A DNA stretch of 60,213 nucleotides, counting the filler. It is 6 parts of 6 records of this genome, joined end to end, with 100 filler letters (N's around TTAATTAATTAA, not from the genome) between each part and the next. Parts side by side here need not be neighbours in the genome. Positions count along the whole stretch, not along the records: positions 36,424 to 49,816 come from SRR31147125_18363; 5 more parts are not named here. The stretch is one strand, 5' to 3'. The notes under the pieces are model-generated. The model was not told the origin of the DNA and did not search any database. It saw nothing but the letters and a program-made list of their open reading frames with translations. A program made the position numbers and the translations under genes. Below, in pieces: positions 1 to 60,213 of the stretch. Each line of letters starts with the position of its first letter. Within the stretch, counting starts at the first letter, position 1.

Positions 1-2
1 TA

Positions 3-734
3 AAAGAAACCAGCCAGTTTTTAATTGCCAAAAGTACCGACGACGGGAAAAGCTGGGGTGAGCCAATAAATCTTACAAAAATGTGTAAACAAAAAGATTG
101 GTGGCTTTGGGCACCTGCTCCCGGTCACGGAATAACTTTGGAAGATGGAACGCTGTTATTTCCAACCCAGGGGCGCGATAATACCGGACTGCCTTTTTCG
201 AATATTACCTACAGCCAAGATGGAGGCAAAACATGGCTTACCAGCAAGGCAGCTTACGACAATACAACCGAATCGATGGCGGTACAACTTTCGGATGGCA
301 GTATTATGCTGAATATGCGTAATAACCGCAACCGACAGGAAAAGGGAGATAAAAATGGTCGTGCCATTGCTGTAACAAACGATTTGGGCGAAACCTGGAC
401 GGAGCATCCAACATCGTGTAATGCTTTAATTGAAAGTGTTTGTATGGCAAGTATTCATAAACATAAATATACAAATGACGAAGGACAGGAGAAAAATGTT
501 CTTTTCTTTTCGAACCCGAACTCGAAATATAAACGACACAAGCAAACCATAAAAGCAAGTTTCGACGATGGTTTAACCTGGCCCGAAAAATATTGGATTG
601 AACTGGATGAAGGGCGCGGCGCAGGTTATTCATGCCTCACTTCGGTTGATGAAAATACTATCGGCATTTTATACGAGGGAAGTCAGGCGCACATGACTTT
701 TCAAACGATTGACATTCAGGAATTCTTAAAATAA
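3..734 (+). CDS. Exo-alpha-sialidase (GH33), 5'-truncated
   Basis: The frame is open from the window start. Several Asp-boxes are present (STDDGKSW, SQDGGKTW, TNDLGETW, SFDDGLTW), plus TTES, LNMR and GYSC motifs. It lies upstream of a NanA-type lyase. Confidence 0.9.
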   Translation, partial: KETSQFLIAKSTDDGKSWGEPINLTKMCKQKDWWLWAPAPGHGITLEDGTLLFPTQGRDNTGLPFSNITYSQDGGKTWLTSKAAYDNTTESMAVQLSDGSIMLNMRNNRNRQEKGDKNGRAIAVTNDLGETWTEHPTSCNALIESVCMASIHKHKYTNDEGQEKNVLFFSNPNSKYKRHKQTIKASFDDGLTWPEKYWIELDEGRGAGYSCLTSVDENTIGILYEGSQAHMTFQTIDIQEFLK

Positions 735-740
735 AAGGTA

Positions 741-1658
741 ATGGTACAAATAGATAAAATACACGGATTGATTGCGGCTCCATATACTCCAATGAACGAA
801 AATGGAGAGTTAAATTTGGAGATGATAAAACCATACGCTGAAAAATTAAAAGCCGACGGATTAAAAGGCGTTTTCGTTTGCGGTACCACGGGAGAAGGAA
901 TGTTGATGACCTCGGAAGAGCGCCGAAAAGTTGCTGAAAAATGGATAAAAGAACAAACGCCTGATTTTAAAGTGATTGTTCATGTTGGTACTACTTCTGC
1001 CAAGCAATCGAAAAAGCTGGCGGAACATGCAGAGCAAATTGGAGCATACGCCACAGGTTGTATGGGACCTGTGTTTTTAAAGCCTGCCAAAACGAAAGAA
1101 TTGGTCAATTTTTGTGCGGAAGTTGCAGCGGGAGCGCCCGGCCTTCCTTTTTATTATTATCATATTCCATGTGTTTCAGGAATAAATGTTTCGATGAAAG
1201 AATTTTTGGAAGAGGCTTCGTTAAGAATTCCAAATCTTGCCGGGATAAAGTTTACCGATAATAATTTTATGGAGATGCAAAAGTGTCTGAATCTCGATAA
1301 TGGGAAATGGGAAATTTTTAATGGATTTGATGAAATGTTGTTGGCCGGATTGTCGTTTGGTGTTCGCGGAGCTGTTGGAAGTACCTATAATTATGCGGCT
1401 CCTTTATACAATGCATTAATCGAAGATTTTGAAAAAGGAGATATTATAGAGGCACGAAAAAAACAATTACAATCCGTTGAAATTGTTGATGTTTTGCTGA
1501 AATATGGTGGTTCAATGGTTGCCGGAAAAGCGATTATGAAATCGCAGGGGATTGATTGTGGCCCGTGTCGTGCACCATTAGCCAAATTGGATAAAGAAGA
1601 ATATCTTAATCTTCTGAATGATTTAAATAATACAACTTGGTGGAGGAATTCCTTTTAA
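741..1658 (+). CDS. nanA: N-acetylneuraminate lyase (DapA/NAL family)
   Basis: GTTGEG motif, YYYHIP and the Schiff-base Lys in GIKFT. Context is between a sialidase and an SSS transporter. Confidence 0.8.
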   Translation: MVQIDKIHGLIAAPYTPMNENGELNLEMIKPYAEKLKADGLKGVFVCGTTGEGMLMTSEERRKVAEKWIKEQTPDFKVIVHVGTTSAKQSKKLAEHAEQIGAYATGCMGPVFLKPAKTKELVNFCAEVAAGAPGLPFYYYHIPCVSGINVSMKEFLEEASLRIPNLAGIKFTDNNFMEMQKCLNLDNGKWEIFNGFDEMLLAGLSFGVRGAVGSTYNYAAPLYNALIEDFEKGDIIEARKKQLQSVEIVDVLLKYGGSMVAGKAIMKSQGIDCGPCRAPLAKLDKEEYLNLLNDLNNTTWWRNSF

Positions 1659-1675
1659 TACAATAATAACCAGAC

Positions 1676-1718
1676 TTCTACTCAGCTCAGTCTGACAGTC
1701 ACAGTGAGCGGAGTAGAA
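1676..1718. repeat. REP-like intergenic palindrome
   Basis: Imperfect inverted repeat TTCTACTCAGCTCAGTCTGAC-A-GTCACAGTGAGCGGAGTAGAA, resembling REP-like elements of Bacteroidetes. Confidence 0.5.
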
Positions 1719-1791
1719 CTGTATTTCAATAAATACAAATTAATTCCACTAATGGATTTTAACAATTAATTTCAAATCGTAATTAATCATT

Positions 1792-4359
1792 ATGAATTCC
1801 AGACTTTTTTTGTTCCTTCTTGTTTTTTGCGGTTGTCTTGCGGTGTTTTCAGGCAAGGCCCAATCAAATTTTGTTTGGGAAGAATTACCCGAAATCCCTG
1901 CTGTGGGAAATCAAAACAAAGCTTTGGGAGTTGCCGGAGCTTTTGTCGGTGTGCACAACAATGTTTTGGTAATTGCCGGTGGAGCCAATTTCGATGAGCC
2001 CAAATGGGAAACTCAAAAATCGTGGCATTCCGATATCCTGATTTTAAAAGAAGGAACATCAGAATGGGAAAAGGCCGGGAACCTGGAAGAACCTATTGCG
2101 TACGGAGTTTCACTATCTGTAAACGAAGGAATTATTTGTTTGGGAGGCTGCAATGGAAAACGTATTCTCGACGAAATTTTTCTGCTGAAATGGAACGAAT
2201 CAGATTCAAAAATTAAGCAGCAAAAAGTTGGGAAATTGCCGCAACCTTGCGCTTATGGGAGTGCCACAATTTTAGACGAATATATTTATGTTGCCGGTGG
2301 ACAAAGCGGTATGGAATTATCGTCGGCCATGAATAATTTTTGGCGCATAAAGATTAACGATTTGCTGGCCGGTAAAAATAATTGGGAAGTGCTTCCATGG
2401 TTGAGAGGAAATGCCCGGGCTTTTAATTATTCGGTAGCGCAAAGTAATGGCGAAAATTCGTGTATTTATGTATTTGGAGGCAGGGCCAGGATTGATGGGA
2501 AAGTTAAATTCTTGAATGATTTCTGGTGTTTCAATCCTAAAGTATTTAATAGCGGAAAGTCGGAAGTGGCATGGCAAGAAGTGGCCGAGCTTCCACATCC
2601 TGTAATGGCTGGAACAGCTGCAGCAATTGGTCAAAATCATATTTTTGTGACTGGAGGTGCCGATGGTTCTTTATTTGGAATGGCCAATTCATTAAAAGAT
2701 AATCATCCCGGATTTCCCAAAAAAATGTTGGCGTACAATACCATAACCGATACATGGTTTGAGGCAGGCGAAACTCCAGCAAATCATGTAACCACCAATA
2801 TTGTTAAATGGAATGATAAAATTGTTATTCCAAGTGGTGAAATAAAACCAAGAACGCGTTCTCCAAAAGTGTGGATTCTAAGTCCAAATCAAACCAGTAA
2901 AACTTTTGGCTGGACTAATTCTGTAACATTGGTTGTATATCTGATATTAATGATTGGAGTTGGCATCTTCTTTTCATTCAGAAATAAAAATACCGACGAT
3001 TTTTTTAGAGGAGGGCAGCGTGTCCCTTGGTGGGCAGCCGGTTTGAGCATTTTTGCTACCATGCTAAGTTCTTTAACGTTTATTGCCATTCCTGCAAAAG
3101 CTTATGCTACCGACTGGGTACAATCTATTGTTAATCTTGGAATTGTTTTGGTAGCCCCGTTTGTGGTTTATTTTGCTTTGCCATTTTTTCGAAAAATGGA
3201 TGTTACCAGCGCATACGAATATTTGGAAAGACGATTCAACGTTATTGTCCGATTGATGGCAAGTGCTCTGTTTGTATTTTTCCAGATTGGGAGAATGGCC
3301 ATCGTTATGTATTTGCCGTCGCTGGCACTGGCAACAATTACCTCGCTTTCGGTTGAAAGTTGCATTTTAATTATTGGAGTTCTTAGTATTCTGTATTGTA
3401 CTATGGGCGGCCTCGAAGCCGTTATTTGGACCGATGCAATTCAATCGATTATATTGCTTGGCGGAGCTTTTTTAAGTTTTGTAATTATTATTCTGAATAT
3501 AGACGGAGGTTTGTCCGGTTTTTTCGAAATGGCATCATCACATCAAAAGTTTCATGTTGTTAATTGGGATTGGGATGTGATGAGTATAACCCGTTCCGCA
3601 TTTTGGGTCGTTTTGCTCGGAGGTATTGCACAATCTGTTATTCCAGGCACTTCCGACCAGGCAGTAATTCAGCGTTACATGTCGGTAGATTCGGATGTAA
3701 AAGCACGAAAAGCCATCTGGACAAATGCAGTAATAACTGTTCCTGCCTCCATTTTGTTTTTTGCATTGGGAACCGCTTTGTTCGTTTTTTATAAATCGCA
3801 TCCAACCAACCTCGACCCTAATTTCCAGATTGATGCCGTTTTTCCATTGTTTATTGCTAACGAATTACCCGTTGGAATTGCCGGTTTGGTTGTGGCCGGT
3901 ATTTTTGCTGCAGCACAATCTACCATTTCCACAAGCATGAATAGCACATCTACTGCCTTAGTAACCGATTTTGCCAAACGTTTTAATTTGTTGAAATCAG
4001 AAAAAAAATATTTGAATTTAGCGCGTATTTTAACAATTATTCTAGGTGTTTTAGGAACTTCTATTGCACTGATTATGGCTAATGCAAACATCATTTCGTT
4101 GTGGGATACTTTTATGAAAGTAATTGGTCTGTTTGGCGGCCCATTGTGTGGTGTTTTCCTGTTGGGAATGCTATTTAAACGGGCAAATACTTTTGGGGTA
4201 ATTACTGGTTTAATTTGTGGCGTGGCTTCAGTAGGATTTGTGCAAATGTCAACTAGCGTAAGTTATTTGCTGCACGCCGGAGTTGGTATTGTTGCCTGTA
4301 TGTTGTTCGGAATTGTATTTAGTTTTTTTGTGAAGACTCACGCACAACCAGATCAATAG
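1792..4359 (+). CDS. Fusion of a Kelch-repeat NanM-like mutarotase and a sodium:solute symporter (SiaT-like)
   Basis: Signal peptide, then Kelch repeats (IAGGANF, YVAGG, YVFGG, SGEIKP), then an SSS domain (DDFFRGG, SAYEYLERRF, GGLEAVIWTD, DQAVIQRY). Confidence 0.85.
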   Translation: MNSRLFLFLLVFCGCLAVFSGKAQSNFVWEELPEIPAVGNQNKALGVAGAFVGVHNNVLVIAGGANFDEPKWETQKSWHSDILILKEGTSEWEKAGNLEEPIAYGVSLSVNEGIICLGGCNGKRILDEIFLLKWNESDSKIKQQKVGKLPQPCAYGSATILDEYIYVAGGQSGMELSSAMNNFWRIKINDLLAGKNNWEVLPWLRGNARAFNYSVAQSNGENSCIYVFGGRARIDGKVKFLNDFWCFNPKVFNSGKSEVAWQEVAELPHPVMAGTAAAIGQNHIFVTGGADGSLFGMANSLKDNHPGFPKKMLAYNTITDTWFEAGETPANHVTTNIVKWNDKIVIPSGEIKPRTRSPKVWILSPNQTSKTFGWTNSVTLVVYLILMIGVGIFFSFRNKNTDDFFRGGQRVPWWAAGLSIFATMLSSLTFIAIPAKAYATDWVQSIVNLGIVLVAPFVVYFALPFFRKMDVTSAYEYLERRFNVIVRLMASALFVFFQIGRMAIVMYLPSLALATITSLSVESCILIIGVLSILYCTMGGLEAVIWTDAIQSIILLGGAFLSFVIIILNIDGGLSGFFEMASSHQKFHVVNWDWDVMSITRSAFWVVLLGGIAQSVIPGTSDQAVIQRYMSVDSDVKARKAIWTNAVITVPASILFFALGTALFVFYKSHPTNLDPNFQIDAVFPLFIANELPVGIAGLVVAGIFAAAQSTISTSMNSTSTALVTDFAKRFNLLKSEKKYLNLARILTIILGVLGTSIALIMANANIISLWDTFMKVIGLFGGPLCGVFLLGMLFKRANTFGVITGLICGVASVGFVQMSTSVSYLLHAGVGIVACMLFGIVFSFFVKTHAQPDQ

Positions 4360-5335
4360 GTAACATAACACTTTTGTTAATACTTTTTCCGCGGTTAACA
4401 GTTTCGAAAAACAAGTTAGCAGCTTCTTCTCCCATCTGGAAAGTAGGATGACTAACCGAAGTGAGTGGTGGATCGACAACCGTTGAATGGAACTCGTCGG
4501 TGAAACCAGCCAGCGAAATATCATCAGGAATTTTATAGCCTTGTTTTTTTACTTCCAGCATTGCCGCATAGGCTACCGTATCATTCACTCCAAAAATTGC
4601 GTCGGGTATATTTTCCAAATCAAGCAATTTTCGTGTTGCTACTCTTGCTTCATCAATACTAAGGTTGCAGTGTATAAGCAGCTTGTCATCGTATTCAAGC
4701 CCACATTCTTTTAATCCGTTTAAATAGCCCACTTTTCTGTTCTGTGAAATATTTAAATGTTCTGGTCCCGAAATATAGGCGATTCTTCGGCAGCCATTTT
4801 CGTAAAAATGTTTAGTGATTTTTTTTGTTGCATCCTGCCCGTTTGCCAATACAGTTGGAACTTGAAGCATTTCGCAGGCTCTGTCGAAAAATACCAGCGG
4901 AATTTCGTTTTTAACCAGCTTTTCGAAATGCACAAAATTATTTGTTTCCTGACTTAAACAAACGATAAAACCCTCAACACGCGATTTTAAAAGATTCTGA
5001 ACCGATTCAATTTCTTTTTCCTCCGATTCGTTCGATGAGGTGATAACAATAAAATAGCCGTGTTCTTTGGCAACCTTTTCAATACCTGAAATAATTGAGG
5101 AATAGAAATGCGTATTAATATCAGGAACAATTACTCCAATCATTTTAGTTTGCTGACGAAGTAAACCCATGGCCAACGGGTTTGGTGTGTAATTTCGTTC
5201 TTCTGCCAGTGCCTGTATTTTTTTAGTCATTTCGGGGCTAATATCCGGGTGGTTTTTTAACGCCCGCGAAACAGTTGAAATAGATACACCCAATTCTTTT
5301 GCTAAATCTTTTAAAGATATGTGTCGTTTGCTCAT
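4319..5335 (-). CDS. LacI family transcriptional regulator
   Basis: N-terminal SLKDLAKELGVSISTVSRAL HTH and C-terminal PPLTSV...LVVRES. It overlaps the 3' end of the transporter convergently by 41 bp. Confidence 0.93.
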   Translation of the reverse strand: MSKRHISLKDLAKELGVSISTVSRALKNHPDISPEMTKKIQALAEERNYTPNPLAMGLLRQQTKMIGVIVPDINTHFYSSIISGIEKVAKEHGYFIVITSSNESEEKEIESVQNLLKSRVEGFIVCLSQETNNFVHFEKLVKNEIPLVFFDRACEMLQVPTVLANGQDATKKITKHFYENGCRRIAYISGPEHLNISQNRKVGYLNGLKECGLEYDDKLLIHCNLSIDEARVATRKLLDLENIPDAIFGVNDTVAYAAMLEVKKQGYKIPDDISLAGFTDEFHSTVVDPPLTSVSHPTFQMGEEAANLFFETVNRGKSINKSVMLPIDLVVRESSQKN

Positions 5336-5482
5336 TGCTTGCAAAATTAGGATTTTTTCGGGTGCCGGGTTTAATCATTTCAAATTTTTAATCAGGAGAA
5401 AATAAGAATATTGTTTGTCTGGTTCAATTATCAGACAGAATTGATGTGAAGCATTTGAGATTCAGGAAGTTTAAGATTTAAA

Positions 5483-5809
5483 TCAGCCACCGGCAATCCA
5501 CTTAAACATTCCCGTAAATACACCTTTTACTGATTCAAGGAAGCCTTTCTCTACGCCTTCTTTTAGTTTCTTATCAACCTTACCGGCTTCTTTAATTTTA
5601 TCCAGGTCCATTTTTTTACCTTCCATTCCTTTGGTTACTTCGTCGAGCGCGTTGGCCATATCTTTAAGTGCATTCGACTGCGATTTAACTATTTCAACGC
5701 TCATATCGAGCGGAACCGATGGAACACCACCTTTGCCGGCAGCTTCTTTTAGCATGTCTACAACTTTGTCTTCCTGTTTTTTTTGTTTTTTCTTTTTCCC
5801 GAAACACAT
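5483..5809 (-). CDS. Hypothetical Lys-rich protein
   Basis: 108-aa ORF filling the intergenic space, with no recognised motif. Confidence 0.55.
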   Translation of the reverse strand: MCFGKKKKQKKQEDKVVDMLKEAAGKGGVPSVPLDMSVEIVKSQSNALKDMANALDEVTKGMEGKKMDLDKIKEAGKVDKKLKEGVEKGFLESVKGVFTGMFKWIAGG

Positions 5810-5912
5810 AGCAATGAGTTTTAAAGTTCATTACAAGTTACGGAAGAATCAACGGTAGAGTTACCCAAATATAAGTAATGATTATATGCTGAATGGTTCG
5901 AAAATAAGGAGT

Positions 5913-6971
5913 TTACGATTCCTTTTTCGATTGTTCCCATTTTTCTTTGGCCAGCTTTTGCATGTCAACAACTTTGTCCGACTCATCAACAATTTCAAGC
6001 CCGAAAAGAGTTTCAATAACGTCTTCCATGGTTGCCAATCCCACAATTGTTCCATATTGGTCGGCAACCATTGCCATGTGTTGTTTCTTAAGAATAAGAG
6101 TATCGAGCAAATCAGCCACCGAAGAGTTATCTTCTGCAAACAAAACCTTTCTTCTAATTTCAATTGCCTTTTTCGAATGTCTATCGGCTGCAATATTTTC
6201 AAGAATGGTGTCTTTCAGAATAAAACCGGTTATATTATCCGAATCCTCATTAAAAACGGGAATTCGAGAAAACTGAAAAGGATTGTGTTCGTTATACAAG
6301 TCGCCGAGTGTTTCGTTTTCATCGAGGCTGAGAACTACACTTCGCGGTGTCATAATATCTTTCACCTTCAGATTTTCGAGTTTTAGCAGGTTCTGGATAA
6401 TCGAACGTTCATCTTTGTCGATGGCTCCACTTTTTAATCCTGCATCGGCCATGGCCGCCACATCGGCGCGGTAAACACTTTTCTCTCCGTCTTTTTTAAT
6501 GAGTTTAGTAATAAATTTACTCATCCAAACAAAAGGCGCCAGAATAAAAATAAGTCCTCCCAAAGAACGTACAGTAAAAGGTGTTAATTGTTTCCAATAT
6601 GTAGCTCCCAGGGTTTTGGGTATTATTTCAGAAAGAATAAGAATAGCCAGTGTCATTAATCCGGCAATCAACGATTCGTAAGTGGCTTCAAAAATAAAGA
6701 GGTTAAGTTTTGTGGTGCCAAATATTTTTCCGGCCTGCACTCCAACACCAATTGCTCCAACAGTGTGTGCTATGGTATTTAATGTTAAAACCGCAGAAAG
6801 TGGCCTGTCAATGTCTTCTTTAAATGCATTTAATCGTTTTCCGATAGTTGGTTTTTCGGTTTGCAGACGACTAACATAGGTTGGGGTAACACTTAGAATT
6901 ACAGCTTCCCAAATGGAACATAAAAAAGAAAAGGTTATTGAAACAAAAAAGAAAAAAAGTAGTGTCGCCAT
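5913..6971 (-). CDS. CNNM (DUF21)/CBS-domain hemolysin-family protein
   Basis: FSFLCSIWEA, LTLNTIAHTVGA, SEIIPKTLGA, VKDIMTPR, FSRIPV and TMEDVIETLFGLEIVDESD motifs. Confidence 0.9.
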   Translation of the reverse strand: MATLLFFFFVSITFSFLCSIWEAVILSVTPTYVSRLQTEKPTIGKRLNAFKEDIDRPLSAVLTLNTIAHTVGAIGVGVQAGKIFGTTKLNLFIFEATYESLIAGLMTLAILILSEIIPKTLGATYWKQLTPFTVRSLGGLIFILAPFVWMSKFITKLIKKDGEKSVYRADVAAMADAGLKSGAIDKDERSIIQNLLKLENLKVKDIMTPRSVVLSLDENETLGDLYNEHNPFQFSRIPVFNEDSDNITGFILKDTILENIAADRHSKKAIEIRRKVLFAEDNSSVADLLDTLILKKQHMAMVADQYGTIVGLATMEDVIETLFGLEIVDESDKVVDMQKLAKEKWEQSKKES

Positions 6972-7112
6972 AATTTCTTATTCAATATTGAATAATACGA
7001 AAATAATGAAATATAGTTAAATGAATAGACGCGATACATTATTTTAATAAACTCAACAGTATTGAAATACGTTTAGGAATGAGAAGATTAATTATTTTGT
7101 AAAATTTAGAGC

Positions 7113-7143
7113 AAAAAAAATCCTGCCACTGGCAGGATTCTTT
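7113..7143 (-). terminator. Intrinsic terminator after the cold-shock gene
   Basis: AATCCTGCCA-C-TGGCAGGATT inverted repeat followed by a T-run on the minus strand. Confidence 0.7.
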
Positions 7144-7162
7144 CACTCGAGCAATATAATAA

Positions 7163-7243
7163 CTATGCTAGTTTTACATTTACGGCGTTAAGACCTTTAC
7201 GGCCTTCTTCCAAATCAAAAGTTACTTCGTCATTTTCCTGAAT
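7163..7243 (-). CDS. Cold-shock protein, C-terminal fragment (cut by the contig end)
   Basis: Translates as IQENDEVTFDLEEGRKGLNAVNVKLA*. It is absent from the ORF track. Confidence 0.85.
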   Translation of the reverse strand: MQENDEVTFDLEEGRKGLNAVNVKLA

Positions 7244-7343
7244 NNNNNNNNNNNNNNNNNNNNNNNNNNNNNNNNNNNNNNNNNNNNTTAATTAATTAAN
7301 NNNNNNNNNNNNNNNNNNNNNNNNNNNNNNNNNNNNNNNNNNN
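7244..7343. other. Artificial contig linker
   Basis: N44-TTAATTAATTAA-N44, which places stops in all six frames. Confidence 0.98.
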
Positions 7344-9704
7344 TCCATCAGTCGGTGCTGTTCCGCCTGTATTGGCATTTCCATTGTATGAAAGATAATA
7401 AGTCGCACAGTATAAACCTCCTGCTGTATTCCACGGAGCTGTATCAATGCTGTGTAATACCCTTGTATCACTCATGATTTGCACATCTGTAGTAAAATAA
7501 TGGTTATTTAGTGTAGCACCACTAAATTCAGCAGTATTTGATGTAAATACTACAGTTGACGCATCAGAAATTTCTAAAGAACCACTAGAAACCCCAGAGT
7601 AACCCTTACCAATATCCTCTGCATTAGAGCCTGCTTTTGCATATACTTTTGCACCACCTGATATTGTTATTGTACCGCCTGAGCTAACTTCACCGCCGCC
7701 GATTCCTGCTCCACCTCCTCCGCCTTGTGCTGATGTAATTGTACCACCTTCTATTGTTATTATACCACCTGAACCCATATATCCGCCACCGATGCCTGCT
7801 CCCTTGTCTCCGCCTTGTGCTTTATTTATAGTAGCTGCACTATTAATCGTGATATTTCCGCCACCTGCATGATAACCACCGCCGATACCCGCGCCTTGAC
7901 TCCCGCCTAACGCATTGTCTATCGTACAATCTGATATATTTATTGTACCGCCACCACAATCATATCCACCACCGATACCTGCTCCCTTGTCTCCGCCTTT
8001 GGCGGTTTCAATATATGCAGAACCGCTAATTGTAATATTTGATGTTAGACTCTGACTACCAGCACCTATCCCTGCCGCATTATTACCGCCTAAAGAATCT
8101 GTTATTGTTCCTCCTGAAATAATAATAGAAATAGCACTGCCTAGCATTCCACTACCGATGCCCGCTGCTTCATCACTGCCCAACACAGACTTTAGTATTC
8201 CTCCAGAGATCGTAATCGTACCGGTTCCATTGCTTTCGCCGCCGCCGATTCCTGCTCCGCCATATTCACTTCCTTGAGCCAAGTCTATTGTACCACCAGA
8301 TATTTCTATTGTTCCTACTGTACTGTTTCTGCCACCACCGATGCCAGCGCCACTACCATAACCACTGTCATATGCACTGCCTTGAGCTTTTTTTATATTT
8401 CCGCCAGTAATAGTAATTGTGCCACCTGTTCCATCATCACCACTACCGATACCTGCTCCGCCATCGCCACCAATAGACTCTGTTATTGTTCCGCCAGAGA
8501 TGCTAATTGCACCGCCATAAGCATTAAAACCACCGCCGATACCTGCTCCGCCAAAATCCCCAGATTGATAATTGCCTCCCTGAGCCTTTACTATTGTACC
8601 GTCTGATATGGTTATAGTGCCTGCCGCTCCACCACCAAGACCGCCACCACCTATGCCTGCGCCGCCGCCGTATATATAGCTTCCACCAATCGCACTGATG
8701 CTACCGCCAGAAATATTGATTACACCGCCAGAACCATGAGCACCGCCACCTATGCCTGCACTGGCTTCACCACCTTGTGCAGATGATATTTGCGCAGTAC
8801 CTTCAATAGCAATATTTCCACCCGAACCCATATATCCGCCACCGATGCCTGCAGCATAACCACCACCCCTTGCGCTGGTAACTGTGCCGCCTGATATGGT
8901 TATACTTCCACCATTTTTACGACTCCCGCCGCCAATACCTGCTCCTCCAGAATCTCCAGATTCATCTCCGCCTTGAGCAAGGGTAATGGCACCGCCTGTT
9001 ATTACTATTGTCCCCCCCGAACCGCCATTTCCGCCACCAATACCTGCTCCTCCATCTCCGCCTTCAGCTCTTTGAATGGTACCACCGGATATTAATATAT
9101 TACCACCAGAACCATCGCATCCACCACCGATACCGGCTCCTCCATCTCCTCCAAGCATAGAAGATCCACCTATAGCTAGCGATATCGTGCCACCTGAGAT
9201 GGTAATATTCCCGGCATTACTGTAATTTCCGCCGCCAATACCTGCTGAGTTTTCTCCGCCATAAGCCAATATCGAGCCTGTTGTTCCATCCGCATCATCT
9301 ATGGTCAACCAAGTGCTACCCTCTACTCGAATCCCTGGTTCTCTATACCCTGATGTAAACGAACTACTTCCATCAAGCAATAGTTCATTTTCTGTGCCAG
9401 TAAAACTCAGTGCACAACCAGATAAACTAACAACAGTGATGGTTGATACAATCAGATGTGTATCGTTTGACAAACATACAATTTGCACATCCCTTTGTGT
9501 AGTAGCGCTATCCATTATTTTATAATAGCCGCCTCCACTTAATTGAAGAGTCCCACTACCATTACCGCCGGATGCTAAATCTACTTCCACAGCATTTGCT
9601 TCATCTAATCCGCCTGATGAATAAGTACCATCAGCCAAAGCACTATTTGGCAAAAATAATATAATTATAACGGCTATTACTACTAAAGCAACTATTTTCT
9701 TCAT
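7344..9704 (-). CDS. Secreted Gly-rich (xAGIGxG) repeat protein, 3'-truncated
   Basis: RBS GAAGGAG and signal peptide MKKIVALVVIAV...ALA. It has about 17 repeats of roughly 30 aa (xAGIGxG...ITISGG). The last visible part, LSYNGNANTGGTAP, resembles the start of an InlB B-repeat. Confidence 0.85.
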
Positions 9705-9794
9705 TTCTCTTGGCTCCTTCTTCAAAAGGTGTAATTTTTCACTCTGATAAAGCCATGTTATATGCAACTCTGCTTTTTAGTCAAACGTGATTGA

Positions 9795-9824
9795 ATGAAC
9801 GGTCGGTTTTGTGCAATAATCGGT
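9795..9824 (-). promoter_or_regulatory. LytTR-type direct repeat upstream of the exoprotein gene
   Basis: On the minus strand, ACCGATTAT and ACCGTTCAT lie 21 bp apart. They match the LytTR consensus [TA][AC][CA]GTTN[AG][TG] (one copy with a mismatch). Confidence 0.6.
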
Positions 9825-9908
9825 TTTTATTTTTTGTGCATTACGCAATTATTGTTAATTCTTGCATTTTTAGTTAATAAGACTTTTTTCGAATAATTGA
9901 GTAAATAT

Positions 9909-9938
9909 ACCGTTAAACGTTAGTTTCCTGCCGTTTAG
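9909..9938 (+). promoter_or_regulatory. LytTR-type direct repeat upstream of the two-component operon
   Basis: ACCGTTAAA (9909) and GCCGTTTAG (9930), 21 bp apart. Confidence 0.55.
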
Positions 9939-10005
9939 CAGACTTTATTTGACTATTTTTATATGCTGTGTAAAAATGAATTAATGACTATTTTTATTTT
10001 AGGAG

Positions 10006-10233
10006 ATGGCTATGAAAAAATTTATTGTTCCGCTTATTCTTATCTTTTTGGGCGGCGTTTCAATCATCGCTTTTAACATCATCGGTTCTTCTGTTTCAGA
10101 AACCGGGGAGTTAATTGAACCCTTCTTTTTAATACCAATCGGCAGCCTGTTTATTTTCATCGGCTTTGTTTGGGCTTTAATATCTGGCATAGTGTTTGTA
10201 ATAAAACATCTTAAACAGATCAAAAAGGGATAA
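10006..10233 (+). CDS. Small two-TM membrane protein (DUF3955-like)
   Basis: RBS AGGAG, IGSSVSETGELIEPFFLIP motif and two hydrophobic helices. Confidence 0.75.
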   Translation: MAMKKFIVPLILIFLGGVSIIAFNIIGSSVSETGELIEPFFLIPIGSLFIFIGFVWALISGIVFVIKHLKQIKKG

Positions 10234-10239
10234 GGCTAT

Positions 10240-11484
10240 ATGTTCCTAAATTATTCAGAAATTTTCTTATTAGGTGCTTTTTCCATTATCTTTTTATACT
10301 TTATCACTCATTATTTTACTAATCATGACCAAAAGTACAATTTATATTTTGCTATAGGATGTTTAATAATCATCATCCGCACCATTACCTACAACCTATT
10401 TGCAGTGATAGATACTGCTAATGTCTATTACAGCACAGTCGTGCGCATAACCCATTTGTCATTTATATGGGGTCCGTTTTTTTATGTTTTGCTTGCCAAT
10501 AGTCTGTTTCCAAAAATCGGCAATAAAAGTATCATAAACTTATTTGTAGCTTTAAGTGGTCTGCTTAGTTTATTTATTCTGATTGTTCCTGTGGCACAGT
10601 ACCCAAAAAAATTTGTATATGATTATGTAATTATTGCGTTTATGCTTTATGCCAATTATATCTTTACAATTGCGCTCATTAAAAAGATGGAGTTTTCATT
10701 GTCATTGTTTATAGCAAATTTGCTCTTTATAGTTGGCGTGATTCACGATGTACTTCAAGGTTCAAATATCATCCCATCAAGCTTTGGAGAACTGCATGCG
10801 TATGCATATTTTATATTTCTGTATATAGTTTCGGTAGTACATGCACAAAAAAATCTAATTATTGAACAAAAACATTTAAAATCCCAGCTGAATTTTCTGC
10901 ACGCGCAAATCAGACCACATTTTTTGTATAATACAATCAATACAATCCGCGCTTATTCAAAAACCGACGGTGAAAAATCAAGTGAACTACTGGACTGCTT
11001 ATGCACATATCTACGTGGAAAGTTAAAAGACAAGGATGATTTATTTACGTCACTTAAAGATGAAGTCGCCCTTGTTAAAGCTTACCTCTCTATAGAAAAA
11101 GCTCGGTTTGAGAATCGCCTGCAAGTAGAGTACGATATCGACGAAACACATGATATACTTATTCCGTGTCTTATTATACAGCCCATTGTCGAAAACGCCG
11201 TAAAGCATGGGCTTTCTCCAAGACTTGAGGGGGGTATTATTAAAATTGGCATTAAACAAGTGGATGAAAACATCATAATTACTGTAGAAGATAATGGTAT
11301 AGGGATGGATACTAGCCAAATGGCAGATATATTAGATGGAAACCAATCCGGGATTGGCATCAGCAACACAAATGAACGACTAAAGCGTTATTACAACACA
11401 GAAATAGAAATTTCAAGTATAAAAGATGTGGGTACAGAGTTTAAAATAACCATACCAAAAAAACGAGGTAATATTCATGCTTAA
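10240..11484 (+). CDS. Membrane sensor histidine kinase, LytS/YehU type
   Basis: Multi-TM N-terminus, then AQIRPHFLYNTIN, IQPIVENAVKHG, EDNGIG and GIGISN motifs. Confidence 0.92.
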   Translation: MFLNYSEIFLLGAFSIIFLYFITHYFTNHDQKYNLYFAIGCLIIIIRTITYNLFAVIDTANVYYSTVVRITHLSFIWGPFFYVLLANSLFPKIGNKSIINLFVALSGLLSLFILIVPVAQYPKKFVYDYVIIAFMLYANYIFTIALIKKMEFSLSLFIANLLFIVGVIHDVLQGSNIIPSSFGELHAYAYFIFLYIVSVVHAQKNLIIEQKHLKSQLNFLHAQIRPHFLYNTINTIRAYSKTDGEKSSELLDCLCTYLRGKLKDKDDLFTSLKDEVALVKAYLSIEKARFENRLQVEYDIDETHDILIPCLIIQPIVENAVKHGLSPRLEGGIIKIGIKQVDENIIITVEDNGIGMDTSQMADILDGNQSGIGISNTNERLKRYYNTEIEISSIKDVGTEFKITIPKKRGNIHA

Positions 11485-12229
11485 ATGTATTATCGTTGAT
11501 GACGAACGTGTCATTTTAAATGAAATAAAGGAACTGGTTTCAAGAGCAAACGTTCAGGTTGTAGGAATATACCAAAATTCTTTATTGGCATTAGAGGAAA
11601 TCGAATCCACTTTCCCTGATGTCGCTTTTATTGATATTGAAATGCCGGAGCTAAACGGTATTGAGCTTGCTAACCGAATAAAAGATATTAACTACAATAT
11701 TCAAATTGTTTTTATCACAGCGTACAAAGAATACGCTCTTAACGCCTTTGGCGTCAACGCGATACACTATCTGCTAAAACCCATCAGTATGGATGATATT
11801 AAAGAAGCGATCAATCGCGCCCATAAAATCAAACAAATGAAACAAGGGTTAGACGTCGCTAAATCGGCTTCTATTATAAAAAGCAAGCAAGGATTGCCAA
11901 AAAAAATCAGCTTACGCAATAACGAAGATATTGTCGTAATTAATATAACCGATATTCTATATCTTGCTTCGGCCAACGGTGTGACCACTATCTATACCAA
12001 AGAAGGAGGGTATAAGACCAGAAATGGATTAAACTACTGGGACAATTCATTAAAAGGTTTTGATTTTATCCGTTGTCATAAATCTTACATCGTGAATGCC
12101 AACTATATCTTCAAAATGATCCATGTGCTGGGTGAATACAAAGAACTATTGCTTTCTTATTGTGAAATAAGAATCCCCATTAGTCGCAGAAAAGTAAACG
12201 TTATTAAGGCTTGGATGGGGTTGGTTTAA
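11477..12229 (+). CDS. LytTR family response regulator
   Basis: REC domain (IVDDE, FIDIEMP, YLLKP) plus LytTR domain (FIRCHKSYIVN, IPISRR). Confidence 0.93.
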   Translation: MLKCIIVDDERVILNEIKELVSRANVQVVGIYQNSLLALEEIESTFPDVAFIDIEMPELNGIELANRIKDINYNIQIVFITAYKEYALNAFGVNAIHYLLKPISMDDIKEAINRAHKIKQMKQGLDVAKSASIIKSKQGLPKKISLRNNEDIVVINITDILYLASANGVTTIYTKEGGYKTRNGLNYWDNSLKGFDFIRCHKSYIVNANYIFKMIHVLGEYKELLLSYCEIRIPISRRKVNVIKAWMGLV

Positions 12230-12288
12230 GTTTATTTTAGATTTTTCTGTGTACATTTTAGGACTTTTTTAATTATTGATATTTAAAG

Positions 12289-12328
12289 AAGACGGAGTTT
12301 ATGAGAAATCAGAAGACCGTCTTTTTTT
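12289..12328 (+). terminator. Possible intrinsic terminator
   Basis: AAGACGG...CCGTCTT stem with a long loop, followed by a T-run. Confidence 0.4.
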
Positions 12329-12362
12329 ATATTCTAATTTTCCCTCTAAATCCGCACCTCTT

Positions 12363-12379
12363 TATAGTTTAAAACTATA
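12363..12379. promoter_or_regulatory. MET-box (MtaR/MetR LysR-type operator)
   Basis: Perfect palindrome TATAGTTT-A-AAACTATA about 80 bp upstream of metE. Confidence 0.75.
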
Positions 12380-12461
12380 GCATACCATATTTTATAAGTC
12401 TTATTCTATAGATGCTTTTTATGATACATTTAGTCTATAAAATAATTAAGGAGAATTAAAA

Positions 12462-13723
12462 ATGAGAACCAGCATTATAGGCTATCCAAGAATTGGATCT
12501 AACAGACAACTTAAATTTGCGCTAGAGGACTATTTTAAAAATAGAATATCTTTTAAACAGCTTGAAAACTGTGCCGCTATTTTAAGACAAGACCATTGGG
12601 AAAAGCAGAAAAGTGCTGGCATCAATTTTATTCCGTCAAATGATTTTTCGTTTTACGATAACGTCCTTGATACTGCTTTTTTACTGAACATTATCCCTAG
12701 TCGATATGAAAATTTAAAGCTTGATACACAAGATATATACTTTGCTATGGCAAGAGGTTATCAAGGCAAAGAAGGCGATGTAAAAGCACTTGCTTTGAAA
12801 AAATGGTTTAATACAAACTATCACTATATCGTTCCCGAAATAGAAGACGATACAGCTATTAAACTGGTGGGGAATAAGCCATTTGACGAATTTATAGAAG
12901 CAGAAGCTAAAGGTATTACAACCAAGCCCGTTATTATCGGTGCTTTTACACTATTGAAGCTTATAAAGTTTAACGACAATAAAACAATAAAAGATGTGAC
13001 ACAAGATATTATAAATGCTTATATTAGTATACTGGATCGGTTTGATCATATAGGTGCCGAATGGATCCAATTTGACGAACCTTCACTCGTTACTGATTTA
13101 AGCAACCAAGACGTTGACCTTTTCAATGAGCTTTACAATCAAATACTATCCAACAAAAAATCGGTAAAAGTTTTATTACAAACGTATTTTGGGGATATTA
13201 GAGATTGTTACAATAACGTAGTTTCTAAACCTTTTGATGGTATTGGATTAGATTTTTTTGAAGGAAAAAAATCCTTAGAGCTTATTAAAGAAAAGGGTTT
13301 TCCAAAAGACAAACTCCTATTTGCTGGAGTTGTAAACGGAAAAAATATTTGGAAAAACAATTATAAGCAAACAATTGATACTATTTTCGAATTAGAAAAA
13401 CATACAAATGAATTAATCATTGGTACTTCGTGCTCGTTGCTTCATGTTCCATACACTTTGCAAAACGAAACTGATCTTGAAGCTAAATATAAAGAACGCT
13501 TAGCTTTTGCACAAGAAAAAATCTTTGAACTTTTGGATATGAAGGATATTCTTTCATCCAGCAAGCCAACTAAACACCCAAAGTATATAGAAAATTATAA
13601 ATTGTTAAGCACAACGCGGGCAAATAGTATCGATAAACATGTACAAGAAAAAATCACCAAGTTATGCAAAAAGGATTTTGAGAGACTTCCTGACTTTTCG
13701 GAACGAAAATTGATACAGCAAAA
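12462..13723 (+). CDS. metE: Cobalamin-independent methionine synthase, 3'-truncated
   Basis: GYPRIG, PSNDFSFYD, KKWFNTNYHYIVPE, WIQFDEP and SCSLLHVP motifs. Confidence 0.95.
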
Positions 13724-13823
13724 NNNNNNNNNNNNNNNNNNNNNNNNNNNNNNNNNNNNNNNNNNNNTTAATTAATTAANNNNNNNNNNNNNNNNNNNNN
13801 NNNNNNNNNNNNNNNNNNNNNNN
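13724..13823. other. Artificial contig linker
   Basis: N44-TTAATTAATTAA-N44. Confidence 0.98.
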
Positions 13824-14489
13824 TGAGACTTTTGCAAAGGTGGCTTTGCCTACGGAATCATATACAACATGAACGCCATGACCGTCTGTAATACGTTTGA
13901 CCTCATTTTCAAAATCATGTTCTGAGTAGAGAATAACATGATCAGCACCCGCATCTCTGGCCAGTTGCGCCTTTTCTTCAGTTGAGACGGTTGCCACAAT
14001 TTTTGCGCCACAATTTTTTGCTACCTGAACAAGCAGCAAACCAACACCGCCGGCCGCAGCATGTATTAGACACCAGTCACCTTTTTTAATGGAATAGGTA
14101 CTCGTGGCAAGATAATGGGCTGTCATGCCCTGAAGCATAGATGCGGCAGCGTGCCTGTAATCAATATTTTCAGGTAAAAGGACAGTCTTTTTGGCAGGTA
14201 AAACAATATATTCCGCATAAGCGCCAGCAACATTGGCAAAAGCAACTCGATCGCCAACTTGAAAATCACTTAAAGAACCACATTTTTCCACAACACCCGC
14301 ACCTTCAAGACCGGGTATATATGGAAGATCGACAGGATAGAGCCCTGTACGATGGTAAGTATCTATAAAATTGACACCAATGGCCTCCAGTTTTACCAGG
14401 AGCTGACCTTCGCCCGGTTCAGGCACCGGCCTTTCATTCAGCTTCATAACATCTGGTGGACCAAATCGTTCTATTTGAATTGTTTTCAC
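13824..14489 (-). CDS. qor: NADPH:quinone oxidoreductase (zeta-crystallin/MDR), 3'-truncated
   Basis: IGVNFIDTYHRTGLY, PGLEGAG, LQGMTAHYL, HAAAGGVG and YDSVGK motifs. Confidence 0.88.
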
Positions 14490-14550
14490 AATAAAGCCAA
14501 TTTAACATCATCAATAGTGAATTGACATCCTGGCAGGTTACATCTCTTGC

Positions 14551-15404
14551 CTAGAAATGCCAATATTTTTTCTTTCCAACAAAATTTTCTTCAAAGTGAT
14601 TCCTCAGAGTTTGAAACGCTTCATCTACGGTATCCACCATATGAAACAGAGACATATCCTCTTCACTGATCACACCCCATTTAATCATTTCATCAAAGTT
14701 GACCACTTTTTGCCAGTACTCTTTACCATAAACAACAACACAAAGAGGTTTGGAAATTTTTTGTGTTTGCCGCAGTGTCAGCAGCTCAAACAATTCATCC
14801 ATGGTGCCAAAACCACCTGGAAAAACCACAAGAGCTTTGGCTGTATAAACGAACCAGAATTTGCGCATAAAAAAGTAATGGAATTCAAAGGACAGATCTT
14901 CATCAATATAAGAATTTGGAAACTGTTCCATGGCGATGCTGATGTTTAATCCAATCGTATGTCCACCAGCTTCCGAAGCGCCACGATTTGCTGCTTCCAT
15001 AATACCCGGACCGCCACCGGAACAGACAATGAATCGCTGACTATCATCCAATCCCAGCGACCATTTTGTCAAAACGTTTGCCAGTTCTCTGGCTTCTTCA
15101 TAATACCTGGCCATTTTCAAGTCATGTTCGGCTTCCTGAATCTGTTTTTTTAGATCATCCTGAGCATTGTCAGCGGCTGTGGATAACTTCCATTTAAGTT
15201 GAGAATAACGATTTTTGGCCTGACTCATGGAGGGTATACGAGCAGAACCGTAAAACACCACCGTATCTTTGATCCCCTTTTTTTCAAACGATACAATGGC
15301 TCTAAATACTCGGCTAATATTCTGATAGCCCTGGCATCGGCACTGTTTAAAAAATTCAGATTTTCATACGATTTTATCAAATGTTTTGTATTTTCTTGTT
15401 CCAT
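14551..15404 (-). CDS. LOG family (TIGR00730-like) protein, split by a frameshift near 15270
   Basis: The N-terminal part (FLNSADARAIRILAEYLEP) and the C-terminal part (GGGPGIMEAANRGA, FFMRKFWF, PGGFGTMDE) are in different frames across a homopolymer run. Confidence 0.85.
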
Positions 15405-15470
15405 AATCAACTCGTTTATAATGTACGATTTAATAATTAAATGTAACTATGTCGAACAAAACAGATTGAA

Positions 15471-16235
15471 TTAAAAATGTCTTTTTAGCCATATAGCCGT
15501 TTGACGAATAACCTGACGTCGATGGGCTGGATTCTGAAACGTATGGTTAGCCCCTGGTATTTCCATAAAATCTGTCGGGGGAATGACAATATCCTGAAAA
15601 TCTTTAAAACCTTGAACAAAAAGAGGTGCATCCATTGATCCCTGTGCGATCAGTTTTGGCATAGTCAGACGTGAGAGTGCTTCTTTTATATTATATGTTG
15701 TAGAATCTTCCCAGAATTCACGTTTGATAAGCCATCCATCATGTTCGTATACTTTAATTTCAGAAATTTTTTCCTGCAAATCACTCACGTAACTTTCGAA
15801 TAAACTTTTCAAATCCGGGACAGCAGACCAGGTAACGAGCACATCAGCATCCTCTTCCTGTAAGGTTAGAATAGCAGTTGCGGCTCCCATACTTATTCCC
15901 AAAACCGCAATATTGGTATACCCTTTTTCACGCGCCCACTTTATAGCATCCTTTAAATTTGTTATGTTATGACTTAACAGGGTATCGGAGAAATCACCTT
16001 CACTGTCTCCGGAGCCATAAAAATCAAATCGAAAAGCATCAAAACCTTGTTTGGCGAATTCTCTGGCAGCTTCAACAAAGAGTCTTTTACTCTCCATTTT
16101 ATTGCCGGTAAATCCATGACACATTAAAATGACTTTCGAATTTCCTGCCTGATGCAATATGCCCACAAGTTGATTTTTTTCACTTTCAAAAACAACTGGA
16201 GTTTCCTGTATCGTCTTATTTGTTGATTTCGCCAT
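15471..16235 (-). CDS. Alpha/beta hydrolase
   Basis: HGFTG, RFDFYGSGDSEG, nucleophile motif GISMG and GANHTF. Confidence 0.88.
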   Translation of the reverse strand: MAKSTNKTIQETPVVFESEKNQLVGILHQAGNSKVILMCHGFTGNKMESKRLFVEAAREFAKQGFDAFRFDFYGSGDSEGDFSDTLLSHNITNLKDAIKWAREKGYTNIAVLGISMGAATAILTLQEEDADVLVTWSAVPDLKSLFESYVSDLQEKISEIKVYEHDGWLIKREFWEDSTTYNIKEALSRLTMPKLIAQGSMDAPLFVQGFKDFQDIVIPPTDFMEIPGANHTFQNPAHRRQVIRQTAIWLKRHF

Positions 16236-16492
16236 AGTAGATTAAAATATTCTCCTTTATTCGTGTATTTGGTGAAAAGTTGGACAGGTAAAATAGAGTG
16301 ATATTGTAAAAATGTGGCTATGCGTCTTGCAAAATACCTCTGTATGCCTATTGTGTTCCTGATATAAATCTCATTTCTATTTTTAATCAGGTGTTATAAT
16401 GAAAATCGTGATGAAATTTCACGTTCATCAAAGGGCCTGACATTTCATCAGGGTACATAACAATAGATAACCAAATAAGACAAAAGAGTTGC

Positions 16493-18253
16493 TTAACCTT
16501 GTTCTTCCAACTTTTTCCTCAGGTAATCAAGTTTAATTTTAAACCGTTCGTTATCAGGTTCCGTTTTCAAGAGTCGTTCATAAACGATAATTGCTTTTCC
16601 ATACTGTCCCTGGGCGGCATAAATATCCCCAAGTGTCGGTGTTACAAATTTCTCCTTGGCGTCTTCGGTCATTTCCTCATGAGACTCACCAGGGCTCATT
16701 CCAGCGTCTTGCATTGATTCAGGAAAAGGTGATTCCTCTACTTGTTCTGTGGAATGCGGATCATACAGACCTTCCGAATCTGAAGCAGTAATATCCTCAT
16801 GTTTTGTTTCATAATCATCTAACTCTGCAAGGAATTGACTAATATCTTCATGTCCGGCTGCTCCTTCTTCTTCCAGGCCAATTGTACCAAATTCCTGTTT
16901 TTGATTTTGAGTCTCCGGGAGTTCCTTATCTTCCATATCAGATTTTTCTTCATCCACGGGAAAATCGACAGCTGGCATTTCTTCCTCTTCAATGTACTCG
17001 AGGTCAAGATCTTCTGCCTTAATAGGCTCTAAATCAAGATTAAAATCAGACTCGTCTGTTTCTGGCGAGAACACCTCGGCTTCCAGCCTGGATTCTGCAT
17101 CAAACACTTCTTCCTGATCGGATTTCCCCTCTTCCGAAAGCGGACGAAAAACTTCTGGCTGCTGATCCTCGTCTAACTCTTCCGAGACCGGACTAAAATC
17201 ATCTGCGTCCTGATCAGAGTTCAAGTCTTCCGAGGCAGGTTTAAAAACATCTGCTTCCAAACCAGATTCTGATTCATCTGATAACGGTCTAAAATCCTCT
17301 ATTTCATACTTTGTTTCTGGTTCCTTTTGTTCTGAACCATAAACATCTTGATCTATATCTTTTGTAACCTCTGAGCTCTCATCCTGATCCAGAGATGGAG
17401 CCACTACTTCTTTTTCTTCTTCCAGTGTCACGCGTTCTTCAATATCCGGTTCTAAAATCGTTTTTTCAATATCCTCTTTATCCAGGTCCTGACTTGAATC
17501 ATATGAGGCGGCTTCCTGTCCGGCAGCCCGTTCCAGAGCTTCTTTTGTCTCACGTTCTAATCGTTCTTCTTCAGCGACTGAAGGGCTGAAAATATCATCC
17601 AAAATTTCTGAAAAACGAGCCTCTTCCTCCTCAAAATATTCTGCTTCATAATCCAGATCTATCTGATCTTCAGTGTCGTGTAAGAGTTCTTCGTCATCCA
17701 GTGGAGTTAATTCGAGGGTATCTTCCGTCTCTTCAATAGCTTCAGCATCATCAGCAGATTCAGTAATTATATTTTCTTCAGTTAATTGTTCCTGATCGGA
17801 AACCAATGGTTCTTCCACAGGGGCCTGATCTGCTGCTTTAACGGCGGCCAAATCTTCTTCAATATGTGAATATAACGGATCGATTAAGCGAATTTTTTCC
17901 AGGCTCATCTCACTTGATTTATGCCAGCCGATATCTGCCATTAATTGACTATATAATTTATGAGCACTCAGAAAGTGAGGTTCAATAGACAATACTTTTT
18001 TTAGCCTCTTTTCAGCCAAATCATAGTGTTTTTGAGCATAAAAACATCTTGCTAAAATAAAATGTCCGGTTGAATAATTGGGGTGATAACTTAAACCTTC
18101 TGTACAGATTTCGATAGCTTTATCAACCTCATCCATTTTTAAATATCTATCCGCTAACCTGGCGAAAATAATGGATCTGGCATTTTCACCTAAATGTTGT
18201 TTTAACGAATAAATTTCATCTGTATGGTCAGCCGGCATGGTAGTTCTCCTCAT
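16493..18253 (-). CDS. TPR protein with a long acidic disordered middle
   Basis: N-terminal TPRs (FARLADRYL...), an Asp/Glu-rich centre and C-terminal TPTLGDIYAAQG TPR. It lies downstream of lptE. Confidence 0.8.
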   Translation of the reverse strand: MRRTTMPADHTDEIYSLKQHLGENARSIIFARLADRYLKMDEVDKAIEICTEGLSYHPNYSTGHFILARCFYAQKHYDLAEKRLKKVLSIEPHFLSAHKLYSQLMADIGWHKSSEMSLEKIRLIDPLYSHIEEDLAAVKAADQAPVEEPLVSDQEQLTEENIITESADDAEAIEETEDTLELTPLDDEELLHDTEDQIDLDYEAEYFEEEEARFSEILDDIFSPSVAEEERLERETKEALERAAGQEAASYDSSQDLDKEDIEKTILEPDIEERVTLEEEKEVVAPSLDQDESSEVTKDIDQDVYGSEQKEPETKYEIEDFRPLSDESESGLEADVFKPASEDLNSDQDADDFSPVSEELDEDQQPEVFRPLSEEGKSDQEEVFDAESRLEAEVFSPETDESDFNLDLEPIKAEDLDLEYIEEEEMPAVDFPVDEEKSDMEDKELPETQNQKQEFGTIGLEEEGAAGHEDISQFLAELDDYETKHEDITASDSEGLYDPHSTEQVEESPFPESMQDAGMSPGESHEEMTEDAKEKFVTPTLGDIYAAQGQYGKAIIVYERLLKTEPDNERFKIKLDYLRKKLEEQG

Positions 18254-18512
18254 TCACAGTAAACATATTTACTTGATATTCAAACGTTAATATCAAGATG
18301 ATAAAAAGAGTATGACTTTTACTCATTGTAACAATAGTCCAAATAAGAGTATTCATACTCCTGTACGAAACATTTTTTTTAATAATTACCTGATGGCATA
18401 ATTATTATTATAGTACTTGCCAAAATCAAATTATGCAGACGGTAAAATTATACTTTTAATAGCGATAGAACACATTCAAAATAAAATACAACGATTTTCA
18501 AATATTTTTTTA

Positions 18513-19031
18513 TCACCAACCAGAGACAGTTTTGTTAAGGATTTCTTCACTAATTTTATCAATGGCTTCCGTAATACCATCTAAACGGGCATCAGCCCCA
18601 CCAGCCAAATCATAAGTACCCCATTGGGTGAGACGTTCCTGCCATAGGGTCGTCCGTTTCACCTGATCCAGGCACTTTATATTCACAGTCAGGTATATCT
18701 TTAAATCCTGGACAACCTCATTTTGAGTATAAGCACCGGCCCTGTCGTCAACCCGGACAATGGTTCCATTAATAAGGATATCGGCGGAATTGCGATCGGC
18801 GATTTTGAGAGTATTATCCTGATTAAATTCATCAATAACTGTATCTGTCAGTTCCTCTGATAGGCCAAATTCAGCAGTCCGGTTTTCAAAAAGAGGTACG
18901 GCAACAGTTTTTAAATGCGGTGCCAACGATCCCGAGAAAGAATAGAACCCACAACCTAATTGTAATAAAAATATTGTAATAATCAAGGAAAAGAATATTT
19001 TTTTATTATTATTTTTACATTTATTCATCAA
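18513..19031 (-). CDS. lptE: LptE-like LPS-assembly lipoprotein
   Basis: Lipobox LQLGC followed by [18 protein letters not shown] and a terminal W. It follows a sigma-54 activator. Confidence 0.75.
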
Positions 19032-20062
19032 ACGACCTTAGATTATATCTGTTTATTTTACGATATAAAGTTCTTTCGCTTACTCCCAGCAACCTGGCAG
19101 TTTTGCGTTTACTTCCCGTTTTTTTCAATGTTTCTTTTATAAGCTCTTTTTCCATTTCAGCCACAGACAGGCTATTATCCTCGTTATTCTTCAGGTCCAG
19201 AATTGTATTATCACCATATTCATCCGGCAGATCCTCTCTCCATGGTCCGAGACGGTAAGTGGCTCGCATGCCAGTCAATATTAGTTCCCTAAGCTGAGCG
19301 ATTTCACTTTTAATTTCCAATAGAGCCCGCCACAAAAACTCGCGCTCAGCATCTTCCTTTGGTTTGTTAACAGGAACCGGTAACGTTTTATCAAAATGAT
19401 CTGGCAGATCCATGTATTTTTTAAGAGAGGATTCTGTAATTCTCGTTCCACGCTCCATCACAATGACTTTTTCCACCAGATTTCTCAATTCACGAATATT
19501 GCCCGGCCAGTGATATTTTTTTAAAGCATTCAAAGCACTGTCTTCAAAACCTTCAAACTCGATAAGATTGTCACGGGCAAAATCCAGAGCAAATTTTTGT
19601 ACAAGTATCGGAATATCTTCTTTACGCTCCCGCAGACTGGGAACGTGAATATGCATGGCATTTAGTCGATAAAACAAATCCTCTCGAAAATTGCCTTTCT
19701 GAACCTCGGTTTCAAGATTCTTATTCGTTGCTGTAATGAAACGAATATCCACATGATGAACAGTTGAACCGCCAACGCGCATAAATTCCCGTTCTTCGAG
19801 AACCCTCAACAGCTTGACCTGGATCATGAGCGGCAGATCTCCAATTTCATCAAGGAAGATACTGCCCATATGAGCCAGTTCAAAATAGCCTTTGCGCGGA
19901 CCAACCGCACCTGTAAAAGAACCTTTTTCATGCCCAAAAAGCTCGGACTCCAGGATCCCTTCTGGTATGGCACCACAATTGACCGTGATCAGAGGTTGAG
20001 TTCGACGTCGACTCCGCAGGTGAATGGCTTTGGCAACCAGTTCTTTTCCTGTTCCGCTTTCT
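19021..20062 (-). CDS. Sigma-54-dependent (NtrC/Fis) transcriptional regulator, 5'-truncated
   Basis: The frame is open to the contig edge. Motifs: ESGTGKE Walker A, GSFTGA loop, [23 protein letters not shown] and a C-terminal HTH. Confidence 0.92.
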
Positions 20063-20162
20063 NNNNNNNNNNNNNNNNNNNNNNNNNNNNNNNNNNNNNN
20101 NNNNNNTTAATTAATTAANNNNNNNNNNNNNNNNNNNNNNNNNNNNNNNNNNNNNNNNNNNN
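20063..20162. other. Artificial contig linker
   Basis: N44-TTAATTAATTAA-N44. Confidence 0.98.
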
Positions 20163-20698
20163 CCTGTAACTTGTGCCCCAAAGTATGTGGCAAGTTGTAC
20201 CGCAAAAGTACCTACCGACCCGGAAGCGCCAATAATCAGGACTTTTTGTCCGCTTTGGATATGTCCATTATCTCTAAGGAACGGTAATGCTGTTAATGCA
20301 CCATAAGGAACAGCGGCGGCTTGCTCCCAGGTTATATTGGCTGGTTTTATTGCCAGGAGCCCGTTTTCAGGAAGGCATATATACTCGGCATGCGCACCAT
20401 AACTGGTACCGCTATCTGCGAAAACGTGGTCTCCTTTTTTAAATAATTTTACATCCTTGCCTACGGATTCAATTTCCCCGGCCAGCTCTGTCCCTAATGT
20501 CTTTACTTTTGGTCTTAAAAGACCCGTGGCAAGTCTGGCAAAAAAGGCGTCGCCCTTGCGAAAGGTAGAGTCCACAGCTGTTACTGTTGTTGCATCTATT
20601 TTTATTAAAACTTCATTGCTTCCGGGAGTGGGTTTTTCTACATCTATGAGCTGAAGAACATCCGGTGATCCGTATTTGGTGTACACGACCGTTTTCAT
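20163..20698 (-). CDS. NAD(P)-dependent MDR oxidoreductase, paralogue 1, 3'-truncated
   Basis: [15 protein letters not shown] and [12 protein letters not shown] motifs. Confidence 0.88.
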
Positions 20699-20843
20699 GA
20701 GTATTTCTCCACATTTATTTTGAATTGTTTGTACTCCTCGTTACATTTTATTTCTTTATGTTGAACTACATGCAAAACTAGTGCAGGTCGGATTATAAAA
20801 CAGCAAATGGTTGTTACAATTTGTTTTTATTATAATAAGCTAA

Positions 20844-20902
20844 TAAGGTAAAAGGTTTTTTGTGTTTTTATTCTATTAAGGTTTAAAAACTAAAAATAAG
20901 GT
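20844..20902 (+). promoter_or_regulatory. TAAGGT triad motif, copy 1
   Basis: TAAGGT at 20844, 20877 and 20897 (33/20 bp spacing), about 146 bp upstream of paralogue 1. Confidence 0.5.
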
Positions 20903-21051
20903 TTTTAAATTCTACTGTTTCACTGGCCATAAAAGTCCGGATTAAGTGTTGATGGCGGTCGCGGATAGGCAGGCTTCAGGCCAGTCAAAATCCATTGCAA
21001 TACGGAGATATTCATACAAACAACGGCTTTTCGTCGTCTGCTGTAACACTT

Positions 21052-22048
21052 TCAGGTTATGTTATTAAGCTCAATATTTATGACAACTTTTCCTCGGGCG
21101 TGTCCTTTTTCAAGATAGCGGATTGCTTCAGCAACCTCACCTAACGGGTAACGTCTATCTATAACAGGTACGATTTTGCCCGCTTCAAGAAGCTCTTTCA
21201 GGAAAACCAGGTCCTCTTTGTTTGCATTTGCCTCCCCCATGGGACCTATGTTCATACCCCCGGTTTTTGAAACCCATGATCCGATGAATGCATGTTGGAA
21301 AATAAGAGCCAGGGATGTAAATCCTATTATGACACAACGGCCATTGGGACTCAAGACACGTTTTAAATCCGCTACAGTACGATTTCCCACATTATCAATA
21401 ATCAGGTCATAGAGTTGCCCATCCCGGGTGAAATCTTTTTGCGTGTAATCAATGACCTGGTCTGCACCAATCGAGCGCACCATGTCCAGATTCCCTTGTG
21501 CTGCACACACCAGTCACTTCCGCTCCGAACGCTTTGGCAATCTGTACTGCAAACGTACCCACGCCACCAGACGCACCATTTATCAAAACCTTTTGTCCGG
21601 ATTGAACATGTCCTTTATCACGAAGACCTTGCAGGGCACTGACTGCCGCAGCAGGTACGGCTGCGGCTTCTTCGAATGTCGTACCGGCCGGTTTCAACAC
21701 CAGGTTTGCATTTTCAGGAACGCACACATACTCGGCAAAACCACCTAAACCAATCTTGTACAAGTCGCCGAATACCTCATCACCCGGCTGAAACTGCTTT
21801 ACGTTTACACCAACCGCATCGATCCGTCCCGCTATGTCAGATCCGAGTATCTTGTCCTTTGGTTTTAAAAGCCCGCGCCCAATGCGAGCCAGGAACGGCG
21901 TGCCTCTCAGGAAATGCCAGTCAAGTGGATTGACGGATGCGGCGTGAATTTTTATTTGTATTTCATTGTCTTTTGGGAAGGGTTTTTCAAATTCTTTTAA
22001 TTCAAGGACATCGGGTGAACCGTATTTTTGATAGACAATGGCTTTCAA
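21052..22048 (-). CDS. NAD(P)-dependent MDR oxidoreductase, paralogue 2, frameshifted near 21495
   Basis: ORFs 21449-22048 and 21052-21510 join into one full-length protein (VCSTR/NLDMVRSIGAD) if one G is removed. Confidence 0.85.
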
Positions 22049-22201
22049 AGTATTCCTCCTAATTTATTTTTTATTGTTCCTATTTCCTGATAAATCTTCC
22101 TATTTTTATGATGCCCGGGATTCGATTTTGGTGCTCACATGTACCGAATATGAACCGGGTAAAAAGGGATTTCTATTTTATTTTCAAAATAAATAAGACA
22201 A

Positions 22202-22261
22202 TAAGGTTGATGGATTTTATGAATATCGATTCTATTAAGGTTCAAGAGCTAAAAATAAGGT
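22202..22261 (+). promoter_or_regulatory. TAAGGT triad motif, copy 2
   Basis: TAAGGT at 22202, 22236 and 22256 (34/20 spacing), about 154 bp upstream of paralogue 2. It shares CTATTAAGGTT...CTAAAAATAAGGTT with copy 1. Confidence 0.5.
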
Positions 22262-22437
22262 TGTAGACACAAGTTCGAAATGTATAATTCGAATACTGCG
22301 CTGTATGTCGTTGTCATTAACAAATAATTAAAAATCGCGCTGATATAATAAACACTTTTACCCGGTTGATCTCTCACCCCAAGGGCGGGTTAAATCGATC
22401 AGTAGGTTTTACTCTGCAACATAATATTTTATTTATT

Positions 22438-22496
22438 ACCTTATTTTTGTTTTTTTTACCTTAGTAGCAATAAGAAACCTCCTAAATTTCACCTTA
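22438..22496 (-). promoter_or_regulatory. TAAGGT triad motif, copy 3 (inverted)
   Basis: ACCTTA at 22438, 22458 and 22491 (20/33 spacing). Confidence 0.5.
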
Positions 22497-22648
22497 TTAC
22501 ATTATTCATCAGCAAAAGTTACTTTTTTATGGTGTCCGGAATTAGAATTTAACGCCCACATGTACTAAATATGAAATGAGTATAAACGTTATTTTATTCT
22601 ATTTTTATGCTGAATAAGGTCATGAGGTATCGTGATTCTTTAATTATT

Positions 22649-23599
22649 TTACACAATTATAACGACTTTTCCCCGGGCGTGACCCTTCTCCAGATATCGA
22701 AATGCCGCAGAAGTTTCGCGCAGTGGGTAAGTTCTGTCGATGACCGGTGTTACTTTGCCAGCTTCAATGAACTCCTTCAGAACAACCAGGTCCTCATTCT
22801 TTGGAATCGCGAGATACGGGCGTCCCTGTTGGCGTACGAGCAAAGACAACATGAATGCCTTGATAACATAACCTATACCGCTATTGCCACTATTCGGTAT
22901 GTGAATCCCATGTGGAGTGAGCGCGCGTCGACAGTCTGATAACGAATGGTTCGCCACTTGATCGAGGATGAGATCGTAGCATTGCCCACTTTGCGTAAAG
23001 TCCTCCCGGGTGTAATCAATGACATGGTCTGCGCCGATTAATCGGACCATGTCCACGTCTTTCGTACTGCAGACGCCGGTCACTTCCGCTCCGAACGCTT
23101 TGGCTATCTGCACGGCGAATGTACCCACGCCCCCGGAGGCGCCATTTATCAAGACCCTCTGCCCAGGCTGTACCTTACCCGCATCGCGAAGACCAATGAG
23201 GGCAGTGAGAGCGGAGGTAGGTACGGCTGCGGCTTGCTCAAGCGTGAGGTTTGTCGGCTTTGTCAAAAAGCTGTCTGTTCCGGCACACACGTACTCGGCG
23301 CAGGTGCCCTTGCTCGTACCAAATACCTCATTACCTGGTTGAAACTCCTCTACGTTTTTGCCGACCGCCTCAACGTATCCTGCCACATCGTAACCCGGAA
23401 CATAATTTTTGGGTTTAGGCCACCCGGCACTCATGCGCGCCAGGTATGGCACACCTTTCATGACAAAGTAGTCACCTGCATGGAGGGCAGCTGCGTGAAC
23501 ACGTACCAACACGTCGTTTTCCCTGACCACCGGCTTGCCGATTTCTTCGAGTTCAAAGACATCCGGTGAGCCGTATCCTTTTTGAACGATTGCCTGCAT
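22649..23599 (-). CDS. NAD(P)-dependent MDR oxidoreductase, paralogue 3
   Basis: GYGSPDV, PGYDVAG, NGASGGVGTFAVQIAK and GHARGKVVI motifs. Confidence 0.9.
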   Translation of the reverse strand: MQAIVQKGYGSPDVFELEEIGKPVVRENDVLVRVHAAALHAGDYFVMKGVPYLARMSAGWPKPKNYVPGYDVAGYVEAVGKNVEEFQPGNEVFGTSKGTCAEYVCAGTDSFLTKPTNLTLEQAAAVPTSALTALIGLRDAGKVQPGQRVLINGASGGVGTFAVQIAKAFGAEVTGVCSTKDVDMVRLIGADHVIDYTREDFTQSGQCYDLILDQVANHSLSDCRRALTPHGIHIPNSGNSGIGYVIKAFMLSLLVRQQGRPYLAIPKNEDLVVLKEFIEAGKVTPVIDRTYPLRETSAAFRYLEKGHARGKVVIIV

Positions 23600-23675
23600 A
23601 AGTTTTCCTGTTAATTTATTTTGATTTGATTGATTTATGTATAGTTTAGTGAAATCTATCCTAAAAGTCTGTAAA

Positions 23676-23802
23676 ACCTAACGACAAAAATAACCTGCTG
23701 GAACTTGTGGTGCGCAGGATGATGGATTTTTAAATAACGTTCTGCGTGCCAGCGTTCGGTCATATTCGCACATCGCTGTTACAGTCAGGTAGATTTTTTT
23801 GT
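23676..23802 (-). mobile_element. attC site 1 (interrupted by the intron; the remaining 5 nt are at 25651-25655)
   Basis: The + strand reads ACCTAAC...TAACCTGCTG...CAGTCAGGTAG...TTGT|TATGT. The reconstituted 132-bp site has R'' ACATAAC and R' GTTAGGT on the gene strand, with an extrahelical base in the inner stem. Confidence 0.75.
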
Positions 23803-25650
23803 GTGTGCCCGGCATGTCGTGTGTATGTTAAATTTACTATAATATACACTGATTATCCAGAGGGTGCAAGTCCCTTATGGGCGAGTTGGCAAAGCCCATT
23901 AGTAAGCCGCAAGGGCGTTCAGGGCGACCTGAAGTCTGAAGGAAGCGGGACTACAAGAGTCTGTACGGACGAACAGAAACTGCATACGAGGCATAGCTTT
24001 GTGGGTGAGCAACCACATCTTTGCAAAGCCCGTGGCCAACAAACTCAGCTATGTAGATGCAGCCGGGATAGACTCAAGGATAAGCGGCTTACCCGGGGAG
24101 ATCCCGACAGATATTTAGTTGGGAAGTCAGCCGAAGCCATAGTAGCCAAACGCCGGTGGTAATGCGCTGGACACGGTGAAGGGCTGAACATTAACCCGTT
24201 CCGGATTGATTTGGGATGAACATGGACGAATGGTAGACTCCAAGTCCTGCTCAAGCCCATTATAAGAAAGAACACAGTAAAGAAAGGAAGGCATGATAGC
24301 ACTAATCCTTTCCAAAGAAAACATGACACAAGCGTTCCACCAGGTGCGACGGAATCAAGGCGCCGCAGGAGTAGACGGCATATCGGTTAACGATTTGGCA
24401 TCTACTCTGCACCGGCGCTGGGATTCAATCAAACATCAGGTGGAGACAGGAAGTTACCAGCCCGATGCAATACTGGGCGTTGAAATACCCAAGCCAAACG
24501 GCAAGAAACGACTTTTGGGCATCCCAACAGTCGTTGATCGGGTATTACAACAGGCACTGCAACAACAGCTAAGCCCACTATTCGAGCCGGACTTCCAACA
24601 GCACAGTTATGGTTTTCGCCCCAATCGCAACGCCCATCAGGCAGTCCGGCAGGCATTGGAAAATATCAATGATGGTTATCAAGACATTGTTGATATTGAC
24701 CTGAAAAGCTTCTTCGATAAAGTCAGTCATGAACTTTTGATGACTTTGATCTATCGAAAAGTCAAATGCCCGCTCACCCTGAAACTGATTCGGAAATTCT
24801 TACGAGCTCCCATTTCCATAAACGGAAAGCTCGTGAAACGACGCAAAGGCGTTCCGCAAGGCAGTCCGCTCAGTCCGTTGCTGTCCAATATCATTTTAAA
24901 TGAACTGGACAAAGAACTGACCAAACGTGGACACCGCTATGTGCGTTACGCCGACGATTTCAGCATCTATCTGCGGAGCAAAACAGCAGCCAGACGAGTA
25001 GGGAACAGTATTTACCTGTTTCTCAAGAACCGACTGCGTCTGCCCATCAACCGTGAGAAAAGCGGAATCCGTCGTCCGAGCACGTTTTATCTGCTCGGTT
25101 ATGGTTTTGTGCCTGTGTTTCGCAAAGGCTCAAAAGGAAAGTATCAACTTGTGGTCGACCGAAAGGCCCTCAGGAAACTGAAAGCGCAAATCAAGTCCAT
25201 CACTCGTAAAACAATCCCTGCCAGCTTTGACGAACGCATCGCACGACTGAATCTTTTACAAACAGGGTGGATCAATTATTTCAAATTAGCCAACATGTAC
25301 GGCAAACTACGAGATATTGATGTTTGGACTCGCCGCCGCTTGCGTGGCTGCATCTGGCATGACTGGAAGAAGCCAAACCGTAAGATGAAGAATCTTATTC
25401 GGTTGGGAGTTCAACCAGGCATTGCTTACTCATGGAGCCGCACCCGAATGGGACGCTGGGCCGTTGCCTGCAGTCCAATTCTGAGCACAACAATTACAAA
25501 TGCCAGATTGGAACGCAGGGGCTATATTTCAATGCTATCGTATTACCTTAAACTAACTCATGGTTAATGAACCGCCGTGTACGAGACCCGTACGCATGGT
25601 GGTGTGAGAGGCGCACTCCAGTGGGTAACTGCTGGAGCCGCCTACTCGAT
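23803..25650 (+). mobile_element. Group IIC intron (attC-targeting type), 1848 nt
   Basis: 5' end GTGTGCCCGGCATG, GGGTGCAAGTCCC in domain I and an RT ORF. Domain V is GAACCGCCGTGTACGAGACCCGTACGCATGGTGGTGTGAGAGG with a CGC triad, and domain VI ends in CCTACTCGAT. Confidence 0.9.
24293..25567 (+). CDS. ltrA: Group II intron reverse transcriptase/maturase (no endonuclease domain)
   Basis: GAAGVDG, LGIPTVVDR, SYGFRP, DIDLKSFFD, GVPQGSPLSPLLSNI, YADD and a thumb region with GWINYF. Length 424 aa. Confidence 0.95.
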   Translation: MIALILSKENMTQAFHQVRRNQGAAGVDGISVNDLASTLHRRWDSIKHQVETGSYQPDAILGVEIPKPNGKKRLLGIPTVVDRVLQQALQQQLSPLFEPDFQQHSYGFRPNRNAHQAVRQALENINDGYQDIVDIDLKSFFDKVSHELLMTLIYRKVKCPLTLKLIRKFLRAPISINGKLVKRRKGVPQGSPLSPLLSNIILNELDKELTKRGHRYVRYADDFSIYLRSKTAARRVGNSIYLFLKNRLRLPINREKSGIRRPSTFYLLGYGFVPVFRKGSKGKYQLVVDRKALRKLKAQIKSITRKTIPASFDERIARLNLLQTGWINYFKLANMYGKLRDIDVWTRRRLRGCIWHDWKKPNRKMKNLIRLGVQPGIAYSWSRTRMGRWAVACSPILSTTITNARLERRGYISMLSYYLKLTHG

Positions 25651-25673
25651 TATGTGCTTCTGGTTAAACAAAT

Positions 25674-26303
25674 TTAATTATTGCCAGCTGATTCATTATT
25701 TGCTTTTATTTTGGGATGACTCTTATATTTAGCCAGAAGAAGTAAAACAACTATTGTTCCAATACTAATTGTTGTAAATCCAAAACTATATGTAAAAAGT
25801 TTACCAATAATTTGAATTATCAGAACAAAATCTGAATGGTGGAAGTAAATACCTATATAATTATCTACAATATCATAAAGAGGTCGTAGACATAAGATTA
25901 AGAAAATCAAACCAAATAGAAAGGAGTTTTTAATTTTATATTTGATTAAAATGTAATAACCAATTATAATTGATATGAAATCGAGTATATAAGGTGAAAC
26001 AAGAATTATCAGAGAATCCATATTCACATCATACCCTCCTTTAATCTCAACATAGGCAAATCCAAAGCTGCCTTTCCAAAAACGTGCAAATAATCGATAA
26101 TCAGTTATATCAGCACCAACAATAATACATCCCAAGATGTGACTCAATTCGTGAATTGGAGCATAAAACAGGTACCAAATTAACGGAAGTATAATCACGT
26201 TGATATAGATTTCTTTATTTGTCCAATTACTTTTTAAATAAATTACCAATAAAGGGAGAATTATTAAAACAAGAATTTCAAATATTCTGTAAAATACATT
26301 CAA
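25674..26303 (-). CDS. Cassette-borne membrane protein with HExxH (M50-like metallopeptidase)
   Basis: IHELSH motif and several TM helices. The gene is AT-rich and bounded by complementary core sites GTTATGT and ACATAAC. Confidence 0.7.
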   Translation of the reverse strand: MNVFYRIFEILVLIILPLLVIYLKSNWTNKEIYINVIILPLIWYLFYAPIHELSHILGCIIVGADITDYRLFARFWKGSFGFAYVEIKGGYDVNMDSLIILVSPYILDFISIIIGYYILIKYKIKNSFLFGLIFLILCLRPLYDIVDNYIGIYFHHSDFVLIIQIIGKLFTYSFGFTTISIGTIVVLLLLAKYKSHPKIKANNESAGNN

Positions 26304-26354
26304 TTATAGAATTCCTTGTAAAATTAATACGCCATTATCTAGTTTTGAGATTGG

Positions 26355-26440
26355 ACATAACGCAGAATTGAACGGTTTCCTGGGGCAGAGCGAGGTACGA
26401 GCGGCGCCCCAGGAAATCCGTCTCGAACGATTTGTTAGGT
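26355..26440 (-). mobile_element. attC site 2 (intact, 86 bp)
   Basis: The + strand reads ACATAAC...GAACGG-TTTCCTGGGGC...GCCCCAGGAAA-T-CCGT-C-TC...GTTAGGT, with two extrahelical bases. R'' overlaps the stop codon of the upstream gene. Confidence 0.85.
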
Positions 26441-27421
26441 TTTGTCGTTATGCTCCACAGTTATGACGACATTCCCTGTCTTTTGTCCTGTTTCAACATA
26501 CCTGTATGCCTCGACTATTTGTTCCAGTGGATATTTTCTATCTATCACGGCTTTGAATTTATCTTGTTCTATGAGACTTTTGATTAATAGTATACTTTTT
26601 TTGATGTCTGTAGGAATTGGAAATATCGTTTTTTTGCCTTTTGTCAGCGGTTTTATAATGGGTGTTAAAAGAGGTAAGAACATATTTTGCGCCAAATAGC
26701 CGAGGTCTGAAGAGATATAAATCCCTCCCGGTTGCAGCAGATGTTTGCATTTGAAAAATGAACTTTTCCCCACAGCATCGAAAACAAAATTATATTTTTG
26801 GTTTTCTTTTGTAAAATCTTCTTTTGTATAATCGATTACTTTATCAGCTCCTAAAGATTTTACTAATTCCATGTTTTGTGTATTGCACACCGCAGTAACA
26901 TAAACATCAAAATATTTTAAAAGTTGAACACAAGCAGAACCAATAGCTCCTGTCGCGCCATTAACGAGAACGTGTTGTCCTTTTTGAAGGTTCACTTTGT
27001 TGATAAAATTATAGGCATAATGCGCACCCTCAGTACTTGCGGCCGCCTGCTCGTACGTTACATTATGTGGTATTGTTGTTGTGTGATCTTGCAATATTGT
27101 CATGTATTGGGCATGAGCTCCTGAACCCTGGTCCGTAAATCCAAAAACGTTGTCTCCTGGTTTTAAAGACGATACCTTTTTACCAACCGCTTCAATTTCA
27201 CCGGCAAATTCAGTTCCGGGAATTTGTTTTTTGGGCTTGAATAGTCCTGTAAATATTCTGGCAAAAAAGGGTATGGCTCTGATTGTGGCGCTGTCGGTTC
27301 TGTTTACTGTTGTTGCATGTACTTTTATCAGCACTTCATAATCTTTAGGAACTGGTTTTTCTACTTCTTTTAGCTGAAGAACATCCGGTGATCCGTATTT
27401 TGTGTATACAATAGCTTTCAT
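26435..27421 (-). CDS. NAD(P)-dependent MDR oxidoreductase, paralogue 4 (gene cassette)
   Basis: [15 protein letters not shown] after RBS GGAGG, NGATGAIG and GQKTGNVVI. Flanked by GTTAGGT upstream and ACCTAAC at the stop. Confidence 0.9.
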   Translation of the reverse strand: MKAIVYTKYGSPDVLQLKEVEKPVPKDYEVLIKVHATTVNRTDSATIRAIPFFARIFTGLFKPKKQIPGTEFAGEIEAVGKKVSSLKPGDNVFGFTDQGSGAHAQYMTILQDHTTTIPHNVTYEQAAASTEGAHYAYNFINKVNLQKGQHVLVNGATGAIGSACVQLLKYFDVYVTAVCNTQNMELVKSLGADKVIDYTKEDFTKENQKYNFVFDAVGKSSFFKCKHLLQPGGIYISSDLGYLAQNMFLPLLTPIIKPLTKGKKTIFPIPTDIKKSILLIKSLIEQDKFKAVIDRKYPLEQIVEAYRYVETGQKTGNVVITVEHNDKT

Positions 27422-27496
27422 AGGTTTCCTCCAGGATGGCTTTGATTCGGTCATTTTCAGACTTTGTATACGACAATACGCCTGAAAGGTTGCAAA

Positions 27497-27617
27497 ACCT
27501 AACAACTAAATCACCGGCTGGAACAGCATCAGGTAAGCCTGATGCTATAACTAAATGACCGGTCCCGCCAAATGACGCTTAAAAGAATCTGCTGTTCCAG
27601 GCCGATGCATTTTGATG
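27497..27617 (-). mobile_element. attC site 3 (R'' end missing or disrupted)
   Basis: The + strand reads ACCTAAC...TCACCGG-CTGGAACAGCA...TGCTGTTCCAG-G-CCGATGCA. The arm resembles attC1, but the expected terminal GTT is absent. Confidence 0.6.
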
Positions 27618-27623
27618 AAAGCG

Positions 27624-27775
27624 ATGCGCGAGGACAAACCAGTAGAATGCTACAGGTGCCAGTCTCTATGGTGAAGTTTTAGCGCACCACACCATACTCC
27701 GAATCACGGACCTTTGGCGGCAACGCCTCTGTGTAAGCGTTGACAGGGGCGCACCAAAGCCCTGTAATGAGCGTC
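27624..27775 (+). pseudogene. Probable group II intron domain I relic
   Basis: GGTGCCAGTC, GTGAAGTTTTAGCGCACCACACC...CCGAATCA and AAGCGTTGACAGGGG resemble 5' regions of bacterial group II introns as I recall them. No RT or domain V follows. Confidence 0.45.
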
Positions 27776-27857
27776 CCTACAGCGACTGGCTGTTAACACG
27801 AATGGAGAAGGCGTTAGTAAAATTGATACTGTACTTATTTGTGCAAAATTTATGGAA

Positions 27858-28601
27858 CTAAGCACATTCAATACAAACAAAGTTCGGTCCTTTCAGAAAA
27901 TCCTGCCAAAATTCAACACCATATTCTTCCATACCTTTTTGTGAGACAGCTGGATGTTGCCAGGTGATTTCACTAAATCCGGACTTGCGCAAAGCCCATT
28001 CGTATGTCTCTTTGCTCCAGTGGTAATTGATAATACGACAAGAATACCTGTCTGTAAAAAAAGAGTATTCAATTGTATCACCTTCATGCAGAGGTAAAGG
28101 GCTTTTTATAAGGTAGCCATACTTTTGGGTATTGTTACTGTTTTTGGGCGAATATAAAGGAGTTGCGTTGACACTGGTTACAAGTTTTCCGCCACTTTTA
28201 AGATTGTCATAAACCGTCCGGCACATTGCAAGCAATGTTTCTTTAGAGGATGCATAGTTAAACAAAAATGCGGCACTAACTATATCAAATGTCCCGATTT
28301 TTCCAAGATATGTAACATCACAAACAACATATTCTGCGCCGAGAGGATTCTCCTTCTCAGCTTTTTGGGCAAGCTCAATCATCTTCTCCGAAATGTCCAC
28401 TCCGACTACATGCCGAGCACCTTTTTGTATTATTTTTCTGGTGAATCTGCCTTCGCCACATGCCAGGTCCAAAACCCTTCTGCCTTTTAGTTCTCCGAGA
28501 AGGTTAAGGAATGTAAATTCCTCAGCATATTTTTTAACAGCCAGTCCTCTGTGGATGATTTTGTATTCGAGAGAAATTTCATCGTACCTGGAACTCATCA
28601 T
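27858..28601 (-). CDS. Class I SAM-dependent methyltransferase
   Basis: VLDLACGEG, GVDISEKMI and FDIV motifs. Confidence 0.9.
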   Translation of the reverse strand: MMSSRYDEISLEYKIIHRGLAVKKYAEEFTFLNLLGELKGRRVLDLACGEGRFTRKIIQKGARHVVGVDISEKMIELAQKAEKENPLGAEYVVCDVTYLGKIGTFDIVSAAFLFNYASSKETLLAMCRTVYDNLKSGGKLVTSVNATPLYSPKNSNNTQKYGYLIKSPLPLHEGDTIEYSFFTDRYSCRIINYHWSKETYEWALRKSGFSEITWQHPAVSQKGMEEYGVEFWQDFLKGPNFVCIECA

Positions 28602-28680
28602 ATCGTTTTTCTCCTTACTGCTAGTAGATTACATTTTGAATGGCTCTTAAAAAGATATGCCAACTTATTTTTGCAAAGCT

Positions 28681-28862
28681 ATCTGCATACTTGATAACCA
28701 TTGTCCCTTTTAACACGTATCCCCAATGCGGGCAGTGACACATGTTGTTGTGTAATCCTTCCAGCAGGGCATCAACGTCTATTCCTTGGGGAGTTGGTGA
28801 TAGCTGGGCGCCATATCGCCAAATTCTGTTTTCTCCGGAATGCTCTCTTTCTTAAAATGTAT
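28681..28862 (-). pseudogene. Truncated copy of the cupin gene at 33596-33937
   Basis: Colinear DNA match (HFKKESIPEKTEFGD...NNMCHCPHWGYVLKGTMVIKY). The start is ATA instead of ATG, there is a 1-nt deletion, and the 3' part is lost. Confidence 0.85.
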
Positions 28863-28983
28863 ACAAGTTTTCTCCTTTGTTATGCCCGAACTTGATTTAA
28901 TCTATATTGATCATCACTCTTGTCCCAAATAGGTGTTTTTGGAGATTATTTTGGACAGTAGTGATTGATCTTGATACATCAAA

Positions 28984-30362
28984 TTAATTCCTTCTTAAAA
29001 TCACAGCTGTCATATCGTCGTGTTGCGATGCACCTCTGGTAAAGAACTCGATGGCTGAAAGAATTTTTTCCATCAATTTATTTGCTGACTCTTCTTTATT
29101 CAAAGTAATGATATCTATTAGCCTTTGCTCGCCAAATTCTTCATTTTTATCATTCATGGCTTCACAAATCCCATCAGAATATATAATCAATATATCACCA
29201 CTTTTCATTTTTATCTCATCCTCGATATAGTCTGTATCTTCTTTCACACCCAAAACAAGCCCTCTCGTTTCCAGGGCAAATGGTCTCTTTTTTAGCGAAA
29301 ATAGCAGTGGTGGTATTTGCCCTGCATTGCTGTATTTTAGAGTATCCTTTTCTTTATCAAGTATGCTGAAAAAAGATGAGACAAATGTTTTTTTATTGGT
29401 GCTTTTATACAAGAGGGAATTTGCCCTTTGCAGGCATTGATTGGTTTTTTGATTGATAAAAGCCTGCCCACGTATTGTTGCCTGGGTATTCGCCATCAAC
29501 AAGGATGCCGGTAATCCTTTGCCACATACATCACCTAAAACGATGGCCATCCTTGAGCTATCAAGTTTGATAAAATCATAATAATCGCCTCCAACTATTT
29601 TTGCTGGTATATTTACTCCAGCGATGTCATAATTCTCAAGCTGTGGATTTGTTTTAGGTAGTAAATCTTTTTGAATATGTGCTGCCAATTTTAGATCAGC
29701 AATCTGTGCTTCGACTCTTTCTTCTAATACTGCAATACGACGAGTTTGCAAGGAGGAAGAAATAAGTGCTGTAATAGCTTGAAGTGTATCCACATCACCC
29801 GAATCAAGGGTGGGTAGAACGGTTTTATTTCCCGCATTCGCCCGGATATCAGCAGTCCAATAGGATTTTTTTCAAGCATAATTGGCAGGCATATAAAGTA
29901 AGGGAGTTCCAAAATTGATTTTAGTTTATTGATATACTGGTTTGTATTTGCGGCTTTGTTTATCAGGTATAATCCCGTCCCTGAAGAGAATTTCTTGGGA
30001 AATTTGAAGCAAAGTGACGGTAATCGATTACTCTGCTCTTGATTAAAACCATTCCAGAAACCAGGTTTATAAATGTTTGGTTTTTCAGTAGGAACGAGGA
30101 TTAGGGTTTTTTCCATACCCAGTGTAGAATTAATGGCAGAGATTGTTGTTTTGAAAATATCTGATATGTGTTTATGTTTACCGATGGTTTGTTGAAGTTT
30201 ATAAAGCAATGCGAATCCCAACCTCTTTTGGCGTATCTCATGATGAACACCTGCTATTGCCATCTCGAGCTTGACATTTGCCATGGCCATCTCGTTGAGC
30301 TGTTTTTTATAATAAGCAATTTCTTTGTCTTGCTTATCCGGAATGTTAGATAGCTTCGACAC
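28984..30362 (-). CDS. GAF-like plus PP2C/SpoIIE phosphatase, frameshifted near 29810
   Basis: ORFs 29724-30362 and 28984-29793 join (FYPP/LDSGDVDTLQ). Motifs: VGGDYYD, GDVCGKG, YSDGI and DDMT. Confidence 0.85.
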
Positions 30363-30445
30363 CCAGAATCTCCATTTATATTTGCATAGTTTAGTTAAAA
30401 TATGTTAAAATTAACAGATCAGAACAATCATTACGATTTTCCAAA

Positions 30446-31657
30446 TTATTCACTAAAGATGCAGAGAATTGAATTAAAAAGTGTAAACTCTATATCTCCT
30501 CTCATATTTTCAATTTCACCACCGGTATATGTCCCAAATAATGGCATTTTGGATCCAATGATTTGTTGCACAATTTCAACATCTTCACGATCTGTTTGAC
30601 TATATGCGCTTGCTCTTTGTATACAATCGAGATACAATGCGAGAAACGGTTTTTTGTTCTCAACTCGTTTGAGGATTGCTTTACATTGTTTTTCCAGGTA
30701 ATCCCAATCTTCAAAATTCCGTCGCATAATCTGAAATTGGTCACCCTTTTTAAGGTCACTTGCAATGGTTACTAATCCACGACGTGGTGCATCGATTTGA
30801 TAAGGTAAAAGGTTTCTATAATTTTCCGGATTATAATCACCAAACTTGTCTCCACGATTTATCCCAAATACAATGAAGAATTCCGCTAAAGATTCACTTC
30901 CGACCCCCATAATTTCAGCAACCGCATCGAGCGCAGGTTTATCATCAATCTCCAGAATAGTATTCTTCTCAACTTTGGTAATAGTATAATAACTACTTGC
31001 TGGTTTTAATCCATGAACGAGTATTGTATCCATTTGGATTTTTCCTGAGAGCAAAAGCACCATAGCGGTGTTGTGTTGTACGCTATTATCAAAAAATTGA
31101 TATGAAGGATTAAATTGCAAATCACCTAATAGACAAAAACCTGTAGTAGGCGGCCATTTTCCAAGCGAGTTTTTCATACCTCTTAGAAAGTCAGTTGGAT
31201 TGTTAGTATTCAATCTACATTCTTCAGTTGGTTTATCTTTGACGATATCAAAAAAAATAAAGAGATTTAACAAATCTTTATTTTTTATAGTTTTAATCTG
31301 ATCTCCCAGCGTTTTTCCAACTTTGTATTCATTACCTGGTAAATTACCTTCGGAAATAATATCTATGTCAATAGAGTCTGAAGACATAATCGCGATTCCA
31401 ACCTGGTATCCTTCATAGCCTAATTTATCCGTTGTAATCACGCCATTCCCTTGTCCACCAATAATTCTGGTTCCGGTACCAACAATTGATCGAACACTTT
31501 CAAGTAGTTGCGTAGGCTCATGTTTTGGAGTTGCAAATAAAAGCGCGAGGTTATTCGCCTTGCTGTTTTTTTGTTGTAGTGCCTTTTTAGCCGCTTCAAT
31601 TCCGGCATCCCGTGTATTGGGATTTTCACTAAATCCAATTCCAACTTTTGTCGACAT
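30446..31657 (-). CDS. FIST signal-transduction domain protein
   Basis: N-terminal KVGIGFS...AGIEAA, ILEIDDKPA, YLDCIQR and PLFGTYTGGEI motifs. Confidence 0.85.
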   Translation of the reverse strand: MSTKVGIGFSENPNTRDAGIEAAKKALQQKNSKANNLALLFATPKHEPTQLLESVRSIVGTGTRIIGGQGNGVITTDKLGYEGYQVGIAIMSSDSIDIDIISEGNLPGNEYKVGKTLGDQIKTIKNKDLLNLFIFFDIVKDKPTEECRLNTNNPTDFLRGMKNSLGKWPPTTGFCLLGDLQFNPSYQFFDNSVQHNTAMVLLLSGKIQMDTILVHGLKPASSYYTITKVEKNTILEIDDKPALDAVAEIMGVGSESLAEFFIVFGINRGDKFGDYNPENYRNLLPYQIDAPRRGLVTIASDLKKGDQFQIMRRNFEDWDYLEKQCKAILKRVENKKPFLALYLDCIQRASAYSQTDREDVEIVQQIIGSKMPLFGTYTGGEIENMRGDIEFTLFNSILCIFSE

Positions 31658-31697
31658 AGTAAACCTCCCTGTGGTTTTGATTTATTTTTGATCATGG

Positions 31698-32531
31698 CTA
31701 ATATAATTGTTCATCTTTACCTACATCACCAAACCATTTTTCGAACGATGTGTTATACAAAGACCGAACTATGGGATTAGAAATTCGCCAACTTGCTTTA
31801 AATGCCTTTTGAGGACACCCAGTCATGCATCGATAACATCTTATACACGTGCCACCCAATATTGGGAATGGTTCCATTTTAATGTTTTGGACTGGACATT
31901 CTTTAAAACACCAGTCACATTTATCACAAAGGTCGGTTTGAAGTTTGGGTTTAGGTAGTAATAATCGGACCATAAAATCCGGATTTATGTATCCCACTAT
32001 GTCATAGAATCCCAATTTAAATGAAAGCTTTTCAGTTTGGTTTTTTGGTAAAAGTCCGGTGGCACCATTCGTTATATGTTCAGATAAAGCAAAAGCAAAC
32101 TGTTTTGTACGGTCAAGATCTTTTGAATCGGGTCGATTTGGAAAACGTCCGGTAAGACATGGTGCAGGATGAAAAAGTTCACCCCGGACCAAAAGGCCAG
32201 CAATGACATCCGCTTTTTTAGAACGTAATATCCTGGATAAATCAAACAAGACTTTTCCAGGTGCTCCTCCTGTGGAAGCGAATACAAAAGCAGGTTTTTT
32301 TTCAAGAGATTGAAGGGATCTTAGAAAGTTTTTGACCGGAGTAGGGGCCTGACTGGCAAAGCACGGTGTGCCTATTCCGAGTAAATCGCAATTCAAGACA
32401 TCTTTAGGATTGGCGTTTTCCAGTGTTAATAGCCTGACAGAATGTTCTTTTTGTTGAAACGATTCTTGCAACGTTTTCGCGATTTTTAAAGTATTACCAG
32501 TCTGAGAAAAATATACGAGTGTAATATTCAT
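31698..32531 (-). CDS. EFR1-family flavodoxin-ferredoxin protein
   Basis: YFSQTGNT flavodoxin motif plus two CxxCxxCxxxCP clusters. Confidence 0.88.
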   Translation of the reverse strand: MNITLVYFSQTGNTLKIAKTLQESFQQKEHSVRLLTLENANPKDVLNCDLLGIGTPCFASQAPTPVKNFLRSLQSLEKKPAFVFASTGGAPGKVLFDLSRILRSKKADVIAGLLVRGELFHPAPCLTGRFPNRPDSKDLDRTKQFAFALSEHITNGATGLLPKNQTEKLSFKLGFYDIVGYINPDFMVRLLLPKPKLQTDLCDKCDWCFKECPVQNIKMEPFPILGGTCIRCYRCMTGCPQKAFKASWRISNPIVRSLYNTSFEKWFGDVGKDEQLY

Positions 32532-32882
32532 TTTTGGCCTCCGAAGAGATTTGAAATGAATCTTTTTTTGATTTTGCACAACTATTAGCTCATCTTCTAT
32601 ACAGCTTTAGCGAGAGAGCAAAGATACCATTGCTGTGCACAAAGTTACCTATTTGCACCACCATAACACGGTCATGTACAGCCAAGATTATGCGGTCAAT
32701 TGCCTCGAGTATGATGCCCGTCTGACCGATGGATTATCGTCTGCAATTGCCAAAGTTATTAAAAACAGAATAGTGATTTAAGCGCAAAGTCGAAATTCCC
32801 ATTTATAAAGCTAACAGCAATCCGTTTAACCCGGTCCCAACCTTATCGAAAGGATAGGGGGCTATTGAGATTGCTACCCGCT

Positions 32883-33299
32883 CTAACCCAACGGCGGAAT
32901 CACGCCAAGCTGCTGCAACATGCCCAGGGAATCTATGTTCGCCCAGAGTTCCACTATCTTGCCATCCGAGATGCGAAAAATTTCGATTCCCGTGACGACC
33001 AGTTTGTTGCCTGTTGCCGGGATGCCCATGTAATCGCCCGTATGTGTGCAGCGGGCTGTCCAACGTTTCGTCACCTTGTCTCCTTCGGCGACCAGATCAT
33101 CGGTGGTGATATGCAGGTCTGGAAAGCCGCCAAAGTATGCGGCAGCGGCTTCCTTGAACTGCTTCAGGTTTGTCTGTTTGCCGTGTTCATGGCCCACATA
33201 GTCCGCGGAGAAAAAATTATCTATTAAGGCCATATTTCCTGTGTTCCAGAATTCCTCAGTCATACGCATGACCAGTGCCTTGTTAACTTCTGTTGACAT
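32883..33299 (-). CDS. SnoaL-like ester cyclase
   Basis: FPDLHIT, VAEGDKV, THTGDYMGIPATG and DSLGMLQQLG motifs. Confidence 0.9.
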   Translation of the reverse strand: MSTEVNKALVMRMTEEFWNTGNMALIDNFFSADYVGHEHGKQTNLKQFKEAAAAYFGGFPDLHITTDDLVAEGDKVTKRWTARCTHTGDYMGIPATGNKLVVTGIEIFRISDGKIVELWANIDSLGMLQQLGVIPPLG

Positions 33300-33595
33300 G
33301 GGATATTCTCCTTTATTTTGAGTTATGACTCTGTACATATTTGAGTCTGTTGATGTTGCTGGTTGCTGACGTTATGCTTAACATTTATTTCAGCGACACG
33401 AAAAAAATGCAACCGAACAACCAGGGAAATTATTAACTAACACCAAATAACTGTGCTTCAAAAAACACAGAGCGTTCGTATCCAGTGAATGAATATGGCA
33501 TTTCGAAAAAACGCTTTGACGTACAATCCTTTTATTAATATAAATAAGGTATAGTCATCTTGTTTGTTTTTCAAATTTATAAAATTTCAGAATCG

Positions 33596-33937
33596 CTAGG
33601 ACGATTCTTGTATCTTTTTCGCAACGTGCGACATGACTTCCCAGAATTCTTTTTTAGGGCTGAATTCCACCGAGCAGATATCTTCTTTTATCACCGCCGT
33701 GTGATTTGGCGGGAAATAGAACACGTCACCAGCTGTCACCTCTTCCTCAGTGCCATCTAAATACTTTATAACCATCGTCCCCTTTAGCACGTATCCCCAA
33801 TGCGGGGAGTGACACATGTTGTTGGGTAGTCCTTCTAACATTGTATCAACATCTATTCCTTTGGGGAATTGCTGGTAGGCGGGTACCAAATCGCCAAATT
33901 CTGTTTTCTCAGGAATACTCTCTTTATTGAAATGCAT
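33596..33937 (-). CDS. Cupin domain protein
   Basis: CHSPHWGYVLKG...AGDVFYFPPNH...EFSP. Confidence 0.85.
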   Translation of the reverse strand: MHFNKESIPEKTEFGDLVPAYQQFPKGIDVDTMLEGLPNNMCHSPHWGYVLKGTMVIKYLDGTEEEVTAGDVFYFPPNHTAVIKEDICSVEFSPKKEFWEVMSHVAKKIQESS

Positions 33938-34063
33938 GTTTATTTCCTCCTGTTTTATATGATAACGTCATTATAACCTGATTCTCAGGAATGCCCAGGC
34001 AAAGCTTTCTAATTTAAAGGTTCAATTAGCAGCAATGCCGACGAGATCCAATTGTTAGATGAT

Positions 34064-35164
34064 TCACTGATTTTTAACATGAATACAATACACTCCCTTT
34101 CCTTCTATACCCGGTTGGAAGCAAGCATTATCTGACACACATTCTGATTCCCGGGTATCCCCTGACTCCCATCGTTTAATCAAATCAGGTTCCCTAATCA
34201 GGGGACGGCTCATAGCAACGTAATCAGTAATTCCTTCCTCGACCAGTCTCTGGCAGACATCATAAGAACGGATTCCTCCTACGAGTATCAAGGGAATCCC
34301 AATTTCTTGTTTATATCGCTTTGCTGCTTTTTCATAATAGACTCCGTCGTTCCCAATTTTTGCGAAGGAAATGTTGGGATTTTCCATAAAAAGTCCCAAG
34401 ACCGTCCCACCACTCAGTTCTATTGCATCAACACCTAATTCCTCAAGCATTTTTGCAACCTGAAGCATTTCATCTATACAAAAACCACCATCAAGAGAAT
34501 CTTCTGTATTCATCTTGACCAAAAGAGGGAAGCGATCTCCAACGGCATCTCTGATGCTTTGAACAATCTCCAAAACTATTCTAGCTCGATTTTCCAGATT
34601 TCCGCCATATTCATCTTTTCTTTTGTTGAAAAATGGTGAAAGAAATTGACTCAAGAGATAGCCATGGGCGGCATGAATTTGTATCCCGTCAAAACCGGCT
34701 TTCTTAGCTCGAACTGCTCCTTCGGTGAAGGCTTTGATTGTTCCATGAATCTCCGTTTTCGTCATTTTCCTGCCCATCGGACCCTTTTCAGTCGTCATAA
34801 CAGATGGACCCATTGGTTCCTGTCCGGTCAGTTGAGAGTAGGAAAAAAGTCCTCCATGAGCCAATTGCATCAGGATTCTTCCACCTGCTTTGTGGACAGC
34901 TTTTGCCATTTTCGTAAGGCCTGGAAGAAGATCGTCACTATAGATCCCTAGTTGAAATGGTGCTGCCTGGCTCTCTCGATTGATGAAAGCGTATCCACTG
35001 ATTATGAGCCCGGTATTACCTATTGCGAGTTTTTTCATGAGATCAATGAGTTTTGGTGAACAAGAGCCATCTTCCAGAGCAATTCCTTCCCATGTTGCTG
35101 AACGAACAAACCTGTTTTTTAGGTTCATGGAATTAATGGACGTTGTTTCAAAGAGATGTGGCAT
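34064..35164 (-). CDS. NADH:flavin oxidoreductase (Old Yellow Enzyme family)
   Basis: KNRFVRSAT, QLAHGG, AGFDGIQIHAAHGYLLSQFLSP and RPLIREP motifs. Confidence 0.93.
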   Translation of the reverse strand: MPHLFETTSINSMNLKNRFVRSATWEGIALEDGSCSPKLIDLMKKLAIGNTGLIISGYAFINRESQAAPFQLGIYSDDLLPGLTKMAKAVHKAGGRILMQLAHGGLFSYSQLTGQEPMGPSVMTTEKGPMGRKMTKTEIHGTIKAFTEGAVRAKKAGFDGIQIHAAHGYLLSQFLSPFFNKRKDEYGGNLENRARIVLEIVQSIRDAVGDRFPLLVKMNTEDSLDGGFCIDEMLQVAKMLEELGVDAIELSGGTVLGLFMENPNISFAKIGNDGVYYEKAAKRYKQEIGIPLILVGGIRSYDVCQRLVEEGITDYVAMSRPLIREPDLIKRWESGDTRESECVSDNACFQPGIEGKGVYCIHVKNQ

Positions 35165-35426
35165 AGTGTTATCTCCTTAAAAAATATAGAACATGTTACA
35201 AATTTGATTACGATATGTTGATGTAAACATTTTCGGAATACATATAATAAATTTCGCTTAATGAGCATTAGTGGTTGAAATTGCATAAAATAAACTTTGA
35301 TAACAGAAGAAATGATAAAGAATTATCCACATCATCTTTTAACTGATATAGCAATTTCAATCCAATGTATACATTGTTAGCTATTAATTGCTCGTGATTT
35401 TATTCATATCTTTCAGAATTGATAAA

Positions 35427-36260
35427 TTATAAATGTCGTGATAACCATTTTTCAGTGTCCTTAAAGACTTGTTCTTTGATAGTATCCTTAAAAAGCTCAT
35501 GGTAACCACCTTTGTATTCTTTCAGTTCTGCATCATGATATGTAACATTATTGATAAATTTACGACTCCCTTCAATAGATGCCAGTTCATCATTTGTGCC
35601 ATGCAAGATTAGCAAAGGAAGTGAAAATTCATTAGAATGAGTATGTACCCAATCGACTGTTTCGATTAATTGCATAGCGAGTCGGGGTGTCGCTTTTCCG
35701 TGGAAAAACGGATCCTGCAAAGTGGCTTGAACTACTTTGGGATCACGAGAGGTCTTTGTCATGTCTAATCCTGTAGATATCGGAAAAAACGGCCACACCT
35801 GATTGAGAATTCGAGCGACTGTCCATAAGATAGGAGATATATTTATCTTTCCGATAGCGGGTGCAGAACAAATTGCGCCGCTAATACCCTGAGAAGTTCG
35901 AATACAGTAATCGAGAACAATGATACCGCCTAAACTATGACCAAAAATAAAAATGGGAAGATTTGGTTGTTCATGATTAACTAATTTTAAAAATTTTCCC
36001 AGGTCTTCTCTGAATTCGTTCCAGTGGTTAATATAGCCGCGACGTCCAGGTGACTGACCACTTCCTCGTTGGTCAAAGGCATAAATTGCATAGTTGCATT
36101 GTACAAAGTGGTTCGCAATATTTGTGTGTCGGCCACTGTGGTCACCATTACCACCATGGATAATAACTAAAACTGCACGTGGAGATTGTTCTGGTAGCCA
36201 AACTTGATAAAAAAGCTCTAGTTTTCCTGCACCTTCGAAGGTGCCTTTGGAATATTTCAT
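35427..36260 (-). CDS. Lysophospholipase/monoglyceride-lipase-like alpha/beta hydrolase
   Basis: DQRGSGQSPG, GHSLGG, LHGTND and YHEL motifs. Confidence 0.9.
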   Translation of the reverse strand: MKYSKGTFEGAGKLELFYQVWLPEQSPRAVLVIIHGGNGDHSGRHTNIANHFVQCNYAIYAFDQRGSGQSPGRRGYINHWNEFREDLGKFLKLVNHEQPNLPIFIFGHSLGGIIVLDYCIRTSQGISGAICSAPAIGKINISPILWTVARILNQVWPFFPISTGLDMTKTSRDPKVVQATLQDPFFHGKATPRLAMQLIETVDWVHTHSNEFSLPLLILHGTNDELASIEGSRKFINNVTYHDAELKEYKGGYHELFKDTIKEQVFKDTEKWLSRHL

Positions 36261-36323
36261 ACTGGCTATTACCTCCTAACTTTTCTTTATATTATAGGGT
36301 TTCACAAAACTCAGATCTTGTTG

Positions 36324-36423
36324 NNNNNNNNNNNNNNNNNNNNNNNNNNNNNNNNNNNNNNNNNNNNTTAATTAATTAANNNNNNNNNNNNNNNNNNNNN
36401 NNNNNNNNNNNNNNNNNNNNNNN
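36324..36423. other. Artificial contig linker
   Basis: N44-TTAATTAATTAA-N44. Confidence 0.98.
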
Positions 36424-36451
36424 TTTGTGGGGGGAGTGAGGAGCTATCTTC

Positions 36452-37084
36452 ATGACAACCGAACGGCGTATGATCTCTCTGGGGCTGTCCGAGCAGCAGT
36501 TTCCAGAAGGTCAACATATCTGCTACATCTACAACGATGACACCGAACGTCTGCAAACCATGGCCAAGTATCTGAAGAGCGGTCAGGAAGCCAAAGAGAA
36601 GCTGCTCTACCTGGTCGATGCCATGACCACGGAAGAGATGGTCACCTACCTCGCAACCCAGGGCATTGATCTGGATCATGCAAAGCCCGGCAGTCTCAAC
36701 CTTTCTGAAGCCACCCCCGCCTATTGCCCCTCCGGCTTTTTCAAAACAGAAGAAATGCTCGACCTGGTGCGGGATTTTTACCTCGGAGCCTTGGACGAAG
36801 GCTATGCCGGAGCGCGCGGGACCGGAGAGATGAGTTGGTGCCTGTCTCAGGAGCAAACCCGCCACATCGACCTGATGGAGTATGAAGCCCGTCTGAACAA
36901 CCTGGTCAAAGACTACCCCTACACGGCGTGCTGACAGTACGATGCCCGTCAGTTTGACGGCCAGACAATTATGGATGTTCTCAATGTTCACCCGGCGATG
37001 ATCGTTAATGGTCAGATCGTAAAAAATCCCTATTACATCGACCCGGAAGAGTTTCTTGTGAAGTTAAGAAAGCGTCACGCATGA
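36452..37084 (+). CDS. MEDS (DcmR-type sensory) domain protein, predicted selenoprotein (UGA at 36932-36934), 210 aa
   Basis: GQHICYIY, RGTGEMSW and YEARLN motifs. The reading frame continues past UGA as QYDARQFDGQTIMDVLNVHP...NPYY and ends at a TGA overlapping the next ATG. Confidence 0.85.
36946..36960 (+). promoter_or_regulatory. SECIS-like hairpin of the MEDS gene
   Basis: CCGTCA-GTT-TGACGG, starting after an 11-nt spacer from the UGA. Confidence 0.7.
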
Positions 37085-40000
37085 CTCCCGGCGAACTTCA
37101 GACCCTCGGTCAATTTCTGCTGCTGCAAAACGCACTGCATATCGCGACCAACCCTCGCCAGATGGGTGAATTGGTCTGTGCGACACTGTCTGAAGTTCCG
37201 GGTATTCACTCCGTCGCAATCTACCTTGACCAGACAAAGGTCGCTCAAACCTACGGAACGGATGACTCTCTTTTCGACTGGCCGCATACAGCTCAGGTGA
37301 ATGACAGCTTCTTAACCGACGAATCCAACAGTATTTCTATCGTCCGCATTGAGAAAGGTCGAAACACGTTCGGCTTTATTGCTTATGTCTGCGGCTTGTC
37401 GATCGATTGCCAACCCTACCGCCCTCACATCGAAAATACCGCCCATATTTTTGCCCTGCTGCTGCAGAACAAGGAGCAGTCCGCACTGATTGAAGCGACG
37501 AACAGAAATCTTGAAGATCAAGTCGCAGAACGCTTTCGCTCATTGCAGCAAAGCGAAAACCGCCTACGTCTGGCTCAGAAAGCCGCGAAGTGCGGCCTCT
37601 GGGATTGGGACATCAAAAAGGATATTGTTTTTTTCAGCCGGGAATATTTCACCCTCGCCGGTTATGAGCCGGATGCGTTTCCGCACTCTTACAATGAGTG
37701 GAGATTACGTGTTCATCCCGACGATCTGGAAGAAACAGAACAGAGCATCAAAGACTATCTTACGGGAAAAGCGCCTAACTTTTCTGTCGAATTCCGTTTC
37801 AAAACATCCGACGGTGGTTGGGTGTGGCTTCTGTCCCAGGGAGAGATCACGGAACGTGATTCAGAGGGAAATCCCTTACATATCTGTGGTCTCCACATCG
37901 ATATCAGTGATAAAAAGAAATTTGAACAGCGGCTCATCGCCAACGAATACAAATACCGGACCCTTCTGGACAACCAGAACGATGCAATCTTCGTTCATAA
38001 ATTAGAACAAAAAGGATACAGCACCTTCACTGAAGTCAACCGGGAGGCGGTCGAACGCTACGGATACTCCCAAGAAGAGCTCTATCAGATGACCCCGGCT
38101 GACCTTTCATCAGCGGCCATCCAGCCCCCTCACCTGAACATCCGATGTCCAAGCTCAGAGAATCCGGGCAGGCCATTTTTGAATCGATTCATGTCAGTAA
38201 ATCGGGAGAACAGATCCCTGTCGAAGTCAGTGCACAACTGATTGATCTGGACAACGAAAAATACATTCTCGCTTCGGCAAGAGACCTGCGTGAACGGCTC
38301 AAAGCCCGGGAGGCACTCCATCGAGTCATTCAGGAGTGGCAGACGGCTATGGATGCCTTTGAGGACATCATTTACCTGCTTGATAACGACCGCTGTCTGG
38401 TTCGGGCAAACAAGGCATTTTACAAGGTCCTGAACGTCACACCGGAAGAAGCGAAAGGGCAACTGATCTCACAAATTATGCACCCGGACGGTGACGATAT
38501 GACCCGTGATGTTTGCCGCGCTCAGATCGAAAAGTACGACCTGGTCACCGTTCAGGAACCGAGTGACCCGAACAACCCGACGGGCAAACCGATCGAAATC
38601 TCGGTTAAAATCATCCGTGATGAGCAGGACAGGTCGACCGGGATTCTGATGACCCTGCATGACCTGACCCATACACGTCAGATTGAACAGCAGATCCGTG
38701 AAAGTGAAATTAAGTATCGCACGCTTGCAGACTACACCTACGACTGGGAGGCCTGGATCAGCCCTAAAGGGGAATACATTTATATTTCTCCTTCCTGCGA
38801 ACGCGTGACCGGCTACTCACGGGAAGAGTACATCGCCAATCCAGGTTTGCTGTTCGATATTATCCCCGAGGAGCACAAAAACTCTGTCGCCACTCATTAC
38901 GAAGAGAAAAATGCGAACAGGGATCCCTATCACGATATGATTTTCCCGATCATTCACAAAAATGGTGAGCAGCGCTGGATCGAGCATCACTGTACCGCTG
39001 TTTTTGATGAAAAAGGTCGCTACCTCGGCCGGCGGAACAACAATAGAGATATCACCATTCGCAAACTGGCCGAGGACAAACATCTGGAACTTGAAGAACA
39101 GCTTCGTCAGAAATACAAAATGGAAGCGATCGGCATCATGGCCGGCGGGATGGCCCACAACTTTAACAACAACCTCTCCATCATCCTTGGAAATATCGAG
39201 CTGTCAAAACTCAACAAAAATGATCGGGACGCCATCGATCGCTACCTGGATAACGCCAAGATAGCAGTCCTTCGATCACGTGACCTGATCAAGCAGATCA
39301 TGCTCTACAGCCGCCAGGAATCCCAAAAGAAAGAGCAGCAGAATGCGGTTGAAATCATCGACGAAACACTCAAGCTTTTAAGCGCGACCCTGCCAAGCAC
39401 CATCGAATTGTCCGCGGACATTTCGCCTTTGATGAAAGACAGCTATATTATTGCGGACGCATCTCAAGTTCAGGAATGCATCATCAACCTGTGTAACAAC
39501 GCCATGCAGGCCATGGACGAGAAAGGTCGTATTGTTCTGAAACTTGAGATCGCAACTTTGACAAGCCAGCAGATCCCGGCTCAGTTCAATGCGCTTCCCG
39601 GTGAATACATCGAAATCAGCATCTCGGACACCGGCTGCGGCATGACTCAGGACATCCTGGAAAAGATCTTTGATCTTTTCTATACAACCAAACCGGTCGG
39701 TCAGGGGACGGGTGTTGGTCTGTCCACGGTTCAGGGCATCGTCAAAGAACACCATGGTATCATCAAGGTCAAAAGTGTGCCTGATCACGGCTCCACGTTC
39801 AGTCTTTTCTTCCCGAAATCGGACCAGGCAGACCTCGGCCCTGACCAACCACTGGCTGAAGGAAAAAATATAAACCGTGAAGCACGCATTCTGTTTGTCG
39901 ATGACGATGCGATGATCTCAGATCTGGGCGTGCAGATCCTGACAGAAGTTGGATACGACGTCGTTTCAATGACGGACAGCTCTGCCGCACTCGAATTTTT

Positions 40001-40241
40001 CAAGGACAACGCTACCGACATCGACCTGGTCCTGACCGACCAGACCATGCCCGGGCTCACCGGCAAAGAGCTGATCCAGCAGATCAAAGTGATCCGCCCT
40101 GAGACCGCAACCATCCTCTGCACAGGCTACAGCAGTCAGGTCAACGAGGATGAGGCTGAAAAAATCGGCGTGGATGCCTACCTGGAAAAACCGATCGACT
40201 TCTCGACCCTGACAAAGGTCGTCAGAAACACTTTGCAATAG
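37081..40241 (+). CDS. Hybrid histidine kinase (GAF-like, several PAS, HisKA, HATPase, REC), frameshifted near 38130-38145
   Basis: ORFs 37081-38241 and 38145-40241 break within one PAS domain. Motifs: GLWDWD, VHPDD, AGGMAHNFNN, NLCNNA, DTGCG, GTGVGLS and DLVLTDQTMP. Confidence 0.88.
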
Positions 40242-40322
40242 TGTCCCCTGCTGCTACTCGGTACATTCGGCGGCTGTCAGCTACTCTTTTTTCATCTCGT
40301 ATTGATTCTTAAGCGGATGACT

Positions 40323-41966
40323 TCACTGACGATTTTCACAGACATGTCGACGCGCATGTTCAACCGTCTGATCCAGATCGTGAAAAATATGGTCAGGTCT
40401 CAAAATGGAGGCGATATCGAGGCGTAAAAGTTTTGCCTTGATATCTTCATTCACAACAACAAAAGGCATGATCTCTTTTTCTTTGAGTTTCAGAATGATC
40501 TCCGTCAAAGCAAAAAAGGCAGACAGATCGATAAATGGGACCTTGGTACAATCAAAGATGACAAGCTTCGTTCCGAGCATTTCGCCAACCTGCCCAACGA
40601 CCTGGGAGGTCGAACCGAAAAAAAACGGCCCGTCGATCCTAATAATGCGAATATGAAAACTGTCATCAAAGGTGTGATTTTGACACTCGTTGACGCCCTT
40701 GACCGGGACATCCAACTCACTGACTGACAACTGCATCAGCCGGGTGACCCTGATGGTCAACAGAATGGAAGCCAGAACGACGCCGACACCGACCGCCACG
40801 ATTAAATCAACAAAAACAGTCAGAAACAGAACTGCGACCATGACGGCAAGATCATGCTTCGGTGCTTTTCTCAGCAACTTTAAAAATCGGTAGTCAACAA
40901 TATCGAGGCCAACCTTCAGAAGAATGGCCGCAAGAACAGCCATAGGGACCATCGAAGCGTATGAACCAAGGCCCAGCAGGATCGCTAACAGAATGACGGC
41001 ATGCAATGCACCAGACAGGCGGCTGTTGCCACCCGATTTCACATTAACGACCGTACGCATGGTCGCACCGGCCCCGGGCAGCCCTCCAACGAAGGCAGAG
41101 AGAGCGTTCCCCAAGCCCTGACCAATCAATTCGCGATTCGGATTGTGGGTGGTTTTTGTCAAAGAATCAGCCACCAGTGAGGTCAGCAGACTGTCAATCG
41201 CTCCGAGAACTGCAAGGCTCAAAGCGGCAGAGACAATCAAAGACGCCTGTTCAATGCTGAAACTTGGCCAACTGACAGAAGGCAGACCTGATGGGATAGC
41301 ACCAATCGTTGGGACCTGAAACCCGAATACGCGCGTGATCGCGGTCACGAGCAGAAGTGCTATCAATGGTGTCGGAACGACCCGAGCGATCTTTTTAGGG
41401 GTCAAAAAAACGATCACCAAAGCTATCAGGCTAACGACAACAACATCCCACTGAATTGATGATCCCAGTTGCGCAAGTGCGACAACCGCCTGGAGGGGAG
41501 AGTTCATCCCCTCAACCCCAAACAGAGGATTGATTTGCAGCAGAATGATAATGATCCCGATCCCACTCATAAACCCTGAGATAACCGGATACGGAACATA
41601 TTTGACGAATTTTCCAACCCTCAAAAAGCCGAGCAGAATTTGAAATAGTCCCGTCAACAGCACTGCCGCCATCAGGAGCGTGATATCCCCGTGGAACAAA
41701 ACGAGCGTCGATGCGGCAACAATCGTCATCGGCCCGGTCGGACCAGATATCTGAATTTTTGTTCCACCACTGAGTGACGCGACAAAACCGAGAACAATAG
41801 CGCCATAAAGACCGGCCTGAGCGCCGGCACCGCTGGCCACACCAAAAGCCAGCGCCAGAGGCAGAGCGATGATACTCGCGGTCACACCGCCGAACAGATC
41901 TCCAACCAGTGATTGACATCCAGGTAACTTCATCCTGCCTTTTGGCTCTCTTTCTGTGGCAATCAT
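40323..41966 (-). CDS. SulP family inorganic anion transporter with STAS domain
   Basis: ALPLALAFG, QISGPTGP, RELIGQGLGN, GATMRT and DGPFFFG motifs. Confidence 0.93.
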   Translation of the reverse strand: MIATEREPKGRMKLPGCQSLVGDLFGGVTASIIALPLALAFGVASGAGAQAGLYGAIVLGFVASLSGGTKIQISGPTGPMTIVAASTLVLFHGDITLLMAAVLLTGLFQILLGFLRVGKFVKYVPYPVISGFMSGIGIIIILLQINPLFGVEGMNSPLQAVVALAQLGSSIQWDVVVVSLIALVIVFLTPKKIARVVPTPLIALLLVTAITRVFGFQVPTIGAIPSGLPSVSWPSFSIEQASLIVSAALSLAVLGAIDSLLTSLVADSLTKTTHNPNRELIGQGLGNALSAFVGGLPGAGATMRTVVNVKSGGNSRLSGALHAVILLAILLGLGSYASMVPMAVLAAILLKVGLDIVDYRFLKLLRKAPKHDLAVMVAVLFLTVFVDLIVAVGVGVVLASILLTIRVTRLMQLSVSELDVPVKGVNECQNHTFDDSFHIRIIRIDGPFFFGSTSQVVGQVGEMLGTKLVIFDCTKVPFIDLSAFFALTEIILKLKEKEIMPFVVVNEDIKAKLLRLDIASILRPDHIFHDLDQTVEHARRHVCENRQ

Positions 41967-42635
41967 CTATCCAAGGTAGCGGCTCTCAAGAGCCGAAATA
42001 TCGTCCGTAAGCTGCCTGCGGTTCAGTTGTTTTTGCAACAGAGTAAAGAAATCAGCCTCCATCAACAAACGTTGAAGCCTGGTTTTAACAATCAACCGTT
42101 CTGTTTTATTTGCAGCCAACAGCAGAATGACAAGATAGGTGTCGACCCCATCAATGGCTTTAAAATTCATGGGCTCTTCAAGGTAAGCAAAGATCAACTT
42201 TGTTGTGTCTATTTCATAGGACCCATCGAGCTCCGGGGTCAAAAAAGAAACGCCCTGCAACGATGATGAGATGATCGACTCTCGATAGAGAATATTTTTT
42301 TTGATGCCAAGCCCTTGCTCTGGCGACAACGCATCGAGCATACCGAGAACGTCGTCCAGCAGTTCATCACGGTCACTGCCATGAACCCGGTAGCTTATCA
42401 GGCCGTTGACCAAAGCATCGACAACACGGATCTGGCTATTAATAGGCATCTTCCCAGGTTCTGATGAACGAGAGGCCACAATCCATTTGTCAATTTTCTC
42501 GCTGTTAAACCGCCACTGTCCACCTATCTTGATCGCAAAAGGGATCATACCGTCCCCGAGCATGCGATAAACTGTCTTCTCGGACACCCCTAAACGAACG
42601 GATAGCTCTTTGACAGACAGGAAAGCCTTGTCCAT
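41967..42635 (-). CDS. Excisionase/MerR-like HTH fused to a PTS EIIA(Ntr)-like domain
   Basis: LSVKELSVRLGVSEKTVYRM...IPFAIKIGGQWRF, then EIIA-like RESIISS and FKAIDG. The likely start is MDKAF after GGAG. Confidence 0.8.
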   Translation of the reverse strand: MDKAFLSVKELSVRLGVSEKTVYRMLGDGMIPFAIKIGGQWRFNSEKIDKWIVASRSSEPGKMPINSQIRVVDALVNGLISYRVHGSDRDELLDDVLGMLDALSPEQGLGIKKNILYRESIISSSLQGVSFLTPELDGSYEIDTTKLIFAYLEEPMNFKAIDGVDTYLVILLLAANKTERLIVKTRLQRLLMEADFFTLLQKQLNRRQLTDDISALESRYLG

Positions 42636-42691
42636 ATTAGTCTCCATTTGTCCACTTTTGTCCATTCTAGTCTTTTGCAAATTGATGTCAA
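42628..42691 (-). promoter_or_regulatory. Sigma-70 promoter overlapped by five 10-bp-phased direct repeats
   Basis: TTGACA (42691-42686), 16-bp spacer, TAGAAT (42669-42664). TWGTCY occurs on the + strand at 42628, 42638, 42648, 42658 and 42668. Confidence 0.65.
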
Positions 42692-42886
42692 TAGCGATCG
42701 GCCAGCGGCCTGCCTGTAAAATGCCACAGCACAGTCTATTCTGATCATCAAGAGCGTTTTGATGTTTCGAGGAGAATCGGGCAAAAGAAAAAACGGAACG
42801 AACAATAAGGCGACGGACATTGACAATTATTAATTCTGGTATAGTATTTTTCTGATCTTTGATGATAAGAGAACACGAAGGAGAGA

Positions 42887-43204
42887 ATGATGATCATAAC
42901 CAACGTCAATACCGTCCCGGGCAAGAAAATCGTCGAACACTTCGGCATTGTTCAAGGGAGCACAGTACGCGCCAAGCATGTCGGCCGCGATTTCATGGCC
43001 AGTTTGAAAAATCTGGTTGGTGGCGAGCTGAAAGGCTATACCGAGCTGCTTCAGGATTCGCGTCAGGAAGCGATGAAACGGATGGAAGAGCAAGCCCGCC
43101 AGATGGGTGCCAATGCCGTTGTCAATATACGCTTTGCGACCTCGTCAGTGGCCCAGGGAGCAGCAGAACTGTTCGCCTACGGAACCGCTGTCCGCGTTGA
43201 ATAG
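42887..43204 (+). CDS. YbjQ/UPF0145 family protein
   Basis: GIVQGSTVRAKHVGRD...GGELKGY...GANAVVNIRF...YGTAV. Confidence 0.92.
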   Translation: MMIITNVNTVPGKKIVEHFGIVQGSTVRAKHVGRDFMASLKNLVGGELKGYTELLQDSRQEAMKRMEEQARQMGANAVVNIRFATSSVAQGAAELFAYGTAVRVE

Positions 43205-43212
43205 GAGCACTC

Positions 43213-43686
43213 ATGGACATTCTGCTTCATAATTTTGACCTGGTCATTTTTCTGCTGTTGATGACCCTCGGCTACAGCGCCGGCACCTGGGCTGAGAAAA
43301 AGCACTATCGCTCCATCAACAAGCGTGAGCAGGACCTGCTTGCGATTCCTGTTGTCACAGCTGAGGGCAGCTTCCCGGAGGGTCGTGTCGCCAACGCTGA
43401 GCTGGTTCAGGGCAGTGTCGTCATCTCGATCGATTACTTCAAACGCCTACTCGCTATCCTGCGCAATATTTTTGGTGGTCGGGTCAAATCCTACGAATCG
43501 CTGGTCGACCGGGCTCGTCGCGAAGCGATCCTGCGGATGAAAGAGCAGGCCGACGAAATGGGTGCTGGAATGATCATCAACATGCGCCTGGAAACCTCCA
43601 CCATCGGTCGCAGCGCCAACAAGAAAAAACGTGTCGGCAGCGTCGAAGCGATTGCCTACGGCACAGCAATCGTCAAGAATAGGTAA
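43213..43686 (+). CDS. Membrane-anchored YbjQ family protein
   Basis: N-terminal TM, then GSVVISIDYFKR, GGRVKSYE and AYGTA. Confidence 0.88.
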   Translation: MDILLHNFDLVIFLLLMTLGYSAGTWAEKKHYRSINKREQDLLAIPVVTAEGSFPEGRVANAELVQGSVVISIDYFKRLLAILRNIFGGRVKSYESLVDRARREAILRMKEQADEMGAGMIINMRLETSTIGRSANKKKRVGSVEAIAYGTAIVKNR

Positions 43687-44535
43687 ATGAAGTTCACTCC
43701 CAAAGCCTTGAGCGACAACGTCAACGTCTCCAAGACTCACCCGCTGGTTGAACTGGGTTGGCTGGTCGGGGGGCTCGTTCTGATCACAGGATGTGTGTTT
43801 TTTCTGCTCGGGGTGACAACCGACTGGGCCGCAAAGAAGACACCTGTCTCAGTGGAAAATTGGCTCGGGAACCTCGCTTTAAACGAGTTTCCAGCAGAGG
43901 AGAGTCCTGCCCTTCAAAAGAGGCTGGATAAACTTCTGGCCGTTGCTCCCGAAGAATCCCCCCTGCATGACTACGACTTCACCATATATCGGTCTGCAAC
44001 GGAGGATGTGAACGCCCTCGCTCTTCCCGGCGGGCGGATCGTTGTTTTTGACGGCCTGCTGAAGCAGATCGAATCGGAAAACGAATTGGCGATGATTCTG
44101 GCCCATGAACTGGGGCACTTTGCCCACCGTGACCATCTGCGCGGTCTCGGCCGTGGTCTTGGACTGGCGGTCGCGTCGATCCTGTTCCTAGGTGAAGGCA
44201 ATTCTGCCAGTGACCTGATTTCCAAATCGCTGTTGACCTTTCAGGTGAAGTACTCGCAGGATCAGGAATCGGCGGCGGATCGGTTCGGAGTTGACCTGCT
44301 CACGGCGCGCTACGGTCACGCAGGAGGCGCAACCACCTTCTTCGAACGCCTGTCTGAAGAGGCGGGGAGCAAAATCCCTTATGTTCTCGCATCACATCCT
44401 CACCCTGAAAATCGGATTGACGCATTGAACGAGCGGATAAACAATCATGCATACCCGGTTTTAAAAACCACGCCCATCCATCAAGACCTGACCTCTGAAA
44501 TGATCGAGAAAAAACCATCTCAAAACAAATCGTGA
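43687..44535 (+). CDS. M48 family metallopeptidase
   Basis: NALALPGG, AHELGH, YSQDQESAAD and SHP motifs. Confidence 0.92.
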   Translation: MKFTPKALSDNVNVSKTHPLVELGWLVGGLVLITGCVFFLLGVTTDWAAKKTPVSVENWLGNLALNEFPAEESPALQKRLDKLLAVAPEESPLHDYDFTIYRSATEDVNALALPGGRIVVFDGLLKQIESENELAMILAHELGHFAHRDHLRGLGRGLGLAVASILFLGEGNSASDLISKSLLTFQVKYSQDQESAADRFGVDLLTARYGHAGGATTFFERLSEEAGSKIPYVLASHPHPENRIDALNERINNHAYPVLKTTPIHQDLTSEMIEKKPSQNKS

Positions 44536-44608
44536 GCATCTTTGGACTTTTATTCCGCTGTTGCTGTGGTAACGTTAGTGCATCAGCTATCCCCGCAGGA
44601 GAGGTCCG

Positions 44609-45574
44609 ATGAAAAAAGTTCTGATCGGCTTGGTCATAACGATTGCTGTGATCGCCGTTGTTGCGGTGAACAACAAACCGAAACCGGAAGGGAAAATCTG
44701 GATCGGTGGCGGTCCGCAAGGGGGCGCTCTCGTTGTTTTTGCCGAAGGGCTGAAAGAGCTTCTCGAAGCGGAAGAAAAGAGTCTGGACGTCAACGTCATC
44801 GGCTCGGGCGGTTCGGTGGCGAACCTCGGAAGTATTGAGGCCGGCAAGCTGGATCTCGCCTGGGGTTATGCGACCGACATGTACCTCGGATATCAGGGGG
44901 AATTGGGCCCCGGGCAACCTCGTTTCGAAAACGCACTTGTCCTCGGACGGGTCTACGGCTCTTCCGCCCAACTGGTCGTCAATCAGGACAGCGTTATCAA
45001 ATCACCCTTCGACCTGATTAACAGAAGAATCGCCGTCGGTTGCTCCGGATCGGGGTCGGCTCACAGCGCTGAACGCTACTTCAAATCTCTGGGGATCTGG
45101 GACCAGATCATCCCGCTCTACATGGGCTATGATCTCGGTATTCAGGAGATGTACAAGGGAAGAGCTGAAGCTATCTGGCAACTGGCCAGTGTGCCGAGCC
45201 CTTCTCTGGCCGAATTAAGCAAAGATCATCCCGTGCGGATGTTGGGCCTGATTAAAGCTGCGGAGAAGCACCGCTTCTTTGAAGATTATCCCTTTTACAC
45301 CAGCATTGAAATCCCCGCTGGAACGTACAGCGGTATCGATGAAACAATCCACACCTATCAGGACAACACCCTTCTGGTCACCCACGCGGACGTTGACCCC
45401 GAACTGATCAAACTGACGTTAAAAGCCCTGTTCAGTCCGGCAGGGGTGCAGACACTGCGCGATCAGCATCTCATCGCCAAAGACTTCAGTATTGGCAGTG
45501 CGCTTCAGGGTGTACAAACGCCTCTCCACCCGGAAGCCGAACGCTTCTGGAAAAAACAGGGGCTTCTCAAATAG
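44609..45574 (+). CDS. TAXI family TRAP transporter solute receptor
   Basis: GGGPQGG, SGGSVANL, GSGS, IPAGTY and PLHPEA motifs. Confidence 0.88.
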   Translation: MKKVLIGLVITIAVIAVVAVNNKPKPEGKIWIGGGPQGGALVVFAEGLKELLEAEEKSLDVNVIGSGGSVANLGSIEAGKLDLAWGYATDMYLGYQGELGPGQPRFENALVLGRVYGSSAQLVVNQDSVIKSPFDLINRRIAVGCSGSGSAHSAERYFKSLGIWDQIIPLYMGYDLGIQEMYKGRAEAIWQLASVPSPSLAELSKDHPVRMLGLIKAAEKHRFFEDYPFYTSIEIPAGTYSGIDETIHTYQDNTLLVTHADVDPELIKLTLKALFSPAGVQTLRDQHLIAKDFSIGSALQGVQTPLHPEAERFWKKQGLLK

Positions 45575-45659
45575 CCCTTACTGAAAAATTGTCCAGCCCC
45601 CTTCCCTTCACATCTGTGGCACATGCTATAATCGGCTAAATCCAAAAGGAAGGAAAACC

Positions 45660-46074
45660 ATGAGACAATCGATTCGCACGTTTATTGTGGTGACAGCCCT
45701 TTTTGTCGTCCTGTTCGCAGGACAATCTCTGGCCGCAGGCATCAGCGATGTCAAGCGGATCACCGTTGACGAACTCGTCCAACTCCAGACCAGTGAAAAG
45801 GTTGTCGTGATCGACACCCGGGCTCCGAGCCAGTGGCTGTACCAAGGATAAAATCCCTGGAGCGATCCGGCTACCATCCTTCGACGCGCTCGACACCTTT
45901 AAGACCGAGGTTGCAACGGATCAGGCGATCGTTACCTACTGCACCTGACCGAACGAAGGCACCAGCGCCAGTTTGGCGCTGACGTTGATGGAGCAAGGCT
46001 ATCAACGCGTCTGGCCTCTGCTCGGAGGCTACGGAGCCTGGCAAAAAGCAGGCATGCCGCTGGAAGAAAAATAG
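45660..46074 (+). CDS. Exported rhodanese-like selenoprotein (YCT-U-PNE), frameshifted near 45845
   Basis: Signal peptide and VIDTR, then in a shifted frame DKIPGAIRL...IVTYCT-UGA(45946)-PNEGTSA...LLGGYGAW...PLEEK*. Confidence 0.8.
45963..45981 (+). promoter_or_regulatory. SECIS-like hairpin of the rhodanese gene
   Basis: CAGCGCCA-GTT-TGGCGCTG, starting after a 14-nt spacer from the UGA. Confidence 0.7.
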
Positions 46075-46170
46075 CCGACAAGGAAATCGTTTTTAAATGA
46101 TGTCAAACAGGTTATAATTCAACGATATGAAATGTAAACTCTGAATCGAAACTGACAAAGGAGAGACGTT

Positions 46171-46350
46171 ATGACCGAATGTAGCTGCGACAACCCGGAA
46201 GAACATTGTGACTTGCACGTATGCCAGTTAACCGCCAGCGAGCGGCACCCGGACATTGAGAAAATGTTCGAGAACCCACGCTACGCATGTACAAATTGCG
46301 GTGCCAAGGTTCATGATGCCCGCAACGTCTGCCGGCCGAAAGAGCTGTAA
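46171..46350 (+). CDS. Small Cys/His-rich protein, 59 aa
   Basis: RBS AAGGAG. Translation MTECSCDNPEEHCDLHVCQL...YACTNCGAKVHDARNVCRPKEL*. It is followed by a terminator and is below the ORF-track cutoff. Confidence 0.8.
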   Translation: MTECSCDNPEEHCDLHVCQLTASERHPDIEKMFENPRYACTNCGAKVHDARNVCRPKEL

Positions 46351-46374
46351 CAGACCAACGACATAAAACAGACA

Positions 46375-46405
46375 GAGGCCTCGGAGAATTCCGGGGCCTT
46401 TTATT
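46375..46405 (+). terminator. Intrinsic terminator
   Basis: GAGGCCTCGGA-GAAT-TCCGGGGCCTT followed by TTATTT. Confidence 0.7.
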
Positions 46406-46557
46406 TCGCTCCACTCACCAAAACAACGGGATTGGCCTCCAAAGCATCCATACGCTAAGAAAACTTAAAAGGATTGTTTTTCTTGGTGGCTTGGCGCTTT
46501 TGTGGCTCACAATTTGACGTTTTTTGGAGACATCTTCTTTTGGGTTATCGCTCCGTT

Positions 46558-47349
46558 TTATTTTGCCGGGGCGGGACAGGTCAGTCCTTCAAAATGTTCG
46601 CAGGCGACGGTCAGATGCTCAACCAGATAATTCTGTGCCTCAACGGACAAACCCAGTTGATCCAACTCACGCTGTAGATCTTCGAGTTCCCCGTAACAAC
46701 CCAAATAACCATTAAGTCTGGCTGCGGCGGTTGATGCCGCGAAACTCTCTTCACTCGGGAAACGCGTCCTGAAATCCTCAAATATTCTGTCAGTCTTACG
46801 CAGGTAGTACTTTTGGTGATAGTCTTCGGCCGGATAGAATGCCGTTGCTTTTTCAATGGGCGTATAAATTGTCCGTTTAAGCTTATCTTTGATCTGTGCG
46901 CGTGAGTGCTCGGCCGATCGCTTCTGTTGTTCCGACTGATAAAGAATGACATTGCGATACTGGCGTCCGAAAACTTCATAGGTCGGAGTGTGGCTGGCCC
47001 AGAACACGTCAAGGAGCTGCTCGTAGGAAACCACTTCAGGATCGTACTCCACCAGAACGGTCTCGGTATGATCCTTCATCTGCAGATAACTGGGGTCCGG
47101 CTCACGCCCGCCGGCATAGCCGGACAACGTCTTGTGAACACCCTGAATACTCCCGAACCGGGAGTCGATGCCCCAGAATCAGCCAAGGCCGAAAAGGGCG
47201 ATCTCCAGCGTCCCCGGTTCAACCCTGTCCAGCGGAGGACGCTCCATCAAAGAAGAGTCTGTGACCGCCAGGGCCGAACCGATAGCTAGAAAGCCCCCCC
47301 CGAGGACGACAATCAGCCCGATCAGTATATGCCTCAATGTCTGCGTCAT
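46558..47349 (-). CDS. msrA: Peptide methionine sulfoxide reductase A, selenocysteine form, with N-terminal signal/TM
   Basis: ALFGLG-UGA(47181-47179)-FWG replaces the catalytic GCFWG. GYAGG, DHTE and FYPAEDYHQKYY follow in the same frame. Confidence 0.9.
47149..47165 (-). promoter_or_regulatory. SECIS-like hairpin of msrA
   Basis: Minus-strand ACTCCCG-GTT-CGGGAGT, starting after a 13-nt spacer from the UGA. Confidence 0.72.
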
Positions 47350-47451
47350 AAAAAGATTGTCGCATTGTTGCTGCAAACAGAACAAGGGGTGTACGATAGA
47401 TTTCAATGAAGCAGTGATTGGAATATCAATCCTCGCCCTAAGGAGTCACCC

Positions 47452-48114
47452 ATGAAACACACAGTCATTACCGGAGCCAACCGGGGGATCGGTCTTGAGC
47501 TGGCAAAGCACTACCAGACGCATGGCTGGTCGGTCACAGGCGTCTGCCGCGAGACATCTCCGGAGCTGGAGCAGGTCGCAACCCGAGTCATCAGTGATAT
47601 TGATGTCACAGATGCGGAGGCCGTTCAACGGCTGGCAAAAGAGCTCAGCGGCCAGACGATTGACCTCCTGATCAACAACGCCGGCCTGCTGGAAGACAAC
47701 GTCCTCGGATCGATCGATTACGATTCCCTGCGCCTGCAGATGGAGATCAATGCTTACGCACCGTTAAGGATCTGTGAAGCGCTCCTGCCAAACCTGAAAA
47801 GCGGCAGCAAGATCGCCAACATCACCAGCCGGATGGGGTCGATTGCCGACAACGATTCAGGCGGACGCTATGGGTACCGGGCGTCAAAAGCCGCCTTCAA
47901 TGCCTTTGGCAAATCCCTCGCCGTCGATCTGCAACCACGGGGGGTTGCCGTTGCCCAACTCCACCCGGGGTATGTCAAGACACGGATGGTCAACTTTAGC
48001 GGGATTCTGACCACGGATGAGTCCGTGGCCGGCATGGTTGAACGGATCGAAGAATTAACCCTGGAAAACAGCGGTTCTTTCTGGCACACCAACGGTGAGG
48101 AACTGCCCTGGTAG
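47452..48114 (+). CDS. Short-chain dehydrogenase (CsgA/C-factor-like)
   Basis: TGANRGIG, INNAG, SRMGS, YRASK and HPGYVKT motifs. Confidence 0.92.
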   Translation: MKHTVITGANRGIGLELAKHYQTHGWSVTGVCRETSPELEQVATRVISDIDVTDAEAVQRLAKELSGQTIDLLINNAGLLEDNVLGSIDYDSLRLQMEINAYAPLRICEALLPNLKSGSKIANITSRMGSIADNDSGGRYGYRASKAAFNAFGKSLAVDLQPRGVAVAQLHPGYVKTRMVNFSGILTTDESVAGMVERIEELTLENSGSFWHTNGEELPW

Positions 48115-48138
48115 AAACTGACACAGATGGCCTCCCGT

Positions 48139-48170
48139 AAGCCTCAGCAGCCCCTGCTGAGGCTTTCTTC
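48139..48170 (+). terminator. Intrinsic terminator
   Basis: AAGCCTCAGCAG-CCC-CTGCTGAGGCTT followed by TCTTC. Confidence 0.65.
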
Positions 48171-48292
48171 TGCCCCACTCCTCGCTTCACTCCTAAATAC
48201 AGATTAAACATTTGATTTTCAGCGAAAAACTCTTAAAATTTCAAAATCACCATTGAATCTTATGACAGCTGACAGCGCGTGGAGGAAATGCC

Positions 48293-49573
48293 ATGGCACA
48301 CCACACTCTGAAATCCGGATATTCCCGTCTGGTTGATCGTCTCAATCGCTTTCCCCAAGGAGCCCCGCCTTCTGAGCTGCTTTACAAGATACTGGCGATG
48401 CTCTTCAGCGAGCGCGAAGCACAACTGGTCGCCCTGCTGCCGATCAAGCCCTTTACCATCGAAAAGGCAAGTCAAATCTGGAAATTGAACCGGATCGAAA
48501 CTCAGAACATTCTAGATGAATTAGCCGGACGGGCCATCCTTGTCGATATCGAGGAAGATGGTGAGCAGATCTATGTCCTGCCGCCCCCGATGGCCGGTTT
48601 TTTCGAGTTTTCCCTGATGCGGACGCGGGGCGATCTGGACCAGAAAGTCTTGAGTGAACTGTTCTATCAGTACATGAATGTCGAAGAGGACTTCATCCGT
48701 GCGCTTTTTACCCAGGGAGAAACGCAGCTAGGGCGTACTTTTGTCCATGAACCTGTATTGACCAATGAGGACGCCCTCCATGTCCTCGACTACGAACGGG
48801 CGACCGAGGTGATTAAAACCGCCAGCCATATCGGCGTCGGCACCTGCTACTGCCGTCACAAGATGTATCATGTCGGCAAAGCCTGCGACGCGCCGATGGA
48901 AAACTGCATGACCTTCAACACCTCGGCGGCATCCCTGATCAAACATGGTCATGCTCGTCAAATCGATACCGGCGAGTGCCTCGACCTGTTGCAGGAAGCG
49001 TACGACCATAACCTGGTTCAGTTCGGTGAAAACGTCCGCGAACGCGTCAATTTTATCTGTAACTGCTGCGGGTGCTGCTGTGAAGCAATGATCGCGGCAC
49101 GAAAGTTTGCCATTCTCAATCCGGTTCACACCACCAACTTCATCCCCGTGATCGATCAGGCCAACTGCACGGGATGTGGCCAGTGCGTCACCATCTGCCC
49201 GGTCGAAGCCATCGCTCTGGCCTCAGCCAACGATCCGCATAACCCGAAACGTAAGCACGCTACTCTGATCGAGGAGCGCTGCCTGGGATGCGGGCTCTGT
49301 GTACGCGGCTGCCCTATCGATGTGATCAAACTTGAAGCGCGTGAAGAGCGTGTCTTGACGCCATTGAACAGCGTGCACAAAGCGGTGGTCATGGCGGTCG
49401 AACGGGGGAAGCTGCAGAACCTGATCGTCGACAATCAGGCCCAGTTCAATCACCGGGCCCTGGCAGCAATTCTGGGGGCAATCTTGAAGTTGCCGCCGAT
49501 CAAACAGATCATGGCGACACAGCAGGTTAAATCCCGCTATCTGGAACGGTTGATTGAACGGATGGACAGCTAG
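48293..49573 (+). CDS. 4Fe-4S dicluster protein with N-terminal wHTH-like region
   Basis: CYCRH, ICNCCGCCC and two CxxCxxCxxxCP motifs. Confidence 0.88.
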   Translation: MAHHTLKSGYSRLVDRLNRFPQGAPPSELLYKILAMLFSEREAQLVALLPIKPFTIEKASQIWKLNRIETQNILDELAGRAILVDIEEDGEQIYVLPPPMAGFFEFSLMRTRGDLDQKVLSELFYQYMNVEEDFIRALFTQGETQLGRTFVHEPVLTNEDALHVLDYERATEVIKTASHIGVGTCYCRHKMYHVGKACDAPMENCMTFNTSAASLIKHGHARQIDTGECLDLLQEAYDHNLVQFGENVRERVNFICNCCGCCCEAMIAARKFAILNPVHTTNFIPVIDQANCTGCGQCVTICPVEAIALASANDPHNPKRKHATLIEERCLGCGLCVRGCPIDVIKLEAREERVLTPLNSVHKAVVMAVERGKLQNLIVDNQAQFNHRALAAILGAILKLPPIKQIMATQQVKSRYLERLIERMDS

Positions 49574-49596
49574 GTCTCTTTTCAGGCATTTCAAAC

Positions 49597-49675
49597 AGGT
49601 CGCGGGGTTACGCCCCCGCACGGCATGTTACTTTCTTGATATGCGTCAAGAGCGTAACCAAAGAAACGCACCCAG
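49597..49675. repeat. Probable MITE/REP-like intergenic element
   Basis: GCGGGG-TTACG-CCCCGC hairpin, then GTTACTTTCTTGA...TCAAGAGCGTAAC inverted repeat. Confidence 0.45.
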
Positions 49676-49716
49676 ATGCCTTGCGTTCTGACTACGGCAA
49701 ACGGGAAGGTTGAAGT

Positions 49717-49757
49717 CCCCCCTCACCCCAACCCTCTCCCGCAATGTGAAGAGGGAG
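49717..49757. repeat. REP-like CCCTCACCCCAACCCTCTCCC element
   Basis: Matches a widespread bacterial intergenic repeat with a CCCTCT...AGAGGG hairpin. Confidence 0.5.
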
Positions 49758-49816
49758 CAAAACACCGGAGCGAGTTTGTTGTTTTTGCTTTTCGCCCATG
49801 GGAGAAGCTCTGCTTC

Positions 49817-49916
49817 NNNNNNNNNNNNNNNNNNNNNNNNNNNNNNNNNNNNNNNNNNNNTTAATTAATTAANNNNNNNNNNNNNNNNNNNNNNNNNNNN
49901 NNNNNNNNNNNNNNNN
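49817..49916. other. Artificial contig linker
   Basis: N44-TTAATTAATTAA-N44. Confidence 0.98.
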
Positions 49917-50176
49917 GAAAACAGGATATATCAAGGCAATTATGGAACCCATAACCATTTATTTTTGTTTTTCTATAGTAATAGAATTTGCTGAAAATCT
50001 GGAAATGATTCTTTAATTTATTTATAAAATTTGATTTTTATGCGAAATAATCATACTTTTTTTAAAGTTACGTTTTATATTATCTTGATGTATTTTTTAC
50101 AATTGTATTTAACAACCTGACATCAAGATCATATAATCAACGGATATTAGTTTAGATAAAAGGGATGCAAATTACG

Positions 50177-52917
50177 ATGGAAAAGTATTCTTTTCTTCAT
50201 AATGCTCACCCGGACTATATTGAAAAGCTTTATAGAGAATATAAAAAAATCCTACGGCAATCGAGGATAGCTGGCGACTATTCTTTGATGGCTTTGAATT
50301 TTCACAAAATAGCAAAATACAGGAAACTCAGACCCCGGAATCTGCCAAAAAAGAGATAGCAGTGTTGAACATGATCAACGCGTATCGTACCCGCGGTCAT
50401 CTTTTTACCAAAACCAATCCTGTCCGCTCCCGCCGACAATACAAACCAACTCTTGATATTGAAAATTTTGGCCTGAACTCAGACGATCTGCAAACGGTAT
50501 TTCAGGCTGGTAATGAAATTGGTATCGGACCGGCAACATTAAGGGATATCCTTGATCACCTGATCGAAACGTATTGTAAATCGATCGGTGCCGAATATAT
50601 GTTCATCCGGCTTCCTGATAAGCTGTTATGGCTACAACACAAAATGGAATCGTCACGAAACCGAGCCTCTTTTTCACCGGAACAGAAAAAACAAATTCTC
50701 CATAAACTGAATCAGGCTGTCGTATTTGAAGCCTTTTTGCATGCAAAGTATGTTGGCCAAAAGCGCTTTTCTTTACAGGGTGGCGAAACCCTGATCCCGG
50801 TTTTGGATGCCATTATTGAAAAAGGAGCTGACCTGGGAATTGAAGAATTTATGATCGGCATGCCGCATCGGGGCAGATTAAATGTGTTGGCAAATATACT
50901 GAATAAAGAATTCGAGGAAATCTTTTCTGAATTTGAAGGTGAAGGTCATGCTGATGCCATTTTTGCTGCTGATGTGAAATATCATTTAGGGTACAGCAGC
51001 ATCGTCAACACCCGCGCAGGTAAGGAAGTTAAATTAGGATTAGCGCCAAACCCATCTCATCTTGAGGCTGTGGATCCGGTTGTTCAGGGTATGGTAAAGG
51101 CAAAAATTAATAGCCGGTATAATAATGATGAGAATAAAATTGCACCTATATTAATACATGGAGATGCTGCTATTGCCGGCCAGGGTGTGGTTTACGAAAT
51201 CATTCAGATGTCTCTGCTTAAGGGTTATCGAACCGGAGGAACCATACATCTGGTGGTTAATAATCAATTGGGCTTCACAACCGGCTATCTTGAAGGACGT
51301 TCAAGTACTTATTGCACAGATGTTGCAAAAGTGACGCATTCACCCGTCTTTCATGTTAACGCAGATGATGCTGAAGCTGTTGTTCTGGCTGTTGAAATGG
51401 CAGTGGAATACAGGCAGACTTTTCACACGGAGGTGATCATTGACCTGTTGGGATATAGAAAATATGGACATAATGAAGGGGATGAACCACGATTTACGCA
51501 GCCAAAGCTCTATAAAGTCATAGAAAAACATCCTGATCCACGAAAAATATACCGTGATAAACTACTGGCAAGCGACAACATAGATCAAAATATGGCAGCA
51601 GACATGGAAAAGAAATTCAGGAAAATGCTGCAGGAAGATCTGACCCTTGCCAAATCAAAAGAATTCGGAGGACCATCCACAACCTATCTGGATTATTGTG
51701 ATTTAGGTAAACGTAAAATCAAAGAACGATTTGATGCACTTCCAGTTACACGGGTTGAAGAAAACAAGCTATTGGAAATTGGTCGAAAAATATGGGATAT
51801 ATCAACAGAATATCATGTTTTTGATAAAATCAAAAATCTCTACAAAGAGCGCCTTGATAAATTGAATAATGGAAAAGCACTGGATTGGGCCATTGGGGAA
51901 ATGCTGGCTTATGGAACCTTGTTAGCAGAAGGTACGCCGGTACGACTGAGTGGCCAGGACACAGAGCGAGGTACCTTTTCCCACAGACATGCCATTATTC
52001 ACGATGAAGAAACAGAAGAGGAATACGTTCCCCTGAACAATATCAATCAGTCACAGGCAACGTTTCAGATACACAATTCTATACTTTCCGAATATGCTGT
52101 TCTCGGCTTTGAATATGGGTATGCCTGTGCCAATCCCTATGGTCTGACCATATGGGAAGCACAATTCGGTGATTTCGCCAATGGCGCGCAAATTATCATT
52201 GATCAATTCATCACAAGTTCGGAAGCAAAATGGAACCGTAGTAATGGCATTGTTTTGTTTTTGCCTCATGGCTATGAAGGACAAGGTCCGGAACACTCGT
52301 CCGCACGAATCGAACGATTCCTTGAGCTTTGTGCTAACGATAACATTCAGATTGTAAACTGCACAACTCCGGCAAATTTATTTCACGTACTACGAGGCCA
52401 TGTCAAATATCCATATCGAATTCCTCTTGTTATTTTCACACCAAAAAGTTTATTAAGACATCCTTTATGCGCGAGTGATCTGGATGCATTTACAAAGGTA
52501 GGCTTCAAGCGTGTTTTTGATGACGCTCAGGCAGATCCTCAAAAAGTAGAGAAATTATTATTCTGTTCAGGTAAACTCTATTATGAATTACTGCAAAAAC
52601 AACAACAGGAAAAACGCCGTGATATTGCTATTATCCGCGTGGAACAATTATACCCGATCCCGGAGTTGGAAATATTAAAGATAAAGAAAAAATATGCATC
52701 TGCTACAGACTATATATGGATTCAGGAAGAACCGGAAAACAGTGGTGCCTGGCCTTTTGTTCATAGAAAATACACATTTCTTGATTTTAAGGTCATTGCC
52801 AGGGAAGAAAGTGCTTCACCGGCAACAGGACATTACAAGTATCATATGTGGGAACAGCAGCAAATAATTGACAGTGCCTTTAGCGAGCTGAAAAAAACAG
52901 AAAAAATGATTCATTAA
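50177..52917 (+). CDS. sucA: 2-oxoglutarate dehydrogenase E1, frameshifted in an A-run near 50245
   Basis: N-terminal YIEKLY segment, then AYRTRGH, KRFSL, GMPHRGRLN, HGDAA, RGTFSHRH, WEAQFGDF and HGYEGQGPEHSS. Confidence 0.95.
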
Positions 52918-52953
52918 AAAGGATACAAAATTCGAAACTTGAGGAATGGATCT

Positions 52954-54204
52954 ATGAAATCAAAGATTAAAGTTCCTATGATTGGTGAATCGATCACAGA
53001 GGTGACCGTTGGAAACTGGCTAAAACAAAACGGCGACATTGTGGATGAAGATCAGGTAATTTGTGAGATTGAATCCGAAAAAGCAACGGTAGAGGTCACT
53101 GCAGAATTTAAAGGCAAGCTAACCATTCTGGTTAAAACCGGTGAAACAGTAGCCATTGGGGCAGATATTGCTGAAATTGATACAGATGCCGTGGAAGAAG
53201 TAACAGCTCTGCCGATTGAAAAACCTGATAATAAAAAAACAGCGACAAAAAACCAAACACACGACGTTGATCTTGATAATCATGAAATAAAAACATCTCC
53301 GGTAGCAGCAAAAATACTCAAAGATGCCGGATTAACGGCAGAAAGCGTTAAAGGCAGCGGACCGGGTGGTAAGATAATAAAAGAGGATGCCCTGAAAGCG
53401 GCCAGCATAACCAAAGAAGCAAAACAGATCGAAGAAAAGCCAGCACAGATACTAACGACAGACACAAAAATTGAACCTGATGAACTGTCCCAGGTGTTTA
53501 GCGATAGAAAAAGCCGTCGGGAGCATATGACAACACTCCGAAAAACCATATCTAAAAGACTTCTTGAGGCGAAACAGGGAACAGCCATGCTCACGACGAT
53601 AAATGAAATTGACATGTCGGAGATTAAAAATATTCGGGCAAAATACAAAGAATCCTTTAAAGAAAAATATGGTATCAATCTGGGATTTATGTCTTTTTTC
53701 ACCAAAGCATGCACACAAGCTTTACAGGAATTTCCAGTTATAAACAGCATGATTGATGGTGATGATATTATTTATAATGATTATTGTGATATATCTATAG
53801 CTATTGCAACGGATCGCGGTTTGGTTGTTCCGGTTATTCGTAACGCAGAAAAAAAGAATTTGTTCGAAATAGAACATCACATTGCACAATTGGCAGATAA
53901 AGCACGTACTAATAAATTGACGATTGAAGAAATGACAGGGGGAACCTTTTCAATTACCAATGGGGGTGTTTTTGGCTCCTTAATTTCAACACCCATTATC
54001 AACACACCGCAATCTGCCATTCTGGGTATGCATACGATACAGGATCGCCCGGTCGCTCGTGACGGCCAGATTGTGATAAGACCAATGATGTATATTTCCC
54101 TTTCCTACGATCATCGTATCATTGACGGACGTGAATCTGTATTTTTTCTTGTTCGTCTTAAGGAAATACTTGAGGATCCGGTAAGATTGTTGCTTCAAGT
54201 TTAA
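52954..54204 (+). CDS. sucB: Dihydrolipoyl succinyltransferase E2
   Basis: Lipoyl motif IESEKA, E3-binding [14 protein letters not shown] and YDHRIIDG. Confidence 0.95.
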
Positions 54205-54313
54205 CTTTATATGATACAGGTATCGTGCTAATTTCCATTTGTTTTCATATGTCATTTTATAGATTAACTTTAGATCTGCGATATTTCATTCACTTTACAG
54301 ACTTGAGAATAAT

Positions 54314-55593
54314 ATGGCACATCACACACTTAAATCCAGTTATACGAGTCTTGCCGAACGTTTAAATCGGTTTCCCAGGGTGCTCCACCATCGGAATTGC
54401 TTTTCAAAATACTCAAGATGCTGTTTAGCGAAAAAGAAGCGGCTCTGGTCGCCCGGTTGCCCATCAAGCCGTTTACAGCTTTGAAAGCAAGTCAGGTTTG
54501 GAAAATGAACCTGGTTGAGTCACAAAATATTTTGGAAGAATTGGCTAACCGTGCTCTATTAGTGGATGTAGAGCAAAATGGTCAGGCAGTTTACGTCCTC
54601 CCTCCTCCTATGGCCGGCTTTTTCGAATTCGCCATGATGCGTGTGCGTGGAGACCTGGATCAGCGGATTTTAAGCGAGCTCTTTCACCAATATCTGAATG
54701 TGGAAGAAGATTTTATAAAAAGCCTTTTTACTGAAGGGGAAACGCGACTTGGCCGTGTGTTCGTTCAGGAGCCGGTCCTGTCAAATGATAATGCGCTACA
54801 TGTACTGGATTATGAACGTGCAGGCCATGTAATAAAAACATCTTCTCATATAGGAATCGGGATCTGTTATTGCCGCCATAAAATGGAACACATGGGACAA
54901 TCATGTGACGCACCCATGGAAATCTGTATGACATTTAATACCACAGCAGCATCTTTAATCAAACATAATTTTGCCCGTCAGGTGGAAGTTCAGGAGGCTT
55001 TGGCATTATTACAATCTGCCTATGATTTTAACCTGGTACAATTTGGTGAAAATGTCAGAAATGAAGTCAACTTTATCTGTAATTGTTGCGGATGTTGTTG
55101 TGAAGCGATGCTTGCCGCAAAAAAATTCAGTACATTACAGCCAATTCATACAACAAATTTTTTGCCTGACATCAACAAAAACAGCTGTAATGGCTGTGGG
55201 AAGTGCATTGAGGCATGTCCGGTAGAAGCCATGACGTTGGTGTCTAGCAATGACCCTCATCGTTCCAAACGAAAAATAGCAAAAGTACATGAAGAAATAT
55301 GCCTGGGATGCGGTGTATGTGCCCGAGTCTGCCCAACAACAAGTATATCTTTAAAATCACGCTCTCAACGCGTCATTACACCGTTAAATTCGACACATCG
55401 GGTCGTTGTCATGGCCATTGAGCGTGGAAAATTACAAAACCTGATTTTTGACAATCATGTATTACAAAGCCACCGTGCCCTGGCAGCAGTCCTGGGTGTT
55501 TTGCTCAAATTGCCACTTGTAAAGCAAGTCATGGCCAGTGAGCAGATAAAATCACGCTATTTTGAAACATTAATAACGAAAATGAATCATTAA
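54314..55593 (+). CDS. 4Fe-4S dicluster protein (homologue of 48293-49573), frameshifted near 54375
   Basis: Starts MAHHTLKS like the copy in contig E and has the same Cys motifs. Confidence 0.88.
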
Positions 55594-55624
55594 ATAATCA
55601 CTATTTTAAAAAGGAAACAGATCC

Positions 55625-55930
55625 ATGATCAAACATATCGTCATGTGGAGACTTGTCGATTTTGCAGAGGGAAAATCCAAAGCTGAGAACGCATTGGAGC
55701 TTAAAAAGAAACTGGAAGACCTTGTATCAAAGATTAAAGAAATAGAGAATCTGGAGGTAGGAATCGATTTTAGCGGATCAGCAGCTGCCTATGATATTGT
55801 CCTTTATTCCGAATTCCGGAATAAAGAAAATCTAAAAATATACCAGGATCATCCGGATCATGTACTGGTGAAAGAATTTGTGGGAAAAATCAGTAAAGAA
55901 CGTGCTGTTGTGGATTACGAACTGGGATAA
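55625..55930 (+). CDS. Dabb family stress-responsive alpha/beta barrel protein
   Basis: MIKHIVMW...YQDHPDH...VDYE. Confidence 0.9.
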   Translation: MIKHIVMWRLVDFAEGKSKAENALELKKKLEDLVSKIKEIENLEVGIDFSGSAAAYDIVLYSEFRNKENLKIYQDHPDHVLVKEFVGKISKERAVVDYELG

Positions 55931-55978
55931 TGTATTCCTTTTAATATTTTCTCCAAAGTGCAAAACAGACAAGATATT

Positions 55979-56011
55979 AAAAAAGGTCGATCATTTGATC
56001 GACCTTTTTTT
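55979..56011. terminator. Bidirectional intrinsic terminator
   Basis: AAAAAAGGTCGATCA-TT-TGATCGACCTTTTTT between convergent genes. Confidence 0.85.
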
Positions 56012-56903
56012 AGCCGGCAAGTATTCTTTTCACTCTTGTAATCGTATCATCCACCTGCTCTTTGCTTTCAAACCCGATAGTCATGGCATCCACATTACGA
56101 CTATTCCAGACATATTGCAGTGAAGATTCCCTCTGTTTCTCTTCAACCAGGTCTCCACAACCAAATATTTTCATTCCGAGCACACCCTTGCCATTATCAT
56201 GTATTTTTTTCAAAACAGGCATAACTTTTTCGGGTTTATCATCCATACGGTTACCGATATTGTTTATGCGTCCTAAAACAACCTCGACCCAATCCGATTC
56301 GGCTGCTGCTTTAAGAGCATCCAGGCTATGACAGGAAACACCATGGGTACGAATGAGTCCTTTTTCTTTTGCCCGGGATAATACATCCCTAATTTCACTG
56401 GTCTGTTCCACCCAATTCGGATCTGTTTGACAATGTATTAAAAGGATATCAATAACATCCACGCCAATTTCTTTCTTAAATCTTTCCAAAGCGACATCCG
56501 TTGCCTGGATATTCATCCACTCATTTGGCTTGATCCACATTTTGGACATAATGACGACTTTTTCTCTAGGTAATTGTTTTAAAGCCTCTTTCAGATATTC
56601 ATGTGATCCATAGATATCAGCTACATCGAAAAAGGTGATACCATTATCAAAAACATGTTGCGCCAGGGAAACAAAATTCTTTTTACCCAATTTCGTTTGA
56701 TTGGATACGTGCTTCCACCCGCGTGTTCCGGTACCAAATGCCAGTCTGGATACCTCAACGCCTGAAGAACCAAGGTTTACAGGGCCGGGAAAACTCCTTT
56801 TAGAACCGGTTTCCCCACCTCTTGCCAGGGAAACATGTAGAGCCAATCCCGCCGATCCAGCGACCGAATTTTTAAGAAATTGTCGGCGATTGATATTTTT
56901 CAT
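56010..56903 (-). CDS. Tat-exported aldo/keto reductase
   Basis: Twin-Arg signal NRRQFLK, then FGTG, FDVADIYG, GVSCH and GMKIFG. Confidence 0.88.
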   Translation of the reverse strand: MKNINRRQFLKNSVAGSAGLALHVSLARGGETGSKRSFPGPVNLGSSGVEVSRLAFGTGTRGWKHVSNQTKLGKKNFVSLAQHVFDNGITFFDVADIYGSHEYLKEALKQLPREKVVIMSKMWIKPNEWMNIQATDVALERFKKEIGVDVIDILLIHCQTDPNWVEQTSEIRDVLSRAKEKGLIRTHGVSCHSLDALKAAAESDWVEVVLGRINNIGNRMDDKPEKVMPVLKKIHDNGKGVLGMKIFGCGDLVEEKQRESSLQYVWNSRNVDAMTIGFESKEQVDDTITRVKRILAG

Positions 56904-57113
56904 AATTACCTCATAAGCATATCGTCCAGGGTTCACTCACTATTTCAAAATAACCACTTGATAGTATAGTAATAAAAATCATCAAGTCAAATAAATTATT
57001 AATTCCTGGTGCCAATTAATTCCATATCTGCTATTTACCTTTACTAATAAAAAAAGCCGAACAGATTGCGTATATGAAATGAAAATTTCACCCGTTCGGC
57101 TTTATCTTGTTTT

Positions 57114-58014
57114 CTATTTTTTCCAGGGTGGTATCTCGGGTAAAAGTTTTTCATAATCCTGGATCAATTTGGCTTCATAGTTTGCGGTATATTCATCGCT
57201 TGAAAATTTATCAGCTGCCTCATTATAGAAAAACTCCCAGGATTCTTCCTCATGTCCGGGTTTGATGGGATAAAAGAGAGCACCATTGGCTTTTGCAGCG
57301 TTCATATCCCCTGACGCATCTCCAATCATCAATACTTTATTCTTGTCGTATTTTCCGTCCGAGACAAAATGAATAATCTCCTTTTTAAGCCCCATCTCCT
57401 GTCCGGCTATAAGACGGGTATATTGAGCAAGTCCATGCTCTTCCCATTCCCTGACAAGAGCTTCATTCGAGGTGACAGAACAGACAATGATATCAGCAGA
57501 TTTCGATATTTTTTGCAGACTTTTACCTACAAACGGAAAAGGTGGTACACTGTATACAATATCTTTTACCGTGTCATTAACAGCTCTGGACCATTGCAAA
57601 GCCTGAATCAGGACTGGATCCTTTGTCTTTTCAATCTCTGCTTTCAGGGTTGGATGTCCCAATCTTGACTCACGTTTTATCCAGTTGCGCAATTCTTCTG
57701 CCTCTGGAATATCCACCTGACGCTTTAATACATCCGGCCATTCCTTTAACAGATCAAAAGTTTTAATCAAACCAGGAAATCGGTTAATTCCACGCCATTT
57801 CGAATAAAGGCTAACAAACTCATAAGCTGAACGCGCATATTTTGATATGGGCTGTAACTTCCAGTGTTTTATCATATTCGGAATAAAACACTTTAATTTT
57901 AATTTCCATGGTGTCGAAAGCAGATCCATCTGAATCAATGGCAATCAAATATTCTTTTTTCGGCGACAAATGTCTCATTTCAGTCCGGGGATCAGACATA
58001 GGGCTTGACCTCAT
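57114..58014 (-). CDS. HAD family hydrolase, frameshifted near 57895
   Basis: Motif I (IDSDGSAFDTME) is in one frame and the remainder (RGINRF, AGQEMG, MIGDASGD) is in another. Confidence 0.85.
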
Positions 58015-58167
58015 ACTTTAACGAAAATGTATCATTTATAAGATAAATTGATAAATCGATATTATATGCTGGTTAGTTTCATGGCATATATAAACAGAAA
58101 TCGCAGCAAATAATCTATTGTATTCACTGCGATCACTGGTAAAAAGTTCTATTTCCAAAAATTAACT

Positions 58168-59430
58168 TTAATGAAACGGATCTTTACTGAGCCGATAGAG
58201 CATTTCTCCAGCTTTCGGTACGTAAAGAATACCCTCGTCTTCTCTGTTCTCCCATTCTTCAACACGAATGGATTCCGGATCCCGATAGCCCATGTTTATC
58301 CGTTCACACACATCTTTTGGGATCTGCGTGGCCAAAATGACATTTACTCTGGGTTTTTCGACACCGTCAATAAAAGTGCCAACACCTCTCACGTGAGTTG
58401 AATGAGCCATAACACCACGCGGGATGTCATCGAATTTTTCCATCTGATTGACAAAGTAATCACGAACATGGTAGCCAATTTTTTCAATAATATGACCGTG
58501 GGTCACAGAAATTTCTTTAATATGTGGTGCATAAATGATGAGCTCTCCACCATCTGCCACAACCGGTTCCATTTTGTACATACACTTGCCACCTGTCCAC
58601 AGATCATCGTACATCAATGGAGCTCGTGAAAGTACTTTTTTAAATGGCTTGTCTTTATATACAATATGCAATTTATCAGAGAGATCTGAAGCAGCTGACC
58701 ATGCCTCTTCAGGTGTACCGATATAAAGTCCGGCAAGGTCATGTCCTTTCACAACCAGACTTGCACACAATCGTTGCATTGGTAAAAATGTCGCAGCCCT
58801 GTCGACAACTTTACGAACAGGTGTATATTTTGTACCAATAATAAACGGATTTGTGATAAGTGCTCCCAGCCAATGGAACATATCGATAATTTCCTGCCCG
58901 GCTATTCCGGGAAAGAGATATTTATTCCCACCTGAGAATCCAACAACCTCATGAGGAAAGGTCGGACCGATGATTAGAAGCGTGTCATAATCGAAAACCA
59001 TTTTGTTTATGGTGATATCCACTTTTTGATGCAAAAGTCCATTAGATATCTCTGCAACCTCATCTTCCGGGATCGTACCTACACATTTTAGCTGGTTTGG
59101 ATCCTTCCAGTGATGGTTAAAAAAACGAGCCCTGGGATAAGTTGATACCCTCTCCTCCTGTGTTATACCGACGCGTTCATTAATGGCGTCATCACTCATT
59201 GGCGGATGCGTTCCCAAAGCAATGATAAAATCTAAATTTTTTACCCGGTCAGCAAGCAACTTGTACACGACTCTGAACATGACATCAATTGGTGCTGATC
59301 GTGTATGATCAGGTAGAATCGCTAAAACGCGTTTCCCGGTCAGGTCATTTTTTTCAAACGCTTCAGCACAGAGTTCATATACATCTGCTTCATTAAGTAA
59401 TTTATCCGTAAATCCTTTTCCAGTAACCAT
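58168..59430 (-). CDS. Lactate-racemase (LarA) domain protein
   Basis: PDHTR, IALGTH and PHEVVGFSGGNKY motifs. Confidence 0.85.
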   Translation of the reverse strand: MVTGKGFTDKLLNEADVYELCAEAFEKNDLTGKRVLAILPDHTRSAPIDVMFRVVYKLLADRVKNLDFIIALGTHPPMSDDAINERVGITQEERVSTYPRARFFNHHWKDPNQLKCVGTIPEDEVAEISNGLLHQKVDITINKMVFDYDTLLIIGPTFPHEVVGFSGGNKYLFPGIAGQEIIDMFHWLGALITNPFIIGTKYTPVRKVVDRAATFLPMQRLCASLVVKGHDLAGLYIGTPEEAWSAASDLSDKLHIVYKDKPFKKVLSRAPLMYDDLWTGGKCMYKMEPVVADGGELIIYAPHIKEISVTHGHIIEKIGYHVRDYFVNQMEKFDDIPRGVMAHSTHVRGVGTFIDGVEKPRVNVILATQIPKDVCERINMGYRDPESIRVEEWENREDEGILYVPKAGEMLYRLSKDPFH

Positions 59431-59571
59431 TTCTTTCTCTATTCATTATTTCAATATTATAAGGCTGTAATAAACAGCCGGCTCAGAATTATAAAACGCA
59501 TTTTATTAAGAAAAGTTCATTCAATAAACTAACGATCAAACCATTGAGGATTGAATGGAAGAATTGTCAAG

Positions 59572-60213
59572 TTAGAGATTTGCCAGCCAACCACCATCAA
59601 CGTAAATTGTCTGTCCAGTCATATAATCAGACGCGTTTGAAGCAAGAAATACGGCGGCACCACATAGTTCGTCCGGAATCCCCCATCGCTCCATTGGCGT
59701 ACTTTGTTTCACCCATTGACTGAACTGTTCATCCTCAACAAGCGGTCGCGTCAGCTCCGTATCATAATAGCCAGGTCCTATGGCATTGACATTAATTTTG
59801 TGTTGTGCCCATTCCACAGCCAGGGCCATGGTCAGAAGCTTAATGCCTGCTTTACTGGCAGTATATGCTGGAATTGATGGTCTTGCGGCCTCACTTGTCA
59901 GGGAGGCAATATTTACTATTTTACCGGATCTGCCCTCTTTTATACAAGCTTTCGCAAAACATTGACTCAGGACAAAAGGAGCCGTCAAATTAACATCCAT
60001 CACCCTGTACCACTCAGAAAGAGGGAAATCAACTGCTGTGGTTCGATAATTTGTCCCGGCCACATTGGCTAGTATATCAATTGGTTTGATGGTATCCTGA
60101 ATCTTTTCAAACAGTTTTTGTAAGCCCTGAATATTAGAAAAATCATGTGAAAAAATCCAGGCATTTCGATTTAGAGAACGGATATGTTCGGCAACTTTTT
60201 CAAGAGCCTGGTC
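59572..60213 (-). CDS. SDR similar to gluconate 5-dehydrogenase/KduD, 5'-truncated
   Basis: GKIVNIASL, YTASK, NVNAIGPGY and YVDGGWLA motifs. The frame is open to the window end. Confidence 0.85.
   Translation of the reverse strand, partial: DQALEKVAEHIRSLNRNAWIFSHDFSNIQGLQKLFEKIQDTIKPIDILANVAGTNYRTTAVDFPLSEWYRVMDVNLTAPFVLSQCFAKACIKEGRSGKIVNIASLTSEAARPSIPAYTASKAGIKLLTMALAVEWAQHKINVNAIGPGYYDTELTRPLVEDEQFSQWVKQSTPMERWGIPDELCGAAVFLASNASDYMTGQTIYVDGGWLANL

Follow-up and report, generated by a model that had tools for sequence, protein, structure and literature searches.

The locus analysed here raises the question of whether an in-frame UGA within the gene for a stand-alone MEDS sensory domain is a stop codon or a codon for selenocysteine (Sec). 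The window, i.e. the whole stretch of DNA analysed (60,213 nt), consists of six pieces with N...TTAATTAATTAA...N linkers between them, and the MEDS gene (36452..37084, plus strand) is located on the piece at 36424–49816 together with a rhodanese-domain gene and a methionine sulfoxide reductase A (MsrA) gene. It begins with an ATG at 36452, contains an in-frame TGA at 36932–36934 (TAC-U-QYD, codon 161) and terminates with a TGA at 37082–37084, comprising 210 codons plus the stop. The table-11 ORF ends at 36934 after 160 aa, and past this TGA the frame continues for 49 sense codons (QYDARQFDGQTIMDVLNVHP...NPYY...). Translation and a Pfam search bore out the first-pass annotation, according to which the ORF stops at UGA 36932 and the 49 further codons complete the domain. 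The read-through product (~210 aa) matched MEDS (PF14417) with an E value of 6.2e-41 and 140.4 bits against a cut-off of 29.8, and the match extended over profile positions 2–161 of 161 (residues 22–181), with the TGA lying inside it. The sole NCBIfam model returned for the window protein, NF041045 (RsbA-family anti-sigma regulatory protein), scored 48.5 bits, below its curated cut-off of 210, and covered the MEDS part only (profile positions 3–167 of 303); none of the NCBIfam selenoprotein models matched.

The TGA could stand for a TGC or TGT that was misread or misassembled, as the fragmented assembly and the apparent frameshifts elsewhere on the piece might suggest. Two such frameshifts were found on this piece, and these are indels, not substitutions. 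Reads with TGC or TGT had been named in the first pass as counter-evidence, yet a separately assembled, independent contig (19,146 nt, word depth 23.6), which may share the window's sample, listed no difference at the TGA. Different assemblies also supplied 13 further loci with the same TGA, of which 11 have distinct sequences, leaving an error with a negligible probability. Runs X2 and X3 held only short pieces that were 90–99% alike, and the X3 piece ends too near the TGA to inform. No RNA data sets were listed for the MEDS stretch.

Homologues were compared at the column of the UGA, with 120 listed out of 333 hits. Thirty-six of these 120 ended exactly at ...TAC (35 of 154–160 aa, and P0070 with a longer N-terminus), and all 84 full-length listed homologues had Cys at the next position, within a CQYD motif (CVYD in one). 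The NCBI record HKJ05583.1, “MEDS domain-containing protein”, is 160 aa long, i.e. ended at the TGA. At the DNA level, 51 genome loci had TGA in three cases (L001, L002, and L004) and TGC or TGT in the rest, and a metagenome pattern scan yielded 11 loci, comprising 10 true MEDS Sec forms and one chance match. The CQYD column in 61 related loci consisted of 46 C, 13 U (TGA), one gap, and one I, the last two rows being contig or alignment ends. This agrees with the C-x-Y-D motif previously described as conserved in MEDS domains; the Cys/UGA pairs for which a tBLASTn-type check had been proposed occurred in many independent assemblies, the 13 other TGA loci showing that the UGA is not confined to a single genome. 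The stop at this column was always TGA, never TAA or TAG, in the 36 protein clusters and the 13 loci. Because every other homologue has Cys at the column of the UGA, the pattern is the signature of Sec/Cys exchange.

A true stop would leave a 160-residue MEDS protein, with the 49 downstream codons as a pseudogene or decaying 3' remains. Gene callers and HKJ05583.1 annotate 160 aa accordingly, and the weakness of the hairpin described below and the other apparent lesions on the contig piece fit such decay. However, purifying selection on the sequence 3' of the TGA is strong and matches that on the upstream codons. In 66 pairs among 12 distinct Sec-form sequences (the window and 11 loci, out of 14 comprising the window and 13 loci), the downstream 47 codons had a mean pN of 0.141, a mean pS of 0.743, and a median dN/dS of 0.086, and the upstream 50 codons had a mean pN of 0.213 and a mean pS of 0.801. 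The exclusive use of TGA at the same column in the 36 clusters and 13 loci, and a tail that completes the Pfam domain and is modelled at a pLDDT of 97–98, also stand against a true stop, which we regard as very improbable.

A candidate bacterial SECIS was located at 36946..36960 (plus strand), where the first-pass annotation had placed a CCGTCA-GTT-TGACGG hairpin. It has a 6-bp stem (CCGUCA/UGACGG) and a GUU loop, follows the UGA after a spacer of 11 nt (36935–36945) with 17 nt from UGA to loop, and is extendable to 36943–36963 across a C.C mismatch. In the bacterial SECIS model given in section 5 of a recent catalogue (PMC13188914), the loop is 3–9 nt with a G in its first two positions, the stem 4–16 bp, the UGA-to-loop distance 16–37 nt, and the MFE −7.5 or lower. 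The MEDS hairpin fits this model, including the expected G in a loop just 3' of the UGA, by its GUU, 6 bp, 17 nt, and energy of −7.6 kcal/mol, the last only marginally and with two extra pairs beyond the C.C mismatch included. The 71-nt hairpin region as a whole folded no better than shuffles (z 0.32). Rfam returned nothing near the MEDS gene at gathering thresholds, and a permissive scan of 36880–37040 gave only rows with E values of about 7.

Frozen synonymous sites provide the main support for the candidate element. Codons +4 to +8 (GCC CGT CAG TTT GAC) were identical in the 12 distinct Sec-form DNAs except for one TTC, whereas the other degenerate codons with an invariant residue from −10 to +24 varied in 20 of 20 cases (Fisher's exact 5/12650 = 0.0004, worked by hand); the retrieval pattern of the metagenome scan left the hairpin codons uncovered. 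The TGA and the same hairpin were present in all 13 related loci examined as DNA. Among Sec forms the hairpin showed conservation only and no compensatory base changes, the stem being lengthened to 9 bp in L057 and its closing pair opened in L052. In 11 of the 12 Sec forms, the fold energy of the hairpin region lay between −7.5 and −8.4 kcal/mol, and a crude filter for the model passed the GUU hairpin in three of the 12 only (the window, L057, and L062). Energy alone was rejected as a discriminator between Sec and Cys forms: their mean fold energies were −8.7 vs −4.9 kcal/mol with overlapping ranges, and GC-rich Cys forms folded equally well at this place (L012, −9.5; L026, −9.4; L049, −10.3 kcal/mol).

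The same piece carries two other selenoprotein genes. The rhodanese-domain gene (45660..46074, plus strand), whose frame shifts near 45845, has a Sec codon at 45946–45948 (YCT-U-PNEG) and a GUU-loop hairpin at 45963–45981 (CAGCGCCA-GTT-TGGCGCTG). The MsrA gene (46558..47349, minus strand) has a Sec codon at 47179–47181 (GLG-U-FWG) and a GUU-loop hairpin at 47149–47165 (ACTCCCG-GTT-CGGGAGT), and matched Pfam PMSR (E 1.6e-42) and PF20939, [quoted passage not shown]. Both have an in-frame TGA at a known Sec position, with UGA-to-loop distances of 20 nt (MsrA) and 22 nt (rhodanese), and they confirm the earlier remark that two known-type selenoprotein genes with the same loop lie on this contig. 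Sec-containing MsrA and rhodanese-like selenoproteins are both in the catalogue (PMC13188914). Their elements in the window resemble that of MEDS in the GUU loop, with stems of 7–8 bp that start 13–14 nt past the UGA; the two proteins differ from MEDS in being enzymes with catalytic Sec, and their 47-nt regions fold at about −16 kcal/mol vs −9.6 kcal/mol for MEDS. Across both strands of the whole window, 11 hairpins had a stem of at least 6 bp and a GTT loop. Four of the 11 have a TGA 10–14 nt upstream, three being the in-frame MEDS, rhodanese, and MsrA cases, and the fourth, at 38394, following an out-of-frame TGA.

The MsrA and rhodanese Sec genes lend indirect support to the use of Sec by the window organism. 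selA, selB, selD, and tRNA-Sec were all absent from the window, in which tblastx with the selD-selB-selA cluster of the related genome G002 gave no match and ARAGORN detected no tRNA. Sec machinery was present in two of three related genomes bearing the same MEDS TGA: G001 and G002 had selA, selB, selD, and tRNA-Sec, all above cut-off, the selD of each itself carrying one in-frame TGA, and G003 (2.0 Mb, holding L004) had none of the four above cut-off.

The UGA might also be read as a standard amino acid (Trp, Cys, Gly, or Arg), through near-cognate decoding or a reassigned code, given that the comparative data show that translation continues, not which residue enters. TGA also terminates the MEDS genes of the window, L002, L052, L054, L057, L061, and L062, and the code is thus not reassigned. 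The Cys found at the column in every other homologue, a hairpin of SECIS geometry frozen at synonymous sites, the two classical selenoprotein genes on the same piece, and the Sec machinery of relatives further argue against a standard amino acid, and we consider this reading improbable. With high confidence, we propose that the product of the gene at 36452–37084 is a full-length, 210-residue MEDS protein in which UGA codon 161 is translated as Sec. The SelB/tRNA-Sec pathway would decode UGA 161, directed by the GUU-loop hairpin 11 nt downstream, and Sec would replace the one Cys that is invariant across the MEDS family (CQYD motif). The best explanation overall, in which Sec at the invariant Cys position is combined with a partner kinase and a single-clade origin, is very likely.

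Phylogeny indicated a narrow distribution of the putative Sec form. Among the 121 rows of a tree, all 37 Sec rows fell together with 2 Cys rows in the smallest set with support (SH-aLRT 96), and the Sec label needed only three changes; none of 500 shuffles reached so low a number. Judged from this tree, the Sec form has a single or nearly single origin within a narrow clade, the named members of which are Desulfuromonadaceae and Geopsychrobacteraceae MAGs. Among 201 genomes of the order of G001, five had a homologue, with TGA in G001 only. PF14417 matches were found in 57 of 401 genomes of its phylum, and the 73 matches listed for the phylum included one TGA (G001) and one TAG (G328, at a contig start). 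The acidobacterial MEDS L029 as a query gave 32 hits, none ending at the Sec column. From these order, phylum, and L029 searches, Sec forms were not found outside one clade in the genomes searched.

The AlphaFold model of the read-through protein had a mean pLDDT of 96.4, and past the UGA the block means were 97–98 for residues 161–210 and 85 for the final residue. The best Foldseek matches were FlaH, KaiC, and RecA (E about 2e-6, TM 0.5–0.63 normalised to the query), and no solved structure was matched significantly in a profile search (best E 0.11). As modelled, the MEDS protein is an inactivated KaiC/RecA-type fold. It has this fold in common with the KaiC, FlaH, and RecA ATPases at a sequence identity of 10–16%, and in place of their glycine-rich P-loop the Walker A position reads Y-N-D-D-x-E-R, which makes nucleotide binding by the MEDS protein unlikely. 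A table in Galperin et al. 2018 (PMC5847659) gives MEDS the label “iKaiC”, and in papers citing the work that defined the domain (PubMed 15814558) its ligand and mechanism still stand as a 2005 prediction. In the model, Sec161 is on the strand adjoining the degenerate P-loop strand.

Cys-form stand-alone MEDS proteins have the same domain (about 205–218 aa, 50–68% identity to the window protein), share CQYD and the invariant H22, R122, E126, W129, E145, D164, and H180, and are followed by the same kinase with the same N-terminal domain. They differ in having Cys for Sec and in lacking the frozen hairpin; they mostly read ARRFDG, and all Sec forms read ARQFDG. The first-pass annotation had further proposed a vicinal Cys-Sec pair. 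The two residues are indeed adjacent in sequence, but Cys160 is not conserved across the MEDS family, being kept in only 22 of the 61 loci with V, I, L, or M elsewhere, and in the model the two residues lie within a beta-strand. The poor conservation of Cys160 and its position in a strand argue against a vicinal selenenylsulfide, leaving the redox couple unsupported.

The MEDS protein has no output domain. Immediately downstream, a kinase ATG overlaps the MEDS stop as ATGA, and the ORF at 37081..38241 (plus strand) encodes the N-terminal part of a sensor kinase, in which PAS domains come after a conserved domain of ~155 aa; a protein atlas gave the lead that this domain is GAF-like (score 0.93). 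The rest of the hybrid histidine kinase (PAS, PAS, HisKA, HATPase_c, and receiver) is encoded in another frame at 38145..40241 (plus strand), overlapping the first ORF by 97 nt. Since one uninterrupted ORF of 912 aa encodes the L001 homologue, a frameshift probably accounts for the division into two ORFs in the window. A kinase with the same N-terminal domain was located 3' of MEDS in 13 of 13 Sec-form loci, and 33 loci from many phyla passed a filter for MEDS followed by this domain. The MEDS protein probably acts on this hybrid histidine kinase, a contact suggested by gene order. Such an action would resemble that of EtnR2 with the GAF-containing EtnR1 of Mycolicibacterium chubuense NBB4, the only experimentally handled case of MEDS with a GAF partner in the literature surveyed (PMC11197473). 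EtnR2, a stand-alone MEDS protein and half of an epoxide-responsive regulator pair, likewise lacks an output domain and works with the separately encoded EtnR1 (PMC11197473). By contrast, EtnR1 is a PucR-type DNA-binding activator rather than a histidine kinase, and EtnR2 has no Sec (PMC11197473); the two pairs are likened here by their shared domain names.

How Sec might act can be addressed only tentatively. The Cys/Sec residue may itself be the sensing residue, a possibility to which we give slightly less than even weight. It would serve as a nucleophile that an oxidant, electrophile, or metal modifies reversibly; with a selenol, the switch would react more readily and better resist over-oxidation. 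Somewhat more doubtful is the complete scheme, in which Sec would be the sensing residue in a dead nucleotide pocket, switching the partner histidine kinase as the first selenol-based two-component input. With the kinase start overlapping the MEDS stop or lying shortly after it, ribosomes may reach the kinase only after Sec insertion; that selenium supply thereby gates the expression of full-length MEDS and the kinase is unlikely.

To our knowledge, the prokaryotic selenoproteins described so far are, with few exceptions, redox or metal-handling enzymes. Table 1 of the catalogue cited above, which dates from 2026 and covers 119 prokaryotic selenoprotein families, contains neither MEDS nor PF14417, and in the catalogue text “MEDS”, “sensor”, and “histidine kinase” occur 0 times and no sensor domain appears (PMC13188914). 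Missing from this catalogue, MEDS does not belong to the established families, as had been surmised, with the reservation that supplementary tables of deep-Sep (PMC12013277) and of the studies behind Table 1 of PMC13188914 may list it. The nearest catalogued likeness is to CU-motif selenoproteins, namely SaoL, SaoC, HgcA, MbdU, the KCU-star family, and 2Fe-2S-binding protein form 2 (PMC13188914, Table 1), which as catalogued share with the window protein a Cys right before Sec, a bacterial source, and a SECIS within the coding region. They differ from MEDS in their unrelated folds and families. Several of those catalogued bind a metal or organometal, and a metal-sensing reading of MEDS accordingly stays open.

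Few computational signs of a chemically active cysteine are as reliable as a Sec/Cys pair. The Sec form of MEDS would therefore bring a signalling protein into a selenoproteome that is mostly enzymatic, and it points to Cys161 of the CQYD motif as the working residue of MEDS domains. It also exposes an annotation problem, in that 36 clusters among the 120 listed homologues are recorded as truncations of ~160 residues. If the sensing role is true, a two-component system would here, for the first time, take its input from a selenol.

Six pieces make up the window, separated by five linkers, runs of N around TTAATTAATTAA (7244-7343, 13724-13823, 20063-20162, 36324-36423 and 49817-49916), so that gene order across the joins is meaningless. 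The MEDS gene opens the fifth piece (36424-49816) on the forward strand, and since its ATG (36452) is only 28 nt into the piece, the promoter is missing. An in-frame TGA at 36932-36934 is followed by 49 open codons before the final TGA at 37082-37084. In the standard ORF list the gene has 160 aa and ends at 36934, and the one public record named likewise enters a 160-aa MEDS protein. The Pfam MEDS model (PF14417) matched residues 22-181 of the 211-residue read-through product at profile positions 2-161 of 161 (E 6.2e-41); the domain thus spans the TGA, in agreement with the first-pass annotation, which had described a MEDS ORF with an internal UGA and 49 further codons completing the domain. 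On another window piece, Rfam matched group II intron domains D1-D4 (23918-24184, forward strand; RF02001 117.7 bits, RF01998 39 bits).

A word-indexed protein search returned 333 matches, and the counts here refer to the 120 listed. Thirty-six of these were truncated forms: 35 of 154-160 aa, all ending in ...[YF]P[YH]TAC or similar, and P0070, with the same ...TAC end but a longer N-terminus. The remaining 84 listed homologues (~190-239 aa) had Cys next after that position in 84/84 (CQYD in 83, CVYD in one). At the DNA level, scanning one genome per species yielded 51 related loci. Three of them carried TGA at the Sec column, namely those of a Desulfuromonadaceae MAG (L001), an uncultured deltaproteobacterium MAG (L002) and a Geopsychrobacteraceae MAG (L004); every other genome locus reaching the column had TGC or TGT. 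In metagenomes, 11 loci matched a degenerate Y-T-A-C-TGA-Q-Y-D pattern, 10 of them MEDS Sec forms; L055 was rejected as a chance pattern match. At the Sec column, 46 of 61 loci held C and 13 held U; L050 and L051 account for the other two, a gap and an I that fall at the ends of these loci. As these loci include archaeal and other homologues at 27-40% identity, the column is the family's invariant cysteine. The conserved C-x-Y-D that the first-pass annotation placed at the UGA is thereby borne out, and the check it proposed, for Cys/UGA pairs in several genomes, came out in its favour, with TGA in 13 other loci and Cys in 46. An independently assembled contig of sequencing run X1 (19,146 nt, word depth 23.6) covered all 633 bases of the gene at ≥99% with no difference listed at the TGA; as the sample of origin may be the same, this argues against an assembler artefact only.

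A hairpin, CCGUCA-GUU-UGACGG, lies at 36946-36960 (forward strand) after the 11-nt spacer noted previously. Among the 12 distinct of 14 Sec-form DNAs, at least two codons were used at 20/20 degenerate invariant-residue sites outside the hairpin between codons -10 and +24. Within the five hairpin codons, GCC, CGT, CAG and GAC were each found in 12/12 and TTT in 11/12. The chance of all four invariant codons falling within the five hairpin codons, calculated by hand, is 5/12650 (0.0004), and the hairpin codons lay outside the retrieval pattern. All Sec forms encode ARQFDG; in most Cys forms the sequence is ARRFDG, its codons vary and this hairpin is missing.

The published model of bacterial SECIS elements has a loop of 3-9 nt with G in the first two loop positions, mostly then G or U, a stem of 4-16 bp, a UGA-to-loop distance of 16-37 nt and an MFE of ≤ -7.5 kcal/mol (PMC13188914). 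With a GUU loop set 17 nt from the UGA on a 6-bp stem, the MEDS element falls within this model, consistent with the geometry recognized earlier (just 3' of the UGA, G in the loop). It is a weak element, at -7.6 kcal/mol against the threshold of -7.5 with two further pairs past a C.C mismatch counted in. E. coli fdhF offers a parallel: its minimal SECIS, too, consists of a short upper stem-loop, set 11 nt downstream of the UGA. The region's MFE was -7.5 to -8.4 in 11/12 Sec forms and -15.6 in L057, a Sec form with GGG, not GGC/GGA, behind the hairpin; the mismatched C.C thereby becomes a pair and the stem grows to 9 bp (-14.8 kcal/mol). In another, L052, TTC opens the closing A-U pair to leave a 5-nt loop, AGUUC. 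A crude in-house model filter accepted the GUU hairpin in 3/12 Sec forms only. Given the weak energy, the equally good folding of some GC-rich Cys forms at this place and a comparison of the Sec forms that gave no compensatory covariation in the hairpin, the case for this candidate SECIS element lies in the frozen synonymous sites and not in energy.

The 47 codons downstream of the UGA had a mean pN of 0.141 and pS of 0.743 (median dN/dS 0.086), compared with a pN of 0.213 and pS of 0.801 in the 50 codons upstream; judged from these substitution patterns, the downstream codons are at least as constrained as the upstream ones. The AlphaFold model of the entire read-through protein had a mean pLDDT of 96.4, and its C-terminal part was not weak. 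The Cys/TGA exchange, the frozen hairpin codons and the downstream constraint support the original reading of a Sec-containing MEDS protein, and UGA161 very probably encodes Sec, the recoding mechanism being the ordinary bacterial one.

Two selenoprotein genes of known type with the same loop had been reported on this contig, and both were recovered: an MsrA gene on the reverse strand (TGA 47179-47181, GLG-U-FWG; Pfam PMSR and PF20939, 'Selenoprotein methionine sulfoxide reductase A, helical domain') and a rhodanese-domain gene on the forward strand (TGA 45946-45948, YCT-U-PNEG), with 7-8 bp GUU-loop hairpins lying 20 and 22 nt beyond the UGA. The 2026 selenoprotein catalogue (PMC13188914) lists both families. 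The rhodanese gene changes frame at 45835-45855 (...APSQWLYQG-stop in one frame, DKIPGAIRLP... in the next), a second apparent indel on this 13-kb piece. On both strands of the window there were 11 GTT-loop hairpins with stems of ≥6 bp, four of which had a TGA 10-14 nt upstream: those of the MEDS, MsrA and rhodanese genes and one (38394) behind an out-of-frame TGA. This fourth hairpin, TGTCTG-GTT-CGGGCA (38381-38408, forward strand), has its TGA 10 nt before it, out of the kinase ORF frame, and was taken as chance.

No selA, selB or selD likeness and no tRNA was found within the window. The genomes carrying L001 (G001) and L002 (G002) had selA, selB, selD and tRNA-Sec all above cut-off; in that carrying L004 (G003, 2.0 Mb) none of the four was above cut-off. 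The selD genes of G001 (C400:5652-6572) and G002 (C38:42230-43147) each contain a single in-frame TGA, which makes SelD a selenoprotein too in these relatives. The selD, selB and selA genes of G002 adjoin one another, and its selD hairpin is unlike the MEDS one, being much stronger (-24 kcal/mol) and without a GUU triloop.

In an unrooted tree of 121 rows built from the columns before the Sec position only, the smallest set with support to enclose the window protein (SH-aLRT 96) took in 37/37 Sec rows and two Cys rows, P0002 and P0003. Three changes of the Sec/Cys label sufficed on the tree, and 0/500 shuffles were as low; as far as an unrooted tree can be read, the pattern fits one Cys-to-Sec change with one or two reversions. 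P0002 and P0003, Cys forms inside an otherwise all-Sec clade, read ARKFDG and ARRFDG; they may have reverted from Sec to Cys and given up the hairpin-compatible codons as well. The Sec form is rare in the genomes sampled: of 201 genomes of G001's order five had a homologue and one of these the TGA, and TGA occurred in 1/73 MEDS matches listed from 401 genomes of its phylum. A search that started from an acidobacterial MEDS protein (L029) gave 32 matches, with no truncated form among them. One MEDS match of the phylum survey (G328:C83:23-499) has an in-frame TAG near the contig start.

The predicted model is a RecA-type alpha/beta sandwich, its best solved-structure matches being FlaH, KaiC and RecA (E ~2e-6, TM ~0.5-0.63); a profile search found no solved structure matching by sequence. 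MEDS is labelled 'iKaiC' in a table of Galperin et al. 2018 (PMC5847659). After strand 22-27 the P-loop place reads Y-N-D-D-x-E-R, strand 120-126 ends at invariant E126, and Sec161 lies in the next strand of the model, 158-164 (T-A-C-U-Q-Y-D). The (near-)invariant residues over 61 loci (H22, R122, E126, W129, E145, C/U161, Q162, Y163, D164 and H180) putatively line the former nucleotide pocket. Cys160 was kept in 22/61 loci only, with V, I, L or M elsewhere, and co-varied over the 61 loci with residue 130 (codons 36929-36931 and 36839-36841): Cys130 with Cys160, Ala130 with V, I, L or M, the exceptions being L002 and L057 (Ser130) and L007 and L023 (Ala130). This suggests a contact, or a subfamily-specific disulfide beside Sec. 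Being poorly kept and co-varying, Cys160 has the look of a subfamily-specific core residue; of the vicinal Cys-Sec pair proposed earlier, the adjacency in sequence stands and a redox couple, though conceivable, is not supported.

The MEDS protein is without an output domain, and the MEDS stop codon shares bases with the start codon of the gene behind it (ATGA, 37081-37084). That gene's first frame (37081-38241, forward strand) encodes a ~155-aa N-terminal domain with no Pfam match, then PAS domains; a second, overlapping frame (38145-40241, forward strand) encodes PAS, HisKA, HATPase_c and receiver domains. Because the L001 homologue is one 912-aa ORF, the split is probably a frameshift. The split region (38100-38260) contains a CCCCC run (38125-38129), a possible indel site, and may reflect a frameshift error or a real disruption. 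The N-terminal domain lay near GAF clusters in a protein atlas (score 0.93), which serves as a lead only. It followed the MEDS gene in 13/13 Sec-form loci; 33 loci passed the filter applied (Planctomycetes, Verrucomicrobia, Myxococcota, Desulfobacterales, Ignavibacteria and others). In a representative protein library, its 91 matches were long proteins that carry it N-terminally. EtnR2 (PMC11197473) is likewise a stand-alone MEDS protein and partners the GAF-containing activator EtnR1 in epoxide sensing, whereas the window partner is a histidine kinase. By this analogy, the MEDS protein would be the input module of the downstream kinase.

Sec/Cys exchange is a hallmark of cysteines that are chemically active, and selenols are the stronger nucleophiles and withstand irreversible over-oxidation; on these grounds Cys/Sec161 might be the sensing residue, a role we propose tentatively. 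Ligands proposed for other MEDS proteins are described as small hydrocarbon derivatives, including the epoxides detected by EtnR1/EtnR2 (PMC11197473), and DcmR is called the dichloromethane sensor; epoxides and dichloromethane being electrophiles, a nucleophilic sensor would suit them. An equally open alternative is a metal site (His, Cys/Sec, Asp, His, Glu).

The first-pass annotation's remark that MEDS is not known among established selenoprotein families agrees with the 2026 review (PMC13188914), whose Table 1 gives Pfam and NCBIfam ids for 119 families or subfamilies and has neither PF14417 nor MEDS. This review, the deep-Sep paper and the Haft and Gwadz preprint make no mention of MEDS, sensor or histidine kinase, nor does the 2022 review of MEDS or sensor. 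In full-text literature, neither 'MEDS domain' with selenocysteine nor selenoprotein with DcmR was found together, and selenocysteine with 'sensory domain' and 'histidine kinase' gave nothing related by title and abstract. An NCBIfam scan of the window protein hit the RsbA model only, far below cut-off. MEDS is very probably a selenoprotein family, new to the published lists covered, of which the supplementary tables could hold it, and the Sec-containing MEDS protein is unusual among selenoproteins in being a signalling module.

Follow-up and report, generated by a model that had tools for sequence, protein, structure and literature searches.

A candidate selenocysteine form of the MEDS domain encoded directly upstream of a soluble hybrid histidine kinase

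Described systems closest to the locus

Among described systems, the closest to the locus reported here is the EtnR2/EtnR1 pair of Mycolicibacterium chubuense NBB4. According to the accessible part of PMC11197473, both proteins are required for the response to ethylene oxide, an electrophile; the same source credits the description of the MEDS family and of DcmR to Anantharaman & Aravind 2005. As in our locus, a stand-alone MEDS gene is found directly upstream of the gene for a GAF-containing signalling protein (PMC11197473; locus L088 in our set), and in our alignment EtnR2 retains H22, C24 and a cysteine at the position of U161 in the new protein. The partners differ, in that EtnR1 is characterized in the accessible text as a DNA-binding activator of the CdaR/PucR type, whereas in our locus a PAS hybrid histidine kinase takes that place. 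EtnR2 also possesses Cys and not Sec, has VC in place of CC/CU, and is 29% identical to the MEDS protein described below. The RsbA-type MEDS-HATPase anti-sigma factors (NCBIfam NF041045) likewise tie MEDS to GHKL kinases, but our MEDS protein scores 48 bits against a cut-off of 210 for that model and is not fused to its partner.

To our knowledge, the bacterial selenoproteins catalogued so far nearly all act in redox catalysis or in the handling of metals; with selenocysteine in a sensor module, signal input would join the uses of selenium. A CU motif in place of CC, together with a SECIS element inside the coding region, is a property which the MEDS gene would share with SaoL, SaoB, SaoC and HgcA, as set out in the available text of a preprint (Haft & Gwadz 2022, bioRxiv 10.1101/2022.07.06.499078). 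These are enzymes or transport proteins with links to organometallic chemistry, whereas Sec-MEDS would be a domain of sensor type within a two-component system; the available text of that preprint makes no mention of MEDS. The fdhFSec gene of Treponema primitia offers a parallel of another kind. Selenium there governs expression 3′ of the Sec codon by a translation-coupled mechanism, and an undecoded Sec UGA lowers downstream expression, as is proposed from sequence for the MEDS-kinase pair (PMC3892789, accessible part). In fdhFSec the effect was measured, and it acts on the elongation of transcripts inside the selenoprotein gene, whereas in the MEDS-kinase pair the predicted effect would fall on a separate cistron, that of a regulatory kinase. 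Our literature search returned no paper joining the MEDS domain with selenocysteine or bacterial selenoproteins, or DcmR with a selenoprotein. The terms MEDS, DcmR, "sensory" and "histidine kinase" are absent from the main text of PMC13188914, PMC13326102 and PMC12013277, and PF14417 and KaiC from PMC13188914, although the supplementary family tables of these papers could list the family.

The MEDS gene, its in-frame UGA and the hairpin downstream

The window, by which is meant the whole stretch of 60,213 nucleotides analysed, holds the locus on a contig that starts at 36424, right after an N/TTAATTAATTAA/N linker; the DNA 5′ of 36424 is unrelated. The features of the upstream gene are as follows.

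36424–36451, + strand: 5′ leader, MEDS gene; strong Shine-Dalgarno sequence GGAGTGAGGAG (duplex −8.5 kcal/mol)
36452–37084, + strand: stand-alone MEDS-domain gene, 210 residues including the probable Sec161, final stop TGA (translated with TGA as U)
36932–36934, + strand: in-frame UGA, codon 161, very probably read as selenocysteine (homologue alignment) to give a C160-U161 "CU" motif
36944–36960, + strand: SECIS-like hairpin, stem CCGUC(A)/(U)GACGG, loop (A)GUU(U), the stem beginning 11 nt after the UGA

The frame opens with the ATG at 36452, meets the in-frame TGA and, on read-through, ends at the TGA of 37082–37084. Its product matches the Pfam MEDS family (PF14417) over residues 22–181 with 140.4 bits against a cut-off of 29.8 (E 6e-41); the match takes in profile positions 2–161 of 161 and thus spans the TGA codon. 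The AlphaFold model (pLDDT 94.5) finds its best Foldseek matches in FlaH, KaiC and RecA (PDB 4yds, 7s65 and 2w0m; E ~1e-6, TM ~0.6). The core fold is common to all of these, but identity is only 11–17% and the Walker A motif ([AG]xxxxGK[ST]) is absent from the MEDS protein sequence, and the protein is therefore not an ATPase of the KaiC/FlaH/RecA kind. As modeled, the protein is an inactive KaiC/RecA-like fold from which the P-loop is missing. A PDB sequence search with the MEDS profile gave chance-level matches only (E ≥ 0.06), and Rfam revealed only group II intron pieces across the whole window, none of them at the MEDS-kinase locus.

The earlier note on this DNA had read the UGA as selenocysteine, a proposal borne out as very probable by the Cys column of the homologues, the coding constraint downstream and the hairpin. 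Thirty-six of the 120 homologues listed end exactly before codon 161, and the remaining 84 (84/84) are full-length with Cys at that position; among the matches listed, 35 of 35 short homologues end in ...AC, 34 of those in ...YTAC. At the DNA level codon 161 is TGA in 13 other loci (3/33 from genomes, 10/35 from metagenomes) and a Cys codon in 30/33 and 23/35, respectively, the readable loci without TGA carrying TGC or TGT. Across the 44 codons 3′ of the UGA, compared in 12 loci, variable first, second and third positions number 15, 11 and 38; no stops are present and the median amino acid identity is 77%. Phylogenetic analysis places the Sec rows in one group (37 Sec and 2 Cys rows; SH-aLRT 99), which indicates that the Sec form of MEDS is a single clade.

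Of three genomes of relatives, two contain above-cut-off matches to both tRNA-Sec (anticodon TCA) and SelB; in the third, of 2.0 Mb, both fall below cut-off or were not found, and no tRNA genes were found in the window. The contig with the MEDS-kinase pair also carries a Sec-MsrA gene (GUFWG), which points indirectly to Sec decoding in the organism. A genetic code in which TGA is a sense codon was ruled out because TGA terminates 3 of the 10 genes of the contig as an ordinary stop, the MEDS gene itself included.

The hairpin, with a stem of 5–6 bp, is found in 14/14 TGA loci and in 0/12 of the Cys loci shown. Save for one U/C its sequence is identical in 12 distinct loci with a median nucleotide identity of 68%, and four synonymous third positions are frozen within it. 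It forms in the MFE structure of the local RNA; the fold of the 65 nt SECIS region is no more stable than those of shuffles (z −0.47), and covariation support is nil because the stem never varies across loci. Bacterial SECIS elements, as typified by E. coli fdhF, have a stem-loop that closely follows the UGA and whose apical loop carries G/U. The hairpin fits these criteria in its position after the UGA and in its G/U loop; it sits where a bacterial SECIS would be expected and is a candidate SECIS, for which SelB binding is predicted.

If the TGA at 36932–36934 were instead a true stop, produced by mutation or by sequencing error, the protein would be truncated at 160 residues, and public annotation indeed treats forms of this length as complete (a MAG entry named "MEDS domain-containing protein" is one example). 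Such a stop would, however, have to recur at codon 161 in 14 loci at the 68% median nucleotide identity given above, with 44 downstream codons kept in frame under a third-position excess of changes and a frozen hairpin 3′ of it; the predicted fold, moreover, indicates that a 160-residue product would end short of the final strand of the core and of the helices at the C-terminus. We consider truncation very improbable indeed. In practice, public annotation cuts Sec-MEDS genes off at 160 residues.

The downstream kinase and its pairing with MEDS genes

The features of the gene junction and of the kinase are as follows.

37081–37084, + strand: four-nucleotide overlap (ATGA) between the stop of MEDS and the start of the kinase (sequence; start from an alignment of 35 kinases)
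37081–38241, + strand: kinase first frame, 386 codons, with the GAF-like domain, PAS_3 and the start of a second PAS (ORF, Pfam)
37081–37575, + strand: kinase N-terminal GAF-like domain and long signalling helix, a candidate MEDS-docking domain (model, alignment)
38103–38145, + strand: zone of a −1 frame change inside the second PAS, with a C5 run at 38125–38129 (sequence, tblastn)
38145–40241, + strand: kinase second frame, 698 codons from the first ATG, with the rest of the PAS, PAS_9, PAS_3/4, HisKA, HATPase_c and receiver (Pfam)

A multi-PAS hybrid kinase had been claimed for 37081–40241. Its domain content stands (PAS, HisKA, HATPase_c and Response_reg, all above Pfam cut-offs except HisKA with 21.9 versus 26.9 bits), but its single open frame does not, since frame 1 ends at 38241; the second frame (−1) is open from 38103 and is matched by the NCBIfam hybrid-kinase models. 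In favour of the ATG at 37081 as the genuine start, the alignment with 34 homologous kinases holds from their initial residues onward. With homologues as queries, tblastn follows frame 1 to about 38109–38127 and frame 3 from about 38109–38145. Programmed −1 frameshifting was ruled out, the homologous kinases at L001, L004 and other loci being single ORFs; the frame change stems from an error of assembly or else from a lesion that arose recently in the strain. A DNA search of 201 genomes from the order of genome G001 matched the MEDS gene in G001 only and gave no near-identical genome. For the TGA and the C5 run, one DNA data set and no RNA data set were listed, and the contigs of the former matched two short, unlike pieces of the stretch (2 of 30 bins). 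Pfam has no match for the first ~160 residues of the kinase, the model of which (pLDDT 91.9) has GAF domains for all of its best PDB matches (E from 4e-4, TM 0.44–0.62).

That MEDS and the kinase form one module, as the earlier note had it, is supported by gene order, and a check of synteny reveals that the pairing recurs in both Sec and Cys forms and across phyla. In 27 of the 33 genome loci a large ORF starts close to the MEDS stop (offset −26 to +39 nt), and 34 of the 43 downstream partner proteins scanned possess HATPase_c. The first ~160 residues of the partner kinases constitute a common GAF-like domain, lacking a Pfam match and conserved from residue 1. Judged by synteny, the arrangement in which a kinase with a GAF-like N-terminus comes directly after a stand-alone MEDS gene is conserved as a two-gene module in many phyla. 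Among ten Sec loci no other conserved neighbours were found, save in one closely related pair. The MEDS-kinase pair is a known but little-studied module; its variant here is real and new, and very probably contains Sec.

We give a probability of about 70% to the reading that the locus is a two-gene signalling module, in which the gene for a Sec-bearing stand-alone MEDS protein (C160-U161) directly precedes that for its cognate soluble hybrid histidine kinase, and in which docking, a switch at residue 161 and coupled translation are surmised. The MEDS protein, with its apparently inactive KaiC/RecA-like fold and selenocysteine at the invariant cysteine of the family, would be the sensor side; its partner would be a soluble hybrid histidine kinase composed of the GAF-like domain, four PAS domains, HisKA, HATPase and receiver. 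MEDS presumably docks on the GAF-like domain, and kinase output would change according to whether residue 161 is oxidised, alkylated or metal-bound, a residue that selenium would render more nucleophilic than it is in the Cys forms. Translational coupling would follow from the close junction and the weak ribosome-binding site, as in the Cys forms, and low selenium would result in less of both proteins, presumably as an architectural side effect and not as an evolved selenium gate.

The gene junction, residue 161 and alternative readings

The pair might be a decaying remnant, dead in the organism, if the kinase frameshift is real. As assembled the kinase does lie in two frames, and with single-ORF homologues the split is not a conserved programmed shift. 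Against this, the H-box, ATP-lid and receiver motifs are whole and score well, MEDS with its UGA and hairpin is intact, and a C5 homopolymer is found within the switch zone. Another gene of the same 60 kb, for a zinc alcohol dehydrogenase (21052–22048), is also split within its domain, which suggests indel errors of assembly. A dead module is a possibility to be taken seriously, if a minority one. The functional two-gene module could, on the other hand, be selenium-gated by design, an idea that goes back to the earlier note, such that translation of the kinase is reserved for ribosomes which have decoded UGA161 as Sec and come to a stop at the ATGA, selenium then being an evolved input that sets the amount of the two-component system. 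The components for this were correctly perceived in the earlier note: after read-through the MEDS stop (TGA 37082–37084) overlaps the kinase ATG at 37081 as ATGA, and no strong ribosome-binding site precedes the kinase, where by our calculation Shine-Dalgarno pairing amounts to −1.4 kcal/mol versus −8.5 at the MEDS start (GGAGTGAGGAG). The arrangement is that expected of coupled cistrons, UGA161 lies 147 nt from the kinase AUG, the junctions of all 11 Sec loci fall within −8 to +10 nt, and a precedent for translation-coupled selenium control exists in T. primitia fdhFSec (PMC3892789, accessible part). From this analysis, selenium-dependent translation of the kinase is mechanistically plausible. 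The 34 Cys-form loci, however, show the same junction types and Shine-Dalgarno strengths, with nothing specific to Sec: 32/34 have junctions within −8 to +10 nt, a −4 overlap is found in 8/34 (4/11 for Sec), and the median strength is −3.8 kcal/mol (−4.3 for Sec). Several Sec loci are non-overlapping, with gaps of +2 to +10 nt and better Shine-Dalgarno sequences than in the window (a moderate −5.7 to −6.4 in L002, L048 and L049), and the predicted stem that would sequester the kinase AUG is not significant (z −1.43; 16/200 shuffles fold as well). Operon genes are commonly joined by an ATGA overlap. Since the Cys forms have similar junctions and Shine-Dalgarno strengths, the close spacing and the weak ribosome-binding site are, by this comparison, traits of the family and not a selenium-specific design; an evolved gate is unlikely.

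Residues H22, C24, C92, C160 and C161 are invariant or nearly so in the MEDS subfamily, although V, I or F replaces C160 in some homologues; EtnR2 and its relatives lack both C92 and C160, leaving His22, Cys24 and Cys161 as the only general residues. Selenocysteine almost always replaces a chemically active Cys, and the Sec/Cys pair at 161 consequently singles out this residue, with H22 and C24, as the probable working site of MEDS. It points to Cys/Sec161 as the sensing site of the signalling module; that an oxidant, electrophile or metal may be sensed there is suggested by the invariance of the Cys, EtnR2 included, and by general knowledge of Sec. The site could be that of a metal or cofactor ligand in place of a covalent redox or electrophile switch, with H22, C24, C92, C160 and U161 forming a metal or Fe-S site tuned by selenium. 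The near invariance of these five residues in the subfamily is congruent with such a site, as is the argument that CC/CU motifs signal the binding of heavy metals by SaoL, SaoB and HgcA (Haft & Gwadz 2022, available text). From the modeled secondary structure, strand 1 (residues 22–27) would lie beside strand 5 (158–164). Strand 1 neighbours strand 5 in RecA-type sheets, and it is from this topology that the placement derives. The absence of C92 and C160 from the EtnR2 group, the V/I/F replacements at C160 and the lack of a match to any metal-binding family among Pfam and NCBIfam profiles all argue against a metal site, which we hold to be possible, though tentatively so.

A bolder extension of the two-gene module, which we consider rather doubtful though less so than the evolved gate, is that the MEDS Cys/Sec is the long-sought sensing residue, a covalent selenol/thiol switch for electrophiles or oxidants that reports to GAF partners, the UGA of the Sec clade additionally tying synthesis of sensor and kinase to selenium through coupling or polarity. 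DcmR is dichloromethane-responsive and EtnR2 epoxide-responsive, which hints at an electrophile or oxidant switch. Were the covalent switch true, the MEDS protein would be the first selenoprotein through which a two-component system receives its input. The Sec/Cys pair makes the putative working site of the MEDS domain directly addressable at residue 161.

The MEDS reading frame and its in-frame TGA

The contigs in the window, at least six in number, are joined by N44-TTAATTAATTAA-N44 linkers (7244-7343, 13724-13823, 20063-20162, 36324-36423 and 49817-49916). Because the window concatenates contigs, gene order across the linkers is not real synteny, and since the contig piece with the MEDS and kinase genes begins at 36424, the DNA 5′ of this position is unrelated to the finding.

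Features discussed in the text
36424-49816: contig piece carrying the MEDS and kinase genes
36452 (ATG) to 37082-37084 (TGA), plus strand: MEDS ORF if read through, with a strong Shine-Dalgarno sequence ahead of the ATG
36932-36934, plus strand: in-frame TGA of the MEDS ORF, codon 161
37081-38241 and 38145-40241, plus strand: kinase gene, in two frames
38125-38129: C5 run within the frame-switch zone
46558-47349, minus strand: methionine sulfoxide reductase A gene, with a TGA (47179-47181) in the catalytic GUFWG motif
21052-22048, minus strand: zinc-binding alcohol dehydrogenase, split into two overlapping ORFs, with ADH_zinc_N cut at profile position 25

The read-through product aligns with the complete Pfam MEDS profile, TGA position included (residues 22-181; E 6e-41). 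The structure model (pLDDT 94.5) resembles FlaH, KaiC and RecA, and no Walker A motif is found in the protein. NCBIfam holds no specific model for this Sec-MEDS protein, and public records end such proteins at 160 residues. Among the best 120 of 333 matches, 35 homologues are 154-160 residues long, all with AC at the end and 34 with YTAC, and one further protein, P0072, stops at the same place; all 84 that continue carry Cys in the codon-161 column (CCQYD). At the nucleotide level, 33 of 43 fetched genome loci were read, the 10 most distant being left out; codon 161 is TGA in three and a Cys codon in the other 30. The 35 metagenome loci comprise 10 with TGA, 23 with a Cys codon and two that are unreadable.

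Twelve distinct TGA loci (median nucleotide identity 68%) continue for 44 codons past the UGA without a stop, and variable sites in these codons fall at 15 first, 11 second and 38 third positions. A GCCCGUCAGUU(U/C)GACGG hairpin of 5-6 bp with a G/U-containing loop lies 11 nt past the UGA in 14 of 14 TGA loci, its synonymous positions being frozen among them; the Cys forms encode Arg-Arg at this site, where the Sec forms have Arg-Gln, and possess no such hairpin. Both tRNA-Sec (anticodon TCA) and SelB score above the cut-off in two of three relatives' genomes. A phylogeny built on residues 1-159 (120 of 121 rows, one being too short) places the 37 TGA rows inside one 39-row clade (SH-aLRT 99). 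A genetic code in which TGA is a sense codon is ruled out, since TGA is the ordinary end of three of the ten genes on this contig. The selenocysteine reading is well supported, and we put the probability that this is a genuine selenoprotein gene at about 0.9. The two Cys-form rows within the otherwise all-Sec clade could be Sec to Cys reversions.

The downstream kinase and the gene junction

In the kinase product, PAS domains are accompanied by HisKA, HATPase_c and a receiver. Homologous kinases align to the first frame until about 38109-38127; from about 38109-38145 onwards their match lies in the -1 frame. We lean towards an assembly indel, because the catalytic motifs are intact, related kinases are single ORFs, a homopolymer lies in the switch zone, and the alcohol dehydrogenase, a second frameshift in the window, is likewise split within a domain. 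The earlier note described the layout of the Sec-MEDS and kinase pair correctly but missed this frameshift. In L044, the closest metagenome relative (74% identity; 2241-2669), an in-frame stop follows the GAF-like domain of the kinase (LNK*LEARVK), close to the contig end.

That the two genes form one module, as the earlier note had proposed, is well supported. Of 33 genome loci, 27 have a large ORF whose start falls between -26 and +39 nt of the MEDS stop; 43 such downstream partner proteins carry HATPase_c in 34 cases, PAS in 32 and a receiver in 23, and 3-4 have GGDEF or EAL instead. Over their first ~160 residues the partners align from residue 1 and give no Pfam match; the modelled N-terminal domain of the kinase (pLDDT 91.9) has only GAF domains as its best PDB matches and is followed by a long helix. 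Ten Sec-form loci share no further neighbour, save for one closely related pair.

Given read-through, the MEDS stop overlaps the kinase ATG (37081) as ATGA, and anti-SD pairing is -1.4 kcal/mol at the kinase start vs -8.5 at the MEDS start; both the overlap and the lack of a strong RBS had been noticed earlier and hold. The comparison below covers loci with placeable kinase starts, and so omits L005, L026, L028, L055-57, L066, L068 and L069 (ambiguous starts), as well as L044.

Junctions by form of the MEDS gene
Sec form, 11 loci: junction -8 to +10 nt in 11/11; -4 overlaps in 4; median SD -4.3 kcal/mol
Cys form, 34 loci: junction -8 to +10 nt in 32/34; -4 overlaps in 8; median SD -3.8 kcal/mol

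Because Sec and Cys loci are alike, the tight junction and weak RBS are a property of the family, and any selenium dependence of the kinase would follow from this architecture rather than from a Sec-specific adaptation. The 147 nt separating UGA161 from the kinase AUG, together with the precedent for selenium-dependent expression described for fdhFSec of Treponema primitia (PMC3892789, available text), make such dependence plausible. A predicted stem around the kinase AUG is not significant. The selenium gate on the kinase and the sensing chemistry of the MEDS protein are hypotheses.

Relatives, literature and other genes

EtnR2 is the one studied relative, and it retains H22, C24 and, aligned with U161, a Cys. 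According to the available text of PMC11197473, it acts together with the GAF-containing activator EtnR1, and ethylene oxide induction needs both. MEDS genes also occur on plasmids of known alkene/epoxide degraders: that of Nocardioides sp. JS614 (L089) is followed by an HTH protein resembling EtnR1, and that of Xanthobacter autotrophicus Py2 (L090) adjoins a GntR regulator and B12-binding/CoA-ligase genes.

No paper linking either MEDS or DcmR to selenocysteine or to selenoproteins came up in the literature search. A 2026 review (PMC13188914), BSepDB and deep-Sep make no mention of MEDS, DcmR, sensory proteins or histidine kinases in their main texts; PF14417 and KaiC, searched in that review's main text alone, are also absent. 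The available text of Haft & Gwadz 2022, supplement aside, mentions neither MEDS, histidine kinase, sensor nor PF14417, and describes the CU motif as rare, its listed cases including no MEDS.

The MsrA on the same contig as the MEDS gene is an already known selenoprotein type; its product has a hydrophobic N-terminus and matches TIGR00401 (msrA; 132 bits vs 108) and the Pfam 'selenoprotein MsrA helical domain'. Convergent with the kinase, at 40323-42680 (minus strand), the gene for an HTH_17 and PTS-EIIA2 protein is followed immediately by that for a SulP-family permease bearing a STAS domain; in related loci the SulP and PTS-EIIA2 genes have no link to the MEDS module. On another contig piece, group II intron domains D1-D4 (23918-24184, plus strand; Rfam RF02001, 117.7 bits, and RF01998, 39 bits) are followed by a 424-codon ORF (24293-25567, plus strand).
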